A DNA stretch of 64,000 bases. Source: a phage. Both the position numbers and the translations under genes were made by a program. Positions 1-64,000 of this stretch are shown in pieces. The first letter of the stretch is position 1; each line of letters begins with the position of its first letter. A model generated the notes under the pieces. It saw only the letters and a program-made list of their open reading frames with translations. It was not told the origin of the DNA and searched no databases. Where the stretch lies: the NCBI GenBank assembly GCA_012646185.1, contig GCA_012646185.1_4706.1. The stretch is one strand, 5' to 3'.

Positions 1-333
1 CAAATCGTACGATATACCTTTCTCTGTGACAATCCCACCAATCTGGAGATCGACACGTTCCGTCGTCGGATCGATATACTTGACACGGACTTTCAATTCC
101 ACGCGATCGTAATAACGCATTAAATAATCATACAACATCCGGTATGTCGCATCTTCCAATTTGGGTGCGCTATACTGCGACGTTGCAATGAGGTACGGTA
201 GTGAAACGATGGAACCTTGATAGCAATACGACTGGGAATAATTCGATATTGCGAAATTGGTCATTAACCCATCCAGCTTTTTACCCGACGCGGTTAAAAA
301 GCTCGACAGTCCCGGTAACGGATTCGATGCCAT
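1..333 (-). CDS. hypothetical protein, partial (C-terminus lies beyond window start)
   Basis: Minus-strand open frame running off coordinate 1; ATG at 333-331 preceded by AGAGGAG Shine-Dalgarno 7 nt upstream; absent from ORF track because no stop lies inside the window. Confidence 0.5.
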   Translation of the reverse strand, partial: MASNPLPGLSSFLTASGKKLDGLMTNFAISNYSQSYCYQGSIVSLPYLIATSQYSAPKLEDATYRMLYDYLMRYYDRVELKVRVKYIDPTTERVDLQIGGIVTEKGISYDL

Positions 334-346
334 GAGGAACTCCTCT

Positions 347-796
347 TTAAGCGTAATTCATTCCAACCAATCTATCGTAGTTAGGCATATGTCCTAACTC
401 CAGTTCGACGGGCATGGATACATTGGTGCGCGGTGCGTAAAATGTTCGCGTATGCATATCGATATACCCACAGTCCAAATAAACAATATCGGACAACTCC
501 GCTGGATGTTTAGGTGCGGGAATCTTTAAGCGATTGTAACACTCAAGCTGCCACCAGGCATGAAAAAAGTTATTGTAGGCGTACGATTTACTGTTGGCAA
601 CTTTAAGTCCGTAGATCACCCATAACGCCGCCATGAAGTTGGTTGCGTTAATTCGCATCGGTTGTTCATTATTGAGCATGTACGTGTAGGTAAACAACGG
701 TGTGTTACCATCACCGAAACGTCCGACTAAGGTATTGTTCGTGTGTTCGACCTCAAAGGAAAAATGCTGGCTGCTATTGCCATCAAAATGGATCAT
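347..796 (-). CDS. hypothetical protein
   Basis: 149-aa ORF in co-oriented minus-strand array; stop abuts the SD of the next gene; no recognisable motif. Confidence 0.6.
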   Translation of the reverse strand: MIHFDGNSSQHFSFEVEHTNNTLVGRFGDGNTPLFTYTYMLNNEQPMRINATNFMAALWVIYGLKVANSKSYAYNNFFHAWWQLECYNRLKIPAPKHPAELSDIVYLDCGYIDMHTRTFYAPRTNVSMPVELELGHMPNYDRLVGMNYA

Positions 797-850
797 CCCG
801 TTCTCCTCAAGCTTTTCATTTCATAGAGTGGTGGAAATTCGTAGAAAGTT

Positions 851-899
851 ACAAAAATAAAAAAGAATGGGCAGCCCCTCCCCACCCGAAGGTAGGGAG
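851..899 (-). terminator. intrinsic terminator (9-bp stem, UUCG loop, U-tract) on minus strand
   Basis: Plus strand ctccccacc-cgaa-ggtagggag at 878-899 preceded by an A-run at 851-870; on the minus strand this is a hairpin followed by a U-tract, downstream of the CDS ending at 915. Confidence 0.55.
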
Positions 900-914
900 A
901 GACCGCAAATATAC

Positions 915-1379
915 TTAAACCAAAGCTGCGATAACGTCGTTAACATTACGGCCTCGCAACTCTGCCGCTAAACGAATAACTTCATCCAGGGAACGGTTTG
1001 TACGAATCTTGGCCACTTTCCAATTTTCAGGATACTGTTCGAAGTTAAGCAACCAAGTCATTACCTTTGCTTGTTCCATACCGTTGAGTTTGATTGTCGT
1101 GCGCGGATTGGCTTTGAACCACTTCTTGCTCAGCTGCGCCATACGGCGAACAGGGTAAGCGTAAGCGCGAGTCCAGTCTTTGGACAGATTGTCGAGTAAT
1201 TCACAGTAGCTGTTGTCGTAGTCTTTGTTGATACGACGTAATAACCAGTTGGCGGTCATCTGATAAAGTTTATCATCTTCACGTAACCGCATACCTGCTA
1301 CTGCTAAATAAATGATAAGACCTGCGCCCAGGATGAGAGACAGGATAAACAGAATTTGGGTTTCTTGTGCTAAAGTCAT
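915..1379 (-). CDS. hypothetical membrane-anchored protein
   Basis: 154-aa ORF with a hydrophobic N-terminal segment (ILFILSLILGAGLIIYLAVAG); early-promoter motif ~95 nt upstream. Confidence 0.6.
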   Translation of the reverse strand: MTLAQETQILFILSLILGAGLIIYLAVAGMRLREDDKLYQMTANWLLRRINKDYDNSYCELLDNLSKDWTRAYAYPVRRMAQLSKKWFKANPRTTIKLNGMEQAKVMTWLLNFEQYPENWKVAKIRTNRSLDEVIRLAAELRGRNVNDVIAALV

Positions 1380-1464
1380 TTTACTATCCTCGGATTTCGT
1401 TAGGATTTAATTTCCAATATAAGGACAATGTGATATGCCTTATACAGTCGATTGATGTTGTACA

Positions 1465-1495
1465 TCACTTAAGTAATATAGCCGTGAAAAATGTT
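1465..1495 (-). promoter_or_regulatory. phiKZ-type early promoter motif (TATATTAC on minus strand)
   Basis: Plus strand aagtaatatagccgtgaaaaatg; minus strand reads ...CGGCTATATTACTT; oriented toward the CDS starting at 1379; same core as sites at 7294, 36265, 60955. Confidence 0.5.
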
Positions 1496-1498
1496 GGA

Positions 1499-2296
1499 TT
1501 AACGTGTTCTCCTATCACGATGCGTATACGACTGAAGACCGATGTCCATATGCGGTAACGTCAGCGTCTGCCAGATCTGTCGTGCGTAGCGATCGAGCGT
1601 ATGATCGTCAGTAACACAATCGACGGGTTCGATGAGGTGGGTCGTATACTGGCTTTTCTCGGAGAAAGGTTCGAGGTTAGCTGTATCGCCTAATCCGCTT
1701 TTCACTGTGAAGACAAGACGTGTGACTATCATCGCTTTATGTTGCTGTTCATTATAACGAAGGCTGCGGTATACGGCATAGCTCCCTCCTTTTAGGCTTC
1801 GGGTATAACGAAGGTCGGAGGTCGTCTCGGAAATCTGATACAGCATCCAGTCCAACGTATCACGCCAGTACGCATCATCCACATCAGGAACCGTGATACC
1901 GTATCGCGTAGGCAGCAATTCTAAAAGCAATTTATAAAGTCCGCGACGCAGACCATGCTCTTCTGTTTCCGATAAACCGTTTCCAACGTAACGTGAAATA
2001 CGTGTACGTAAATACGTACGGATGAACATATTCGCCATCAAGGTCTTCACTCTGCTACTGGTATCCTCAAAGCGATCAACGCTGAAACTCGTTTCAATCA
2101 GTCGTCCATTAAAATACAATGCGGCAACATACATCGCGTTATTACTATCACGTTCAATGTTTAAACGTCCGCAGATATTGGCTGCGTCGTTCATGGTGAA
2201 TTCTAATTTATCGTGTTCGATACGATAGATAATATCCTCTTGGGTTGCCAGGCTCGCAATGCGACGGTAGCCCGGAGAAGTACGTTTTACACTCAT
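1499..2296 (-). CDS. hypothetical protein
   Basis: ORF track gives 1499..2335; start trimmed to the ATG at 2296 (residue M14), which has a GAGGA SD 5 nt upstream; the track start codon lies inside the TTTATGCCG motif directly after a terminator hairpin. Confidence 0.55.
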   Translation of the reverse strand: MSVKRTSPGYRRIASLATQEDIIYRIEHDKLEFTMNDAANICGRLNIERDSNNAMYVAALYFNGRLIETSFSVDRFEDTSSRVKTLMANMFIRTYLRTRISRYVGNGLSETEEHGLRRGLYKLLLELLPTRYGITVPDVDDAYWRDTLDWMLYQISETTSDLRYTRSLKGGSYAVYRSLRYNEQQHKAMIVTRLVFTVKSGLGDTANLEPFSEKSQYTTHLIEPVDCVTDDHTLDRYARQIWQTLTLPHMDIGLQSYTHRDRRTR

Positions 2297-2328
2297 GATT
2301 GTCCTCGTTTTCAATTTTAAGATTGCAT

Positions 2329-2338
2329 GCGGCATAAA
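2329..2338 (-). promoter_or_regulatory. late-promoter-like motif TTTATGCCG (minus strand) directly after a hairpin
   Basis: Plus strand gcggcataaa adjacent to hairpin 2339-2363; one of five copies of this arrangement (also 10852, 14900, 37167, 59785). Confidence 0.45.
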
Positions 2339-2363
2339 CCCTCCCCGCCTTATGCAGGGAGGG
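2339..2363 (-). terminator. GC-rich hairpin between co-oriented genes
   Basis: ccctccc - 11-nt loop - gggaggg, between the CDS ending at 2379 and the CDS starting at 2296. Confidence 0.45.
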
Positions 2364-2378
2364 CAGCCATTAAATGGA

Positions 2379-3017
2379 TTAACCTAATTTACCACCGGCA
2401 ATGTTGGTGAAATCTTCGCCATCAGGAACTTGCAGTAGGATACGTGCCATGTCCCAGTTGGTTAATGTAATTGCTTTATCATCGATACTCAGTTCTGGTA
2501 GGTCGAGTTCATGATCATCAAACTCGTAGGAAATACTCCACGTTTCATCTGTTTTAGGATCGGTTATCAACACACCGTCTGTTACACGCATGTAGTCCGG
2601 ATGCAATTCATTACTGAATGTGCTGAACGGATCGGTGTAACATTCAGCATACCCCTCGATCTGCTGACGTTGCGCCTTCGTACGTAATTCAGGGCACGCC
2701 ATAATCAGTTGTCGAGATATGCCGTTTGCAGCACGGAAGTCTTCCACGGTGTTGCATGGCATAACCACATCGTCATGGAAGATGTTCTCCGATTGTCTCA
2801 ACAGCGTCTTACGGAGTTCAGCATAGTTTATCTGATTGAATGCGTCGAACGTTGCTAACGATTCAGCGTAAAAATGCTTTACGTGTTCGCTTGCACTGCC
2901 GAGGCTATTCATCAGCTTGTGGCCGTACTCCATAAAGCTTTTATCGAGACCGGAGGACATTTCTCCGAACCTCAGTGCACGATAACTGTCTCGTCCACCT
3001 GTAAATATTTGCGCCAT
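2379..3017 (-). CDS. hypothetical protein
   Basis: 212-aa ORF; ATG preceded by AGGAGG SD immediately after the stop of the upstream exon. Confidence 0.65.
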   Translation of the reverse strand: MAQIFTGGRDSYRALRFGEMSSGLDKSFMEYGHKLMNSLGSASEHVKHFYAESLATFDAFNQINYAELRKTLLRQSENIFHDDVVMPCNTVEDFRAANGISRQLIMACPELRTKAQRQQIEGYAECYTDPFSTFSNELHPDYMRVTDGVLITDPKTDETWSISYEFDDHELDLPELSIDDKAITLTNWDMARILLQVPDGEDFTNIAGGKLG

Positions 3018-3032
3018 TACAGGCGTCCTCCT

Positions 3033-3254
3033 TTAGCAATGGTTGTTAGTTGCTTCTATTTCATCAAGATACGGTTCTACGTCATCGCCCTCCACGAATT
3101 CGTTGAACCAACAGTCAATGGTAGAAATAACCGGTGACTGGTGTTCACATTTCTTAGATACCTTAAAAGGCACGTTATTATCCATCATACCGAGTTCGGG
3201 TCGAAAACGCCCGAAATGTTTCGCAGTCCAAATGTCTGGGACGATATGGTTGTT
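3033..3254 (-). CDS. exon 3 of beta-prime-like gene (73 codons + stop)
   Basis: Begins AAC AAC CAT ATC GTC CCA (NNHIVP, cf. E. coli QMAVHVP after DFDGD) immediately after an intron-terminal G at 3255; in frame with the micro-exon. Confidence 0.7.
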   Translation of the reverse strand, partial: NNHIVPDIWTAKHFGRFRPELGMMDNNVPFKVSKKCEHQSPVISTIDCWFNEFVEGDDVEPYLDEIEATNNHC

Positions 3255-5233
3255 CATCAAAATCTTCAGTATGAATCGCTACTTCATACCCGCAGCATTA
3301 CCTGCAGCTCCTGGTGTTACCAGGATGTTGAGAGTATATCATGCCCATATTCCAAATGGAACGTAGGACTTCCGCGCTGGATCTCGCTTGAGACCACTTA
3401 CTCGTTGAACGTTCTCCTAAACGGAGCTTCGCTGCTGATTGGACATTGTTACGTACGGTAGGCGTCCCATTAAAGGGATTTTCATTGAAGCCGCGTACAT
3501 CCGTTACCTTGTTTCTACCTTATCGGTTCCTCTTACGAGGCGTAACGGCTTTAGCCTATTCCAGCAATTCACGGAATGCATATTCTCCTTTTCAGGAGAT
3601 AAGGCCATGGCTCTGGCATCACCGTCAAAGTCCACATATCTTCAGTATGAATCGCTACTTCATACCCGCAGCATTACCTGCAGCTCCTGGTGTTACCAGG
3701 ACGGAGAGATCATCTCATCACCCACGAAGGGTGTTCCGCGCTACCCTCAGCGAATTCGAGGGACATGATCGTTGAACCTTCCACCGATAATCGGTGGCTA
3801 GGCTGCTGATTAAACATTGTACGTTGGGGTGGCATCCTGGTTCAGGACTGTCGTTGAAGCCTCCCAACATCCACTCACTTATTTCCGCCTTATCGGCTCC
3901 CATAAGGGCAGAGTGGCTTTAGCCCGTCTCAGCAATTCACGGAATTCAAGCTCTTCCTTTCAGAAGGCAGGGCCTCATCTGAAGCATTGTATCCCTTAAG
4001 GATCATCACGCTTAACCCGATGGTGTTATCCTGCGGATCGCGTTTAACCTTGGTGATTTCAAGACATTGGTTACTGCTTCGGTCAAGTGATGGGTTTCGA
4101 ACAAAGCCGCACACAATCCCATCGAACGGCGTATCAGCAATAAGCTCATCGTGCAGCTCGCTCATCATCGGATGATAATTACGGACATGTTCCGCAACGA
4201 ACGCACGCGCTGCTCTCGGTGAGTAACCACGATGGAATAACTTGGATTGGATATGTTCTTTATTGGTTAAAGTAAATGGTGCGTATGGGAAATGCAGATG
4301 ATAATAACGATGGTTCGCTGTTATCGAACTGATTACGGTACGCGTGGTGAATGGATGTAATGTACCTAATATGTTTTTACGTGTAATACCTTTCTTCTTA
4401 CCGATGAACTCATCGAAAATCGCTGCGTGGTATTGCAGTAGCTTCAATTGCACTTTCGCCATCCAGTTTTCTTTCTTTCTGGCGCTCAAAGGTGTTGTTG
4501 GATGATAGATACTGTTCAACGTACCAATAGCATCGATCGCACCTTCCATTTTGCTATCCGCATAACGACCGGTCGGCGTATTTTCGATAACGAACATCAT
4601 GGCTGCAGGAAAGCTGATATACTGACTGAAGAACTTATCACGATGGATACGGATGAATTCTCGTAGCGTGTCAACTTTCTCCATGTTCTTCGGTCCACGT
4701 AACGTCGGTCCTTTATACAAGATCTCCATGATGCGATCGAAGTTCTGTATAAAGCTATTTACGCCACGCCGTATCCCGAATACATCGAATTGCTGCTCCA
4801 GATAGTTCTTGAGTTCGATGGGTCGTTTTACATTTGGACGGTAACTGGCATCAATGAGCCACGTCATCGTTTCAAAGCTTTTGATATTCAACTCGCTTGC
4901 CAGCACGAGATGGACCAACGGGTTAATGAACGCATCGATTCCTTCAGGAACGCGCGCCCAAACCGTCGAACGAATCTCTTGTTCTGCTGGGTAGGTTACA
5001 ACCGTTTTACAGTTTGGACACACCGTGCCGAGTAGCTCACCACGATTGTAGAAACCACAACCACATTGTGGTGTGATATCCAACGTATCGCTGGAGTAAA
5101 CACGGGTGATAAAACTGTTTAATTTCTTCTTCTCTTCGACGACTTTTGTATCGTAATCATTCAACAAAATCGGCGTGAAAGGAAGTTCTGCGAGCTGTCT
5201 ATCGAAACTCACGATATCGAGCATGATGGCCAT
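3033..5233 (-). CDS. RNA polymerase beta-prime-like subunit, N-terminal fragment type (non-virion RNAP by synteny); gene interrupted by two group I introns
   Basis: Exon 1 carries a Cys4 zinc-ribbon (CGCG...CPNC), a match to the beta-prime GKRVDYSGRSVI region (RKNILGTLHPFTTRTVIS) and an NRAPTLH-like RNPSLD; the spliced product of exons 3983..5233 + 3618..3632 + 3033..3254 (495 aa) reads ...KGYNA-DFDGD-NNHIVPD..., restoring the universal NADFDGD Mg-binding motif; AGGAG SD before the ATG at 5233. Confidence 0.75.
3255..3617 (-). ncRNA. group I intron (no ORF), 3'-proximal member of a tandem pair
   Basis: On the minus strand, in canonical order: P-like GAAUUGCUGGAAU (plus 3561-3573), Q-like AAUCAGCAGC (plus 3431-3440), R-like GUUCAACGAGUAAG (plus 3397-3410), S-like GAUAUACUCU (plus 3331-3340) with P7 pairing GAGUA/UACUC; ends in G; preceding exon ends in U. 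Confidence 0.75.
3618..3632 (-). CDS. 15-nt micro-exon encoding D-F-D-G-D (catalytic aspartate triad)
   Basis: Minus strand GAC TTT GAC GGT GAT lies exactly between the two introns, in frame with exon 1 (ends ...TAC AAT GCT = YNA) and exon 3. Confidence 0.7.
3633..3982 (-). ncRNA. group I intron (no ORF), 5'-proximal member of a tandem pair
   Basis: P-like GAAUUGCUGAGA (plus 3928-3940), Q-like AAUCAGCAGCC (plus 3801-3811), R-like GGUUCAACGAUCAUG (plus 3764-3778), S-like GAUGAUCUCUC (plus 3704-3714) with P7 GAUCAU/AUGAUC; ends in G at 3633; exon 1 ends in U at 3983. Confidence 0.8.
3983..5233 (-). CDS. exon 1 of beta-prime-like gene (417 codons)
   Basis: ORF-track ORF 3929..5233 truncated at the 5' splice site; the 18 track codons after ...GYNA (SDEALPSERKSLNSVNC) are intron-encoded and overlap the intron P element. 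Confidence 0.7.
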
Positions 5234-5275
5234 GGGGTATCTCCTACAAATGAAAAAGAACGTTAGGACGTATAA

Positions 5276-5299
5276 GGGAGGGAGGTTGCCCTCCCTCCC
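5276..5299 (-). terminator. GC-rich hairpin after the shell-protein gene
   Basis: gggagggagg-ttg-cctccctccc, with a U-rich stretch ~15 nt downstream on the minus strand. Confidence 0.5.
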
Positions 5300-5325
5300 G
5301 TCAGATTACATCGAACGTTCTTCCA

Positions 5326-7221
5326 TTAGAACAGGTTGAATGCCCCACCCATGTTGTTAACGCCAACATTCGGACGATCGCTACGTGCGTAGATGTTACC
5401 GGAGATGTTACCCAGACCACGAGCACGTGCTGCCATGTTACCACGAACAGCGGTACCTGCCAGATGCTGGATGTTCTCAGGACGGATGGTGAAGCCAGCA
5501 TCAGCCGCAGCTTCGATCAGCGCCTGCAGTGCTAACGGATCGAAGTCGTAACGCATTGCCCAGCCGGTTTGTTCCCAGCTACCAGACAGAACACGATCGA
5601 TGATTTCGTGACGAGCGACAACACGCTGAGACATCGTCATATCGGTACGGTCGAAGCTGTCTTCCCAAGCTTCTACGGTATCCGGGTTAGTGATGTTCAT
5701 CATGTACAGATCGTCCATATCACGAATATCGTGACGGTGACCATCCTGGTGGTTGTAGTAACCCAGCGGGATACGGTTACCGGTAGCGTAGACCAGCGGT
5801 TGGCCGTATTGATATTTCTTGCTGAAGCAACCCAGGGTAGTATCATCGAAGGCACGGTAAAGTGCTTTGTAGCCTTCAGAGACTTCCTGAACTTTACCTT
5901 CAACATTACCCGTATAGATCTTCTCAGCCGCCGGGATCATACGCAGCAGCCAGCTGTATTCGCCTTCTTCCGGTACGTCGATAGAAATCAGCAGAGACGG
6001 ATACAGAACCTGTTGCAGGAACTTGTAAATCTGCTCGTTGGTTTGCGTAGACAGATCCAGCGGTGCAGTCACTTCAGGATCCAGCACCATCGCCAGAGCA
6101 CCTGGGTTATGCGGACCAATACCACGAGCCGCGTTGCTGATTAAAGACTGTGCCCATGCCATGCCGCTGTTCAGCGTAGCGATGGTACCAATCAGACCCA
6201 GCACGAAGCTGTTCGGTGTGAACGCATCCAGCTCCAGCGGGTAAGCGCTGGTCATCACGTAACGCGGCTGGTATTGTACAGTCGGCGGTACCGGATAGCC
6301 GTTAACCAGAACAGGGCCTTGGTTGAAGGTCGGGTTCTGCGGGCTGTAGGTCAGGTCGATGTAACCGGTGGTGGCGACCAGACGCTGTTGACTATCGTAA
6401 TCGCTCATCGCTTGACGGATGCGGTTAGAGATAGTTACAGTGATGTCAGAACGCACAGGGTTACCAACAATATCACTGTCCTGCATACCGCTGGTGTTGT
6501 ACTGAACGCTGCTGATTGGCTGATCGCTTGCCATCATGCCCAGGTTGAACTGCGGCAGACCCAGTTTATCACCGAGACGGATTTCGATTGCGGTCTGGAT
6601 TGCGTTATCTGCAGCAGACAGCAGGGTGGTTGCCAGATGCGCAGATTCAGCGGTGATTTCATTGGTCACCACAGCCAGACCAGCGATACGAACAGTACCG
6701 TTAGACTTACCGCCAATAGCTGAATACATTGCCGCCATGACTTCGTTGATGAACGTACCGTTCAGGTTATCAACCCAGGTACGCGGTACCAGAATGTTAC
6801 CATGCGGACCTTGTTCTTCACGACGCGGCAGCGGAGCCAGACCAGCAACCAGCGGCAGGACGTAACCGAAGAAGTGGTTATGATCACCAACTTTTGCACC
6901 GCTCATAACAACCAGGGTCGGATACGGTACGCTGTACTGGTTCGGGTCAACCGCAACAAAGATGAAGTCGTCTTTGAACTGGGTATCTTCCAGATATTTC
7001 TCCATCAGACGACGGAGATTCAGTACCTGCTCGGAGCCGGTATTACGGCTGATACGACGGCTCAGTGTACGGTTGATCGTACGCATCGTATGAGTTACTT
7101 TAGGACGGTCGGCAAAATCTGCAGCGGTTTCCAGCGCCTCATCAGCACGTTGTGCGGTGCGGGTTTCAGCTGCACGAATTTCTACATTATCGTTACCGTT
7201 ATTACGTACGTCTAAGCCCAT
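5326..7221 (-). CDS. chmA: chimallin-like phage nucleus shell protein (putative)
   Basis: 631-aa ORF, strong AAGAGGAA SD, codon usage typical of an abundant protein, early-promoter motif ~70 nt upstream, immediately upstream of a beta-prime-like RNAP gene as in phiKZ (gp54-gp55); identification rests on size and synteny, not on a catalytic motif. Confidence 0.55.
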   Translation of the reverse strand: MGLDVRNNGNDNVEIRAAETRTAQRADEALETAADFADRPKVTHTMRTINRTLSRRISRNTGSEQVLNLRRLMEKYLEDTQFKDDFIFVAVDPNQYSVPYPTLVVMSGAKVGDHNHFFGYVLPLVAGLAPLPRREEQGPHGNILVPRTWVDNLNGTFINEVMAAMYSAIGGKSNGTVRIAGLAVVTNEITAESAHLATTLLSAADNAIQTAIEIRLGDKLGLPQFNLGMMASDQPISSVQYNTSGMQDSDIVGNPVRSDITVTISNRIRQAMSDYDSQQRLVATTGYIDLTYSPQNPTFNQGPVLVNGYPVPPTVQYQPRYVMTSAYPLELDAFTPNSFVLGLIGTIATLNSGMAWAQSLISNAARGIGPHNPGALAMVLDPEVTAPLDLSTQTNEQIYKFLQQVLYPSLLISIDVPEEGEYSWLLRMIPAAEKIYTGNVEGKVQEVSEGYKALYRAFDDTTLGCFSKKYQYGQPLVYATGNRIPLGYYNHQDGHRHDIRDMDDLYMMNITNPDTVEAWEDSFDRTDMTMSQRVVARHEIIDRVLSGSWEQTGWAMRYDFDPLALQALIEAAADAGFTIRPENIQHLAGTAVRGNMAARARGLGNISGNIYARSDRPNVGVNNMGGAFNLF

Positions 7222-7285
7222 TTGGGATTCCTCTTTTCTTAAACTTTATTAAATGACGTCATTGAATCAGCTTCTACTCGCTCAT

Positions 7286-7320
7286 TCACCTAGGTAATAT
7301 AACCCTGAAATTTTTTTCAA
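7286..7320 (-). promoter_or_regulatory. phiKZ-type early promoter motif (GAAAAAAA...TATATTAC on minus strand)
   Basis: Plus strand ctaggtaatataaccctgaaatttttttc; ~70 nt upstream of the chimallin-like start codon. Confidence 0.6.
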
Positions 7321-7475
7321 TATTGGTGTAACCACATTGAACGATATAAACCCCCAGGCGAACGCTGCCGAGAAGCAACATTCTTTCTACATATAATCAG
7401 GATATGTCTGTAAACTTTTACTTCTCTTATTGAGAGTAATGTCATATCCGTTTACTACCTTCTTACGGAGTTCGT

Positions 7476-8570
7476 ATGTTTCGTGTTTTAAATAACCTCC
7501 CGCGAACATCATCGGGTGTGCAACCCGTCCCTCAGAAAGACTATCTAATACGCGAAGTTCAAAGAAACCTACAGACAATCCAGAACCACTATCAAGGTTT
7601 TACCTTCGCGGTTCAGAGCGATCACATCCTTGCGTTGCTGCTCGCACAGCTCCCTATGAGATACGACATCTCAGTACAAACTTACTACGACATGATTCTC
7701 GATCTTACCCCAGAATTGGGTAATCGTGTCAAGTTGACAACATCAAGATACGCGGGTAAGTTATTCGACGGTGCTTTCTATCCGGGATTGCACGAAGCTA
7801 TTATCGCAACCGGTGAAAGTCGTCTTATTTCACGTGACGTTCTTGACAACTGGCGTAATTGGTCACCAGTTAGAATCGTGACGCACCCATACGCAAATCT
7901 TCGTTACATTCCTCTTCACCGAAAGCAGGTTGAAGATGGGCGAGGTTTTGCAGTCATTATGGTTGACGTACCTTTATTAGCGCTACAGTATCGAATGTGG
8001 TCTTTGATCATGGGTCATAACGTCGACGGTAAATGGGTGGTTAAAGAACCGGTTACAAGCTTCCTTGCGAGTTTTCCGTTGGTTAACGCATTATACTCAC
8101 ACAACGATGTTGTTATACGTAATCGTTGTTTGTGGGTATCTCCGGCTAAGAATCCACTCAAATCACCCATTTACGTTAACGACCTTGATAACGTATTCAG
8201 CCAAGTCGTTCTGTCCGTACAGCATCATTTATTACGAAGAAGACGAAGCTACACCGATATGCTTAAACAGATACCGAGTTTATACGGAGATCAGTACCAA
8301 GCAACCCGAATGGGTTACACCGTCGATCTTCGACAAACACGATGGGCAAGGGATCTGGGTTGTCTGTCATTATGGCAACAACTCGTCACATTGCAAAACG
8401 TATCTGAAAGCGTCGGGTTCAGCAGTCAAATCGATAACGACCTGTACCGTGCTGCCGACCGGAGTCTAAAAGAAGGTAACTGGGAATCCTCTCCGTTACC
8501 TGGCGATTTAAGACGTGAAGTTATCGCACAGGTTGCCGACCTCTTAAAAATTCTTCCCGCTGGTGCATAA
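7476..8570 (+). CDS. hypothetical protein
   Basis: 364-aa ORF with ACGGAG SD; the only plus-strand gene in this neighbourhood; ends at a bidirectional terminator. Confidence 0.65.
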   Translation: MFRVLNNLPRTSSGVQPVPQKDYLIREVQRNLQTIQNHYQGFTFAVQSDHILALLLAQLPMRYDISVQTYYDMILDLTPELGNRVKLTTSRYAGKLFDGAFYPGLHEAIIATGESRLISRDVLDNWRNWSPVRIVTHPYANLRYIPLHRKQVEDGRGFAVIMVDVPLLALQYRMWSLIMGHNVDGKWVVKEPVTSFLASFPLVNALYSHNDVVIRNRCLWVSPAKNPLKSPIYVNDLDNVFSQVVLSVQHHLLRRRRSYTDMLKQIPSLYGDQYQATRMGYTVDLRQTRWARDLGCLSLWQQLVTLQNVSESVGFSSQIDNDLYRAADRSLKEGNWESSPLPGDLRREVIAQVADLLKILPAGA

Positions 8571-8590
8571 TCACCTCCCTCTTCCCTTGC

Positions 8591-8620
8591 ATCCTCCCAA
8601 CCCGTAAGGGAAGGGAGGAT
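8591..8620. terminator. bidirectional terminator hairpin with GNRA (GUAA) tetraloop, contains conserved 24-mer
   Basis: atcctccc-aa-ccc-gtaa-ggg-aa-gggaggat between convergent CDSs; the 24-mer ctcccaacccgtaagggaagggag (8594-8617) recurs in reverse orientation at 58655-58678. Confidence 0.6.
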
Positions 8621-8636
8621 GGGGTGGTGGATTATG

Positions 8637-10790
8637 TTACTCTGCGGTTTCTTGCTTCGGTAAATAACTTGCTGCAATGTCTTGGGCTAACAATGTATTG
8701 TTTTTATTCGAGATGAAAATACCGTAACTTTCCATTAACGCGTAATACGAACGCACGAGCGTAGAGATCAATCGACGAATATCCATACCTTGAATAAAGA
8801 TATCGGGAAGCCCGGAGGCTTCGATCACCGGTAATGGTATCGTTAAGTTGCTTATCGTTTTCTTATCGTTACGTACAATCCAATCACGGAAACGTTGTTG
8901 TAACCCTTTATCCTCCCAGGAATCAATCCAATCGTTAAGAAGCGTTTTGTTCTTCGTCGCCAACGGCACACGAACCCCAACATAGGGTGGTTCCTGGCAA
9001 TGGCCGTACGATTGAGCAAACACCTCTTCCCACATATCGTAAGACTGTTTCGTTACTGCAACATGCGGTTTCACTTTAACACGTGTTAAGAAATCGGGAT
9101 CACCTCGTTTCATGGACTCAACGATTTCGTTTTCTAACGAGATAATATCATCAAGAACCAATCGAATGCTGATCTTCTCATTACGTAACAGCTTATCCAT
9201 GATACCACACATCATGCGTTCAACACGTTTGACGATCATTTTTGGTGCTGACGCATCACGCATAACAGGACCTTTCAATTCCAGCTTCGGTGGATTGATA
9301 GGAACCCCTTCACGCATGGTCATGTAACCGTAATAGTTTTTACCCATCGAGGTTAACGACAGAATCAAGAACATATATTCGTTCTTCATTTCCATTACGT
9401 ACATATGCTCTTTCGCTACACCGATATTACCAGAACACATCGCCATCAGATGAACCGTAATCTGCGTAACCAGATAGATAAGCGTATTTGCTAAGCGCGT
9501 CGAAACTGGATTGATCTCCATATTTCCAAATCGCCACTGAACCCACTCCTGGCAGGTAAACACCGTCGAGTCGGTATCAGACAACACACCCACTTCACGG
9601 ATTGCTGATGGGAAAGCATAAACGCCAGCCGGTTGGTTCTCGGTACGCCAGAACGCCATAATCAAATCAGCATAGCTTTGAATACGCTGTAGCATTAATT
9701 TTGTCGTTGCTGCAGTAAGACGATAACCAAGCTCATTTCCTTTTTCTAGCGCTACGTAAATCGCTTCCCCGTTCAAGAACTCCGTGCATTGTGCTGTAAT
9801 CCAAGCGACCGTGTTGTTATCCATGGAAGCAATAATGGCTTTAGCCTCTTCCATCGTTTCAACCGGTTCGGATGCCAGTTCACATAACGAGTCAAGAAAA
9901 TCTCGAACAAATTCAGGATTAAGCTCACGTAACGAGTACAGGTTATTGCTGTACATGTAGCAGGCACGTTCCAGTGGGGTTAAACCAGTAATTAACTCCC
10001 GGATAATCAGTTCTTTCTCTGGGTCGAAAGTATATCGATGCAAGCATTTCGATACGTTAGCCCAAACCTCTTCCGGTGTAGGGTAATGTAATTTGTATTT
10101 TACCATTACCTGTTCAATGGCTTTACGATCGCTGTTACGGACAATACTTACGATGTTTTCGATTGCGATATCACAATCGTAATAATGGAAATTGCCCGCA
10201 AGGAAGCGTTCGTTGTTCGCATTGGCTGAACCTGAAGCACAGCGACATGTTGTCGTTAAACTTGGATGCGCGATCGGATTATAAAAAGGGTTAAACTTGG
10301 ACGCCTGGGTTCCTGACAAACTGTTGTTATCTAACTTGGTGTTGGTTTGTCGTTTATCGTGTAACTCAGCTTCATCTTTACGTCCGTGTGCTTGTGCTAT
10401 CGACATTTGTTTCTTTTGTTTCTTACGCAACTTACCGTTTTCAACCGCGAAGTCGCTTAGCACACTGGAGCGTGTCTCACGTGGGTAACAGTTAGCCCAC
10501 ACCGGCGTGATAATTAAATTATTTTCTTTAATATCGTTGAAGTATTGGCTGAACTTGATGACTTCTTTTTCTCGATTTCCTTCGGTACGCTGTGTTAATA
10601 CAAGACAGTCGGGATCAACCATCCCGTATTTTCCACCAGGACGAACCGTTTCAAGAACAAACTGCAACGCTTCCTGCTGTGATATCCCACGCATGCGCAT
10701 TAAGAACAGGGTATAATCCTGTACCGCTTCTTTGGTCATATCCAACGTACGACCATATCCGTTTTCATCGTAAAAGAACGGATTTTCCAT
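8637..10790 (-). CDS. hypothetical protein (717 aa)
   Basis: Long ORF with TGGAGGA SD; contains an SDTDS peptide but no other polymerase or P-loop motif, so no function is called. Confidence 0.7.
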   Translation of the reverse strand: MENPFFYDENGYGRTLDMTKEAVQDYTLFLMRMRGISQQEALQFVLETVRPGGKYGMVDPDCLVLTQRTEGNREKEVIKFSQYFNDIKENNLIITPVWANCYPRETRSSVLSDFAVENGKLRKKQKKQMSIAQAHGRKDEAELHDKRQTNTKLDNNSLSGTQASKFNPFYNPIAHPSLTTTCRCASGSANANNERFLAGNFHYYDCDIAIENIVSIVRNSDRKAIEQVMVKYKLHYPTPEEVWANVSKCLHRYTFDPEKELIIRELITGLTPLERACYMYSNNLYSLRELNPEFVRDFLDSLCELASEPVETMEEAKAIIASMDNNTVAWITAQCTEFLNGEAIYVALEKGNELGYRLTAATTKLMLQRIQSYADLIMAFWRTENQPAGVYAFPSAIREVGVLSDTDSTVFTCQEWVQWRFGNMEINPVSTRLANTLIYLVTQITVHLMAMCSGNIGVAKEHMYVMEMKNEYMFLILSLTSMGKNYYGYMTMREGVPINPPKLELKGPVMRDASAPKMIVKRVERMMCGIMDKLLRNEKISIRLVLDDIISLENEIVESMKRGDPDFLTRVKVKPHVAVTKQSYDMWEEVFAQSYGHCQEPPYVGVRVPLATKNKTLLNDWIDSWEDKGLQQRFRDWIVRNDKKTISNLTIPLPVIEASGLPDIFIQGMDIRRLISTLVRSYYALMESYGIFISNKNNTLLAQDIAASYLPKQETAE

Positions 10791-10851
10791 AAATCCTCCA
10801 AAAGTTATTTAGTCTGTCTACATCATCTCGTATATCTGTTAAAAAAGAAGG

Positions 10852-10864
10852 ACGGCATAAAAAA
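10852..10864 (-). promoter_or_regulatory. late-promoter-like motif TTTTTTATGCCGT after hairpin
   Basis: Plus strand acggcataaaaaa adjacent to hairpin 10866-10893; ~65 nt upstream of the ATG at 10790. Confidence 0.5.
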
Positions 10865-10865
10865 G

Positions 10866-10893
10866 AACCGATCCAGCCGAAGCCAGATCGGTT
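10866..10893 (-). terminator. intrinsic terminator hairpin
   Basis: aaccgatc...gatcggtt inverted repeat followed on the minus strand by a U-tract. Confidence 0.5.
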
Positions 10894-11088
10894 AAAAAGG
10901 ATAATAACTGACAGAAAGATATCGATGATGTTCGTGAAACAAGATCTTCTCTCGTGTACAATGATGCTAGATCAGAGGGAGGTTGTAACACGAGAGGTGG
11001 TCCGCCAAAGAAGGAATAAAAACACGAACCTATCTTATTTCACTGATGGCACTAACCACTCAAAATATATAGTACTGTATGTAAAAGT

Positions 11089-11502
11089 TTACTGATTAAT
11101 CAAGTCGTTAGCAACAATCTTGGTGTAACCCGCCTGATTAAGAATTTGATTAATTTTCGTCACGTCGGTCGCATCCTCAATAACGATGCTGGGTTTATAG
11201 ATCAGCGTCTTGGTAACGACGATTGTACTCTCCTTAATCCAAGGAATCCCTAGAATCACATACTCGCCGTCGGCTGTAATGACCTCGACGTAATTGTATT
11301 TCGTCGGATCGTTCGGTACACTAGACGGGAGCCGGGAATAAATCTGTTGGTGAATGGCATCTACATCACGACCGTTACGTACAGCTGTGCGATAATTGTA
11401 CACAGCGCTAATTTCTACTCCGTTGAAGTTAACCCCAAGTTCTGGGGCGTACACATCAAAACTCACAACAGAGCCAATCTTTTCTAAATCAGAAGCTGGC
11501 AT
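11089..11502 (-). CDS. hypothetical protein
   Basis: 137-aa ORF; AAGGAT SD 8 nt before the ATG. Confidence 0.65.
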   Translation of the reverse strand: MPASDLEKIGSVVSFDVYAPELGVNFNGVEISAVYNYRTAVRNGRDVDAIHQQIYSRLPSSVPNDPTKYNYVEVITADGEYVILGIPWIKESTIVVTKTLIYKPSIVIEDATDVTKINQILNQAGYTKIVANDLINQ

Positions 11503-11513
11503 AATAGCATCCT

Positions 11514-12035
11514 TTATTTAAAAATGTATTCATATCCGAAAGTCGTCGCTGACCAGACCCGGATAGATGATAGTGTTCCGCCACGATAAAACGTTTTTGT
11601 GAATTCCATATCCTGGACAACACGATAATAAACACGTCCGATAATACGCACGATAAGGTTTCGTGATAACGATCTCTCCTCGCAGTATTCATCGATAAAG
11701 TCATCGTCGATATCCGATAAGACAACATCCGCAATTTCTTGCAGTAGATTCCTCATCAGCATCTGCCTTCCTTCGGTACCCCACCCAGACAAACAGTAAT
11801 CGTCTTCTGCCTGACTATAGATGTCGTTAACCGCCTGTTCGAGCAGTTGCTCAAGATAGTAGTCATCGCGTTTTATAACGTGGCGACGGCGCTCAGTGGC
11901 GTATTTTTCCATCCTGTGTTTCTCTTGTTCGGCGTATGTATTAACGACGCCACAGTCTTTTCTGGATCGTCCCACAATGCACGACGAAAACTGGATACTA
12001 CCATAACGGTAGGATAGATTTGTACAACCTCCCAT
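11514..12035 (-). CDS. hypothetical protein (start uncertain)
   Basis: ORF-track coordinates; N-terminal part overlaps ORF 11873..12361 in another frame; an internal Met (MEKYATERRR, near 11912) is a possible true start. Confidence 0.45.
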   Translation of the reverse strand: MGGCTNLSYRYGSIQFSSCIVGRSRKDCGVVNTYAEQEKHRMEKYATERRRHVIKRDDYYLEQLLEQAVNDIYSQAEDDYCLSGWGTEGRQMLMRNLLQEIADVVLSDIDDDFIDEYCEERSLSRNLIVRIIGRVYYRVVQDMEFTKTFYRGGTLSSIRVWSATTFGYEYIFK

Positions 12036-12361
12036 CCGTAACGATGTGCGTTAGTCGTACGTCCGACATTGAACAGACATAGCTGATTTAAGAAACAGAG
12101 CTGCATCTTCGTAAACAACACCATGTCTTCACGTTTAACGTATCCGAGGATATACGCATTCTCGAACGCCTCGCGTGACAAGACGGGACGATTAAGATAC
12201 CGTAACGCTAATACCAACAACGTTGTTATGCGCAACGGATCTTCTGGGTCATTCATGGTACTCAGCTCTGCTTGTAACCAGTCAGGGATAGTAACCGTCA
12301 GACGATAGGTATCTGTTCCACGATCAACCACATTCAATGTTGAAAAAGGCAACATATCCAT
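11873..12361 (-). CDS. hypothetical protein (start/end uncertain)
   Basis: ORF-track coordinates; part of a chain of mutually overlapping minus-strand ORFs in alternating frames. Confidence 0.4.
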   Translation of the reverse strand: MDMLPFSTLNVVDRGTDTYRLTVTIPDWLQAELSTMNDPEDPLRITTLLVLALRYLNRPVLSREAFENAYILGYVKREDMVLFTKMQLCFLNQLCLFNVGRTTNAHRYGWEVVQIYPTVMVVSSFRRALWDDPEKTVASLIHTPNKRNTGWKNTPLSAVATL

Positions 12362-12899
12362 GAATTCCTTCTAGCTCGAGGTTGTTCTCGCCGGTCTTCG
12401 GTAATAACCCACTGGCCGTTAACATCTGTGTCATCGAGTAGTCAAAGCACGGGAATATCAGGTTAACGGTTTCCTGGATCGCGTCAACATAACTATAAAT
12501 GGCTTCATAATACTCACCGTCATGATCTACGCTAACCAGTTCCTGACACAGTTCTTCGCTTATCATTTCATATACCGGTGGATACCACGATTGAAATGGT
12601 CGCTGCATACGTAACGACCAGTACTCGTACGTTGTATACTGAAGCACGTCATAAGCCGATACGTTAATGCGGTCGAAGAAAGCATACTTGTCCATATGCT
12701 GGTACAACATCGCCAACACGGTTTCCAAGCACACCGATATCCGCACGCCGTCATCTTTCCCGTTAAGAAAATTAGGTTTCTGCCGATAACGCACAAATGC
12801 CGACGGCCTTGATTGCATTATTCCACCACCAACCATAACGTCATACTCGTATCTAACGTAAAATTGAAATGCCACCAATCTTCTACACGTGGAATCCAC
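12324..12899 (-). CDS. hypothetical protein (start uncertain)
   Basis: ORF-track coordinates; ATG at 12818 (MQSRPS...) overlaps the upstream stop (taATG) and is a plausible true start. Confidence 0.45.
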   Translation of the reverse strand: MDSTCRRLVAFQFYVRYEYDVMVGGGIMQSRPSAFVRYRQKPNFLNGKDDGVRISVCLETVLAMLYQHMDKYAFFDRINVSAYDVLQYTTYEYWSLRMQRPFQSWYPPVYEMISEELCQELVSVDHDGEYYEAIYSYVDAIQETVNLIFPCFDYSMTQMLTASGLLPKTGENNLELEGIHGYVAFFNIECG

Positions 12900-13501
12900 G
12901 TACGAAGGATTTGGTTAACTTCGCTTCGCATCACCGATAAACGACAACGAAAATCGAACTTCTCATCGTGGCCGTAGTCTTCATGCATGAAAACTTCATC
13001 CAAAACGAACTCAAGTTGCATGTCGACATCGCGGCCAGAGATATTCCGTTTGTACAAATACAGTTCAATCGTGTCGTAAAGCAACGTATGAATATCATAA
13101 TTTCCGTTCGGTGAGAAATAAGGTAATCGCTCATCGAGCATCGAAAACAGATATTCACTGTAGTTTAATAACGGGATGATGTATCGACGCCCTGTCTGTG
13201 GTGTGCGAATATGTATCGAAACCTGACTTGGGCGCGGAATAACCGACGGCTTAGAATCGTCTCTCTGAAATTGCTCTAAAGATCGCAACAAAGGTGGCCG
13301 CATTGTAACTCTCCAACGCCCAATTGTAAGGCCCTTCCAACATGTGTTCCCATACGTGAATAAACTCACTACCGAAGACAGGCTCCAGCGCCATGGTGAG
13401 ATTCGTAAGTTCTGACGCAGCCGCATGGTAAGCATCAACATGTCTTTCCATTGACGGATCGTCTTCATTGAAAATACGTTCTGTGTCGCCAGCCCGCTCA
13501 A
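12818..13501 (-). CDS. hypothetical protein (start uncertain)
   Basis: ORF-track coordinates; protein-like sequence begins only in the C-terminal half; first ATG after the upstream stop is at 13141. Confidence 0.4.
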   Translation of the reverse strand: MSGLATQNVFSMKTIRQWKDMLMLTMRLRQNLRISPWRWSLSSVVSLFTYGNTCWKGLTIGRWRVTMRPPLLRSLEQFQRDDSKPSVIPRPSQVSIHIRTPQTGRRYIIPLLNYSEYLFSMLDERLPYFSPNGNYDIHTLLYDTIELYLYKRNISGRDVDMQLEFVLDEVFMHEDYGHDEKFDFRCRLSVMRSEVNQILRTWIPRVEDWWHFNFTLDTSMTLWLVVE

Positions 13502-13880
13502 TAAGTTCGGTAATGAGATCTGTCCATGTCTCGTGACACGTCATCATTTCCTGTTCTCGACTTAGTATGCCGATGTCTGCGTGGACGCTGGACTCGAACC
13601 GGTCTAAAAGGACCCGAAGAACGTGCACCTTGTCGATGTATTTCACCGTTATCCAGGAAAGCGGTTGCCACCGACTCAGCATCCATCCGGTACTCGGGAA
13701 CCCCAAACTCATATAGTACGGGTTGCACCGGACCGAAGACGGAGCGACGTTGTTTAAATCGTTCCTTAAGGGCAAGGCCTTGTTTAATATAAACGGGTTC
13801 ATTGGCGAGCTGTTCCGCTTTTCGTTTTGCGTGAGCCAATCGAAGTTCTTCCAATTGCCCAAGCCATTCAAATTGTTCAT
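13251..13880 (-). CDS. hypothetical protein (start uncertain)
   Basis: ORF-track coordinates; first ~110 codons are W/R-rich and overlap the 13498..14475 frame. Confidence 0.4.
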   Translation of the reverse strand: MNNLNGLGNWKNFDWLTQNEKRNSSPMNPFILNKALPLRNDLNNVAPSSVRCNPYYMSLGFPSTGWMLSRWQPLSWITVKYIDKVHVLRVLLDRFESSVHADIGILSREQEMMTCHETWTDLITELIERAGDTERIFNEDDPSMERHVDAYHAAASELTNLTMALEPVFGSEFIHVWEHMLEGPYNWALESYNAATFVAIFRAISERRF

Positions 13881-14475
13881 CTGTTAGCTCCTGGGGACGT
13901 TCAACAATCGCGCCAGACGGGCAGATATTGATCGTAATGTTAATTGACGGCATCGCCATCACTCGAGGATTACTATTACGTACGCGGACAACATGTTCGG
14001 TTGCTGATTTACGATCGACGCAATACTCTGTTTCTTGGAACTCAAATGCTTTTAACGGCGTTGGTTTTGTTTGATGTTTAGGAACGCGGCCAAGATCAAC
14101 AATATAGGCATAATCGCACACACGTTCTATTCCGTAAATACGGTTATCCGACCAGTTCTTACCAAACAGCTTGTTGTGATGATAAGACAGATATTCGGTT
14201 ACCATACCCTGGACAACATCGAAGTCTTCTCGAAATTCAGGTTGGTACCAAATCGGACCGAGAATATCTGCGAACGATTCATGACGATATCGAGGATCAT
14301 GTCGAGTCCAGGTCATTCTCTGATTAAGATCGAAATCCACCAACAACTCGGTTAATTGCAATTTTTCCTTCGGAGAAAGCTGGCGTTGATGATGCAAACT
14401 CAGACAATCGATAAGCGGTAATGAAACCCACGATGCTAATGTGTACAAATCGATCCTGGCTAATCTCTTGGTCAT
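13498..14475 (-). CDS. hypothetical protein
   Basis: 325-aa ORF; Arg-rich C-terminal tail overlaps the next frame, so a frameshift or overlap is possible. Confidence 0.5.
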   Translation of the reverse strand: MTKRLARIDLYTLASWVSLPLIDCLSLHHQRQLSPKEKLQLTELLVDFDLNQRMTWTRHDPRYRHESFADILGPIWYQPEFREDFDVVQGMVTEYLSYHHNKLFGKNWSDNRIYGIERVCDYAYIVDLGRVPKHQTKPTPLKAFEFQETEYCVDRKSATEHVVRVRNSNPRVMAMPSINITINICPSGAIVERPQELTDEQFEWLGQLEELRLAHAKRKAEQLANEPVYIKQGLALKERFKQRRSVFGPVQPVLYEFGVPEYRMDAESVATAFLDNGEIHRQGARSSGPFRPVRVQRPRRHRHTKSRTGNDDVSRDMDRSHYRTY

Positions 14476-14566
14476 ACTCTTTTCCTAAGTCCCCATTGTT
14501 TATACACACGATATCTGGGAATAGTTAAAATATACGGCGTAAAACGAAGCAGGAGAGTTTCTGACG

Positions 14567-14887
14567 TCATTTTCTCCCTCTTCGAATACTACCGATACCT
14601 CTTTCGTCTAAGACGTCCCAGGCACGCTTTATTTCATCCTCCGTTGCTCTGGTATCTGGAGGGACAACCATAACACAGTCATGGAATGGCCAATGTGTAG
14701 GTCTGGGGTTAGCGAACAAATCATCCCATTCAAATGTCCATTCTTTCTTTGAGCGATTGTAGTAGAGCGTAAGGTACGTGTTGGTATACGCTGGATAACC
14801 ATGCATCACTTCAATATCCTTACGATCTTGCCGTTCCTGATTCCAATCGTTAAACCGCTTTCTTATTTTCTCCCACCACTTTCCCAT
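14567..14887 (-). CDS. hypothetical protein
   Basis: 106-aa ORF; TAGGAGAAAG SD; TTTTATGCCGT motif ~17 nt upstream. Confidence 0.6.
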   Translation of the reverse strand: MGKWWEKIRKRFNDWNQERQDRKDIEVMHGYPAYTNTYLTLYYNRSKKEWTFEWDDLFANPRPTHWPFHDCVMVVPPDTRATEDEIKRAWDVLDERGIGSIRRGRK

Positions 14888-14899
14888 GCTTTCTCCTAC

Positions 14900-14910
14900 A
14901 CGGCATAAAA
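14900..14910 (-). promoter_or_regulatory. late-promoter-like motif TTTTATGCCGT after hairpin
   Basis: Plus strand acggcataaaa adjacent to hairpin 14910-14931. Confidence 0.45.
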
Positions 14911-14931
14911 GCCTGCCCCGAAGGACAGGCT
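14910..14931 (-). terminator. hairpin (agcctg-10 nt-caggct)
   Basis: Inverted repeat between CDSs 14941..15141 and 14567..14887; no strong U-tract. Confidence 0.35.
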
Positions 14932-14940
14932 CGATAGAAC

Positions 14941-15141
14941 TTAACGACCATCCAATTTCAATGAAGGATGGTTGACGATATGTGCGTGTTTTGCTGGGTC
15001 ATATAGCTGATATGGAAAATAGCCATGCCATTGACGGCCTTGGCATTTCGTACACAGGAACTGACCAACACCTTGTCGATTCTCGTAAGCGAGTTCGGTA
15101 CTATCAACATGACCGCAACGTTCGCAGATAAACAGCGACAT
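14941..15141 (-). CDS. small zinc-ribbon protein (CxxC...CxxC)
   Basis: 66-aa ORF MSLFICERCGHV...CTKCQG with two CxxC pairs; the overlapping ORF 14958..15179 is rejected. Confidence 0.5.
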   Translation of the reverse strand: MSLFICERCGHVDSTELAYENRQGVGQFLCTKCQGRQWHGYFPYQLYDPAKHAHIVNHPSLKLDGR

Positions 15142-15178
15142 AGCGCATCCCCATTCACTTGAACCTTTTGGTTCGGCA

Positions 15179-16159
15179 TTAGAAAAGCAAGAAACCGCTA
15201 TTCTTCGCTTCCGCTACAGTTTCGTCACCAACTTTCGGTGCCTGTTGACGTGCGTTACGATGTTCGATGTAACGTTTCGCTTCGTCAGCGATTTGTTTGA
15301 TAATACCCCCTAAACGATCGGTACTTAAAACAAACGACGTCGCTTCACGAATCGGGCTGCTTTCAGGCACAAAACCATCACAGCTGTAAATAGCGCTAAC
15401 ACCCATGACTTTTGTCGCGTCTTTCGGATAAAGCGTACAGAAAGCAATCGGGCTATCGTTCTCTTTCGTCCAATCGTATCCCATGAACGTATTCAGTTCG
15501 GTGATCGTTGGTTCCAAACCGGTAACACGTGGATGGTTTAAGAAGTTTTCCAGGTCGGCGCTGTCAAGACGACGGTTCTCGCCAGAAAACAGAACACAAA
15601 GCTGGCTAATAACAACCTGCACGTCCAGGTTGACATCCTGCTCCGATTTCCCATTTTCGCCATTCATGTGATAGCTAACAATCACTGGACGTTTCAACCC
15701 TTCTGCAGCCGCCATCAGTCCCTTGAAGGTGCGATCGGCGTTGATCGTCTGGCGCTCATCATCGAACGAGGCAACGATACAACACACCACACGTTCACCG
15801 CGTTCCAGCAGGTTAGCAACCAACGCAGGACCGGCAACAGAACCTGAACCACCGCTCAAACTAAAGACCACGATATTAAATTTACCGGGCGTACGCTTAT
15901 TCAGAATACCCGGGATTTGTGAACAGATCAGTTCAGCGTTCTCATCACGCTTCTTACCAGAACCGTCTAACTCACGACCGGCTGCATCTTTAAAGATGTA
16001 AATATGATCGTCACCCAGTGTGCTATCGCGTAGGTTAGCGCGGCTGGTATCGACATACGTCATGCTGTGTAATCCTTTCGCGACTTCGCCTTCAAATGCT
16101 GAGCCGATTTCGCCACCACAACCACCGACAGCCCAAATATGTACTTGGTTCTCTTGCAT
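15179..16159 (-). CDS. phuZ: PhuZ-like phage tubulin/FtsZ-family GTPase
   Basis: 326 aa; N-terminal VGGCGGEIG (tubulin T1-loop-like) and SLSGGSGS (T4-loop GGGTGSG-like signature); TAGGAG SD. Confidence 0.75.
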   Translation of the reverse strand: MQENQVHIWAVGGCGGEIGSAFEGEVAKGLHSMTYVDTSRANLRDSTLGDDHIYIFKDAAGRELDGSGKKRDENAELICSQIPGILNKRTPGKFNIVVFSLSGGSGSVAGPALVANLLERGERVVCCIVASFDDERQTINADRTFKGLMAAAEGLKRPVIVSYHMNGENGKSEQDVNLDVQVVISQLCVLFSGENRRLDSADLENFLNHPRVTGLEPTITELNTFMGYDWTKENDSPIAFCTLYPKDATKVMGVSAIYSCDGFVPESSPIREATSFVLSTDRLGGIIKQIADEAKRYIEHRNARQQAPKVGDETVAEAKNSGFLLF

Positions 16160-16223
16160 GTGAACTCCTAATTTAATATGTATTTAACGCACAATGAATC
16201 TTTCTTTGCTAAAGGGGTGACCC

Positions 16224-17066
16224 ATGGGTGCTATTGACTACAGTGTAGATCGTATCTGTCGTACAATACCGGCAGATATCCTACAGTATTGCTATATCGA
16301 TCGTTACGACTGGCGTAATCGCTATCCTCGTTCCGTAGAAGACATCATTACCGATTGGGTAATCCGTAAACGGGTTATCGGCGACATCGATATCTACGGG
16401 GGGCTACAAACCGTTATCCCCCTTGATGATGCCGGTGTCACTATCGAAGAAGTCACCATTAACTGTTATGTTTTCCACATTCCGTTGGAAGCCACACAGG
16501 GACGTTATATCACGTCCGCATTATCCATTATTTCAGGGAGCGTGAACAACTACGGAATAAACTATAACGGGCAATGGGGTGCTTTCAACCAAACCCAGTT
16601 TCAACGTCAGCTTTGTGGGTGGAACCCCGCAAGCAACACGTTACAGCAAGGGATGAACGCGTTCGGTCCCATGAACGTTCTTAGTACAGCCAACGTTGAT
16701 ATCATCGCCCCTAACACCATCATGGTGAACAACGTCACGCCTGTACAATTTCCCCTGAGCCTACGCTGTTTCCTTGCCCACGATCCGGAACTTACCAACC
16801 TCAGCATGGAGGTTTGGAACGACTTCTACAAACTCTGTTTATACGCCACGCAAAGTGACATCTACAACAGAACCGTTATCCGTCTCGATAGAGGTGTTAC
16901 AGCACAAGGACAAGAAGTCGGTGCATTCAAGGAATACATCGATCGCTTTGCCGATGCTGAAAACACATATCAGGAATTCCTGAACGAAACGTGGGCTGGC
17001 GTTGCCGCCTGGAACGATCCGCAAACTAAACGTCGCGCCATTCGACTACAAACCGGTTACTTCTGA
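16224..17066 (+). CDS. hypothetical protein
   Basis: 280-aa plus-strand ORF divergent from phuZ; AAAGGGGTGA SD. Confidence 0.65.
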   Translation: MGAIDYSVDRICRTIPADILQYCYIDRYDWRNRYPRSVEDIITDWVIRKRVIGDIDIYGGLQTVIPLDDAGVTIEEVTINCYVFHIPLEATQGRYITSALSIISGSVNNYGINYNGQWGAFNQTQFQRQLCGWNPASNTLQQGMNAFGPMNVLSTANVDIIAPNTIMVNNVTPVQFPLSLRCFLAHDPELTNLSMEVWNDFYKLCLYATQSDIYNRTVIRLDRGVTAQGQEVGAFKEYIDRFADAENTYQEFLNETWAGVAAWNDPQTKRRAIRLQTGYF

Positions 17067-17593
17067 TTAACGACAGCTTCCTCCCTCGGAGTTTTCGAGG
17101 GAGGTATTTGCCGTTTGAACACTTTCAGCATGTTCGCAAAATCAGCAGCAATAATACAGGCCGAGGTTGATAGCTTATTACTGAAAATGAGATCGTCCGG
17201 TAAACAATCGAACTGAATACCGTATTGCGTCTTTGTCTCATCAACGATCAATGACGGTGTCGATCTTGTCTTCGCGATGTCGGTGATATACAAACGTAGA
17301 AATAATTCACCGTCTTCGCTATCCATAAAACGATAAGCGTTACCAGAAAACGCAACATGCGGCGTAACGATAAATTGAACACGATCGTCGGTCGGATGGA
17401 TATTTAACCAACGTTCGATATCATTACTACTCACATTTCGCATATTTACTACGGTAAAAGCAAATAGCGTATCGTGATGTTTGGAATAATGCAGCACGTA
17501 CGCCGCACCTTTCTTTTTGTGAATCCCTTCAATGTATTCTATTGTCGTATAGCCAGATTTATATAGCTTTACTTGCGGTTTATCACTCATCAT
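17057..17593 (-). CDS. hypothetical protein
   Basis: ORF track 17057..17674 trimmed to the ATG at 17593, which overlaps the upstream TGA stop (ATGA arrangement). Confidence 0.55.
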   Translation of the reverse strand: MMSDKPQVKLYKSGYTTIEYIEGIHKKKGAAYVLHYSKHHDTLFAFTVVNMRNVSSNDIERWLNIHPTDDRVQFIVTPHVAFSGNAYRFMDSEDGELFLRLYITDIAKTRSTPSLIVDETKTQYGIQFDCLPDDLIFSNKLSTSACIIAADFANMLKVFKRQIPPSKTPREEAVVNQK

Positions 17594-17889
17594 AACAACC
17601 CTTCCCGTTTCATCGCAGCACGCATACTTGCGTAAAGCGCATTCTTCATCGCACCTGGACGCAACGGATAACAAATCTCATATCGACGTCCTTGTTTTAC
17701 AGCAATTTTCCTTCCGTTCAGAAACAACGCACCATTATCCAGCAACAACTCACCTTGTAGTATCATGAGTCCTGCTTTAACATGACGTCCTTCTTCTTTC
17801 GTTAAGACCTTATAGCCGTGTTTATCCAATAACCACAATTCGTAGATACCATGCGCAGCCTTCGGCATTACTTTCTTCTTCGTCGTCAT
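17590..17889 (-). CDS. hypothetical protein
   Basis: 99-aa basic ORF in co-oriented array. Confidence 0.55.
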   Translation of the reverse strand: MTTKKKVMPKAAHGIYELWLLDKHGYKVLTKEEGRHVKAGLMILQGELLLDNGALFLNGRKIAVKQGRRYEICYPLRPGAMKNALYASMRAAMKREGLL

Positions 17890-17901
17890 GGAAGATCCTC
17901 C

Positions 17902-18276
17902 TTAAACTCCTTGTCGGATCATCACCAACCGGAGCATGTTGTATTCCAATGTAGCGCTTTCTAATTCGAATTCATATCGATACCAGAAATTCGGCTCTAA
18001 TTGACCTACAACACATTTACGAACATCTGTCTGCACCTTCCTCGACAACACCTGTAACAGTTGTGTTATCTCCGGCTTGAAGTAATGCGCCAAACCTAAC
18101 TGATCAGAATAAAACAGGCCACAATCAAAGATGGCCTGTAAAATAACATATTCAACCATCAGGTGACGCGCATCGGGGTCAGGGAATGGCGAACGTAAAG
18201 CGAGATCTAACACATCGACGATTGGGCCGACATAAATGGCGGCACGGTACTCACGAATAACACTGATGTTATCCAT
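17902..18276 (-). CDS. hypothetical protein
   Basis: 124-aa ORF in co-oriented array. Confidence 0.55.
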   Translation of the reverse strand: MDNISVIREYRAAIYVGPIVDVLDLALRSPFPDPDARHLMVEYVILQAIFDCGLFYSDQLGLAHYFKPEITQLLQVLSRKVQTDVRKCVVGQLEPNFWYRYEFELESATLEYNMLRLVMIRQGV

Positions 18277-18289
18277 GATAACCTATTCG

Positions 18290-19114
18290 TTAACTATCGC
18301 TTTCTGACGTATCGACGTAGTTGAAAATACGATCCCGTAAACACTCGTAACGAGGCAACGCGCTAAGAATGATCATCTTCAACTGCATCGCGATCGATAC
18401 ACGTTCTTCATCCGACGCATCGTCTCCCCATTTACCCGGCTTAACCTGAATGGGTTCATGCGGATCCTGCGGGAATATAAAACTTAACAACAGATAATCC
18501 GTACGGAACTCCCACACTTCTCGACCGTCGTTATCGGTTTCCTTACGCAACGTGAAGAGTTGGCGTTCGGTGGTTGGATCCAGCATCAGCGGTCGGCCAC
18601 GAACAATCTCCAGTTTACGTGGGCTGACGAACGTCGTACGTTCAGGAAGGTATTTTTCAACATCATCCGTATCCAACAAGAACAAAATGATGTCGTCAAA
18701 ATACTTCGGTGCGTACGTGTGTATCGGTTCACCGTCGCTATACGAAGAGATCTCCTGGAGTATTGGCGTCTTAGACGAAAAGTTCTGGCACGAACCACGG
18801 GTGATCGGTAAGGTGGTCCATTGATGTTCTGTAGACAATTCGACAGGCACCAACGGATAATCATCGATGAAGACCACGCACGTTGTACTAATGGGTATTC
18901 TTCCATCATTACCCGGTTCAAAAACCAAACGTATCTTACCTGTAATCAACGCCATCTCATCTGGCATTAAATGGCTTGCTGAACGGGCAAGCCTGAAACC
19001 GCTCGCCTGTTTATAAGGTTCGGGTTTATAGCCACGGACAATAAGAGACACATCCGCAAGTTCAACGCTCACAAATGCATCTTTGGTGTCTTCATTGTTC
19101 GTCGTTAACGTCAT
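18290..19114 (-). CDS. hypothetical protein
   Basis: 274-aa ORF in co-oriented array. Confidence 0.6.
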   Translation of the reverse strand: MTLTTNNEDTKDAFVSVELADVSLIVRGYKPEPYKQASGFRLARSASHLMPDEMALITGKIRLVFEPGNDGRIPISTTCVVFIDDYPLVPVELSTEHQWTTLPITRGSCQNFSSKTPILQEISSYSDGEPIHTYAPKYFDDIILFLLDTDDVEKYLPERTTFVSPRKLEIVRGRPLMLDPTTERQLFTLRKETDNDGREVWEFRTDYLLLSFIFPQDPHEPIQVKPGKWGDDASDEERVSIAMQLKMIILSALPRYECLRDRIFNYVDTSESDS

Positions 19115-20129
19115 TGTTCATTTTCTCCATTGCAACAAATCGTTCAAGCTCGCGTAATAAACGCTCTTTTAACGCAGTATCAACTTCCGGAGCATGTTTA
19201 TCACGATACCATTCTGTCCCGTTGTATTGCAGGCTAACATGCCATGTTCCTAACGGGCTTTCCTCTGCAGCGGCGATGAAATTCTTAACGCCGGTTTTGG
19301 TAGGATACTCCATGATAGGAACAGCCTGCTTCAGATCCATCACGGTAAGATCCTGGAAGTTATAATCCAGAAGCGTTAATGCACGTTTGTCGCGTAGCAG
19401 TAACCCGCAATCCAAGATGGTGAAATCAATACCCCAGAAACGTAACTTACCTCCAACCCCAACAGGAGTATGGCCACGATAAACTGCAAGATAAATCTCA
19501 CCTTTATCGGTTTCTTTGTTGTATCCAGCAATAAAAGCGGCTGTGATTAATGGTTGGTGTCCTTTCGCTAAGAAGACAGGGTGGTTATGATACAACCAGT
19601 CACTACGAATCAGATCGGTAACCTGACCTAAACGTGCGGTTGGTACCATCACCGATCCCAGAGTTTCATCAACAGGAACCTGGTAATATTCAAACAGAAC
19701 ACCATCGATTTCTTCGGTAGCGTAAGGTGTACGTGTGGGATCGTTAAGGAGTTTACGGAGTTTTGTGTTGATTTCATTAACACGACTATCCTGTTCTTTC
19801 TCACGGCTACCGATAACAAAAGCAACAAGATTGCGTACGCTAACAAAAACATCATCTTTCTCGGTGTCGCTGAGATCAGCTTCATCCGGCATTGTTGTCC
19901 AATGTAACGGACCTTCAACGACCTTAAGCCATTTATCTTCGCGTTCAGGATAAACAAAAGGCTTATGCACAGGAACACTGGTATGCTGAACACGTAATAA
20001 CAGATTGCATAACGACGGTAATGTTTTCTCTAGAGGAGGGACAATACCTGAGGTAACGGAAATAACATAGCGGTTAAGAACAAGAGAAGCTGAATAAGTA
20101 ATGTTATCTAATCCTGGTAATTGATCCAT
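19092..20129 (-). CDS. hypothetical protein
   Basis: 345-aa ORF; TAAGGAT SD before the ATG at 20129. Confidence 0.6.
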   Translation of the reverse strand: MDQLPGLDNITYSASLVLNRYVISVTSGIVPPLEKTLPSLCNLLLRVQHTSVPVHKPFVYPEREDKWLKVVEGPLHWTTMPDEADLSDTEKDDVFVSVRNLVAFVIGSREKEQDSRVNEINTKLRKLLNDPTRTPYATEEIDGVLFEYYQVPVDETLGSVMVPTARLGQVTDLIRSDWLYHNHPVFLAKGHQPLITAAFIAGYNKETDKGEIYLAVYRGHTPVGVGGKLRFWGIDFTILDCGLLLRDKRALTLLDYNFQDLTVMDLKQAVPIMEYPTKTGVKNFIAAAEESPLGTWHVSLQYNGTEWYRDKHAPEVDTALKERLLRELERFVAMEKMNNDVNDEQ

Positions 20130-20437
20130 GATAGGAATCCTTAGTATGTTTGATATGTTGTTTAATTGACATATTAAGTTTAAAAGAGGTTATGTTTTAC
20201 GTATTGTTAATAACGTATTCTTATCTCTATTAAGTTATGTTCTATCTAAAGATAGTAAACAGATATAATGCTCCCCACCTCCCCATTCTCCCAAGTAATA
20301 CTGGCCTACCGGCCCTCTCCTTTTTAAGGGAGAGAGTAAGCATTCAGTATTGCTCAAATGAATAAGCAAAACAGTATAAACTTACCGTCTCGAGTTATCT
20401 CGAGACGGCGTAGTAGTATCTGTTTATCTCTTTTATG

Positions 20438-20791
20438 CTAACAGCCTATTTCTGCATGAACCTTTAACGATTCGAATACATCTTGCTTCTTTGTCATCGT
20501 CTTGTATAAACGTGATTGAGCAATGATCTTTATCCATTGTTGTGGATCGCGTAAATTCACATTTTCAAAACGGGGTGGGGTATTAGCTCCGTCGAGTCGG
20601 ATATACCCTAAGAGCAATCCTTCATGGTCTCCTCGACGGATTTCGATATGCGGTTTGAGGAAGACACGATTGTCTGGTGGATACCAGCTTACGGTGTAGT
20701 AATGGTTTCCTGAAACAACGAATTCGTGAACGGTTTTTGTCTCATCGTCAATGACCGCATTTACGTTGGGAATCATTAATTTTTGAAGCAT
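20438..20791 (-). CDS. hypothetical protein
   Basis: 117-aa ORF. Confidence 0.55.
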   Translation of the reverse strand: MLQKLMIPNVNAVIDDETKTVHEFVVSGNHYYTVSWYPPDNRVFLKPHIEIRRGDHEGLLLGYIRLDGANTPPRFENVNLRDPQQWIKIIAQSRLYKTMTKKQDVFESLKVHAEIGC

Positions 20792-21375
20792 GGGACATAA
20801 ACCTCCATCAACATCGCATAAAGCGCACCAAGCCCGTGTAGGACTTGGTTAGGTGCAAAGGTTGGTGTGTAACATACTTGTTCGGTTGGTGTTTGTTGAC
20901 GTAAGTCTAACGGATCCCCGTTGATAAGCATCTGCAGGAGATCAGCATCATCTTGCAATGTGTCTTCATCGATATACGCATCAACACAAAGCAGTCGGTG
21001 TAACTGTTCGGGTTTAATTGAAATACCTACAACCATGCAGTTGTTGTAGGTGGCGTTGTCCAGAAAGAAGTGGATGACGCCCGCTTGAGGATCGCCACCG
21101 TAGTGAAGCCAGCGCGTAAAACCAGCCGACATCATCCATAGCGGGTTGTGTTGTAACGCACTGACGACGCGGGTCTCGAAATCCAAACCAAACTTCTGGA
21201 AGATCGCACCCATCTGGAAACGATCTTCATCGAGACGGTAGCGGAATATACAAGCATCCGATCCCGATGAGTTATCATACACCGAAAGATACCCACGATG
21301 GATTTCCACGGTAACATTGTTGTCGTCAAGCGTGGCGCTCGCAACGCCGTTAGAAAAGGTTGGAACAAAGCTCAT
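20776..21375 (-). CDS. hypothetical protein
   Basis: 199-aa ORF. Confidence 0.6.
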   Translation of the reverse strand: MSFVPTFSNGVASATLDDNNVTVEIHRGYLSVYDNSSGSDACIFRYRLDEDRFQMGAIFQKFGLDFETRVVSALQHNPLWMMSAGFTRWLHYGGDPQAGVIHFFLDNATYNNCMVVGISIKPEQLHRLLCVDAYIDEDTLQDDADLLQMLINGDPLDLRQQTPTEQVCYTPTFAPNQVLHGLGALYAMLMEVYVPCFKN

Positions 21376-21923
21376 CTTGTAATCCTTAATTTACCTGAAT
21401 GAATTATCGTTGATGGGTCCACGACGCGACCGTATTTCGCGTTACGTAATACACGATGCCCAAAGAAGTCAGCGGTTTCCAAAACAACCGTGTAACAACC
21501 CAGCTGATGTTGGTGTCCCCAAAACCGTTCAATGGGAATCCAGCAGGGCGACATGCCTTTGTGTCGCCAATCCGTAACACAACCGAATTCAGCAAACTGT
21601 TCAGTAAACCACTCGTCAATGTCGGTATCCGTAAAGAGAAATACGTGGTTTTTAACCAGATAAGCGAACCCAGGATAAAAAAGCTGAGGGTCATCCGGGT
21701 CACGGAGATAAACACGAAGTTTGTCTAGCGTACCCTCGATAACGATCGTATCGGGTAATCCTGGCGGCGTGAACCGAAGTTGGAAGTTATCCTCGTTTGC
21801 CGAGGCGTTAACCAAATACCCCAATTGAAGGGGCCGATGCAATTCGAAAAGGTTGAACGTTAATGCATATTCGATATACTCTAATCCTATATTCATGTCT
21901 GACCTATGTGGTATGGACGGCAT
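21372..21923 (-). CDS. hypothetical protein
   Basis: 183-aa ORF; degenerate early-promoter-like motif (GAAGGTAATGTAGG) ~30 nt upstream. Confidence 0.6.
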   Translation of the reverse strand: MPSIPHRSDMNIGLEYIEYALTFNLFELHRPLQLGYLVNASANEDNFQLRFTPPGLPDTIVIEGTLDKLRVYLRDPDDPQLFYPGFAYLVKNHVFLFTDTDIDEWFTEQFAEFGCVTDWRHKGMSPCWIPIERFWGHQHQLGCYTVVLETADFFGHRVLRNAKYGRVVDPSTIIHSGKLRITR

Positions 21924-21951
21924 TGCATTGCCTTCCGCGAGTGTAATCAGG

Positions 21952-21975
21952 AAGGTAATGTAGGTTTATTTTAAT
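21952..21975 (-). promoter_or_regulatory. degenerate early-promoter-like motif (TACATTAC on minus strand)
   Basis: Plus strand gaaggtaatgtaggtttattttaatc resembles the site at 60951 (gaaggtaatatagtcctgttattttttt). Confidence 0.3.
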
Positions 21976-22034
21976 CTCCATTTCGCGATGATATGACAGT
22001 CTTTATTACGTTTACCATCTGAGGGAGCATGCTC

Positions 22035-23273
22035 ATGTCTTCTATTTTACAGGTGTTTAATGCGCATGCGGAAGGCATTGACATCGACGAGTATTTTGTT
22101 AATCAGGTTATCCGTTACGCGACACGCTTCCGTACGCAAGACCAAGAACACATGCGTTTTTTCGGTGGGGTTCTGTTAGGTGTACAGAAAATCCGATTCA
22201 CAACAAGACATAACGATACATGGTTTTCCGACGTCTTGATGATGGATGAAGAAAGCTTACGGCGCGATTTGAGTAAACTGCCCTTCTACAATACGCAGAC
22301 CAACCGTGTTGCCTCAAACGCCTTTAACCTAAGTTGCTGTTGGTTGCTTTATGCGATCTTCCACAGCAAACAAATCAAAAAAGAAAAGGTTCGTGAAGCC
22401 GGGATGCTTGCAGCAATGCAAGTCCTCCATTATAAATTCATTTGCGGTCTGGTAGCACGACGTTATCCTTATAACGCCGATCCGGCTATCGCCATTAAAG
22501 CGTACGATGAGTTAACACTCAAATCAGGCATCAAGCGCATGAATAGCTGGAATGAGTACATCGACGAACGCTGTAATGCCATCATTGCGCGTAATAGTAC
22601 ACATTTCAGTCGTTGGTCAACCCTGGAACCTGATAGCGTCGCCGAACGTTTTGTGCGTGATGTGAATACCGGAATCCGTAAGGTTATCAACCGTATCACC
22701 GATACGTACTACGCGATGTACGAAGAAGGTAAGAAGATAGGCACGTCTTCTCAAACTGTAGAGTTAGACGATGGTCTCGCTGTTCGCGATATTAAACGCA
22801 ACGAAACCACTTATCGTCAATATCTGTTCGAAATCGCTTATGACCGAACAAGTTTCGTTAAACGTGAACTCATGGTCGTCATCCTCGACGTGCATCATAC
22901 TACCAATCTTTTATCCCTTGAGCGAGCGTTAAGCTATATCAGCGCTAACGTAGAACGACCGACAAGAGACGGAAAACAGGTCTCTCAGATGTTGCGGCTT
23001 GTAATGGAGCATGCTATCGAGTATATCATCTTGAATAAGGTCGATATGCGCGATCTTACGTTCTTATTCTACATGCGTAACGTGTACACGTCCAACCGTA
23101 CCAGCAACCCGAAACTGTTAGAACTGCGTAAAATTGGCTCTGAAGTCATTAAGAAAGCAACCAATGCGAGAAACGACGCTGAAGCTGCGGCGACACGCAC
23201 CGGTGTCTTTCTGTATATCCTGCTTCGTGTGTTTAGCCGTAACTATTACGTTCGACGTGCGATGTCACGTTAA
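22035..23273 (+). CDS. hypothetical protein
   Basis: ORF track 22029..23273; the second ATG at 22035 has better spacing from the GAGGGAG SD. Confidence 0.65.
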   Translation: MSSILQVFNAHAEGIDIDEYFVNQVIRYATRFRTQDQEHMRFFGGVLLGVQKIRFTTRHNDTWFSDVLMMDEESLRRDLSKLPFYNTQTNRVASNAFNLSCCWLLYAIFHSKQIKKEKVREAGMLAAMQVLHYKFICGLVARRYPYNADPAIAIKAYDELTLKSGIKRMNSWNEYIDERCNAIIARNSTHFSRWSTLEPDSVAERFVRDVNTGIRKVINRITDTYYAMYEEGKKIGTSSQTVELDDGLAVRDIKRNETTYRQYLFEIAYDRTSFVKRELMVVILDVHHTTNLLSLERALSYISANVERPTRDGKQVSQMLRLVMEHAIEYIILNKVDMRDLTFLFYMRNVYTSNRTSNPKLLELRKIGSEVIKKATNARNDAEAAATRTGVFLYILLRVFSRNYYVRRAMSR

Positions 23274-23427
23274 CAATGTAACGGTAAAACTTTACTGACG
23301 TTGGTTATTATTTGAAGCATAGGGCTTCACCCAGGAGTACCATCCCTTTAAGTCGTTTGTCCTCTCCTGGTTAACTGTCGTTCTCTCACAGTGCTCGACA
23401 GACCAAAAATGCTCAGGCCTCATAGCC

Positions 23428-23456
23428 TCCTCTGGGAATGGAACCCAGAGGAGGAC
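23428..23456. terminator. bidirectional terminator hairpin (11-bp stem)
   Basis: cctcctctggg-aatggaa-cccagaggagg between convergent CDSs. Confidence 0.55.
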
Positions 23457-23466
23457 TATGTTTGCC

Positions 23467-23775
23467 TTAAAATTCAATGCGACCTTTTGTCGTAAACAAT
23501 ACACCTCTTTGCCAACAGAAAAGATCCTCCGATTGAGCGCAAACACGAATACCCGCATCGAATAGATGTTTTGTTCTGGCGCTTAAACAATCAGGATCTT
23601 CTACATACAACAGAAGACGTTGGCATTTATTTTGAATGCGTTCGACAAGGATGTTCTTATCGCTTAAAATAAAATGCGCGTTATCTGTTAAGTTATCGTC
23701 GGTTTCCAGCTGCCCGACAAGTTTGATTAAAATACGCAATTGCTCAAGTGTGTCATGATCAAGTGAATCACCCAT
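23467..23775 (-). CDS. hypothetical protein
   Basis: ORF track 23467..23787 starts at a TTG; the ATG at 23775 has a GAGGT SD 5 nt upstream. Confidence 0.5.
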   Translation of the reverse strand: MGDSLDHDTLEQLRILIKLVGQLETDDNLTDNAHFILSDKNILVERIQNKCQRLLLYVEDPDCLSARTKHLFDAGIRVCAQSEDLFCWQRGVLFTTKGRIEF

Positions 23776-23822
23776 GGCGTACCTCAACGTTATACGTCGT
23801 TTGTATTATAATACGCTATCGT

Positions 23823-23846
23823 CTCCCCGCCTGTATTAACGGGGAG
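23823..23846 (-). terminator. hairpin downstream of terminase gene
   Basis: ctccccg-cctgtattaa-cggggag. Confidence 0.4.
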
Positions 23847-23860
23847 TCTGCAAACTACTC

Positions 23861-26092
23861 TTAGAAAAAACCGCCCGGACGGTATTGACCCATCGTCATC
23901 CACGCATTACGAGAAATATTCCGTTCATTCGAAGAGCGGCTTATTTGACGATAAGTATTCGCTCGTTCCTCCCTTGCTTTCGTGATCATCGCATCAATAG
24001 AAACAGCCGCTGAATCCTCCCCACGTATTTTTCCTTTATACGTAAGAAGCTCTGCCTCCAATCGATCCAAGATAAGGCCGTTGGTTTCGGTCTTAAGCAA
24101 CTCATAGATTTCAGCAACGCGTTGACGTAGCTTCGCCTGCTGTTGGTTAAGATACGCTTCATACGGATCGATTTCACCCGTTACAGATGCTGGTAAACGA
24201 CTCATGACTTTAAGTGGATCGATACCGTAATGGATCTGTTTCTTAGCACGCTTGATGAACCACATCGCTAACATCCATGCGAACGTCATGTCATCGTGCA
24301 TTCCATCCTGGTGATCAACACGCCCATCTTTGATAACCAATCCAAGGATCTCGGAACACAACATCTTATCACGTAATTGCCCGCGGGTTTCTACAATACC
24401 TTCCATCAAGATGTCGGAATACAACTCCATACGTTTGCGTGCATCCGTTGTGAAGCCTAAATGCCGTTTACGTTGAGCATACCAACTTTCATCACGCATA
24501 CTCAATGGTAATTTCAGGTCTTCGAACATCGCTGGGTTATCAGCATGTCTGTCCACAATCGTGTTGTATACGCGTTTGAACACGTCGATGCCCGCTTGCC
24601 GCAAGAACTCTTCAATCGCATCTAACAACATGATTGCGCTGCTTTTACGTTCAGGAATCAACGTAACGTTCTTAAAACGCATCATGAAGTTGGCCATCCA
24701 ACGAGCAAAAGAAAGCAGGCTCAGTTTATTAAAACGTCCCGTCGCGACAACTTCTGCTGTTTCCACATCCACCATCACCAAACCGATAGCGTCACGACCG
24801 ATCGCGTCACTGGTGTCTAAACCAGCAACCACCTTATTGTTCTGCATGTATGTCTCGATTTGACCTCGAGGTATATACCAGTTGATGCAGTAGCCTTCAG
24901 GTGAGATCTCGATATGGTCGATTTCACGTTGTCCTGCCATGATCATCTCAACCATCTCAGCGGTTAACGGGCTTTCTGCTGAACCGTTGGTCCAGATGTT
25001 CATGTAGTCGCGGTCTTTCTGAAGTTTATCACCTTCCGTTTCGTTCATGGTTTTTGCTAACCATTCATCACTGAATCCCAATTGGGCATGGTTCCATTGT
25101 GCCCCGATCCTGACGGTCGCTTTGCTGAGCTCGCACGGTACGTTGTTCAATACCGTCTGATGCAGATGCTTTTCGTTACGGCAGTCAAAGAAACTTTCAG
25201 AGAACGGCGCTGAACGCATGAAAACTTCATAAGCCCATTTGCCTTCGCGTTTATCCAATTCACCTGCTGTTGTCGTATAGATGATACTTGTCAGGTCGCC
25301 GTTGCTTAATGCTTCATCGCGTGCCGCACCCATCGCACCGATACCAGCAGGAACAATAATTTCGATGTATTTCGTAAACGCGGTTTCGTCGCTATGGAAT
25401 AGCGGGGTTGTTAGACCACGACCGATGTTTGTTGCTTGTTTCTTATCCGAACGTGGAATCTTTACCGATAACTTGTTCTTAAACCGCGTGTAGGTCACGT
25501 TCTCTTTGTTCGATGAATCGCGACTATCCAGCGTCCAGAGATATGCAGGCAACAGATCGCGTATACTACGCACGTCTTCTACCGTTTTCGTACGGGCATC
25601 ACCGTCTTTTGTTAACTGAATAACCTCGGTGTTTCGACTACGAACATAGGTTAGATAACAGAACAACCCTAACATGGTCATGGATTTACCCGTCTGACGT
25701 ATCTGTATCTGATACCAGTTCGTTCGGGTAAATATCCCCCAGAGCATCGGAATGTTACCACGGTTAGCACGGAATGAAATTTTGTTATCACCCGCTTTAG
25801 CCGGAACGCGCATCACTTCACGGAAGAAGTACCATGGATTAAGATAGCATTCCGCACTGATCATCTGAATCTGTTCTGACGTCAAATTCGGTGCGTGGGG
25901 ATCAACACCAATCAATCTTGGGTTTAATAACGCCATGAAAAACGCAGAGTTCCGGACACCGAATTCACGACGATACAAGATCGCTAAATCACGCCAACTT
26001 GTGTTTGTTGTTTCCCAGTGTGGAACAGCCTGAGGAAAATAATCCCAATCTTCCTCAAACAGGATGATTTTCTTCGGATCGACAATCGACAT
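23861..26092 (-). CDS. terL: terminase large subunit
   Basis: 743 aa; P-loop-like IQIRQTGKS, acidic Walker-B-like GLVMVDVE and C-terminal nuclease-like GLDTSDAIGRD / HDDMTFAWMLAMW segments; GGAGGAG SD. Confidence 0.75.
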   Translation of the reverse strand: MSIVDPKKIILFEEDWDYFPQAVPHWETTNTSWRDLAILYRREFGVRNSAFFMALLNPRLIGVDPHAPNLTSEQIQMISAECYLNPWYFFREVMRVPAKAGDNKISFRANRGNIPMLWGIFTRTNWYQIQIRQTGKSMTMLGLFCYLTYVRSRNTEVIQLTKDGDARTKTVEDVRSIRDLLPAYLWTLDSRDSSNKENVTYTRFKNKLSVKIPRSDKKQATNIGRGLTTPLFHSDETAFTKYIEIIVPAGIGAMGAARDEALSNGDLTSIIYTTTAGELDKREGKWAYEVFMRSAPFSESFFDCRNEKHLHQTVLNNVPCELSKATVRIGAQWNHAQLGFSDEWLAKTMNETEGDKLQKDRDYMNIWTNGSAESPLTAEMVEMIMAGQREIDHIEISPEGYCINWYIPRGQIETYMQNNKVVAGLDTSDAIGRDAIGLVMVDVETAEVVATGRFNKLSLLSFARWMANFMMRFKNVTLIPERKSSAIMLLDAIEEFLRQAGIDVFKRVYNTIVDRHADNPAMFEDLKLPLSMRDESWYAQRKRHLGFTTDARKRMELYSDILMEGIVETRGQLRDKMLCSEILGLVIKDGRVDHQDGMHDDMTFAWMLAMWFIKRAKKQIHYGIDPLKVMSRLPASVTGEIDPYEAYLNQQQAKLRQRVAEIYELLKTETNGLILDRLEAELLTYKGKIRGEDSAAVSIDAMITKAREERANTYRQISRSSNERNISRNAWMTMGQYRPGGFF

Positions 26093-26104
26093 ATAAACTC
26101 CTCC

Positions 26105-26131
26105 GATGGAGGGTGCCGGGCACCCTCCATC
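26105..26131 (-). terminator. perfect 13-bp palindrome hairpin immediately upstream of terL SD
   Basis: gatggagggtgcc-g-ggcaccctccatc. Confidence 0.45.
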
Positions 26132-26142
26132 GTTGTATTACC

Positions 26143-27882
26143 TTATGCGACTTTACTAATAACGACTGCTGTGATACCGAGATGTAGGTCGACGCCATTC
26201 TGTACTTTAATCCAGCGGATATACAGGTTAGCGTTATCCTGTCCCGTACCACCTGGGACGTTATTGTTCCTATTCCATTGCGAGATTTCGAAACGTTTCT
26301 GCACGTTAGGACCAACCATGATTTCAAAGTGGGTCGGTTCTGGTGCTTTCGATTCCGTTTTCTCAAGATAGAGCGGATGTGTCGTGTAGTAAAGCTGCTT
26401 CAACCATTCACCCAGATCTGAGTGTTTGTTCGTCAAGTCAACATACGCGTTACCAGCAACATCGTAAGTAAACAACGCTTTCGTGTTACGACCGTACACA
26501 TCCGTTGTCGTCGGCGTTGTTTGCGAGCTGAACGTTACTGTCCAGTAATCACCGGATGTTGCCGAACCTGCTTGCAGTAACGTCATTCGAATAGTCTGCG
26601 TATGACGTACGCGTTTGTAAACGGTAGGATCGACTTCATCTAACCAGATGTTGTACGCAAATTCCTGAGGTTGTCCGTATTTCTTCGGATTAAACTCAGG
26701 GCTGTTCAGCGCCAATTGTACTTTATCGGTTACGTTGTAGTATCGCTCACGGTCAACGTTGTACAACCAGAACACCAGCTCATATCCCACTGCATCAGAT
26801 ACCCATTGTGGATAGCAGAACAGTTTAACACTGTATGCCCCTTTCGCTTCTTTAGAAACGACGGTATAAGGTACGCTGATGTGTTTCACTGCGCCAGGTA
26901 ACGCGTAGGATGTGTCCTCATCATCGTCCAGGTAGTAGTGTAACGCCAGCGGGTGTTTGCTGTTGATAACCTGGGACGTGAAGACGTTAAGGCCGTCCAA
27001 CACAACCTTGTTACCAGTAACCGGCCAATGTTTAATGGAACCATCACTGTAGGTGACTTCAGCCTGAAGGTCGACGGAATCCAGGTTGACGTTAATCGGC
27101 AACTCGAGTAGTTTGGTATCGCTGCTGCTCAGCCACGTTGACTTCAGTCGTACCCCGTCTTCCAGAATATATTTAATACCCCGGTCTGGTGTGCGTACAT
27201 AGTCGGTGATACGAACAATCATACGTTTCATGGATAGTGGCTGTGGACCGTCACCATAACCTACTACCATCACCTGCTCAAAATCTTCGACAGGCTTAAT
27301 GCAGTAACCTTCACGAGGTGCCCAGATAGCTTTATTCGTTCCGTCTTTGTAAGCGATAAGCTGACACGGAATGAAATCACTGATCTTATTCCCGCTGTTG
27401 TCATACATCGCACTGATGATTTCGCCTTTGGCGCTGATATCAGAACCGCGGAACACTGCGATACGTCGAATATCCGAGCCATGCAGATGGAAACGACGAT
27501 CGATGTTCATTGTAGCAGGGATCGTGTTCGTATTAATCAATACACGCCATGTATCGTACGACCACGTCGGGTCAATACCTTCAAAGGTTGTCGTCTCATC
27601 ACCCTGGCCGTCGAATGGAGCAGACAGCTGACCGATAAGTTTAAGGGTACTTAGTTTTGTGCGATCGTCTACGGCGATAACACGGTACACCGCATTCGTA
27701 TCCCAGTCTTCAACTTTATCGTCCACGTTGGGGACGTAAAGTTTCCAGTCTTCTTCAACGCCATTATAGATCTCTTTATACGCATAGGTGGTATAGCGTC
27801 TGTCGAGATCCTGAATAGCGAGTTTATCCGGATGCTGTTGTGCATAAAGCACCGGATTGGTAATCTCTCTTCCCATTATCAC
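26143..27882 (-). CDS. hypothetical protein (likely virion/morphogenesis module)
   Basis: 579-aa ORF; its ATG overlaps the stop of the upstream gene. Confidence 0.65.
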   Translation of the reverse strand: MIMGREITNPVLYAQQHPDKLAIQDLDRRYTTYAYKEIYNGVEEDWKLYVPNVDDKVEDWDTNAVYRVIAVDDRTKLSTLKLIGQLSAPFDGQGDETTTFEGIDPTWSYDTWRVLINTNTIPATMNIDRRFHLHGSDIRRIAVFRGSDISAKGEIISAMYDNSGNKISDFIPCQLIAYKDGTNKAIWAPREGYCIKPVEDFEQVMVVGYGDGPQPLSMKRMIVRITDYVRTPDRGIKYILEDGVRLKSTWLSSSDTKLLELPINVNLDSVDLQAEVTYSDGSIKHWPVTGNKVVLDGLNVFTSQVINSKHPLALHYYLDDDEDTSYALPGAVKHISVPYTVVSKEAKGAYSVKLFCYPQWVSDAVGYELVFWLYNVDRERYYNVTDKVQLALNSPEFNPKKYGQPQEFAYNIWLDEVDPTVYKRVRHTQTIRMTLLQAGSATSGDYWTVTFSSQTTPTTTDVYGRNTKALFTYDVAGNAYVDLTNKHSDLGEWLKQLYYTTHPLYLEKTESKAPEPTHFEIMVGPNVQKRFEISQWNRNNNVPGGTGQDNANLYIRWIKVQNGVDLHLGITAVVISKVA

Positions 27883-30473
27883 TCACCTTTGATTGTGTAA
27901 AACTTCGTGAAGTCCACGCGATCTTTCAAGAACTCACGACTGACGCGTTCTAAGAACCGCAGTTGTTTAACCGTAACTTCAAGCGGCGTCCAACTGTCGT
28001 GTGGATGAATAGAGACCATCCGCCAATCGTAATTACGTAACGCAGGATCGTAGTCATAGAACCATTTATACGGCTCCATGAAATCCATCAGTTTAACGTC
28101 CTGCATATCAGGATCGGGATCGATAACACCATTGATAAGATCGTACGTTACCGCCATCAACGTTGGGCTGATAAGCTGGTATTTGTTTTCAATCGTTACC
28201 GGCGTATCGTACTTCACACGAGGGAAATACAAGGACATATAGTCTTCAACGCGTTTATCGGTTTCAAGACTTTTGTCGCGTAGATAATACGTGTCTGTGT
28301 TCACGAGACCACGGATAGGGGCAATAACGTGGTAAATCGCATAAGGCACCCCATCGTTGACTTTGATGTCAGCAGGGTATTGTGTGTCCTCAGCTGTAAC
28401 CACTTCGCTACGATCGTAAATACGTCCACCAACCACAATACGAACAACATGGTCGTCACGAACATTAAACACGTCGTCGTAAGAAAGCTGATTATGCATC
28501 GTCCAACCGGTATCGTAAACGGTTTCACTGGTTAAGTCCGTACGTGGAAAACCGGTGCATCTCACGGTAACCGTGTGTGTGTTCCCCTCACTGAAATACC
28601 GTTTCGCGTTGATCATGATCGTTGGCCATTTTACGATATAATCGATATCGCGTACCAAGCTGTAGCTTTTGGTTGCTCGCTCGTCACCTAACCATACTTC
28701 GATTTGACCAGGTTCGAAAGGCAGCGGGTATTCAACATCAATACCCGTCGTAACATCCAACCATACGGTGTGATTACGATGTTGTATCGTGGTCTTATAC
28801 GCTAAGAAGTAGGTGTCGAACAATACTAAACCGGTTTGCTTTCTTCCGTCCAACGACCATTTTATTACCCCGTTCTCTTCCGTTACCACAGAAGCATCAT
28901 CGGTAACATCCTTCCATGTGTTCGCAACAGGTTGTCCGTTACGAAGGTTTACGCTGTAGCAGCGGTAACTTGCCCACTCACGGATTGGGACGTCGGCAAC
29001 ACCCATCACGTAATCAAGCGTTCTCCCACCAACACCCGATCGGCCCTCAACATAGGACGTGGTTTCATATTGCGGATAAAAATGTCGGCCTGCCGGATGT
29101 TGCGTGATACCCAATAATAGACCGTCACTGTCGTACTCGAAGAACGTCGCATTTGCACGCAAACCCCACGGTACTTCAGCGGTAGGGGTACCCATATCGT
29201 CAGTAACGCGTTGTGGACTATCTGCAACCAGTTTTGCCATCGCGTTATACCCGTAAGCGGAGGTCACCATGTCGATCGTGATATTGCTTTCCTTATTACG
29301 CATGATGCGTGTATAATCACTGGCTTCAAGCGTACGTGCAAAGAACTCGGGTATATTAGCGTTCTGTTCTAACATCGCACCGACGATGACGTCGTCTGGA
29401 AGTTTATACAATTCGTGGATGCGGTTATGTTCGAAGGTTAACTGCGTTTTCAAACCGCTATCACGGACAACCACTTCCAGGGTTAAATCACGAAGCGATT
29501 CTGCTCCATCAACCCGTTCAACGAAGTAACTGACATAATCAACAGGAATCCCGTAATCACGATGCGTGAGCATGCGGATACTATTTTCCTGGTTGGTATG
29601 GTAATAACGTCCTTTTCCGTTAGGTCCTTTCACGTAGATATCAACGTCATCACGATACCGGATTTTAGTATCCGCTTCATCTTTCGGCGGATGAATAAGA
29701 TACTTCACTTTTTTGTCCAGATCGCTGTTGTACGTTCTAAGATCTTCTACACGGAAGCTGTACCGATGAACAACTGTGCCATCATAGATGACCTGAATGC
29801 TATCGCCGATCTTAAAACTTGACGGTGGGATGTCTTCAACCGCTTCACCATTGATACTACAGTGCGTCCAACCGATTCCGGTTTCCTGGATCTTTTTACG
29901 CCAGGCGTATAGCTGACGCTGCCACTGTAGAACCTGTGTCGAGCTGGTTACAATCCCCCCAAGGACATGCACTTCACGCCCCGCCGGTTTCGTGTATGAT
30001 GGATAGCCTTCCGCGAAGTCAGCGTTGAGATAGGTGCGCCAGTAATAATCACCAACGCCAAGGTCAGCGATATTCGGTTGGTCGAGCACACAGACCAGCA
30101 TCGTTTCGTTTTCCAGATTACCCGTCCACGTTAATGTCAACGGGAATTCTTTACCGTCCTCGGTATAGATATTGTAATACGATCCCTTCACCTCACAGAA
30201 CTTGCTGAGTTCTCGCCACCACAACCGACCCGCCCCGACATTAAAATCCTCTCCCATGTGTCGTCCAATAACAAACACATGGAACGTATTGGTATCATCA
30301 GGAAGATTGAATGTACGATGCCAAGCCGTAAAGTTTTTTACTGCGCCGGTCTTTCCGGTAATACGACGCATCTTGATACGATGCTGGTTGTCCATTAATG
30401 GACGGCAGTTCACGTTCAGCGCAGCATGATTTATCAAGTATTGCGCTGTAGGATTAGAAGCGTTCAACACCAC
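27879..30473 (-). CDS. hypothetical large structural protein (864 aa)
   Basis: Long ORF with GTG start after a GGAGG SD; sits between terminase and the sheath/tube genes; no motif-level identification (a portal role is possible but unsupported). Confidence 0.65.
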   Translation of the reverse strand: MVLNASNPTAQYLINHAALNVNCRPLMDNQHRIKMRRITGKTGAVKNFTAWHRTFNLPDDTNTFHVFVIGRHMGEDFNVGAGRLWWRELSKFCEVKGSYYNIYTEDGKEFPLTLTWTGNLENETMLVCVLDQPNIADLGVGDYYWRTYLNADFAEGYPSYTKPAGREVHVLGGIVTSSTQVLQWQRQLYAWRKKIQETGIGWTHCSINGEAVEDIPPSSFKIGDSIQVIYDGTVVHRYSFRVEDLRTYNSDLDKKVKYLIHPPKDEADTKIRYRDDVDIYVKGPNGKGRYYHTNQENSIRMLTHRDYGIPVDYVSYFVERVDGAESLRDLTLEVVVRDSGLKTQLTFEHNRIHELYKLPDDVIVGAMLEQNANIPEFFARTLEASDYTRIMRNKESNITIDMVTSAYGYNAMAKLVADSPQRVTDDMGTPTAEVPWGLRANATFFEYDSDGLLLGITQHPAGRHFYPQYETTSYVEGRSGVGGRTLDYVMGVADVPIREWASYRCYSVNLRNGQPVANTWKDVTDDASVVTEENGVIKWSLDGRKQTGLVLFDTYFLAYKTTIQHRNHTVWLDVTTGIDVEYPLPFEPGQIEVWLGDERATKSYSLVRDIDYIVKWPTIMINAKRYFSEGNTHTVTVRCTGFPRTDLTSETVYDTGWTMHNQLSYDDVFNVRDDHVVRIVVGGRIYDRSEVVTAEDTQYPADIKVNDGVPYAIYHVIAPIRGLVNTDTYYLRDKSLETDKRVEDYMSLYFPRVKYDTPVTIENKYQLISPTLMAVTYDLINGVIDPDPDMQDVKLMDFMEPYKWFYDYDPALRNYDWRMVSIHPHDSWTPLEVTVKQLRFLERVSREFLKDRVDFTKFYTIKGE

Positions 30474-31401
30474 GGCATGCCTCCAGGAGGTATTTCATGT
30501 TGGCTTGGAAATCATTGACGTCACGCGCCATACGACGCTGATCCGCCATGAGACGAGCCAACACGGTATCACGGTAACCACGATCGTGGTCGGCAGCAGA
30601 GCATAAAAGAATAAATGTTGGTGGATGCTCTAAAGCAATCCCAGCAACTTCTTTGCTATAACCCCCAACCCAGCTGTAAGCGGTGATTTCAAACAACAAC
30701 GCTTGGGTTAACGTGTTCAAACGGGGACTAATATTACTTTCTTTTAGTGCGGTTACAAAAGCTGCCATGTTAGGGATATAACCCAGGTTTTCGGTTACGA
30801 TACCGATGCTCGCAAAATCGTAACGAAGCGTTGTCTGGATGGTGCGCACCATAGTTAGTCTTTCATTATTTGTAAGGCTATCTTTAAATAAGCAAAGATA
30901 GTACCACGCTGTTATGATGGCAACGTCACGACGTTGTTGGAGATCCAGACCTAAACGTTGAGTAATTTGTCCACTGATCCAATCGCAGAAGACACGCATC
31001 GGGATAGGGCCAAGACGTTCAAAAGGACGTGTGCCCAAGGATTCCCATCCTACCTGAAGATACGCACGTGATTGAAGAAAGTTATATTCACGTTCGTTAA
31101 CGACGGTAGTACGCGATCCTGGGCGTGAAGTGTCGGTTGGTGTGCGAGCATAGGCACGCTGGTCGATGACGACGCGTTGTCCATCCATCACCGTTTTAAT
31201 CACCAGCGGATGACCGAAGGAAGGAATATCGTCTAACGTGTTTTTGTTACCGATAACTTCTAAGACGGGGGTGTTTACACCATTTTCTTCTCCTGGTGCG
31301 CTTAACAACCCACCGACATAAGCAACCTCGATTGCGGTGCGAATACGGTCAATCCCTTTGAGTTTTGTTCCAACAGTTGTGTCGTAAGGAGAGATGAACA
31401 T
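30454..31401 (-). CDS. hypothetical protein
   Basis: ORF track 30454..31446 starts at a GTG; the ATG at 31401 has an AAGGAA SD. Confidence 0.55.
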   Translation of the reverse strand: MFISPYDTTVGTKLKGIDRIRTAIEVAYVGGLLSAPGEENGVNTPVLEVIGNKNTLDDIPSFGHPLVIKTVMDGQRVVIDQRAYARTPTDTSRPGSRTTVVNEREYNFLQSRAYLQVGWESLGTRPFERLGPIPMRVFCDWISGQITQRLGLDLQQRRDVAIITAWYYLCLFKDSLTNNERLTMVRTIQTTLRYDFASIGIVTENLGYIPNMAAFVTALKESNISPRLNTLTQALLFEITAYSWVGGYSKEVAGIALEHPPTFILLCSAADHDRGYRDTVLARLMADQRRMARDVNDFQANMKYLLEACRGVERF

Positions 31402-31461
31402 AGATAATTCCTTTATTACGGCATAGTAAGAAAACGGGTTACGCACACAGATTTAAGCATA

Positions 31462-31480
31462 ATGGTAATATTTTACGTAA
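31462..31480 (-). promoter_or_regulatory. degenerate early-promoter-like motif (AATATTAC on minus strand)
   Basis: Plus strand atggtaatattttacg in the divergent region between 31401 and 31547. Confidence 0.25.
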
Positions 31481-31546
31481 TGCCTATGACATTGTGTCAC
31501 GTGTGCAATTATGTCATACAATTTCCTTAATTTAAGGAGAGTTATA

Positions 31547-33625
31547 ATGAGGCTCAAAAACAGTACGCCTCGCGCGATTTTCACGGGCTTTAAAGAGGGT
31601 CTCACTACGGATCCGGTAACCGCCCCTGAGATCACGCCCATTCACCTCCCGTATGTCTACATTCAGGGTGGTCGTGGTAAAGAGGATACCTTGCTTTTAA
31701 CAGGGGACGCCCTGTCCACCGTTTACGGTGACGAAATGTTGAATTACCGTAGTAAGTATGCTTCTCCTGCAACACTGATTGCACGTCAAGCGGCTTCAAC
31801 CGGTAGCGCAATTTTCACCAAACGTTTGGTGTCACCCGATGCAAAATACGCCCGTATTCGTATCGGTGTAGAAGTGGTTGACGATGTTCTTCCGGTTTGG
31901 CAGCGTAACCCTGACGGTTCCTATAAAAAGGATCAGGACGGCAACCGTATTCAGGACGGCGACAAAGTCACCAATAAAATCAAAATGCGTTGGGTCGTTA
32001 ACCACGACAAAGACGCTGACTCGCCGCATGAATTCGGTAAAGATGAAGTCACTATCGGATCGATGACCGCAACCGCGGACGACGCTCAGAGTAACTACTA
32101 TCCGATTCTGGATGGTCTGGTAAGCTGGCGCGGTGAGGAAGGTAACAATATCGGTCTGCGTTTAGAAGCGCCGACCGCATTGAGCAGCAATCCGACCCGT
32201 ACCGACATCATCGAACGCATCGGTGCATTCCTGTATCGCATTCAGTTCGTTGAACGTAAATCGGCACGTACCGCACCGACGGTCATCCGTACCATCAGCG
32301 GTATGGAACAAGAAACGTTCGCGTTGCAGACAGGTGTTATCCATCCGGACGACGAGACTGATCTGTCCTTTGATAAAGTCGTTGTTGACGCCTACGAGTA
32401 CAATGAAACGGGGAATACTCCGATCTTTGCACCGATGGATCAACTTCACATCTATCAGAAGAATATCGACGAACTGACCAAGCGTCTGTATGATGCTGAG
32501 AAAGCGGAAGCAGGAAACCACCTGTTGACCGACGTGGAATTCGTTGAAGGTCAGATGAACATCCTTACCGGTGTTGACTACAACGGTATTCCGTATTACT
32601 CGGTGGAAGTCCTGGATGCAGACGAAGGCGGCGTTATCTTTGATGGCGGCAGCACCTTCTACGCGATCGACGGTAGCGATGGCACCGTTGACTGGGATAC
32701 CTTCGATGCGTTAGCGCAACAGCAGTTCGAATCGTTCGGCAACATGGGCGAAGATCTGGAAGACATGGCTTTCTATCCGTTCTCCATCGTGTATGACATT
32801 GGTTACAAAGTCGACACGAAGAAAGCGATGGCAAACGTCTTGTCTCTGCGTCCGGATGTCATGATCATTGCGTCAACCCATACCTGGAAGGGTGTGGAAC
32901 TGAATGTTGATGAAGAAAGCTCCATGGGTGCAATGCTGCGTAACTATTACCGCCTGCATCCAGAAAGCGTGCTTTACAATACCCCAGCTTGCCGTGCTGC
33001 GGTATTCATGCAATACGGTGAAAGCATCGAAGCGCCAAGCCTGGGTAAAGTTCCGTTGACGCTGGAAGTTGCGAATAAACTTGCAACTTACATGGGTGCT
33101 TCGGATGGTGTTATCCGTGGTACCCGCATCGATAACAACCCTGGTAACGTTGTCACAACGATGCGTAAAATCAACAAGACGTATCGTAACGCAACGGTCC
33201 GCGATCGTGATTGGGAAAACGGCTTGAACTATGTTCAGACCTACAACCGTAATTCCAACTTCTTCCCGGCTTGGGGCACGATCTACAATAACGACCGTTC
33301 GGTATGGCGTTCGTTGATCAACGTGATCATCGGTTGCGATCTAACTCGTGTCTGCTATCGTCTCTGGGCAGAAACCACCGGTACAACAGGAATGGATGAA
33401 ACCCTGTTCCTGAAACTGATGGGCGAACGCTTCCTGGAATACACCACGGGCCGTTACAACGACCACGTGACTGTTAAGGGACGTTTCTACCTGGATAAAG
33501 AAGACGGTTACAACGGCTTCAGCTATCACGGCGATATCAGCCTGATCGGCGATCCAGGCATGACCGTGGGTACGTTTACCATCACCGGGCTGCGTCGTAA
33601 CACCGAAGCAGCAGAAGCGGCGTAA
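31547..33625 (+). CDS. tail sheath protein (putative)
   Basis: ORF track 31511..33625 trimmed to the ATG at 31547 (AAGGAGA SD); ~690 aa, followed 15 nt later by a ~296-aa ORF as in phiKZ gp29/gp30; codon usage typical of an abundant protein; call rests on size and synteny. Confidence 0.6.
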   Translation: MRLKNSTPRAIFTGFKEGLTTDPVTAPEITPIHLPYVYIQGGRGKEDTLLLTGDALSTVYGDEMLNYRSKYASPATLIARQAASTGSAIFTKRLVSPDAKYARIRIGVEVVDDVLPVWQRNPDGSYKKDQDGNRIQDGDKVTNKIKMRWVVNHDKDADSPHEFGKDEVTIGSMTATADDAQSNYYPILDGLVSWRGEEGNNIGLRLEAPTALSSNPTRTDIIERIGAFLYRIQFVERKSARTAPTVIRTISGMEQETFALQTGVIHPDDETDLSFDKVVVDAYEYNETGNTPIFAPMDQLHIYQKNIDELTKRLYDAEKAEAGNHLLTDVEFVEGQMNILTGVDYNGIPYYSVEVLDADEGGVIFDGGSTFYAIDGSDGTVDWDTFDALAQQQFESFGNMGEDLEDMAFYPFSIVYDIGYKVDTKKAMANVLSLRPDVMIIASTHTWKGVELNVDEESSMGAMLRNYYRLHPESVLYNTPACRAAVFMQYGESIEAPSLGKVPLTLEVANKLATYMGASDGVIRGTRIDNNPGNVVTTMRKINKTYRNATVRDRDWENGLNYVQTYNRNSNFFPAWGTIYNNDRSVWRSLINVIIGCDLTRVCYRLWAETTGTTGMDETLFLKLMGERFLEYTTGRYNDHVTVKGRFYLDKEDGYNGFSYHGDISLIGDPGMTVGTFTITGLRRNTEAAEAA

Positions 33626-33640
33626 TGAGAGGAGTCCATA

Positions 33641-34531
33641 ATGCGTCCTGATAATACCCTACTCGGTGAACAGGGTGTTGGTGCTCTTAGCAACGCGGCT
33701 ATGGTCGATATTCGTGCAGGTGCCCAAAACGGGTACATCAGCAATATCGGTACGTACGTTGCTAACGCCAACTACATTCCTAACCAAATGTTCTGTCTCC
33801 TGCTGGAGGCACCACGTGGTTTCAACTATCTACCTAACCCGGATGTACAGATTGGTTATCTGAAGGCGTTGGTAGAAGAGGTTGCGCATTCGATTACCGG
33901 TCTGCAACGCGGATTGGAAGTTGAATTCGTTAGCGTCCCGGTTTCTGGTTCCGGTGAAATCCAGGAAGAAGTTTCTGACGTTAAACGTCCTCGCTCTAAC
34001 CCGACTTTCGGGATCTATGAGAAAGAAGGTCGTTCCGTTAGTTACTTCCTGGAACAATGGATCACGTATCTGTTGATGGATCCGGATGCCAAATATCCGA
34101 TGTTGTCGTCTATCGTATCCACCGGTGGTCCAACCGACCTGCTGGCGGATTATCGTAGCGCAACAATGCTGTTCGTTGAGCCAGACCGTCAACACAAGAA
34201 AGTGGTTAACGCCTGGCTGTGCACGAACATGATGCCTCATGGTACCGGCGACTGGACATCACGTCGTAACAAGAACGATGCGCCAAACGTGGTAGAATTG
34301 AGCATTCAGTTCACCGCGTTAACACAGACCAACTACGGCGTGCGTGCTTTTGCACAACGTCTGCTGGATAAGATGAACCTGCTTAAAGTGAACCCGGATT
34401 TCCGTCCGGCTTATCTGAGCGACATCGATCCGGCTGTGGCAGCGCAGAAGGTTGGCTATACCTTCGACTTTGATAACAACGATACCTTTGAGGTACCGAA
34501 TACTTATCAAAACGTAACACCTCGCGTGTAA
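33641..34531 (+). CDS. tail tube protein (putative)
   Basis: 296-aa ORF with GAGAGGAG SD directly after the sheath candidate. Confidence 0.5.
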   Translation: MRPDNTLLGEQGVGALSNAAMVDIRAGAQNGYISNIGTYVANANYIPNQMFCLLLEAPRGFNYLPNPDVQIGYLKALVEEVAHSITGLQRGLEVEFVSVPVSGSGEIQEEVSDVKRPRSNPTFGIYEKEGRSVSYFLEQWITYLLMDPDAKYPMLSSIVSTGGPTDLLADYRSATMLFVEPDRQHKKVVNAWLCTNMMPHGTGDWTSRRNKNDAPNVVELSIQFTALTQTNYGVRAFAQRLLDKMNLLKVNPDFRPAYLSDIDPAVAAQKVGYTFDFDNNDTFEVPNTYQNVTPRV

Positions 34532-34557
34532 CGTAAAAAAAAAAGCATATTAACCTC

Positions 34558-34594
34558 CCTTCCTTCCCCGGCCTTGACGGCTAGGGAAGGAAGG
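34558..34594. terminator. bidirectional terminator hairpin (11-bp stem)
   Basis: ccttccttccc - loop - gggaaggaagg between convergent CDSs; A10 run upstream on the plus strand. Confidence 0.55.
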
Positions 34595-34606
34595 TTTATG
34601 GTTTAT

Positions 34607-35146
34607 TTACTGTTTGTTCGTGGCTTCACGAATGAAAATAACATCAGGATATTCTTGGGATTCAATGAATTCAGGATTACGATAACGACGAATGTGACGC
34701 ATTGTCGTACAAGCAAGTTTGTAAAGATGTTCCTCCTCACGTTGTGTTAATAACATCAGTTGCGCGTCTGGAATCACGAATGGGAGTCTTTCATTCACGT
34801 ATTCCCGAAGGTCATCGAGATCATCGTGATGAATGCCCTCTGAGAGCTTATATAACGCTTCCAGCAATTCTAATCCACCGAACTGGTAACTTCCTATTGT
34901 CGTCTTAAACAATGCGCCAGAACGCGTGGTGGATGCTCTATCGGCGACATCGTATTGTTCTAACATATATCCGTAGACCATGCTACGTCGATCCAGTGTA
35001 TCCGTAACGAGATTACGCCACCGTTCTAGTCTTTTGAGCGCTTTGTCGATAGAGTAAACGATCATGCCATGTTCATCCAACTCTTCCGCAATACCCAATA
35101 GTTCATTGTTGTTAGGTTTTGCTGCACCGATAAGAAAAACACTCAT
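34607..35146 (-). CDS. hypothetical protein
   Basis: 179-aa ORF. Confidence 0.6.
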   Translation of the reverse strand: MSVFLIGAAKPNNNELLGIAEELDEHGMIVYSIDKALKRLERWRNLVTDTLDRRSMVYGYMLEQYDVADRASTTRSGALFKTTIGSYQFGGLELLEALYKLSEGIHHDDLDDLREYVNERLPFVIPDAQLMLLTQREEEHLYKLACTTMRHIRRYRNPEFIESQEYPDVIFIREATNKQ

Positions 35147-35559
35147 TACTCAAACTCCTTATTCCAAAACTCGATTAATGAATCGAGCTGTTCCTTACTG
35201 GTTATCTCACCTCCCCTAACAAAATGAAATCGTTCTTGAATGGCGATCTTTTCAAGGATATCGGTAAGCGAATGACGGTGACAGAAATTTCCTGCAGGAC
35301 AATAACACCCTAACACCACAACCGGATGGGAGAATAAAGCCAGCCACTCCGATGTATGATCAACAAAGCTTTTACGCATAAGCGTGTAGTAGCCTGCGGT
35401 ATATTCATCCTCGGTTAACGTTTTTGATTTGATTCCTGTAACAAGTTCCCATGAAGGTGCGAAGAGCGGGTTACCTGTTTTCACCGTCGTGTCCAGTAGG
35501 AACGCTCGTGTGTCTGAAAGCCAACGATATTTGGCTAATTGAAGGGTGTATAAAAACAC
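35146..35559 (-). CDS. DUF488-like protein (conserved LGCYC...FCHRH motif)
   Basis: 137 aa; C-terminal VVVLGCYCPAGNFCHRH recalls the CHR signature of the DUF488 family; recalled from memory, not searched. Confidence 0.45.
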   Translation of the reverse strand: MFLYTLQLAKYRWLSDTRAFLLDTTVKTGNPLFAPSWELVTGIKSKTLTEDEYTAGYYTLMRKSFVDHTSEWLALFSHPVVVLGCYCPAGNFCHRHSLTDILEKIAIQERFHFVRGGEITSKEQLDSLIEFWNKEFE

Positions 35560-35602
35560 AGCGCTAACCCCAAAGGATAAAAATAAAACCTTGACATAAC
35601 CA

Positions 35603-35632
35603 CCACCGTAGCCCCATACAGGGCTACGGTGG
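35603..35632 (-). terminator. hairpin (12-bp stem)
   Basis: ccaccgtagccc - atacag - gggctacggtgg. Confidence 0.45.
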
Positions 35633-35662
35633 GGTCATACAGAGAGACGTGTTAAGTTACAA

Positions 35663-36142
35663 TCAGTCTTTCAGCAGCTCAGCTGCATACGCACTGATGT
35701 TGTCGCGAATATGCTTAACCTGAGTTGTCGGGAAAGATTTCTTATACGCGGTAGTCAGGCGTCCGTAAACCTGTTTCTTCTCGTTAGAGCCGAAACCAAC
35801 TTCAGCGCTACGTTGAACCGTTGCAGACACAACGTCTTTGCCCAGCGGCAGGGTTACAGAAACAACGTCAACCTGTTTGTTATCCGCCATGAACTGCGCG
35901 CCAACGCGGCCAACCGCCAGACCGTGAGCCAGACCGATATCGGTGGTCAGTTTCTGTGCTTTTTCCAGGATTTCTTTTTCTTCCGGCGTTACCAGAGTAC
36001 CCAGGAAATCACTGCCTAACTTCTGGCTACCAGATTCGTCCAGTTTAATACCAGCGGCGATTTTATCAGAAAGAGCCTGAACTTCCGGACGTACGTTAGA
36101 AGTGGTTTCAGTCGCTACGGTGGTTTCTACAGCTTCAGACAT
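35663..36142 (-). CDS. hypothetical abundant protein
   Basis: 159-aa ORF with strongly biased codon usage; early-promoter motif ~120 nt upstream. Confidence 0.65.
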   Translation of the reverse strand: MSEAVETTVATETTSNVRPEVQALSDKIAAGIKLDESGSQKLGSDFLGTLVTPEEKEILEKAQKLTTDIGLAHGLAVGRVGAQFMADNKQVDVVSVTLPLGKDVVSATVQRSAEVGFGSNEKKQVYGRLTTAYKKSFPTTQVKHIRDNISAYAAELLKD

Positions 36143-36257
36143 GTTAATACTCCAATTAGTTTTTTCGATCGATCAAAAGGATAAAATCAGAAGATTCTTT
36201 CTTCATAGGGAAAACACAAGTCGGTTAAGGTTTACTTCTTAAACTCCTTGCGTTCTA

Positions 36258-36290
36258 TCAGTTAGGTAATATAGACCTCAACTTTTTTCC
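36258..36290 (-). promoter_or_regulatory. phiKZ-type early promoter motif (GAAAAAAG...TATATTAC on minus strand)
   Basis: Plus strand cagttaggtaatatagacctcaacttttttcc. Confidence 0.55.
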
Positions 36291-37078
36291 AATAATGCTG
36301 CAACGTTCCGCGCGAAACGAATTACCTTGTAATTGCGGGTCTGTTTGATATCTTCTTCCCCATCACTGTCACCTTCAGACGGATCTTCCCACATGAAGTC
36401 TTGTTCGTCCGCTTTCTGTAAGTAGCGGTATAACTGCACCATGCTGCGTGCGGTCGGAGAGATAGCGCGAAGCTCATCCAATTCTTCATCCGTGAGCAGA
36501 ACATGCGGTGAACGCAGTGGTTCCATTGTCGTATTACACAACAGACGAATCAGCAGATCGACGCACGGAATAACCGAACCTGGTGAGGCGATTTCTGGGT
36601 GTAATGTATAACCCCAATATACAGTGTTAAAATACGTCAAAACAGCAGGTAGTGACGGATGTTCCATCGCACGGCCAATTTGTTGTCTTACGATAGATGC
36701 ACGATCGTTCAATACATCGAAAGTAATCTGCTGCGGTTCCATAACCGCAAGTGAAATACCGTATGCGTCAGCCACACCCAGGATTTCATGAAGGGCCGAA
36801 CGTTCTTCTTCGGTGGATATTGTCCCGATTGCCTTACGCCCTGCAAGGTCAATCAGCATCGGTGAAACAGCTTCTTTAACCGCATTAAAAGAAGCCTGGT
36901 AAGCGTGTTTGTGAATATACAGCGTCCACGCTAATGCGCGCTCAGCCGCATGAAGCAGATCGACATAAGACAGTTCTTGATGGCATGGGCCATACACACT
37001 CACAGCAAGCTTGGTGGCTTTCTCAGAGGCTTGCATAATAACATCCGGTGATTTAGGCATATCGCGTTCTTCTTGCAT
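36278..37078 (-). CDS. hypothetical protein
   Basis: 266-aa ORF; TTTTTATGCCGT motif ~87 nt upstream. Confidence 0.6.
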   Translation of the reverse strand: MQEERDMPKSPDVIMQASEKATKLAVSVYGPCHQELSYVDLLHAAERALAWTLYIHKHAYQASFNAVKEAVSPMLIDLAGRKAIGTISTEEERSALHEILGVADAYGISLAVMEPQQITFDVLNDRASIVRQQIGRAMEHPSLPAVLTYFNTVYWGYTLHPEIASPGSVIPCVDLLIRLLCNTTMEPLRSPHVLLTDEELDELRAISPTARSMVQLYRYLQKADEQDFMWEDPSEGDSDGEEDIKQTRNYKVIRFARNVAALLEKS

Positions 37079-37166
37079 CTTTTAAATTCCTACTTAACAA
37101 TAAAGTTCATATACGGCGTATGTATCCGTAGAATAATGAGTTCCGGTAAGATCTTACATCAAAATG

Positions 37167-37178
37167 ACGGCATAAAAA
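37167..37178 (-). promoter_or_regulatory. late-promoter-like motif TTTTTATGCCGT after hairpin
   Basis: Plus strand acggcataaaaa adjacent to hairpin 37181-37208. Confidence 0.5.
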
Positions 37179-37180
37179 GT

Positions 37181-37208
37181 ACCTCCTTACCCACATGGGT
37201 AAGGAGGT
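37181..37208 (-). terminator. intrinsic terminator (12-bp perfect stem, 4-nt loop)
   Basis: acctccttaccc-acat-gggtaaggaggt followed on the minus strand by a U-rich stretch. Confidence 0.6.
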
Positions 37209-37359
37209 TCGTCCATCACGACGAAAGGACGTTATGTGACGCGGTGTCCATAACGGCCCTGGTAGCAGGCATCAAAGATAACAAAAAGGATGTAAGTTGA
37301 GCTAAACCACCTAAATACGGTAACGATTACTTCCGTACACAATATAACGCAACATCTTT

Positions 37360-38169
37360 TTACCAATGATTAAAGCTGCCCGCTTTAACGACGTCACAGC
37401 GCAGATGGTTACGTAACTGATCCAGGAAGACAACCGGACTGTCGCCAGACAACATGGCCAGCGCGTGTTGGCCACCGGAACGAACAACAAGCTCATCAAC
37501 CATTGGTGCTGTAATCGGAAGATCATACGCATCCATGATTGCTTTGGCTTCCTGTTCTACGTCTTTCTGGAACCCTTCCATCGTCGGAGAGTCATATTTG
37601 GTTGCAAACTCGATCCCAGGCAAGTTAACGTAATCGTAAGTCATGACACGGGTCATAACACGACGGCGCTCACGTTGCCAGATCTGAGGATCGGTTAACG
37701 CGCGAACCGAAAAACACACGTTCACCAACGGCGTTTCAAAATCTTTACGTAATGGATCACCGTACGGCCCGCAAGGAATAACATCCCCCATCACCATCAC
37801 GACAGGACGACCACGACGATCACGTCCAGCTTCCTCTAGCCAAATCTTAGAAAAACAATGGCTTACCTTCGTTTCTTCGATTCGTAATGCTCGCTGCAAA
37901 AAGCTGGTTGCATCCTGACCGATCTCTGGTTTAGGGTGACCGTATTCACCTTTCAACGAACGATTGCGTGCGTTTGTTTGCAATAAGCTGTTTTCCAGGA
38001 ACAGCGGTTTCGAACGCTCAAGTTCGTAATATTCTTCGGTATTGTTAAAACAGTTAAATCCGCCTATAACACAGGTGTAGGCACCGTCAGCATTAGGACG
38101 GATAATACCTTTCTTATTCACACCAAGATAACTGGTGCAAACAAGATTACTAATTGGTGGTTGCATCAT
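37360..38169 (-). CDS. hypothetical protein
   Basis: 269-aa ORF; conserved ACGTCAAGAAGGT motif ~50 nt upstream. Confidence 0.6.
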   Translation of the reverse strand: MMQPPISNLVCTSYLGVNKKGIIRPNADGAYTCVIGGFNCFNNTEEYYELERSKPLFLENSLLQTNARNRSLKGEYGHPKPEIGQDATSFLQRALRIEETKVSHCFSKIWLEEAGRDRRGRPVVMVMGDVIPCGPYGDPLRKDFETPLVNVCFSVRALTDPQIWQRERRRVMTRVMTYDYVNLPGIEFATKYDSPTMEGFQKDVEQEAKAIMDAYDLPITAPMVDELVVRSGGQHALAMLSGDSPVVFLDQLRNHLRCDVVKAGSFNHW

Positions 38170-38213
38170 AACCCCTTTATAAGCAACTGAATGAAAAAAG
38201 CGTTACATTCCCG

Positions 38214-38242
38214 CTTTTACGTCAAGAAGGTGACGCGTAAGC
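38214..38242 (-). promoter_or_regulatory. candidate regulatory motif (ACCTTCTTGACGT on minus strand)
   Basis: Plus strand tacgtcaagaaggtgac; same 13-mer at 41493-41505; function unknown. Confidence 0.3.
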
Positions 38243-38248
38243 GTTATA

Positions 38249-38980
38249 TCACCATTCATACGATCCGGCGCACTGATGCCCCAATAGTACCAACGCGTCG
38301 TCTTTGGCAGCCAGGTATTTTTCTAACGTTATCCGTGAAACAGACACATTAGAGAAATCCATCACACCTAAGCGATGATCGTAATGGTTAATTTGCATCC
38401 GGTAATAACCTTTCTTTACCACCAGAAACTCACCTTGACGCAACCATAGCGGAACGTTATCAACCTCCGCATGGATATAAAACACCGGACATTCTGTCGT
38501 AACGGAGTTTTCCTTCCCATCGCTATCTGTAATCTTCCCTTTGGGGACAGCCGCGATAAAACATTCTCCGATACGCTCGGTTTGGTACCCGTTGGGGTAA
38601 CGCGGATCGTGAAACAACCAATGTTCATCGCTAATATCCACATCGGATAATAACGTACGATGTGGACGTAAGGCGATATCAAACGGAACACGATAGATAA
38701 CGTACCCGCCTAACCAATGGGCTAAGTGACCGCCAGAAAAATACTGCTTGATTGCGGTACTGTAGCCGTATATACAACCCATCAAACTGCTGGACACACA
38801 GATCCTTGGAAACGACCCGTCTTCCATACGCAAGGTACGTTGAGGGATACGCGGCATCATCGTTTTCAGTTCGGTATCGGTGCTAATATGCAATAAACCG
38901 AAAGGAAGCGTTTTGCTCGGCACCCACGCACAACGTTCCATAATCGCTCTTGGGACAATAGTCTCGATAGACGATAACAT
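38249..38980 (-). CDS. hypothetical protein
   Basis: 243-aa ORF. Confidence 0.6.
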   Translation of the reverse strand: MLSSIETIVPRAIMERCAWVPSKTLPFGLLHISTDTELKTMMPRIPQRTLRMEDGSFPRICVSSSLMGCIYGYSTAIKQYFSGGHLAHWLGGYVIYRVPFDIALRPHRTLLSDVDISDEHWLFHDPRYPNGYQTERIGECFIAAVPKGKITDSDGKENSVTTECPVFYIHAEVDNVPLWLRQGEFLVVKKGYYRMQINHYDHRLGVMDFSNVSVSRITLEKYLAAKDDALVLLGHQCAGSYEW

Positions 38981-38981
38981 A

Positions 38982-39692
38982 TCACCCCCTCAGAATCGCT
39001 TCTGTTTCGCTGATCGTATCCGCAGGATAAACCAAACTACTATCGATTGCGTTATTCACGTAACCACCCATTAAGTTGGTGATGGTGTTTGTACCGCTAT
39101 CGATAATGTTTCGTAATCCGATGTCGATGGCTTTTAAGGTGCTGCGTTCCTCATCCGAAAGCAAACGCCATGCTCGACGACGATCGTTGGGGTCACGTGT
39201 GGTGATAGACGCCAGAACAGAATAGATGCTGCTATCCGCATTCAATTTAACACCAGCCAATTTCGCTGACGTGTAGAGCAGCTGATATTTTTCTTTTTCG
39301 GTGTACCACCACGGCACTTTACCGAGCGTATAGATCTCGTTATACATCAGCCATGGGAAAGAGTTTCGCATCACGACATCGGTTGACACCAACACCGTGT
39401 CGCCGGGAAGAAACACAAATTCATAAAACGGCTGACCATCCATGGTAATCTCACGGATGTCAGATGGGTCGATATGGAGCTGGGTCAATGCGTGGCTGAC
39501 ACCATACTGACCATCAGGAAGAATAATCGGGCAGCACGCACAAACCCGGTTCTCACTCCCGATGATAGATAAACCCAATCCCTCGTAACGGACGGGTGTC
39601 AGAATCGAACACCCGCCACGAGTAACAACAGATTTATCTTCTTGTATGTCCCAGTCCGCAAGCACCGCAGCACCGTTGCGGACAAGCGCCAT
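38982..39692 (-). CDS. hypothetical protein
   Basis: 236-aa ORF. Confidence 0.6.
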   Translation of the reverse strand: MALVRNGAAVLADWDIQEDKSVVTRGGCSILTPVRYEGLGLSIIGSENRVCACCPIILPDGQYGVSHALTQLHIDPSDIREITMDGQPFYEFVFLPGDTVLVSTDVVMRNSFPWLMYNEIYTLGKVPWWYTEKEKYQLLYTSAKLAGVKLNADSSIYSVLASITTRDPNDRRRAWRLLSDEERSTLKAIDIGLRNIIDSGTNTITNLMGGYVNNAIDSSLVYPADTISETEAILRG

Positions 39693-41216
39693 TTACACCT
39701 CGCTAATCTGGATAACGTAAAGCTGCTGGGCCACGTAATCGGTGGTCAGATGCATCGTTGCGATGGTTGCTGCTTCGAATACCGTGAGTTCAGGACGTTC
39801 ACGCATAATCAAATCGATCTCATCGATGAGACGGTTAACGCCTTGAGCGTCTTCGTGATGCATGGTTTTCACGTACAGCGTACGGAAATACTGCTGGAAG
39901 TTAGCTACGTCGGTATCGGTAAGGGTAGCAACTTCACCACGCACAATTTCCATGACCTTCTTACGGGCATCTTCATCGAGGTCCACCGTAATCAGGTCAG
40001 CAAATACACCCTGCAACGCCAACGCGTATGCACGTAAGCGGTTTGCGGCTTGCTGGCTGGCTTTCATGTTAATGTAGTTACGGTAATGCTGCATGAAGCC
40101 CGCACCGTTAGCCAACAGTTCATCTTTACTGATGAGTTCACGTTCTAACAGGACAGCTGCGGTCAGTGCTTCCGGCGAACCACCTTCTTGCAGATAACCC
40201 ATGTAGACGTCTGCGTTAACGAAAATCGTCATCGTTGACGCGTCTTCAGCACGTTGAATCTGAGAAGCCGACGGTGCAGAAAGAATCAGCTCACCACGCT
40301 CCATACGCAGGATACGATCACGACCGACGCGGGCCATCCCGTTGATCGCCGCAGCACGAGCTTGTTGCATTTTAGCGCGGTAGTTTTCAAGCATCATGTC
40401 GTTGCCGTCCTGGATATCTTCCAGCAGGTTAACGGCCCACATATAGCAGAGGAATGCAGGAGTTGCCGCCGCGCGGGAACCGTGGAATGCAACGTTATCG
40501 CTATCCGGATATGTAATCAGATAAGCGGTGTTGTTCGAAGAAGGAGCGGAACCACGGAAGAAATAGTTGTAGATGTCTTCCAGTGCCTGATCGCTCATCC
40601 CTTCCGTTGCTTGCTGTACAAAACGATCCAGGTTTTCATTACCGGTATACAGCAACGTACGCAGCTTATCACCGGTGATAAACGCAAGCTTTCCGGTTGG
40701 AGTGAAATCGTTATTAATCGAAATCAAGCCATTGAGGTCATAATCGCTAACTAAGGCCTGGTACTCTTCGGAGTTATAAAACTCAGGATAGTAACTCAGA
40801 CTTACTGTCGGGATCAGTTTCGGTGCCAGGATGATCGAATCGATACGTTTTTCCAGTTCCGGGTACAGCGCACGGCATTTCGGCAGGATGGTATTACGCG
40901 CCAACTCTTTGGCATACACCACTTTTTCCACCACGTCTTGAACTGCGGTCTGTAAAACTTCATCGTGGATATAAACCTCGCGTTCGCTGGCAGGTGCTAC
41001 AGCGCCATCTTCGGTTTCATCAAGTGTTTCAGCAACAACCACACGTTCAGCACTAAGCTGTACCAACGCATCCGCGTCTTCCGGTGGCTGGTTCCAGTGC
41101 ATGGTTTCACAAACCGCGGCTAACGGAGTACCTGGAATCGCAGCGACGATTTGGTTACGTTTGATAAACCCTTCGACAATAGGCTCAACAGCATAAACGG
41201 TTTTATTGGTGATCAT
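39693..41216 (-). CDS. hypothetical protein (507 aa)
   Basis: Long ORF with codon usage typical of an abundant protein. Confidence 0.65.
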   Translation of the reverse strand: MITNKTVYAVEPIVEGFIKRNQIVAAIPGTPLAAVCETMHWNQPPEDADALVQLSAERVVVAETLDETEDGAVAPASEREVYIHDEVLQTAVQDVVEKVVYAKELARNTILPKCRALYPELEKRIDSIILAPKLIPTVSLSYYPEFYNSEEYQALVSDYDLNGLISINNDFTPTGKLAFITGDKLRTLLYTGNENLDRFVQQATEGMSDQALEDIYNYFFRGSAPSSNNTAYLITYPDSDNVAFHGSRAAATPAFLCYMWAVNLLEDIQDGNDMMLENYRAKMQQARAAAINGMARVGRDRILRMERGELILSAPSASQIQRAEDASTMTIFVNADVYMGYLQEGGSPEALTAAVLLERELISKDELLANGAGFMQHYRNYINMKASQQAANRLRAYALALQGVFADLITVDLDEDARKKVMEIVRGEVATLTDTDVANFQQYFRTLYVKTMHHEDAQGVNRLIDEIDLIMRERPELTVFEAATIATMHLTTDYVAQQLYVIQISEV

Positions 41217-41449
41217 TACTGCGCTCCCTCCAACGCATTACTACCTACGGGTTCTTTGGTTTCCAGACGGCTGTTTAAGCGCGCAGCAACCGCATCTTCC
41301 AATCCCAACGGCATAACCTTTTTGTTCACGTCAGGATCGGCGGCATCATTACCAACGGTTTGACGTACGACCTCAGCAACCAACGTTACCGCGTTCGTCA
41401 GCGCAACAAAGCTCGCTGCCCGAGCCGTGTTAAGTTGTTCTTGGTTCAT
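41216..41449 (-). CDS. hypothetical small protein
   Basis: 77-aa ORF; its stop overlaps the next start. Confidence 0.5.
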   Translation of the reverse strand: MNQEQLNTARAASFVALTNAVTLVAEVVRQTVGNDAADPDVNKKVMPLGLEDAVAARLNSRLETKEPVGSNALEGAQ

Positions 41450-41480
41450 TCACTTTTCCTTTTAATGTCAGAGCATCGCA

Positions 41481-41500
41481 TTCTTGACGTACGTCAAGAA
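41481..41500. promoter_or_regulatory. perfect 20-nt palindrome TTCTTGACGTACGTCAAGAA
   Basis: Between the RNAP beta-like gene terminator and the CDS starting at 41449; shares ACGTCAAGAAGGT with 38214-38242. Confidence 0.35.
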
Positions 41501-41523
41501 GGTACTGCGTTCAGCGAAATAAA

Positions 41524-41549
41524 CGAGCAGGGGCATGAAGCCCCCTGCT
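41524..41549 (-). terminator. intrinsic terminator after RNAP beta-like gene
   Basis: gagcagggg - loop - cccctgctc, followed on the minus strand by UUUAUUUCG. Confidence 0.55.
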
Positions 41550-41550
41550 C

Positions 41551-44500
41551 TTATTTGGCGTCGTTAAAATAAATATCAACAGCTCGTTCCGTTGCGTAGA
41601 GGAGACCAAGATTCACAGTCCCAACCACTTCCGGTGAACCGATGATACGGTTAGCGATACTGGTGCCACTGAAGATAGCATCAAGGGTGTGCCCGTCTTC
41701 GGTTTTGTTCACACCATGACCCACGGAAGAGACAACGGATTTCGCTTGAGCTGCGAAGGTACCTTTATCACCCATCCCCGCACCAAGGTCGTAACGCATG
41801 AAAATACGGATAGCGATCTGGTTCTCGCCTAACGGATTACCGTCTATTCTCACGTTACTGTTATTGATACGCCCCGTAGTTGCTTCGTTGAGTTTCAGTT
41901 CCTTAACGCGTTTAGCTCGTGCTTTATCTGCCTCACCGACGAGCGCTGCCATGGTTTCACTCATATCCTCAATCTGAGCGCGGTACAGTACATCGATCTG
42001 TACAACTTCACCATGAACGTCAGCACGTGGGTTATACTGACTCATACGACGTAATGCTTCAACGGCTTCCTGACTCTCATCACTCAGATCGGTCGCAATC
42101 GGTTCTTCCAGTGTTGCAAGGATCGTTCGTGGTTCAACATGATCGCCGATTTTCACGAGACCACGAATGTTGAGATGGGCGTCAACGATGAGCGTACGGC
42201 TCTTAATCGATGGTGTTACGAGACGATCAGCAAGATTGTCGAAGATATACGAACTGTCCTCGTGAGTCTCTGGAATATCCAGAATACCGACAAGAGACAG
42301 AACACCTGCGCGCCAAACAACCTGACCTGGGTTCCACCAATCGCGTTTAAAATAAAGACGATGGAAAACCACCACATCCTGATCCTTAACGCGATCCCCG
42401 ACTTTATAATCGGTAATGAGATCGTGAGGATAATACTTACCTGGTCCTTTCCCGATTATCGTACCGAGCTGGAAAACCTCTTCCCCTAACTCTGGATCGT
42501 CGTATTGTATCGTAAGCGCAGTTTTGGTGACCTTCTTAACAACACCATCGCCTTGGGCAGCTGCTGCAAAGAGCTTACCAACACGATGCGCGATGACAGT
42601 CTCACCGCCTGTGCGCCATGGTTGTACATCGTAACCTTCAGCAGCAATCATGCGGTTGTGTTGGATCCCGACGAAGACCAGACGTTTTCCATCATCACGG
42701 TCTACAGCCGGAACAGCTAACGCTGACGTACTCATTACCGATGAGATGCCGTCTGTCTTTTCATCGAATGGTCGTGTTTCACCATACACCGACACGATAT
42801 TAGCATTAGGTGCAAGGTAAGCAGAGATACCCACATCCCCACTATCTTTCGTACCCTCTGACACAATACCAACATCGGACTTGTCGTATTCACGATCGCG
42901 TGCGCGTCGAAGCGATGTCTTTGAACGACCCCCGATACCGGTCATCGTTGCTTCTTCACCCTGCTTGATATCCAGCATCGGGTTGGTTTCATCGATCACG
43001 ATGGACGCGCTGTCGTCGAGAATTTGGTTCCAGACGCTTACCGGACTGATTGAGATTTTCTGACGATTTCCTTGACTGCTGTTCTCATTCTGACGAATAG
43101 CGCCAACCAGATCCTTATACACCAATTCAGCGAACTTATCGTACGTTTTAAAACGTTGATAGTTCACATCGTTGGTGTTAGGTGCCCAGTCATCCAGAAG
43201 CAGTTCAACAGCACGCAGTAACAACATGGCGAAATCGGTAGGTTCTCCCATGTTCTGTAGCAACGTACGGCTTACCGGATCAACGAAAAGACGCTCCATG
43301 AGTTCAAGTTCGCGTAAATGACGAACCTTAAGTCCGGCACCATCGACAACGTTAAAATAGATATCTCGATTGTCGAAAGCACCGCGAGCGTAACCGATGT
43401 AGTTACGGTACTCGTTAAATCCGCCCAGCAACAACGTCGTCATGCGATCGTCTTTACTGAAGATCAAACTTTCGTCATCAAAGCTCACCGCGAATTCATC
43501 GGGCGCTAGACCCATACGAGAACCGCGAGGTACCGTACGATAGTTCGCTTTAAGATGTTCTAATAACGGGGTAAGTCCACCCAGATAACTTAGAACAACA
43601 CCAACCGGAATACGTACACCCATGAATTCAAGATCGGCGGCTTCGATCGGCATCTTAGCCGCATTGATACCGAAGAAATCGGGGAACGTCCCTACAGGTG
43701 TTGGTGTTTGTCCTGACTGACAGATATAGAGCTGATTGCGTTTATCGATTGCTAAGAATTCACCCAGCGTGTTACGCGCAAACGTCAGGAGCCCTTCGGC
43801 TAACTGTTCGTTGAACCGATCTTCCCCGATGAACTCCGGCAATGTCTTTGTATCAAGACGTATATCCCAATCAGCAAATTGGATTTGGGTATAGTTGCGT
43901 GCAAGCACAGCGAAGTAATACGGGACTTTGACGGCCGGATCAAAGACGTTACCACGTTTTAACGTGGTTAAGGGCGAAGACTTATCGTAATACATCGCTG
44001 TAAGTTGGCGTGTTAGCCAACGACCGGCGTTATTAACGACACGCTCTGAACGTTTAACAAACACCTTACCGTAGGCGGTACTCAACGCAACTTCGGATGA
44101 TGATACCTTTCTAATAGGTTTATCAACACGTTGTTTACGCATCCGGTATTTGATGCCGTTAACAACATAAATGCCGTCCTTACGAACCTTCGGCAACATC
44201 ACCGGGAACGTGGTTGGGACACCGCCTACAGGAGCCAGTTTAATCGTGATGACTTGATAATCCCCCATCACGTCAACAACATCTTCAACTTTATATCCCG
44301 TGACAGGGTAACCTGCCTGTTGTACGGCAACAACAGCGGCTGCGATGTCCTTTTGCATCACGTGTTCAACGTAATGTTTATCCCACACCGCAAGCGTCGA
44401 TTTACATAGGCTCTTATCGACGATAACATCCGCTTCCGGCATAACCTTTGCTGGCGCTAATTTCGCGGCTTTTGGTTTAACTTCAACATACTCAGCAAGT

Positions 44501-45897
44501 GTTAATCCAGAACCGTCGGGTGCTTCGATTTCGTGAATGGCGTCAGCATTACGCATCGCTGCTTTATATTGGACGCCGCTTAACTGACCCGCATCAGCCA
44601 GATCGCTCGCGCGTACCAACACCGCATCCGATAACGACTGAATATATTCACCGTGTGTTTTCGGTAGCGTTGCTGCGTCAAAGACATCAACCTTTTCTTC
44701 TTCGGTATCGTCGGTAACGACTTCGAAGAGATCGTCGGTAATGTCCTGATCTTCATCGGGTTGGAAATCTGGTTGTACTTCTACCCCGGGTACTTCACGG
44801 ACATCTTCGAACGAGCGTTCTACAATGGCGTTCCACGCATCAGCGTCATCGTCTTCATCCGACCCGCCGACCAACTCCGCTTCTAACTCATCGGGATCAA
44901 GAACGGTAGCCAGATCCTCACCGTTAGGAAGCACGACGTCGCGATCATCATACTCCGCATCCGGGCTGTCTGCAAGAATATCTCGCTCTTGACGAAGAAC
45001 CTGTTCCTCTTCTTGTTTCTGTTCTTCTTCATTCGCACTCTGCGACCACAAACGTGTTACCGCCATCATCCAACGACGCTGGAAGGTTTCAAGTGTCGTT
45101 TTATCGAGTTCTTCCCCTTCCTTAACAAGCCCGGTACGCCATTCCTCCAGCAGGCCCAGATTCAGCGTAAAGAAGTACACACCGTCCGTAAATACAACGT
45201 TAAGCTTATCCAGCGTGGCTCTGTCTAACGAAGCCATCGTACTGTTCTCACGATCGGTTCCCAACCAGCGGAAGAAGTCAAAGAACGACAGCTCCTCCGG
45301 CGTAGCGAAATTCATGAGGTTGTTACGGGTCGGTGCCTGTTGCGTGGTACGCATCAACGAAATCTTCGGCAATGTTGACGGTATACGGAACAACAGAAAG
45401 TGTTGACGATCGCTTTGCTGTGCGATTTCGTTGGCTTTCGACCAAATTGTTTTACGTACGTTGAACCATTCATCATACCAACGGGTGAGCGTTGGACGAT
45501 AAATGTACATGTGGTTAAGATGCGCGTAGTTAGCCACGATCTGAGCGTTGATGTTTTTCTCCACCGTACTTAGATCAGTGACCAAACGAAAACGACGATG
45601 CGATGCACGGTAATCCAGTTTCGCACGCGGTAGCTGGAATCGCTGATCCCGTCGAGGTGCGCCTTGCTTGGTTGCAAGGTCATCCGCGAACGATATCCAA
45701 AGCTGGGCACTTTCTTTGCTCAGCATGTATTCGTTTTCTGGAGGACCTATCAATGATGGATCCGTTGCGGTGTAATGATAGACAGCATAACGCGGCAGCT
45801 GCAATAGCTGCACTAAACGTAATCTCGGTGACAATAGCTCTTGGTAGCGTCTGACACCGAACTGTCGGTAGTAATCAAGGTATTTAAGTTTTGCCAT
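41551..45897 (-). CDS. RNA polymerase beta-like subunit, large N-terminal fragment type (virion RNAP by synteny), putative
   Basis: 1448-aa ORF directly downstream of the beta-prime-like gene and next to the giant tail-protein gene, as in phiKZ gp178-gp181; C-terminal DLGAGMGDKG...RIIGSP resembles the beta GDKxAGRHGNKG / NPLGVPSRMNIGQ region; assignment is tentative. Confidence 0.5.
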   Translation of the reverse strand: MAKLKYLDYYRQFGVRRYQELLSPRLRLVQLLQLPRYAVYHYTATDPSLIGPPENEYMLSKESAQLWISFADDLATKQGAPRRDQRFQLPRAKLDYRASHRRFRLVTDLSTVEKNINAQIVANYAHLNHMYIYRPTLTRWYDEWFNVRKTIWSKANEIAQQSDRQHFLLFRIPSTLPKISLMRTTQQAPTRNNLMNFATPEELSFFDFFRWLGTDRENSTMASLDRATLDKLNVVFTDGVYFFTLNLGLLEEWRTGLVKEGEELDKTTLETFQRRWMMAVTRLWSQSANEEEQKQEEEQVLRQERDILADSPDAEYDDRDVVLPNGEDLATVLDPDELEAELVGGSDEDDDADAWNAIVERSFEDVREVPGVEVQPDFQPDEDQDITDDLFEVVTDDTEEEKVDVFDAATLPKTHGEYIQSLSDAVLVRASDLADAGQLSGVQYKAAMRNADAIHEIEAPDGSGLTLAEYVEVKPKAAKLAPAKVMPEADVIVDKSLCKSTLAVWDKHYVEHVMQKDIAAAVVAVQQAGYPVTGYKVEDVVDVMGDYQVITIKLAPVGGVPTTFPVMLPKVRKDGIYVVNGIKYRMRKQRVDKPIRKVSSSEVALSTAYGKVFVKRSERVVNNAGRWLTRQLTAMYYDKSSPLTTLKRGNVFDPAVKVPYYFAVLARNYTQIQFADWDIRLDTKTLPEFIGEDRFNEQLAEGLLTFARNTLGEFLAIDKRNQLYICQSGQTPTPVGTFPDFFGINAAKMPIEAADLEFMGVRIPVGVVLSYLGGLTPLLEHLKANYRTVPRGSRMGLAPDEFAVSFDDESLIFSKDDRMTTLLLGGFNEYRNYIGYARGAFDNRDIYFNVVDGAGLKVRHLRELELMERLFVDPVSRTLLQNMGEPTDFAMLLLRAVELLLDDWAPNTNDVNYQRFKTYDKFAELVYKDLVGAIRQNENSSQGNRQKISISPVSVWNQILDDSASIVIDETNPMLDIKQGEEATMTGIGGRSKTSLRRARDREYDKSDVGIVSEGTKDSGDVGISAYLAPNANIVSVYGETRPFDEKTDGISSVMSTSALAVPAVDRDDGKRLVFVGIQHNRMIAAEGYDVQPWRTGGETVIAHRVGKLFAAAAQGDGVVKKVTKTALTIQYDDPELGEEVFQLGTIIGKGPGKYYPHDLITDYKVGDRVKDQDVVVFHRLYFKRDWWNPGQVVWRAGVLSLVGILDIPETHEDSSYIFDNLADRLVTPSIKSRTLIVDAHLNIRGLVKIGDHVEPRTILATLEEPIATDLSDESQEAVEALRRMSQYNPRADVHGEVVQIDVLYRAQIEDMSETMAALVGEADKARAKRVKELKLNEATTGRINNSNVRIDGNPLGENQIAIRIFMRYDLGAGMGDKGTFAAQAKSVVSSVGHGVNKTEDGHTLDAIFSGTSIANRIIGSPEVVGTVNLGLLYATERAVDIYFNDAK

Positions 45898-45900
45898 GGG

Positions 45901-46080
45901 TTAGGCTCCACGAGGTCCCGTTAAGTTGCGTAACAGGAACGCAACTGTATCGTAACCAATATCAATGTTGAATTTATTTTTACCGCTTACCCAGAAAGCA
46001 CGCTTCTTGTGTGAGTTGGTAATTTCGTCAATAGCTTCCATGGAATAAAGAACGTTAACCGAGACCGTATCACCGTCGAA
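45901..46080 (-). CDS. exon 2 of virion-type beta-prime-like gene (59 codons + stop)
   Basis: Begins TTC GAC GGT GAT ACG GTC (FDGDTVSVNVLYSMEAIDE, cf. E. coli FDGDQMAVHVPLTLEAQLE) right after an intron-terminal G at 46081; stop TAA lies 3 nt before the ATG of the beta-like gene. Confidence 0.7.
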   Translation of the reverse strand, partial: FDGDTVSVNVLYSMEAIDEITNSHKKRAFWVSGKNKFNIDIGYDTVAFLLRNLTGPRGA

Positions 46081-49000
46081 CCTTGTCTTCGCCTCAGGTC
46101 GCTACGCTGAGACCGCCTGCATGGATACGTACATCACAGGCTGCTTGCACTTTCATGCAAGAGGAGACTATATCAAACCGGCAGCGCAACCTGCTACGGT
46201 AACCTACACTTCGAAGACGCTCGTCCTCTACAGGGTGGTAAATCCCTTAGTCGTTGAACCTGCGTTGTTTCACATTCTTGTTTGTAAGAATGTCGTATTA
46301 CTACGCAACAACCAGGCTGCTGATTGCCCATTGTTTCGCACCTTAGCACCGCTTACGCGGCTTTTCTTTCAGCCTAAGCCTCTTACGGAGGTAGTGCATC
46401 TCAACTGTTGTTTCTGCCTTTCGGCACCTCATGGGTCGTTGAGCTTTAGGGGTTCCCAGCATTTCGTAGGTTTTTCAAGCACTCCCTTTCGGGAATACCG
46501 GACTCATTATTAGCTTATTTATTCAAGTATCTGAAATCCCACTTATCTTTACGTCGTTTATCGCACTTGATGTCAGGATGATTAACACGATGCCTAATAG
46601 TTGTTGCCGATAGCTGGCTGAGATTCTCAGCAGATCGTGCGCCAAGAACAACGAGTTTTGTGTCGTCTGGACGCGTAACTTCTACTGCCCGATAATGCTT
46701 ACGTAACACATCACGCCAATATTCACGACGTTCTGGTTCAGCATACTCAAGCATGTAACCGTTAACATCTACTAAACCGTAGCTTTCGTTTAATCGAGAG
46801 GTAGCGGCTGGTTTACTAATACCGATTGCTTTAGCCGCATCGACCACGGTTTTATACGGGGTCTCATTACCGTCTCTATCTACAACCACAATGAAATCTG
46901 GACGTGAATCGAGTAGCTGCTGTCTGCGTTCGACGGCTTGTTGATGAAGCACCATGTTAACGTGTTCGAACCCGTAACCTTCTGGACCGTGCCACCCTGG
47001 ATTGTTATTCGCTCGATAAAGTACCGTCGCAGATTTCACTCCAGTCTGACGTGACGCCTCGTTTGCACTATGAACAACCGTGGTAGAGCCGTCAGGGTGA
47101 TATATCCGTATCTGGTTCATTATACCGGAACCAATGAAGTTACCATCAGCTGATTTAATATCCGGCCATGGTTGAGGATCATCTTTGAATTTAACCACCC
47201 AGCGGTTATTAAACAGTTTGACTTTTCGAACATGTTTGCCCATTGTCGTATCCGTAACACCTGCGACTACTGATGCCTGTGTGATACTCAGGTACTCAGT
47301 AACGGTATCGTTCCATGTATCCCAAAGCAGAACCGGTTTATTGTCGTCGCGTAAACCGTATTCGATGGCGTGTAGAACGTTACGACTTCTGGTCGCCCAT
47401 TCAAGATTATCGAGAGAGTAATTCCATTTGTCGGCATCGAGATGATTAACGTCCAACTTATCGACATTAGCCGGATATTCCCGCCACGCCAACATCAAGC
47501 AGCGATGCAGAACCTTAGTTCTCGTTACATCCCGACAATCATGACGTAGACTAATGAATACGTAATTATCCTTTTTCGGATACGATCTACATTCCTGACC
47601 GTCTTTGCGGCGAATAACTCGTCCTTTCTCATTTATCAGATAACGGGTGTGTCCAGGAATGACACGATAACCAGGGTACTTAGCGATTTCGTAAGCAGGC
47701 TCGAACCGATAGGATAAATTATCAACATCCCAGTTAGATTCGTCACCATCAACAAACATCGCTTTGACGTACTTCTGTGTTTCAATATCAACCAGGATGT
47801 TTTTGTGTGCGATACAAATCAATGCTGGGATATTGAATTCACGACCGGCTAAGATAACCATGTCGCCATTTCTCGGTATCACGACGTGGGTATCACGATA
47901 CCGTAAATTTCCATAGCCGTCTATTTCAATCCAGCTTAGAAACGGAATGGATATAAACTCTTTTTCAGATACTCGCCATTTAAACATCTTAATACCTATT
48001 TAATACTAAACATCATATTAATAGGTTTAAAAGTTAAAAATGACAGAAAATGGCTAAATTGAATCACCGCCTAAACCGGCGAGGTACGGGGCAGGAACAA
48101 TAGTAGTTTCTACGAATGATGCATTAGGTAACCAGTCGGGGTATTCCCATGCGATAAATCGTTCATCCGTTATTGGTTCCCAGTTACTATCCAGTTCGGT
48201 TTTCGGTTTTGCCGCAACGGTTGTACGTGCGTAACAGGTTAACGGGATAACGGATTGCATACCGGATACCGGATAACGTGTTACCATCGCAGCCAGGTTA
48301 TTCCAGTACTTATAACCAGCGATATAAATAAGCTCGGTGTAAGTAATGGGGTGAACATCCGCACCAGGCTTATTCAACATCTCCGGAGGTAATTCACTCA
48401 TACCACGGAATAACCGAAACGAATCATTGTTCACATAGACGAGGCAAAGATATCGTCCATTGACCATGATAGGCTCGTTACGCACGCCAGGATCGCTTAA
48501 GGTGTTCAGTAAACGTTCTATTCCGTCCCAGGTTGTAAAGTCATCGATGGTGTCTGGATCAAGCGTGACACGTTCACGTTCCATCGTTTCGGTATCAATA
48601 AGTTCAACTTCTGTAACGTCACGAACAAATATTTCCTGCAAAATACCGGTACGTAACGCATGTTGCGTTACTGGGAGAGCAGCTTTACTCATCTGGTATA
48701 ACCCTAACTGAACTGCGGTACAGGAAGGCTGGTTAGGCGACCCTAATACCTCCGTTGTGGGGTTAATTGCCGAAATAACGTTACGGGTTGAGTTCCAAAC
48801 GCGACGTGAACCAAACTTCCCTTGGAAGATCCCTTTCTTACCTTGGAACATATCCAACAACAAAGCGTAGATATCGTTAAACGTTCTCTGTAAGCTCCAG
48901 CGTTGGCCGTCGTAAACGGGATCGGAATAATCTTTTAATCCATCAGGGACGGTGTTAGAAATTGCAAGGAAACGACGATACAACTCCGTGATTTCTTGCT

Positions 49001-49529
49001 CGCTTTCATACCCACCTTCTTTTACTTCTATTTCACGTAAACCCGCAGGTAAAACCAGTAGATGACGAGTCATCGCTTTGAACATGTTCTCTTCGACGAC
49101 TTTAATTCGTAGCTCTCGTTGAGCTGAACCCGTTGAAACGAACTTAATATCAGCGACGTGTTGTGCAAAGAACCCGTACCCTGTCTGTCCTGTTAACGCA
49201 TCAGACGCAACGAAGTCGCGTTGTTCAGGATCCCAACGCGCGTACGCCTTCCCCGACATGATATCGCCATAGAGGTGTTTTAGTCGAATGAGACGATCGT
49301 AGATGACAGGATGTAGGATTTCAACCTTGCATTCAATCACCGCAAATCGACGGTCTCGATCTTCACTACCCGCACTACCAAAGATGGTGTATGAATAGAA
49401 ACCGTCATCGTGGAAATTACCGGTGCTTGGATCACGAATGCTCATGCTCGTGATCTTGGGGAGAAAACGTAACTGCTGTTTATCGAGGTGTAAAATACTA
49501 ATATTAAACGGCTCTCTGACTTTAGCCAT
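45901..49529 (-). CDS. RNA polymerase beta-prime-like subunit, N-terminal fragment type (virion RNAP by synteny); gene interrupted by a group I intron
   Basis: Exon 1 shows GLFxxxIFGP-like (DGFYSYTIFGS), QGKFGSRRVWNSTRNVISAINP (cf. [26 protein letters not shown]) and TRYPVSG (cf. NRAPTLH); splicing 48063..49529 to 45901..46080 gives ...YLAGLGGD-FDGD-TVSVNV... (548 aa); AAGAGGAG SD before the ATG at 49529. Confidence 0.75.
46081..48062 (-). ncRNA. group I intron carrying an HNH homing-endonuclease ORF (mobile intron)
   Basis: Minus strand: 5' exon ends GGT GAT (U); ORF 46515..47987 lies in the 5' part; core follows with P-like GAAAUGCUGGGAAC (plus 46451-46465), Q-like AAUCAGCAGCC (46314-46324), R GUUCAACGACUAAG (46246-46260), S GAUAUAGUCUC (46164-46174), P7 GACUA/UAGUC; ends in G. 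Confidence 0.8.
46515..47987 (-). CDS. HNH homing endonuclease (intron-encoded)
   Basis: 490 aa; HNH_3-type motif VNHLDADKWNYSLDNLEWATRSRNVLH; C-terminal helix-turn-helix-like AKAIGISKPAATSRL; lies entirely within the intron. Confidence 0.8.
   Translation of the reverse strand: MFKWRVSEKEFISIPFLSWIEIDGYGNLRYRDTHVVIPRNGDMVILAGREFNIPALICIAHKNILVDIETQKYVKAMFVDGDESNWDVDNLSYRFEPAYEIAKYPGYRVIPGHTRYLINEKGRVIRRKDGQECRSYPKKDNYVFISLRHDCRDVTRTKVLHRCLMLAWREYPANVDKLDVNHLDADKWNYSLDNLEWATRSRNVLHAIEYGLRDDNKPVLLWDTWNDTVTEYLSITQASVVAGVTDTTMGKHVRKVKLFNNRWVVKFKDDPQPWPDIKSADGNFIGSGIMNQIRIYHPDGSTTVVHSANEASRQTGVKSATVLYRANNNPGWHGPEGYGFEHVNMVLHQQAVERRQQLLDSRPDFIVVVDRDGNETPYKTVVDAAKAIGISKPAATSRLNESYGLVDVNGYMLEYAEPERREYWRDVLRKHYRAVEVTRPDDTKLVVLGARSAENLSQLSATTIRHRVNHPDIKCDKRRKDKWDFRYLNK
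48063..49529 (-). CDS. exon 1 of virion-type beta-prime-like gene (489 codons)
   Basis: ORF-track ORF 48054..49571 trimmed at both ends: start at the SD-supported ATG 49529; the last two track codons (S, I) and the stop are intron sequence. Confidence 0.65.
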
Positions 49530-49591
49530 GGAGACACTCCTCTTTACCACCACCGGCTGCGGCGGTATCATCTGAACACACGAGAGACGTA

Positions 49592-49637
49592 ATGGGTGAT
49601 GGCGTCACCCATCGCTTCCTTGCTTGAGGCGAGGAAG
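49592..49637. promoter_or_regulatory. two adjacent hairpins in divergent intergenic region
   Basis: atgggtga-tggcg-tcacccat (49592-49612) and cttcct..aggaag (49615-49637) between the divergently transcribed RNAP and giant tail-protein genes. Confidence 0.3.
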
Positions 49638-49774
49638 TTACTAGGTTACGTACCTGCCTGATTTTATCAGGTGGGCGATGTGTGAAGTTATGCTTCAACA
49701 TTATCAATGCCGAAGGTAAACTTCGTGCATCACGTTCCAACGTAACATGGGAACGTATCGAACTGGAGGTATAC

Positions 49775-52700
49775 ATGGTAGATAAAACCCGTGTTGAGGG
49801 TGATGATAATTGGGACAACTGGGATGAAGACTTCTCCCTGGATCTCGATTTTAACGAACCCAAAGACGATCGTAAACCGATAACACGCTTTGCGATAGGA
49901 GCGGTTAAAGGTGCTGCTGAAGATCTTACTTCCTACGAAAGAATGAGGGAGATCGCCAGAAACGCATTGCCTAAGGGCTACAGCGACGGTATGGATCTTA
50001 TCGATTCCGCCGTCGGATCCACGAAGGAACTATACAATGAAGCCGTTCGTGACGTTCTTCCTAAGGTCCAAAGCTCAAAACGGTTAGCCGCACAACTGAC
50101 CAAGAAATACCGTGCGAGCATGCCCGATTTCTCGAAGAAAATTCTTGAGCAATGGGAGCAAGAAGCCAAGGAAGAAGACGAACGTAAAAAAGCTGAAGAA
50201 ACCCTTCGTCAACGCATGGCGAGCGCAGGGGACGATGAGATCGCCCGCAAGGTTGCCGAGGCATTAGGCGAATCAGCAAACCAAAGCGCGGATCAGTTCG
50301 CTGAACAGCAAGCGAAAGAGAGTATCCGTGACGATATCGCTGACAAACGGTACGCTGTAACCAACAAACAAATGAGTGCGATGCAAGAAGGCGTCGCCAA
50401 GATGGTTGGTTTCAACAATGAATTCGCTGCGCGCTACATGCGTAAAAGCCTGGAACTGAAATATCGTTCCTTAGCGATTCAGCGTGCAAGTTTCGACCAG
50501 CATAAAAAGTTAGCCGAAGTCTATATCGGTTTATTACAAAACATCCAGAAGAATACGGCTTTACCTGATGCGGCTAAAGCGAAGATGTCGGAAGAATTCC
50601 GTCGTAGTGCATACCAACGTTTCTTTGGTAATGCGTTAGATGCGATGGGTTCTTTCGAGAACCGTTTCTTTGCCGATGTTAAGAAGAACCTCGCCACCAA
50701 CGCATTAGGTGCTTTAAAAGGCGTCGTGTCTGGCGCAAACGATGCGTTATACGGTTTAAACGAAGCACGTGACTCGATGTCCATGATGGACGGGATGGGG
50801 TCAGAAGGCGATATTAAGGAAATGCAAGGAAAGATGTTGGGTCAACTTATCGGCTCAACTGTCGTACCATGGATGGCTGATAAAGGCAGGATGGCGTTAC
50901 GCGATTTAGCAAAACGTCACCCCAATGCTAAATTCGCTAGCGCGTTAAAAGCCGTGGATCAAGGTGGTGAGGCTGCCGCTTACACGACGCGTAATCTCGG
51001 TAAACTGCTCCAGGAAGATATTCGTAAAAACGAATTCAATCTTAGCGATCCGTTTTACAAGCAATTGTTACGCGGTGCAGGGCGTTGGGCTTTCAACATG
51101 GATAGCGGACGTAACTTCCGCGTGATGAACGACACCGCTGAAACACTGGCGGAGCAAACGTCTTTCGACGGTTTAACCTACCGCAGCATCAACGAAGTTA
51201 TTCCAGGCTTTCTTGCACGCATTCTGAAAAGCAGTGAAGGTATCCGCACCGGAAACAGCGATCCTGATTACGAGGTCTATGACGGCATCAGCGGGCAATT
51301 CGTGTCTCAGCGCACGCGTGAACAAAGCGTCAATGACACGCTGTTTAACAAACGTACATTTGGTTATTACGCCAGCCGTTTCAACGAGGTTATCTCGGTC
51401 ATCGATCCCGATAAACAATTATCGGAAAAAGCCAGGAAGGCACTGGCTAAACAGTTGGCACGAGATAGCGACGCGAACATCGCATTCGACCCGGCTCGTT
51501 TTACGGATGAAAGCAACTTCGATCGTAGCATTGACCGTGACGCTATTAAGGAACTTTCCACGTACTTTCGTGACCGTTACGGTATTCGTGATGATGTCAA
51601 CGATAAGGGCGAACGTCATCAGGTCATTGGAAACCGCGGGCAATATTACACGGAACGTAACCGAGCCGACCTTCGCTACGGTAATTTGAAATCGTTACAA
51701 CCGGATATCCAGCGTAACCTTAACCTACTGAAACGTACTGGTGACGTCCAATATCTGGAACGTATTGGTATTGTAACGAGAAATAGCGACGGAAGTTACT
51801 CGGTTAATCACGATAGGTATTTCTCTGAAATCGATCGGTACATCGACCGACCGGAGTACGCTGAACGTAGTGATGTTAATACGCGATTAACCGCTCAGGA
51901 AACAAGAGCGCTGGCGTTGGGTTATCGTGACGCAAAACCATCAGTTGATGACGTCCAAAATGCGGGTCTGCCGAACATCGATCGTAAGGCTGTTGGAACA
52001 GTAACCGTTGATGAAAACATCGGCTACGATAAATGGTGGAACGACACAGGTGTTATCACCACATCGCTTGAAGAACAGAATCGAGCATGGCAAGAGCTTT
52101 ATCTCGAAGCGTTATCTGAAGCATCCGAACAACGTGTTGAGATGCTTGCGTTGCTGAAAGCCATTTCTGAGAAAGACTGGTCTAATAACGTTTCGCTGGA
52201 TGGTGAAGACGTGCCTGAAGGCGCAGCACCTATTTCATTTATTGATCGTGCCAAACAAAAACTTGGCGGACGCAACCTCTTTAAAGGTGGCCGTAATCTC
52301 CTCTGGAAAGGAATTAAAAATACCGCACGTTTAGGTGTTAAAGGCGCGCGCTGGGGTGCAGAACGCACGTTGGGTAGTTTGGTAAATTCCGGCCGACGCA
52401 TTATCAACTTCAACCGCTTCGTGTTCGGTGCGTTATCCAAGGTCGATCAGGTTCCGTTTGACATTTACGTTAAAGGGGAATCCCAACCACGCATACTGGC
52501 TGCCAAACTTCGTCAGGGGTTATACTTCGACGAGGCGACAGGAAAAGCCGTCAAACGGATGAAGGATATCAAAGGCCCACTCGTTGATGCAGATGGAAAC
52601 ATCGTAATCAGCAACGAGGATATCGAGAAAGGGTTGGTCACTCGCGCCGGTCGTGCCTTTGAGAATTCAGGACTTAAAGCATGGGCGCGTGAAGGTCTTA

Positions 52701-55700
52701 ATGGAATCACGACGGTATTAAGTCTCCCACGGATGTTAAAACGCGGTGCGGTCGAGATCTACAAGCAGCTTGACAAAACACCCGACGTTTACGTCAAGGG
52801 AGAATCAACGCCTCGTCTGTTGTCCATGGTGTTAGCAGCGGGTGGGTATTTCCGTCGCTCGGATGGACAAGTCATCAAAAATCTTGAAGACATCGATGGT
52901 GATGTTGTTGATGCACAAGGTAACGTCGTACTTACGCTTGCCGACATGCAGAAAGGACTTGTCGATAAATACGGTAAAGCGATTCGTCGCTTAAAAGAAA
53001 AGCTCATCAACTTCGGTGTGAAAGCTTTCACGTTACCGTTAACGCTGCTACGTAAGACAAAGGACATCCTTAAAGCCCTTCCAGGTAAAACCGTTAACGG
53101 TCTACGACGGATGGGATTAAATGTCCAATCACCCGACGCATTACTGGTGGGAACAACGTCGAGCATGGTAGATCGGCTCGATGCGATTTACCAGCTTCTT
53201 GACCAGCGTATGCCGGGTGGTGATAAGGATTATCGCGATTGGAATGGGGATGGCGTTCGAGAAGGATCGTTGGAAGACCTGAAACGTAAGCGTGAAGCCA
53301 AGGAAAACGGTAAGGATGACACCGGCAAAGATTCCAATAAAGGAGAAGAAAAGGAGAAGAAACGAGGATTACTCGGAAGCCTTTTCGATATGCTTGGCGA
53401 TACCGCATTAGGTAAACGACTCATGGCGAGTCCGCTTGGAAAAATTCTAGGCGGTCTTGGGGCGGTGTTAAGCGGCGGAGCATCGTTAACCGGATTGTTG
53501 GGCAAGGGTCTCATTAGTGGAACCGGCGCGCTAGTCAAGGGAGGACTAAGTGCGGCAGGATGGTTAGGACGTGGTGCGTTAATGGCGGGTGGGGCTGCAT
53601 TGAACGCCGTTGGTGGGTTATCGGGATTAGGTGCATTCCTCATCTCACCTGTTGGGCTTGCTATCGCTGGCGGTGCATTGGCTGCTTATGCTGGATGGAA
53701 GATCTATCAGCATTTCGCCGAGAAGCCTGACCCGATGCAGAAGCTCCGTCTTATTGCATACGGTGCAAAAGGGGACGATAAAGACTTCAATAAGAAGCTG
53801 CTTGCGACAGAAACATACCTCACCGACCATGTGGTTATGACCGGGGATACCATCGGATTCGATCCGAAAGCCGACTCGGAAAAGATTCTCGAAATCTGGG
53901 AATTGTCCCTGGAAGATTCCGACCGAATGAACGAATGGAAACGCTGGTATCTGCATCGTTTTATTCCTGTTTTCGCTCGTGCGTACAAACTCTGGAAAGA
54001 GCATATGCCGGACGAGAAGAAATACATGGAAATGGATAAATATCCGAACGGTGAGAACAAAGTGAAATGGTCGGAAGCGTTTATCTGGCCTTCCGATAGT
54101 CCTGACGGTCCGTATTACGTCGAAGCTAACCCGTTGGGTTCTTCTGGTGCGACGCGTTATATTGCTGGTCAAGACGTCAAAACCTTGATGCTGAAACAAC
54201 TCGAAGCCATCAAGAAAGAGTACCAGAATCAGATCAAACAATACTCTCATGATGAGGCTATTGCTGATTGGTCACGGATGTCTGACACACAGCGTAAATC
54301 CGTTGCGCCTAACGCATTACGTGGTCAGAAAGCGTCGTTACGTTTTAACGATAAACGTTACAACAGCGCTGGTGCTAAAGGACGACAGAAACTGGATGCA
54401 ACCGCGGTTATTGAAAGCGTAGACCGCCGTGGTAGAAAATGGGTTGCCGGTGGATACATCGATGAACTCACCAGTCTCCGTGTTCGCGCGTACGGTATCA
54501 AGGTTCCGTTGTTAAGCCAGATAAAAGTGCTGATGGAACTTGAAGACGCTGTAGAACCTGGCGTTGTCGCTGAAGGTAAAGGTGTTAAATACGGTGGCGA
54601 TCTTGTCGCGCTCTACAAGAAATTCGCGACGAAGTTCGGAAGAGACGTTAACAGCAAGCATGATCAGGATATCTGGTTTGCTTGGATGAACAACCGTTTC
54701 CTGCCCGTCTTTTTAACCTATTACCAACAAGTTAGCGAAATGGGCGGTCAAGGACTTCTGTCCGACGTGGTACAGAACCTGAAAGACAGCCAACGCTGGG
54801 AAATCGGTGAAGCACTTGTCGCAACACAATACCGTGATGAGAAAGGTACACTGCAGCCTGTATGGTCCTGGAATAGTTGTGGTTTCTCCGGTACTGAAGC
54901 TAACACCACCAGCAGTTCAACAAAGAGCCAACTCGATCTGTTAAAAGAATATGCGGATAAAGAGAAGGTTCGTGAGAAGAACGCGGAAGCATCGCAAGAG
55001 GATACCGATAAATTATCGAAGATCCAAGAGCTGATGATGAAGCAGGCTGGGTACGAGAAGAAGGACGGTGTCTGGCAGAAGAAATCTCGCATTACCGGCG
55101 GGATGAGTAACTCCGAAGCGAATTACAACCCCAATAGGAATAAGGTCGGTGAAAGCAGCTTTACGGCTTCGGCTACTTCCAATGCGGGATTGGGATCAAC
55201 CGGCGATCTTACTGGATTGCCTAACATGGGCTTACAGAAACCGGCAATGGGACCAGGTCCTGAAGCTGGACGTCGTGCGCTTGTTAAATCCGCTGTAAAA
55301 CGCGGCATTACCGATCCAATGGAAATGGCGATGTTCCTTGCGAACATCGAACATGAATCGGGGAACTACACTCACGTACGTGAGGGGAACTACAAGACGC
55401 CAGAGCGTCTTAAACAGGTCTTCCCTTACAAATTCCGTGATGTGCAGGATGCCGCACAGACGATCAGCATGGGGCCGGAAGCGGTATTCGAACGTGTGTA
55501 TGGTAATCGTAAAGATCTCGGAAACACACAGAAAGGAGACGGGGCGAAGTATTTAGGACGCGGCTTCATTCAGGTTACCGGTAAAGCTAACTACGCTCGT
55601 CTGTCTAAGACCTTGAATAAGGATCTTGTCAGCGATCCGACCTACCTGGAAACGCCGGAAGGTGCGGCGGAAGGTAGTGTTGCATGGTGGCTCAACCGAG

Positions 55701-56440
55701 GTAACGTATTACGCGATCCCGCAAAACGGGGTGACGTACGCCAAGTTCGTTATCTGGTTAACGGTGGGTTTAACGGATTACGTGATGTTGAACAACGTTC
55801 AGCTTATTGGATTCAGGCGGCTAAGAATGGCACCCTGAAGAAAATGATGGACGAGTTATCAGGGTCAACATCAGACGATCAAGCTGAAGGACCAACCACT
55901 GCCGAACAGGTGAAGAACGAAGCAGCACAAGAGGCAAACGGAACACCTGCTGTAAGCAACGATCCGCAAGCCCCAGCATCTTCTACTACCCCTGAAGCTA
56001 AACCGTCTGCGGCTGCCGGGACGGCCCCAGCACCTGGAGAAGCATCACCAACGCCCGGAAGTTTCGAAACAGCAAAAGCCGCGGCAGGACAACCGACATC
56101 AACTCCAGCACCTAGCGATTTGCCGTCAAACCCGGGTGCAAATCGAGGGATATCGGTTCCGAATACACCTGCACAGGTTGCGCAGTCTGCGACACAAACG
56201 TCGGCTGCAAGTGAGAACTTCTACGGTAGCGCAGGTGAAATTCTCCGACAGCAGCTGACCACGCAGCAGAACATCGAGAAGAACACCGGTAGAACGAATG
56301 AACTTATTTCGGAATTAATCCAAGCCGTTAAGGGTTCTTCTATCGGTAAGGGTTCTGCAAGTCCTTCTCAACAACAGGCGATGTCGCTACCTAATCGTCC
56401 GCAAGGAATCTCTCCAACACGGACAAGGTACGCACAGTAG
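49775..56440 (+). CDS. giant tail-associated protein with C-terminal GH19 (chitinase-like) peptidoglycan hydrolase domain
   Basis: ORF track 49682..56440 trimmed to the ATG at 49775 (GGAGGT SD); ~2,220 aa; Gly/Ala/Leu-rich hydrophobic segment (approx. 53400-53700); GH19 signatures AMFLANIEHESGNY, YLGRGFIQVTGKANY and SVAWWLNRG at approx. 55270-55830; positional analogue of phiKZ gp181. Confidence 0.8.
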   Translation: MVDKTRVEGDDNWDNWDEDFSLDLDFNEPKDDRKPITRFAIGAVKGAAEDLTSYERMREIARNALPKGYSDGMDLIDSAVGSTKELYNEAVRDVLPKVQSSKRLAAQLTKKYRASMPDFSKKILEQWEQEAKEEDERKKAEETLRQRMASAGDDEIARKVAEALGESANQSADQFAEQQAKESIRDDIADKRYAVTNKQMSAMQEGVAKMVGFNNEFAARYMRKSLELKYRSLAIQRASFDQHKKLAEVYIGLLQNIQKNTALPDAAKAKMSEEFRRSAYQRFFGNALDAMGSFENRFFADVKKNLATNALGALKGVVSGANDALYGLNEARDSMSMMDGMGSEGDIKEMQGKMLGQLIGSTVVPWMADKGRMALRDLAKRHPNAKFASALKAVDQGGEAAAYTTRNLGKLLQEDIRKNEFNLSDPFYKQLLRGAGRWAFNMDSGRNFRVMNDTAETLAEQTSFDGLTYRSINEVIPGFLARILKSSEGIRTGNSDPDYEVYDGISGQFVSQRTREQSVNDTLFNKRTFGYYASRFNEVISVIDPDKQLSEKARKALAKQLARDSDANIAFDPARFTDESNFDRSIDRDAIKELSTYFRDRYGIRDDVNDKGERHQVIGNRGQYYTERNRADLRYGNLKSLQPDIQRNLNLLKRTGDVQYLERIGIVTRNSDGSYSVNHDRYFSEIDRYIDRPEYAERSDVNTRLTAQETRALALGYRDAKPSVDDVQNAGLPNIDRKAVGTVTVDENIGYDKWWNDTGVITTSLEEQNRAWQELYLEALSEASEQRVEMLALLKAISEKDWSNNVSLDGEDVPEGAAPISFIDRAKQKLGGRNLFKGGRNLLWKGIKNTARLGVKGARWGAERTLGSLVNSGRRIINFNRFVFGALSKVDQVPFDIYVKGESQPRILAAKLRQGLYFDEATGKAVKRMKDIKGPLVDADGNIVISNEDIEKGLVTRAGRAFENSGLKAWAREGLNGITTVLSLPRMLKRGAVEIYKQLDKTPDVYVKGESTPRLLSMVLAAGGYFRRSDGQVIKNLEDIDGDVVDAQGNVVLTLADMQKGLVDKYGKAIRRLKEKLINFGVKAFTLPLTLLRKTKDILKALPGKTVNGLRRMGLNVQSPDALLVGTTSSMVDRLDAIYQLLDQRMPGGDKDYRDWNGDGVREGSLEDLKRKREAKENGKDDTGKDSNKGEEKEKKRGLLGSLFDMLGDTALGKRLMASPLGKILGGLGAVLSGGASLTGLLGKGLISGTGALVKGGLSAAGWLGRGALMAGGAALNAVGGLSGLGAFLISPVGLAIAGGALAAYAGWKIYQHFAEKPDPMQKLRLIAYGAKGDDKDFNKKLLATETYLTDHVVMTGDTIGFDPKADSEKILEIWELSLEDSDRMNEWKRWYLHRFIPVFARAYKLWKEHMPDEKKYMEMDKYPNGENKVKWSEAFIWPSDSPDGPYYVEANPLGSSGATRYIAGQDVKTLMLKQLEAIKKEYQNQIKQYSHDEAIADWSRMSDTQRKSVAPNALRGQKASLRFNDKRYNSAGAKGRQKLDATAVIESVDRRGRKWVAGGYIDELTSLRVRAYGIKVPLLSQIKVLMELEDAVEPGVVAEGKGVKYGGDLVALYKKFATKFGRDVNSKHDQDIWFAWMNNRFLPVFLTYYQQVSEMGGQGLLSDVVQNLKDSQRWEIGEALVATQYRDEKGTLQPVWSWNSCGFSGTEANTTSSSTKSQLDLLKEYADKEKVREKNAEASQEDTDKLSKIQELMMKQAGYEKKDGVWQKKSRITGGMSNSEANYNPNRNKVGESSFTASATSNAGLGSTGDLTGLPNMGLQKPAMGPGPEAGRRALVKSAVKRGITDPMEMAMFLANIEHESGNYTHVREGNYKTPERLKQVFPYKFRDVQDAAQTISMGPEAVFERVYGNRKDLGNTQKGDGAKYLGRGFIQVTGKANYARLSKTLNKDLVSDPTYLETPEGAAEGSVAWWLNRGNVLRDPAKRGDVRQVRYLVNGGFNGLRDVEQRSAYWIQAAKNGTLKKMMDELSGSTSDDQAEGPTTAEQVKNEAAQEANGTPAVSNDPQAPASSTTPEAKPSAAAGTAPAPGEASPTPGSFETAKAAAGQPTSTPAPSDLPSNPGANRGISVPNTPAQVAQSATQTSAASENFYGSAGEILRQQLTTQQNIEKNTGRTNELISELIQAVKGSSIGKGSASPSQQQAMSLPNRPQGISPTRTRYAQ

Positions 56441-56452
56441 TCATTAGTTAAG

Positions 56453-56471
56453 GGCGGGAGATTCCCGCCCT
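56453..56471 (+). terminator. GC-rich hairpin (8-bp stem) after giant gene
   Basis: gggcggga-gat-tcccgccc followed by tcttctt; may act as an attenuator since the next gene is co-oriented. Confidence 0.45.
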
Positions 56472-56489
56472 CTTCTTGAGGAATGTTAC

Positions 56490-58634
56490 ATGGGTATTCT
56501 TGTTCAAAACGCCCTAATCACCAAACAGGCATTTTTATTACCGGGCGATAGCAGCACGCTGAGTGCCGACATGATTAAAGCGAGACATACACCGTATTCC
56601 TACGATAACGTCGATGATACCACCTTAGGTGGGAACTGGGTGCTTAACCCGCCGCCGCAATATACAAAATTTGCCGACATCAAAGAACGCCGACGTGCGG
56701 TTATGCCGGGATCAACGGGTATGGGTCGAGGCTATAGTGAAAGCATTAACAGCTTTAAAGAAGTCGTTACGTTACGATTCGGTAAACCTCGCTTTACAGG
56801 CGCAAGTATCTTCTTTACTGATTTCTACGATGCGGATGTTGCCGTAACGGTTAAAACCGGTCGCGATCCCGGTATTCTTTATTACGCGGCCAAAGCGTAT
56901 ACCACCGTTCTTTCTTACCTCACACCGCTACCTTACTTGTATATGGTTGGACGTATCGGTCGATATTTCCTGGGTAAGCCAACCAGTCAATATTACTATC
57001 AAGTACCAACCATGCATGTGTATTGGGCGTCTTTCCAGACGTTGGTAAACCAAACAGCGATAAACATGGGTCTTATCGCCGGTGCCGGTAAAGATAAAGG
57101 CTACGTGGAAGAAGGAGGTACCGTACTCCACCAATATTCAATCGGTGGTCAGAACGTTGAAGAATTCATCAACTACGCCTCTAAGACGCTACCGGGGATT
57201 TATAAGAAAGGTGGTGGGATCGATATCTACCAGATTGCAACACGTCGTCAGCGCATACAGAACGCATGGGTACGTCGTATTCAATCCATGATGGAAAACG
57301 ATTACTCGTCTTACGAGGAGTTCTGGAACGATCTTGATAAACGACTTGATAGTGGAGCATTTCCATCGGATGTAACCGGTCGTACGTTAACGCAGTATCT
57401 CGCCGATGTGCAGAAATCTAAAGTTTATAGCGTCGAAAACAAAGGCGATAATAAACAAACAATGGACGACCTTTTATTCGGAAGGGCCACATACACCAAC
57501 AAGGATGCTGATGCCAACTTCAATGTCTCAGCGGCTACCTCCGACGGTGGTACGTCAACACAGAGTCAGGGCACAACAGCCAATGTCGGTAATTCGACGT
57601 CAGGGACAACGCAGGCTTCAACAGCAGCATCGACGGCTGGAGGAGCGAACGTACAGAGCAAAGGAATCGGTCAAACAAATGCGGCCGAGGAAGCTAAGTT
57701 TCTTGATCTGATGGATGCTGAACTGGCCGATGGCGCTCAGTTTATCAGTTTTCGAGTCGACTCTGTCACCAGTGTAACCGAAACGTTTTCAAACAGTGCT
57801 TCAGAAAGTTCAATCGCGCAGACGATGAACAGTCGTGCGCAAGCGAACATCGAACGTCGTTTCACCCTTTCCGGTGGTAATACAGGTTGGGCTATATTGG
57901 ACGAAGCCATCAAAGCCGGTTCCGATCTCGTTAATGGTGCTATTTCCGGGATGGGCCTGGATGGTATTTTTGGTGCCTTCATGGGTTCCGGCTTCGCTGA
58001 CATTCCGAAATTCTATTCCGGATCATCGGTAAGTCTTCCACGCGCAGATCTAACGATGGAATTGCGTTCTTGGAGTGGGGACCGCTGGTCGATCTTTACG
58101 AACCTCATGGTACCTCTTTTAGCGATCCTTGCAGGTGGTTTACCTCAGGCTACCGGTAAATCGTCCTACGGGATGCCATTCATGTGTGAGTGTTATATTC
58201 CCGGTAAAGTTCAGATTAAAATGGGCCTTATCGACAACATCACTGTGACGCGTCATGTTGGAAACGTACCATCGACACGCGAGCGATTACCGTTGGGTAT
58301 CGACGTCAGCTTCAGCGTTTATGACCTGTCGTCCATCGTCGCCATGCCGATCACAACGACGGCCGCATCGATCGCAAAACTGGATCCTCGCGGCTTCTTA
58401 AGTGATCTTCTTGCTGACGATACGCCGCTCAACAACTATCTTGCTGTATTATCGGCATTGACACTTACGGAACAAGTTTACATGATTCCGGATTTAAGTC
58501 GTCGCATGCATAAAACCATGGCTGATATCGATAGTTTCTGGAGCAAAGGTAATTTTGCTAGCTGGTTGTCTGACACCATGCCTGGCAGGATAGCATCAGG
58601 GCTGTTATGGAAACGTACAGAACGACCGTTCTGA
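56490..58634 (+). CDS. hypothetical virion protein (714 aa)
   Basis: Long ORF with GAGGAA SD, co-oriented with the giant tail-protein gene. Confidence 0.7.
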   Translation: MGILVQNALITKQAFLLPGDSSTLSADMIKARHTPYSYDNVDDTTLGGNWVLNPPPQYTKFADIKERRRAVMPGSTGMGRGYSESINSFKEVVTLRFGKPRFTGASIFFTDFYDADVAVTVKTGRDPGILYYAAKAYTTVLSYLTPLPYLYMVGRIGRYFLGKPTSQYYYQVPTMHVYWASFQTLVNQTAINMGLIAGAGKDKGYVEEGGTVLHQYSIGGQNVEEFINYASKTLPGIYKKGGGIDIYQIATRRQRIQNAWVRRIQSMMENDYSSYEEFWNDLDKRLDSGAFPSDVTGRTLTQYLADVQKSKVYSVENKGDNKQTMDDLLFGRATYTNKDADANFNVSAATSDGGTSTQSQGTTANVGNSTSGTTQASTAASTAGGANVQSKGIGQTNAAEEAKFLDLMDAELADGAQFISFRVDSVTSVTETFSNSASESSIAQTMNSRAQANIERRFTLSGGNTGWAILDEAIKAGSDLVNGAISGMGLDGIFGAFMGSGFADIPKFYSGSSVSLPRADLTMELRSWSGDRWSIFTNLMVPLLAILAGGLPQATGKSSYGMPFMCECYIPGKVQIKMGLIDNITVTRHVGNVPSTRERLPLGIDVSFSVYDLSSIVAMPITTTAASIAKLDPRGFLSDLLADDTPLNNYLAVLSALTLTEQVYMIPDLSRRMHKTMADIDSFWSKGNFASWLSDTMPGRIASGLLWKRTERPF

Positions 58635-58650
58635 TATTCACTGCATAAAC

Positions 58651-58682
58651 CCCTCTCCCTTCCCTTACGGGTTGGGAGAGGG
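58651..58682. terminator. bidirectional terminator hairpin containing the conserved 24-mer in reverse orientation
   Basis: ccctctccc-ttcccttacgggtt-gggagaggg; 58655-58678 is the reverse complement of 8594-8617. Confidence 0.6.
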
Positions 58683-58688
58683 ATTATG

Positions 58689-59756
58689 TTAACCTAATGA
58701 CACCGTCGGTAAATCAGGATAAAGTTTCTTCAAACCCGCCATCGTGGTGGTAGTTGTATAATTCTTACCCATCGCAGCAAGAGATGCGTATTTCCTACTG
58801 CGGGAGAAAAGAGAATAGAACCCACTGGATGTTTCCATCCACATCGTGAGGAGTTCCGCATCATTACCGTGGTAGTTCGTTTTACCCCATCCAGGTTTAA
58901 ACGCATCGGCAAAATCAATTAAACGCGAGGCTTCAGCGTCGTATTCTTTAAGGGTAATGTACGATGGAATGCGGTAGTTACGAAACAGTAACGTAATGAG
59001 TTCAGGGACAACGCTACGGGCACGTTCGGCAGTAATGAGTTCGGTGATCACAGCAGCCGTACGGAAATCGCCGTTGAGGCCAACGCTGCTTAACGATTCC
59101 GCTAAAGTGGTCGCCATCGCCACTTTATCCTCCGCTGACCCAGAGTCATACAGACTACGCACATCGATGTAGTTGCCTGCTAATGCAGCTTGACGAATCA
59201 ACGACGTGACAACCGTCCGGTTCGTCTTATAGTCGTTGTAACTGAATTCGGTTCGCGTTTTCCCTTGATCGTCGAGATACCGATCGACAATCGTTGAAAG
59301 TTTATAATACTCATCGCCCGACATCAGACTATCGAGAAGCTTAACGTTTCCATCTTTATCAATAAGCTTCCCTAACGCGCCATTGGATTGCTGGTTAATG
59401 GTACTGTAAATCTGGTCTTTTACTTGCGATAGGATGTTATCGGTTGACGATATATTCAGGCCAGTAACATCTTTGATCTTATTCATCAACGCGTTTTCAT
59501 TCAGGGAGATTTTGCCTCCGCTGATATCGATGAAAGAATTAAGATCGCTTATGGAAATCAGGTTTCCTGTTAACGCCGATAATGTACTATTGATACTGTT
59601 CGTAATACTGCTACGAAAACTGGTTAACGCATCAGCCGCTGAAACAGCGGTACCGCTAACCGCTTTAAGGAGCGTATCACGCCCTGTCGAAAAATCGCTG
59701 GTAATGGTTTTGATCTTGGACGTATCTATACTCGGCAGTTTGTCGTAAAGACTCAT
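58689..59756 (-). CDS. hypothetical protein
   Basis: ORF track 58689..59807 trimmed to the ATG at 59756 (AGGAGG SD); the track's N-terminal extension is encoded by the terminator hairpin and TTTATGCCGT motif. Confidence 0.6.
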   Translation of the reverse strand: MSLYDKLPSIDTSKIKTITSDFSTGRDTLLKAVSGTAVSAADALTSFRSSITNSINSTLSALTGNLISISDLNSFIDISGGKISLNENALMNKIKDVTGLNISSTDNILSQVKDQIYSTINQQSNGALGKLIDKDGNVKLLDSLMSGDEYYKLSTIVDRYLDDQGKTRTEFSYNDYKTNRTVVTSLIRQAALAGNYIDVRSLYDSGSAEDKVAMATTLAESLSSVGLNGDFRTAAVITELITAERARSVVPELITLLFRNYRIPSYITLKEYDAEASRLIDFADAFKPGWGKTNYHGNDAELLTMWMETSSGFYSLFSRSRKYASLAAMGKNYTTTTTMAGLKKLYPDLPTVSLG

Positions 59757-59784
59757 CACGTCCTCCTGAAAAAGAAAAAAGAAA

Positions 59785-59794
59785 TACGGCATAA
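59785..59794 (-). promoter_or_regulatory. late-promoter-like motif TTTATGCCGT after hairpin
   Basis: Plus strand acggcataaa adjacent to hairpin 59795-59820; ~30 nt upstream of the ATG at 59756. Confidence 0.5.
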
Positions 59795-59820
59795 AGCCTA
59801 CCCACACAATGGTGGGTAGG
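59795..59820 (-). terminator. intrinsic terminator (10-bp stem) with U-tract
   Basis: gcctacccac-acaatg-gtgggtaggc followed on the minus strand by UUUCUUUUUUCUUUUU. Confidence 0.6.
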
Positions 59821-59838
59821 CTAAGATCAACATCGATG

Positions 59839-60351
59839 TTAAACTTCTTCGTTTTCCGAACCTAACGATTCAGCATCTGGATCATCAACGGGAATGGTTG
59901 CGTCAAAATACCGCTTCGTATGCGTGGTTGTATAACCTACGCTATCTGTGATGGAAATCGTAAACGTGACTTCCCTTGCACGGATTAAGCGTAGTTTATT
60001 CATGAAGTTACGGAACGGCATCGATCCCCGATTCAACTCCTTAATGACGTTTCCTCGAATACTGGAAATGTCTTTATTCGTTTTATCAGGGTGTCGTTTC
60101 TTCACATCACGCATATGTCGGGTAATATACGAATTGAGCTGATTTGCGCCGATCCCTCTCTCCGTATAAATCTGCAACAGGAACTCCGTAAGGAAATCCT
60201 GTCTACCCGTAGGCGTCCAGAAATTGTTACCGTGATGGTAGTTAGTCGCTCGTCCTCGATTGCTTTGAGGATTTTCATCATCGCTCTCATCACGACGCTT
60301 AAGCGGATTAATGCGTGCGCGGAAAGAGACTTCATTATATTTATTTGTCAT
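59839..60351 (-). CDS. hypothetical protein
   Basis: ORF track 59839..60396 trimmed to the ATG at 60351, which overlaps the upstream TGA (ATGA). Confidence 0.5.
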   Translation of the reverse strand: MTNKYNEVSFRARINPLKRRDESDDENPQSNRGRATNYHHGNNFWTPTGRQDFLTEFLLQIYTERGIGANQLNSYITRHMRDVKKRHPDKTNKDISSIRGNVIKELNRGSMPFRNFMNKLRLIRAREVTFTISITDSVGYTTTHTKRYFDATIPVDDPDAESLGSENEEV

Positions 60352-60863
60352 AATACACCAGTGTACTGACTGAGTGCGAAGGTTAGGAGTTCGCAACAGT
60401 CTCTCGCTAGTTTCCTTGTTTTGCGTAATCCATAAGCCGCATCCAAATCGTCACGTTCCGCCAGCGCGTCTAACCACGTCGCAAGTATGCGTCCATACTC
60501 GATAACGTCACGCATGAGAACGTCGAACTGGATAACACGACCATCGGCATCAGCAAGCCAACGATTGAATGTGATTTGTGGTGCTAGTATTGCATATGTT
60601 CTCTCCTCTAATGCGATTATGTTTATGTTGCCTTCGTTATCGAACGCTTGATGCCAACGGCGAAGGTCAAGCATCAACGACTCAGCGTCCATATACCACA
60701 ACGGTAAATACGTTTTACGTGCAACGCGTATATCGTAGATGTTGTGAACCCAGGACGTTGTTTTGTAAAGCAACAAGAGTTCGTTTAACCGTTGCCTATC
60801 ATCTTGAAACGTCTTCCTTTTATAACGTTGGAACGCACGCCTCAAGAAAAAGCGATGTAACAT
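60348..60863 (-). CDS. hypothetical protein
   Basis: 171-aa ORF; early-promoter motif ~90 nt upstream. Confidence 0.55.
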   Translation of the reverse strand: MLHRFFLRRAFQRYKRKTFQDDRQRLNELLLLYKTTSWVHNIYDIRVARKTYLPLWYMDAESLMLDLRRWHQAFDNEGNINIIALEERTYAILAPQITFNRWLADADGRVIQFDVLMRDVIEYGRILATWLDALAERDDLDAAYGLRKTRKLARDCCELLTFALSQYTGVL

Positions 60864-60947
60864 GGCATCACCTATGTATCATTCTTGCAGGCATCAATGA
60901 AGCCATCACAAGAAGGTAACGTTATACGTCGCCTTCATGACAGTCAT

Positions 60948-60980
60948 CATGAAGGTAATATAGTCCTGTTATTTTTTTCA
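60948..60980 (-). promoter_or_regulatory. phiKZ-type early promoter motif (GAAAAAAA...TATATTAC on minus strand)
   Basis: Plus strand gaaggtaatatagtcctgttatttttttc. Confidence 0.55.
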
Positions 60981-60996
60981 ATACGGAGAATGTAAA

Positions 60997-61626
60997 ATGA
61001 GCGAATATGGTGTTGCCCCCGTAGATGATGAACCGCAAGAAGCACCTGATAAATTCGAGGTCCGTCTTGACGAAACCCGTAATATCCGCCAACGATTTAT
61101 TCAACGTCTTGAAATGCTGTTAGATAGCGAATTCAAGGAATTTGAGCATAATCCTGGCGCTGATAACAAAGCCATCGTCGACGTCGAAAACGTCGACCGA
61201 ATAGGTAAGCTGTTGTTGAAATCGTTGGGCGATAACGACAAAGTCGACTTAACATTGAAACGTATCAGTGCCGACCAGGCCATGAACGACAGCGCACTGA
61301 AAACAGCACAAGCCCTAACCGAAACCATGCTGCGCCGCTTAGGTCAGATGGATCAACATCCTCTCGCAGCAGGGGCTGTTTATGAAGGCGAAGTCGTGAA
61401 ACCCGTCACACCTGAAGAACGTGATCGTCGACTTGGTTTTGCGTCATTGGAAGAGTTCGATAGCAAGGAGTTTTCACCAGGCGTTCTCATCCAGGGACGT
61501 GTCGAAGAAACCAGCGATGCTTTCTACGCTAGAATGGCTCAACTGACGGCGTCGGTTCGTGAGGAGGTATCTCAGAAGATGGCTGCAGATCATCAGTCTT
61601 CGGAGGCGTCACACGAGGAGGAATAA
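60997..61626 (+). CDS. hypothetical acidic protein
   Basis: 209-aa ORF with GGAGAA SD; 3' end overlaps the convergent ORF 61529..62317 by ~100 nt. Confidence 0.5.
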   Translation: MSEYGVAPVDDEPQEAPDKFEVRLDETRNIRQRFIQRLEMLLDSEFKEFEHNPGADNKAIVDVENVDRIGKLLLKSLGDNDKVDLTLKRISADQAMNDSALKTAQALTETMLRRLGQMDQHPLAAGAVYEGEVVKPVTPEERDRRLGFASLEEFDSKEFSPGVLIQGRVEETSDAFYARMAQLTASVREEVSQKMAADHQSSEASHEEE

Positions 61627-62317
61627 AATAACTGAACCATTTTATTCCAAAGAACCGCATGAACATCACAGGTGCGTTAGAAAGTTCGATTGCTTCGTAA
61701 AGTTTGTCATAAGCCAGATCGGAATCAGGGATGGTTTCACTGATTCGTCTGGCTACAACCAATACGTTACAAATCGGATTGTCTTCTAACAGCATCTGAT
61801 TGGGGAGGTGCCAGCGTTTGAAATCGTAAAAGAACATCGCATTATACGTCTTACGGATTTCTGACGGATGCAGTGTGGCCGGATGACGGTAAATAACCTC
61901 AACGCTATCTTGCGCGCCGAGGTATTGCTGGATGCCTTCTTTTAACGCAATTGCAGCATCTCCCACAAATTCAAACGGGTACGTATTCACATGAACCGAA
62001 AAATCCGGTGCAGCAATCCCTGTCAAGCGGTCTTTCATGTAGTCCGCTACCACGTAACATAATCGCCACATCAACTCCGTCGGAATGCATTTATCGAGAA
62101 TGGTTTCATCGATATTTGCCAACGCACCCTTAAACTCTTCGTAAGTGTAAGTAACACCCGCCTGCTTCTCCGGCTCCAGGTTATAGGGTCGGTAATGCCA
62201 TTTCTTCCCCCACTTTCTGATAGCCTCCGGATCCAACGTTGTTGCTACCGCCATTTCGATATCAAGCAGCGCCTCGAGTTCTACGTACACCGTCACTAAC
62301 GCCGCATTTCCAGTCAT
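61529..62317 (-). CDS. hypothetical protein
   Basis: 262-aa ORF; convergent overlap with 60997..61626, so the true C-terminus of one of the two is uncertain. Confidence 0.5.
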   Translation of the reverse strand: MTGNAALVTVYVELEALLDIEMAVATTLDPEAIRKWGKKWHYRPYNLEPEKQAGVTYTYEEFKGALANIDETILDKCIPTELMWRLCYVVADYMKDRLTGIAAPDFSVHVNTYPFEFVGDAAIALKEGIQQYLGAQDSVEVIYRHPATLHPSEIRKTYNAMFFYDFKRWHLPNQMLLEDNPICNVLVVARRISETIPDSDLAYDKLYEAIELSNAPVMFMRFFGIKWFSYFIPPRVTPPKTDDLQPSSEIPPHEPTPSVEPF

Positions 62318-63021
62318 CGTTGCTCTCCAGCTTCACCGGTTAACATCTGCATATCGGGAGACGTTTTAATTTTCTTCTCGTACTCTTTTGTTTGTTTGAA
62401 TACCAACTCACCGATTTCTTCCAATTCTTCAACGGTGACGGTATGCAAATAGAGCAACGGAATAATCCAGGTATTCGCACGAAGCATATCCCGAATATCA
62501 TCAACGGTGGGTAACTCCGTAAAGAACTGTTCGTCTACCGCAAATAAATCCCGTGCGATACCATCCACCAGTTTATGATCGCTTTCATGGATCCATGCAA
62601 AACTTCCAGCAAGATGATCGATAAGCATATCGATGTCATCGACCGTTGAGAACACTGTACGCCGAACGTGCGTTGTGAGGTCCATCGTAAAACCCATTAA
62701 CGAAGGGGTTTCCTCAGAACGGAGTTCACGCCAAAGACGGATCATGTTTTCAGGGATAAACAAATCATGGATGAACGTCACACTGAATTTCGTAACCCAA
62801 TCACGAATTGTTGCCCCTTTGGAATATTGTTGCGGTGGGGAATACAAATACACCCAGCGTTTCGTGTACGCGATAACTTCCTTTCGCATCGCCGCATCTA
62901 AAACAAGCACGTAACGATCGGAAGCAAGCTCTTCTAATAAAAGCTCGAACGCAGTATCACTCTCTGGGGAGAACGATCGTTTTATTTCTGCGATACGTCG
63001 TGATAACCGACCACGTAACAT
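62314..63021 (-). CDS. hypothetical protein
   Basis: 235-aa ORF; its stop overlaps the next start. Confidence 0.6.
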   Translation of the reverse strand: MLRGRLSRRIAEIKRSFSPESDTAFELLLEELASDRYVLVLDAAMRKEVIAYTKRWVYLYSPPQQYSKGATIRDWVTKFSVTFIHDLFIPENMIRLWRELRSEETPSLMGFTMDLTTHVRRTVFSTVDDIDMLIDHLAGSFAWIHESDHKLVDGIARDLFAVDEQFFTELPTVDDIRDMLRANTWIIPLLYLHTVTVEELEEIGELVFKQTKEYEKKIKTSPDMQMLTGEAGEQR

Positions 63022-63023
63022 AA

Positions 63024-63698
63024 TTAGCCCTCATCAAGGTTATTCTGGAGATGCATTGCGGTGAGGATAACGCCAACCGCCGAAACCGATTTTGCCTTGC
63101 TGTCTTCAGGGAGCTGCTCCAAGCTTACGGTACCTGTTTCTAACAGCATGCGGTTCATCGCGTTGAACTTCTTATCATCACCACCACGAGCCTGCATCAG
63201 CTCTCGGTTCACGTTCGGCATCGACCGTCCTAACGTCGCTTGCATTTCCGGCTGGCTCCAAGTGGAACCTTTACTATCACCCGTCGGCTGATTGGTGAGC
63301 TGGTCCTTGGTGTTGTTGTTTTTCGGAATCGATATTTTAGCACTCAACGTTTCGGCTTGTCGGCGGTTTGGAATCAGGTACAATCTGGTTGGGCGGTCAC
63401 GAAGCACCAATTGCCCTGTTTTCTGGTCGGTGAGATAAATGCGCTGGAAGAAGGGGAAACCGTATTTCTTACCAACTTCCAACGCACGTTTTATCGTCAC
63501 CTCGTTTTTGTTCATGTTGGGTACCCAGATGGGTAGAATCTCTTTCTTATCCCGACATAAACGCATATAGGCATCAAACGTCTCATCATCGATTTCAGCA
63601 AAACGTTTTTTGTAAATAGCGTAAGTCGGGCTCGATTCACCCACCAGGTCTTTGATATACCCAAGAATGAATTTTTCTGCTGCAGCGCGGTTGGACAT
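63024..63698 (-). CDS. hypothetical protein
   Basis: 224-aa ORF. Confidence 0.6.
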   Translation of the reverse strand: MSNRAAAEKFILGYIKDLVGESSPTYAIYKKRFAEIDDETFDAYMRLCRDKKEILPIWVPNMNKNEVTIKRALEVGKKYGFPFFQRIYLTDQKTGQLVLRDRPTRLYLIPNRRQAETLSAKISIPKNNNTKDQLTNQPTGDSKGSTWSQPEMQATLGRSMPNVNRELMQARGGDDKKFNAMNRMLLETGTVSLEQLPEDSKAKSVSAVGVILTAMHLQNNLDEG

Positions 63699-63707
63699 AA
63701 ACGTCTC

Positions 63708-64000
63708 CTATTGTCGTGTCTGTTGCGGAAATACCCGAAACACCTGGACAATGATGTTCTTGTCCTCGCGGTTGGCGATGTCGATCATGTGTTTTGTTCC
63801 AGGACTTTTGAAATCCCAGAACGCAATTAAATGCGTAATGACATCGCCCATCCACTCATTGCGTCTGAATCCAGCACCTTTACGATAAGGGCCATCCCAA
63901 TCGGCAGGAAACGTGGTGTATTTGAACCCGTAATCCTTCGCATAGCGGCGCACATGCAAATCAGCACCTGAATGCGCACCGCCAGCAATGAGATGAACTT
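63708..64000 (-). CDS. hypothetical protein, partial (N-terminus lies beyond window end)
   Basis: ORF track 63708..63959 starts at a TTG; the same frame stays open to the window edge (...LIAGGAHSGADLHVRRYAKDYG...). Confidence 0.45.
   Translation of the reverse strand, partial: VHLIAGGAHSGADLHVRRYAKDYGFKYTTFPADWDGPYRKGAGFRRNEWMGDVITHLIAFWDFKSPGTKHMIDIANREDKNIIVQVFRVFPQQTRQ

Follow-up and report, generated by a model that had tools for sequence, protein, structure and literature searches.

The DNA analysed here (the window, 64,000 nucleotides) belongs to a phage closely related to Escherichia phage Goslar, an E. coli jumbo phage, and it encodes a giant protein that is the orthologue of phiKZ gp181. 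The lytic module of this protein is a GH19 domain of the endolysin type with intact catalytic residues, not an SLT domain. We consider it probable (about 0.7) that this Goslar-type chimallivirus member of the gp181 family is a low-copy, tape-measure-like tail protein of the virion, which carries a lytic cassette and is ejected at entry.

A giant gene at the gp181 locus

48054..49571, minus strand: virion RNA polymerase beta'-like subunit, equivalent of phiKZ gp180 and Goslar gp231 (Goslar annotation)
49765..49769, plus strand: Shine-Dalgarno sequence GGAGG, 5 nt 5' of the ATG at 49775 (direct sequence reading)
49775..56440, plus strand: giant virion protein CDS, 2,221 aa plus stop (ORF list)
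56490..58634, plus strand: 714-aa virion protein, Goslar gp233, portal adaptor (Goslar annotation)

The giant gene lies in an uninterrupted ORF at 49682..56440 on the plus strand (2,252 codons counted from GTG), and more than 2,200 stop-free codons at 48% GC cannot have arisen by chance. Initiation at the GTG at 49682 would give 2,252 aa and initiation at the ATG at 49775 gives 2,221 aa; the size of the protein is roughly 245 kDa. The N-termini of homologues line up with the ATG, which is also the start assigned by NCBI PGAP to the identical protein EFI3629404.1, whereas the database model of Goslar gp232 begins 31 codons earlier, at GTG. Goslar gp232 (QBO64023.1 / YP_009820915.1) is for practical purposes the same protein with the same neighbours: the amino acid identity is 98.4% (2186/2221 residues), the nucleotide identity is 96.8%, and the 35 substitutions are spread along the protein with none at active-site residues. 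The closest relative other than Goslar is the metagenomic protein P0053 with 48% identity.

The first 1,200 residues matched phiKZ gp181 by tblastn (E=3e-29, 80% of the query covered), and blastp aligned residues 35-693 (E=3e-42) and 887-1730 (E=1e-34). The order of the minus-strand beta' gene, the plus-strand giant gene and a plus-strand gene for a virion protein of ~700 aa was the same in all 15 chimalliviruses inspected besides Goslar. Both flanking genes served as synteny anchors, the beta'-like gene being the divergent upstream neighbour at all loci inspected. A Pfam search of the 714-aa downstream protein gave no matches; its Goslar counterpart gp233 has been assigned as the portal adaptor by cryo-EM (preprint 10.64898/2026.04.21.720040). 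Because the sequence match and the conserved gene order coincide, the giant protein is the orthologue of phiKZ gp181, which upholds the slot proposed in the first-pass annotation. The synteny in phiKZ is identical and gp181 is similar in size (2,237 aa). Homology of the scaffold extends over residues ~35-1730 and takes in three elements described below: the tandem repeat, the block of charged and hydrophobic residues, and the M3 domains.

Architecture of the scaffold

49862..51844, plus strand: module M1, the most conserved part of the scaffold (aa ~30-690)
52442..53083, plus strand: tandem duplication A (aa 890-1000 and 1000-1103)
53225..53365, plus strand: DxDxDG-like motif DWNGDGVREGS followed by a Lys/Glu-rich stretch (aa 1151-1197)
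53366..53710, plus strand: Gly/Ala/Leu-rich hydrophobic block, candidate membrane-inserting segment (aa ~1198-1312)
53714..54286, plus strand: M3 domain B1, family-specific alpha/beta domain (aa ~1314-1504)
54452..55036, plus strand: M3 domain B2, duplicate of B1 (aa ~1560-1754; alignment and AF2)

Module M1 aligned in 27-28 of the 29 family members compared, matched phrog_3201 (labelled 'tail fiber protein') with E=2.5e-295 and retrieved 1,636 cluster representatives in an exhaustive HMMER search. The two units of duplication A share the pattern 'DxYVKGExxPR...DIxGxVVDxxGNxV' and are both present in the family consensus; their local alignment score was 184 compared with 28.8 +/- 5.0 for shuffled sequences (z=31). 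The family consensus also keeps the motif 'GDxDGDGxRxGS', and the Lys/Glu-rich stretch behind it contains 58% charged residues (measured over aa 1151-1200). The two M3 domains are duplicates (alignment z=6.5) with the same order of secondary structures in the AF2 models and the common motif W..W...RF.PVF.

The hydrophobic block contains 26% Gly, its 19-residue Kyte-Doolittle mean reaches 1.9, and residues 1267-1308 form a 42-residue run free of charge. A comparable block is found in most family members, whereas that of phiKZ gp181 is shorter and weaker with an uncharged run of 27 residues. Since several Lys and Arg residues lie inside the block and a check for GxxxG motifs found no enrichment, transmembrane insertion of this segment is only putative. 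The low-complexity Gly/Ala/Leu stretch and the Lys/Glu-rich region noted earlier N-terminal of the GH19 domain are therefore both present; the hydrophobic stretch does not adjoin that domain, however, but lies ~520 residues upstream with the conserved two-domain region in between.

A GH19 cassette with an intact active site

55037..55258, plus strand: low-complexity linker, the cassette junction (aa ~1755-1828)
55259..55948, plus strand: GH19 catalytic domain, endolysin subfamily (aa ~1829-2058)
55949..56224, plus strand: Pro/Ala/Ser/Thr-rich disordered tail (aa ~2059-2150; composition, AF2)
56225..56437, plus strand: C-terminal segment with the amphipathic helix-like stretch QLTTQQNIEKNTGRTNELISELIQAV (aa ~2151-2221)

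Homology to members bearing SLT stops at residues ~1730-1830, whereas homology to members bearing GH19 runs to residues ~2115-2186. The three GH19 signatures quoted in the first-pass annotation were found letter for letter, AMFLANIEHESGNY at aa 1852-1865, YLGRGFIQVTGKANY at aa 1926-1940 and SVAWWLNRG at aa 1968-1976 (together nt 55328-55702). A Pfam search, as had been proposed, returned GH19 (PF00182) as the sole lytic match in the giant protein and no SLT match, but the GH19 score of 18.2-20.7 bits was below the gathering threshold of 25.5 bits. Solved lysins matched strongly in phmmer (PaGH19Lys, 9EOI, E=3.3e-24; SPN1S endolysin, 4OK7, E=6.6e-19), and the domain matched phrog_181 (endolysin) with E=5e-53. 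The AF2 model of the domain (pLDDT 89.6, pTM 0.80) had only GH19 proteins as top Foldseek matches, with lysins and effectors ahead of GH19 chitinases. These matches, together with the intact triad and the predicted GH19 fold, bear out the proposal that GH19 rather than SLT occupies the gp181 slot.

The active-site residues are H1860, E1861 (55355-55357), E1870 (55382-55384), Y1909, Q1933, T1935 (55577-55579) and N1996. Six of them (E1861, E1870, Y1909, Q1933, T1935 and N1996) are invariant in the 26 GH19 domains of giant proteins, and H1860 is kept in 12 of the 26. E1861, E1870 and T1935 are equivalent to E49, E58 and T130 of the SPN1S endolysin, the conserved triad of GH19 endolysins (PMC8547705). 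PaGH19Lys (a proven muramidase without activity on chitin; PMC12329726), the SPN1S endolysin and KTN6 gp46 (8P8E) have the same catalytic domain and fold and the same constellation of H, E, E, Y, Q, T and N. Muramidase chemistry is accordingly predicted for the present domain. Free-standing GH19 endolysins are soluble enzymes of ~200 aa released by holin at the end of infection, whereas here the domain is part of a 2,221-aa virion protein, close to its C-terminal end, and would work from the outside as the phage enters. The bacterial effectors TfcB (T4SS, PDB 7R6S) and TseP (T6SS, 8XCL), which are among the top structural and sequence matches, likewise deliver a GH19 module from outside into the periplasm of the target cell, although they use their own translocation domains and are unrelated beyond that module.

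About 160 residues remain C-terminal of the GH19 domain. They include the Pro/Ala/Ser/Thr-rich tail anticipated from the first inspection (these four amino acids make up 58-68% of aa ~2051-2150), and the AF2 pLDDT is <70 past the domain. When the final 110 aa of 15 members were aligned with MAFFT, the C-terminal stretch showed weak similarity between SLT- and GH19-bearing members. The family consensus ends in '...PVSMxK'.

Exchange of cassettes in the gp181 family

Among 180 family members, the cassette was SLT in 122, GH19 in 26, peptidase M23 in 13, and GH73 and Phage_lysozyme2 in one each, all at the same junction. GH19 is thus the second most common cassette. SLT is found at this place in phiKZ, PhiPA3, 201phi2-1 and SPN3US; in phiKZ gp181 the cassette, also ~350 aa from the C-terminus, is SLT (PF01464) with a lytic transglycosylase/lysozyme-like fold in contrast to GH19 here. 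GH19-bearing homologues occur in phages of Erwinia (Ea35-70 gp161, RAY, Deimos-Minion, Joad, PhiEaH1), Ralstonia (RSL2 ORF039), Aeromonas (PS1), Vibrio (phiKT1019) and Klebsiella (N1M2 gp221, 'putative structural lysozyme'). Their scaffold, cassette type, junction and synteny are all the same as here, but their GH19 domains are only 31-43% identical to the present one and reach or approach the Pfam threshold (25.4-48.5 bits), compared with 20.7 bits for the Goslar-type domain. The novelty that the first-pass annotation implied did not stand, as the GH19 cassette is common in the family and had been annotated before, in Goslar as in many other phages; many isolates carry the names chitinase or structural lysozyme.

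Virion location and proposed role

Presence in the virion has been shown for the 98.4%-identical Goslar gp232, which gave 34 peptides with 24% coverage in LFQ-MS of virions (Table S4) and is present in about 3.4-8 copies per virion (preprint 10.64898/2026.04.21.720040). In Pseudomonas phage phiKZ, orf181 is essential and was described as a likely tape measure (PMC12676376), and muralytic activity of gp181 has been measured (review PMC5380687). The models of the Goslar cryo-EM preprint and the phiKZ atlas do not include gp232 or gp181, and the Goslar authors assigned all hub, spike and inner-baseplate density to other proteins. A Pfam search of the giant protein found no tape-measure domain, and the gene lies outside the classical chaperone-TMP-hub arrangement. 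The length of the Goslar tube, 1,801 Å, corresponds to 1,201 residues in helical form, and the hydrophobic block of the Goslar protein begins at residue ~1198; in phiKZ the tube of 1,622 Å corresponds to 1,082 residues, but the block begins at ~1250. Tube length and block start do not scale between the two phages.

T7 gp16, an internal head protein, resembles the giant protein in having a lytic domain and membrane-active segments. A protein of this kind would be packed in the capsid, ejected and built into a trans-envelope channel, its lytic domain and hydrophobic block acting after exit through the tail. The gene has virion RNA polymerase subunit genes on one side and the gene of the portal adaptor on the other, and chimalliviruses eject many capsid proteins, which fits such a role. 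We nevertheless regard it as unlikely: SPN3US gp239, established here as a gp181 family member, is missing together with the tail tube protein from tailless, head-only particles (PMC5105663), and the Goslar MS table labels gp232 a tail protein.

The first-pass annotation had called the protein 'cell-puncturing/tape-measure-like'. The former half follows the classical description of phiKZ gp181 as a T4 gp5-like device at the tip of the baseplate (listed in the review PMC5380687 as 'needle-like cell-puncturing device, putative trimer'); 201phi2-1 gp276 is annotated 'putative cell-puncturing device', and about 3-8 copies per virion would fit a trimer. It is now outdated and highly improbable, as the Goslar cryo-EM spike is gp13 and its cap gp48, with the surrounding density accounted for, a Pfam search of the giant protein gave no OB-fold or beta-helix needle signature, and AF2 predicts helical or alpha/beta globular domains for M3 and GH19. 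The latter half is an inference.

We give equally little credence to a phage endolysin that ends the infection by lysis from within, as suggested for Goslar by Korf et al. 2019 (PMC6563267). The closest solved GH19 relatives are endolysins and several orthologues are annotated as such, but a 245-kDa low-copy virion component orthologous to structural gp181 argues against this role. Furthermore, holin or spanin neighbours are absent (Goslar annotation), Goslar has a separate small endolysin, gp024 (GH108+PG_binding_3), and the complete phiKZ lysis cassette gp141-144 does not contain gp181 (PMC12894885). The GenBank/RefSeq product names 'putative chitinase' and 'tail fiber protein' given to Goslar gp232, the latter also the phrog_3201 label, almost certainly mislead, since the domain falls into the endolysin subfamily of GH19 (chitinases E of at least 0.0075, lower TM-scores), the characterised PaGH19Lys does not cleave chitin, the host E. 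coli has none, Pfam and AF2 revealed no receptor-binding, beta-helix or fibre-like domains, and the fibre label was propagated from PHROG/RefSeq without supporting evidence.

Lytic tape-measure proteins such as T5 pb2 and mycobacteriophage TM4 Tmp unite three elements in one polypeptide: an extended scaffold or ruler, a segment that is hydrophobic or fusogenic, and a muralytic domain at the C-terminus. T5 pb2 (described by Boulanger et al. 2008, according to PMC5380687) may be a functional analogue, although it is a siphovirus protein with a lytic module of a different type and no sequence kinship is expected. For the giant protein we infer muramidase activity, a location in the tube lumen, ejection, membrane insertion and a length-ruler function. 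It would enter the virion together with the tail, the lumen being the most plausible place for such a tape-measure-like protein, and be expelled ahead of the DNA upon sheath contraction. The GH19 domain would then act as an inverting muramidase, in which E1861 and E1870 act and T1935 positions the water, and cut MurNAc-GlcNAc bonds to open the peptidoglycan locally, while the hydrophobic block may engage the inner membrane and help form the entry conduit. The giant protein is thus most likely a tape-measure-like tail protein that is ejected and cleaves peptidoglycan as the phage enters, built as its family is, with a conserved scaffold of ~1,750 residues followed by an exchangeable peptidoglycan-hydrolase cassette.

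The giant gene and its product

An uninterrupted reading frame is present on the plus strand at 49682-56440 in the ORF list. The ATG at 49775, with GGAGG at 49765-49769 (5 nt upstream), gives a protein of 2,221 aa. An upstream GTG at 49682 is the start in the GenBank and RefSeq models of Escherichia phage vB_EcoM_Goslar, giving 2,252 aa and 248.68 kDa; the 248.7 kDa in a published MS table is the figure of this GTG-start model. We favour the ATG from sequence comparison, because the N-termini of homologues in the HMMER family set align to it and PGAP picked it for the identical protein EFI3629404.1 of an E. coli assembly. The giant-gene region shares 96.8% nucleotide identity with Goslar, a nucleus-forming jumbo phage of the Chimalliviridae. 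Over its 2,221 positions the giant protein shows 35 differences from Goslar gp232, all outside the active site. GenBank names the Goslar gene product 'putative chitinase', RefSeq 'tail fiber protein'. Of the 615 members of the giant protein's 90%-identity cluster, many come from isolate assemblies of E. coli and Salmonella enterica, suggesting that Goslar-like jumbo phages are frequent passengers in enterobacterial isolate sequencing data; the cluster sources include contigs of 236-250 kb.

The features that the first-pass annotation had described, namely three GH19-type motifs, a K/E-rich stretch, a Gly-rich hydrophobic block and a PAST-rich tail, are all present, and the quoted motifs lie at aa 1852-1865, 1926-1940 and 1968-1976 (nt 55328-55702).

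Features of the giant protein (plus strand)
aa ~30-690: M1, scaffold module and universal core of the family, followed by a variable stretch
aa 890-1103: tandem duplication (z=31, directed local alignment with shuffling)
aa 1151-1200: K/E-rich stretch
aa ~1155-1165 (window ~53237-53269): DxDxDG-like motif DWNGDGVREGS, family form 'GDxDGDGxRxGS'
aa ~1198-1312: Gly-rich hydrophobic block, kept in most members, shorter in phiKZ
aa ~1314-1754: M3, duplicated domain (B1 and B2)
aa ~1829-2058: GH19 domain
aa ~2051-2150: PAST-rich tail, after the GH19 domain
after the PAST-rich tail: C-terminal helix-like segment, weakly common to SLT- and GH19-type members

Self-BLAST of the giant protein found no internal repeats, and the duplication emerged with directed local alignment. 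The motif DWNGDGVREGS resembles a DxDxDG calcium-binding loop and lies just ahead of the K/E-rich stretch and the hydrophobic block. A glycine zipper in the hydrophobic block was ruled out, since GxxxG occurs there three times as against 7.4 expected from shuffles, without enrichment. No structural relatives of the M3 duplicated domain or of the charged/hydrophobic block were found outside the gp181 family.

The lytic module is a GH19 domain of the endolysin type

Pfam GH19 (PF00182, Glyco_hydro_19) was the sole lytic-domain match in the giant protein and no SLT domain was found with Pfam, but the GH19 match stayed under the gathering threshold of 25.5 bits, scoring 18.2 with the full protein and 20.7 when the C-terminal part was searched by itself. 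It was confined to 39 residues at the GRGxIQ(L/V)T core, and NCBIfam gave only noise on the full protein. The Pfam threshold is a criterion of model sensitivity, not of biochemistry. With the Pfam GH19 model, scores of 25.4-48.5 bits were reached by seven of the eight GH19-type lineages sampled, and a 99%-identical fragment is named 'glycoside hydrolase family 19 protein' by NCBI. Because Pfam stayed below threshold and NCBIfam returned noise, we base the assignment on the matches in the PDB and PHROGs together with the structural prediction.

The PHROGs search assigned aa 1835-2058 to phrog_181 'endolysin' (E=5.4e-53). When the domain was compared with PDB sequences by phmmer, it matched the free-standing GH19 endolysins PaGH19Lys (9EOI, E=3.3e-24) and SPN1S endolysin (4OK7, E=6.6e-19); further matches were TfcB (7R6S), two soil-metagenome endolysins and KTN6 gp46, and plant and bacterial chitinases matched only at E>=0.0075. 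The triad of the SPN1S endolysin, E49/E58/T130, consists of a catalytic Glu-Glu pair and a water-coordinating Ser/Thr (PMC8547705), with which E1861/E1870/T1935 of the giant protein align. Likewise, H1860, Q1933 and N1996 align with H50, Q127 and N188 of PaGH19Lys (PMC12329726). Every one of the 26 GH19 domains from giant proteins keeps E1861, E1870, Y1909, Q1933, T1935 and N1996 unchanged. The bilobal all-alpha GH19 fold is seen in an AlphaFold2 model of aa 1820-2065 (37 sequences, pLDDT 89.6, pTM 0.80). Foldseek against the PDB at E<=1e-3 returned 18 chains, all of them GH19, with endolysin-type structures first (leading matches 7R6S, 9EOI, 8XCL, 9MS7, 4OK7 and 8P8E) and chitinases later.

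PaGH19Lys cuts MurNAc-GlcNAc bonds and not chitin (PMC12329726). The PHROG and PDB matches, the aligned triad, the predicted fold and the chemistry of PaGH19Lys thus assign the domain, by alignment and structural model, to the endolysin subfamily of GH19 (CAZy GH19 / GH19ED 'ELYS') and make it most probably a muramidase. By analogy with PaGH19Lys, it would hydrolyse the MurNAc-beta-1,4-GlcNAc bond with inversion. The GH19-type hydrolase domain proposed from the sequence is therefore borne out by the matches, the conserved triad and the predicted fold. Chitinase was rejected as the product identity because the domain belongs to the endolysin subfamily, 'chitinase' being a historical family label. 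No second GH19 or SLT gene was found in the window.

The giant protein is the counterpart of phiKZ gp181

The enzyme-free first 1,200 aa matched phiKZ gp181 in tblastn (E=3e-29, 80% coverage) and 259 phage records in all, and pairwise blastp showed that the homology with gp181 spans aa 35-693 and aa 887-1730 of the giant protein. A word-indexed protein search with the N-terminus returned only 15 relatives, and exhaustive HMMER was needed; with the N-terminal part it yielded 1,636 representatives of 50%-identity clusters, among them 874 at E<=1e-30, and almost all are of 1,800-2,600 aa. The gene order, a vRNAP beta'-like gene on the minus strand, the giant gene and a gene for a 660-770-aa virion protein, is identical in 16 phages.

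Phages sharing the gene order, by C-terminal cassette
GH19 (8 of 15 isolate lineages, Pfam scan): Goslar, Ea35-70, RSL2, N1M2, PS1, Joad, phiKT1019, PhiEaH1
SLT (7 of 15 isolate lineages, Pfam scan): phiKZ, SPLA10, PhiPA3, 201phi2-1, 2050HW, Eowyn, LucasX
SLT (cassette of gp239): SPN3US

The divergent orientation of the giant gene to the vRNAP beta' subunit gene is the conserved position of the gp181 family. The earlier identification with phiKZ gp181, made by position, thus holds through both gene order and sequence homology. The GH19 domain begins ~390 aa from the C-terminus; in the whole family, GH19 and SLT types alike, the cassette always starts 305-540 residues from that end. We conclude that the giant protein belongs to the gp181 type of virion peptidoglycan hydrolases, here in a Goslar-like phage and with a GH19 muramidase-type module. 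Tail fibre was rejected as the product identity since the gene encodes a gp181-type virion peptidoglycan hydrolase; the only PHROGs assignment of the scaffold was phrog_3201 'tail fiber protein'.

The gene adjoining the giant gene on its 3' side (56490-58634, plus strand) encodes a 714-aa equivalent of Goslar gp233 that had no Pfam match. All chimalliviruses inspected have a homologous gene of ~660-770 codons after the giant gene, and Goslar gp233 was assigned as the dodecameric portal adaptor (2026 cryo-EM preprint 10.64898/2026.04.21.720040).

Lytic cassettes are exchanged on a conserved scaffold

The census covered 180 proteins, comprising the best 150 of the 1,636 representatives, 15 earlier matches and 15 isolates, which were typed with local HMMs and then with Pfam for the remainder.

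Cassette types in the census (n=180)
SLT: 117, and 5 divergent SLT-like
GH19: 26
Peptidase_M23: 13
GH73 glucosaminidase: 1
Phage_lysozyme2: 1
no recognisable cassette: about 11
truncated fragments, left unclassified: 6

The view that a different fold occupies the same slot was correct in that GH19 stands where phiKZ has SLT, but this is not unusual, given its occurrence in 8 of 15 isolate lineages and 26 of 180 census members. Annotations already in use include 'chitinase', 'putative lysozyme domain protein', 'putative structural lysozyme' and even 'tape measure protein', and the RP12/RP31 paper explicitly called the gp181 homologue 'chitinase-like' (PMC5468394). GH19 in the gp181 slot is already known, as an annotated protein and as a common state of a very large family.

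Homology to SLT-bearing members ends at aa ~1730-1830, whereas that to GH19-bearing members runs to aa ~2115-2186. The junction of the exchange is thereby placed within aa ~1755-1828, a low-complexity linker. On a neighbour-joining tree of M1, GH19 members fell into about 13 groups with 13 changes between GH19 and other cassettes, and changes of all types numbered 22 as against 37.6 for shuffled labels; these counts are upper bounds only, because the M1 distances are saturated (~1.7 substitutions per site). In a tree of GH19 domains, 19 of the 26 giant-protein domains formed one clade, so a few GH19 acquisitions would be as plausible as the ~13 suggested by the M1 tree.

A subgroup of the gp181 family has no recognisable cassette (cluster representatives P0056, P0057, P0067, P0072, P0110, P0126, P0148 and P0157). 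Its members are of 1,691-2,411 aa, most near 1,850, and end soon after the M3 region. The existence of such members indicates that the scaffold can exist without a lytic module.

Location in the virion and function

Label-free MS of purified Goslar virions detected the 'putative chitinase' (248.7 kDa) with 34 peptides and 24% coverage, estimated it at 3.4-8 copies per virion and labelled it a tail protein (10.64898/2026.04.21.720040, Table S4). The detected protein is 98.4% identical to the giant protein of the window. According to the cryo-EM study of Goslar, gp13 forms the spike and gp48 its cap, and gp232 is not among the modelled proteins (10.64898/2026.04.21.720040); the phiKZ virion atlas omits gp181 (PMC13250141). 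SPN3US gp239, a gp181-family member by genome record and gene order, is missing from tailless particles and was called tape measure (PMC5105663), which by analogy indirectly supports a tail association of the giant protein. In phiKZ, orf181 is essential and was described as a likely tape measure (PMC12676376), and muralytic activity of gp181 was measured (PMC5380687). In the best-supported model, the giant protein would belong to the tail at low copy number and leave it when the tail contracts, with the GH19 module opening the peptidoglycan and the hydrophobic block engaging the inner membrane. It may lie in the lumen, act as a ruler and insert into the membrane.

The Goslar tube of 46 x 39.16 A (1,801 A) corresponds to 1,201 helical residues, and the hydrophobic block starts at aa ~1198; the phiKZ tube of 43 x 37.73 A corresponds to 1,082 helical residues as against a pre-hydrophobic segment of ~1,250 aa. 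The ruler arithmetic fits Goslar but not phiKZ, showing no scaling with two phages only, and the Goslar match (1,201 and ~1198) may be a coincidence. No TMP domain was found in the giant protein at E<=1 with Pfam and NCBIfam. We would keep 'tape measure' as a hypothesis for this protein.

A spike lysozyme of the T4 gp5 type was rejected, since neither an OB-fold nor a beta-helix needle was detected in the giant protein by Pfam or in the AlphaFold2 models, and the Goslar spike and cap are other proteins; the old 'cell-puncturing' label should be dropped for Goslar-type phages. The giant protein is also not the lysis enzyme, because Goslar has its own endolysin and phiKZ a complete lysis cassette (PMC12894885).

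Stand-alone endolysin candidate of Goslar, outside the window
17700-18335 of the Goslar genome record (L016), minus strand: gp024, GH108 and PG_binding_3

In fold, gp024 resembles neither the GH19 domain of gp232 nor phiKZ gp144, an SLT endolysin.

An intron in the virion RNA polymerase gene cluster

Two vRNAP-beta-like ORFs on the minus strand enclose an intron and an HNH_3 ORF.

Features of the cluster (minus strand)
48054-49571: vRNAP-beta-like ORF
46515-47987: HNH_3-domain ORF, resembling phiKZ ORF179, with the intron directly 3'
46144-46530: group I catalytic intron RF00028 (56.3 bits, full-length model match)
41551-45897: vRNAP-beta-like ORF

The pair looks like a mobile intron and a homing endonuclease lodged among the virion RNA polymerase genes, and the Goslar annotation carries the same intron/HNH feature.

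Implications for the gp181 family

Chimalliviruses inject their genome into a membrane-bound early-infection (EPI) vesicle (preprint 10.1101/2023.09.20.558163). The charged/hydrophobic block and M3 could be a device, delivered by the virion, that enters the inner membrane to seed or shape this vesicle, although we consider this improbable. If it were true, the SLT, GH19, M23, GH73 or Phage_lysozyme2 cassette would only clear peptidoglycan ahead of the device, and the giant protein would be an entry organiser specific to nucleus-forming phages, beyond a tape measure with a lysin.

The main result for the window is a corrected annotation, neither chitinase nor tail fibre. Among the free-standing GH19 relatives are some of the lysins with the highest known activity on Gram-negative bacteria, and the domain at aa ~1825-2060 is therefore predicted to be a reasonable enzybiotic candidate. 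New here are only the family-wide picture of cassette exchange and the structurally orphan M3 domain. At a single junction, a scaffold of roughly 1,750 residues, conserved in >1,600 sequence clusters, takes peptidoglycan hydrolases of at least five unrelated folds. The family is thus a clear-cut case from nature of a virion-associated lysin that exchanges its cassette, and offers a ready-made design rule for engineering proteins of this kind.
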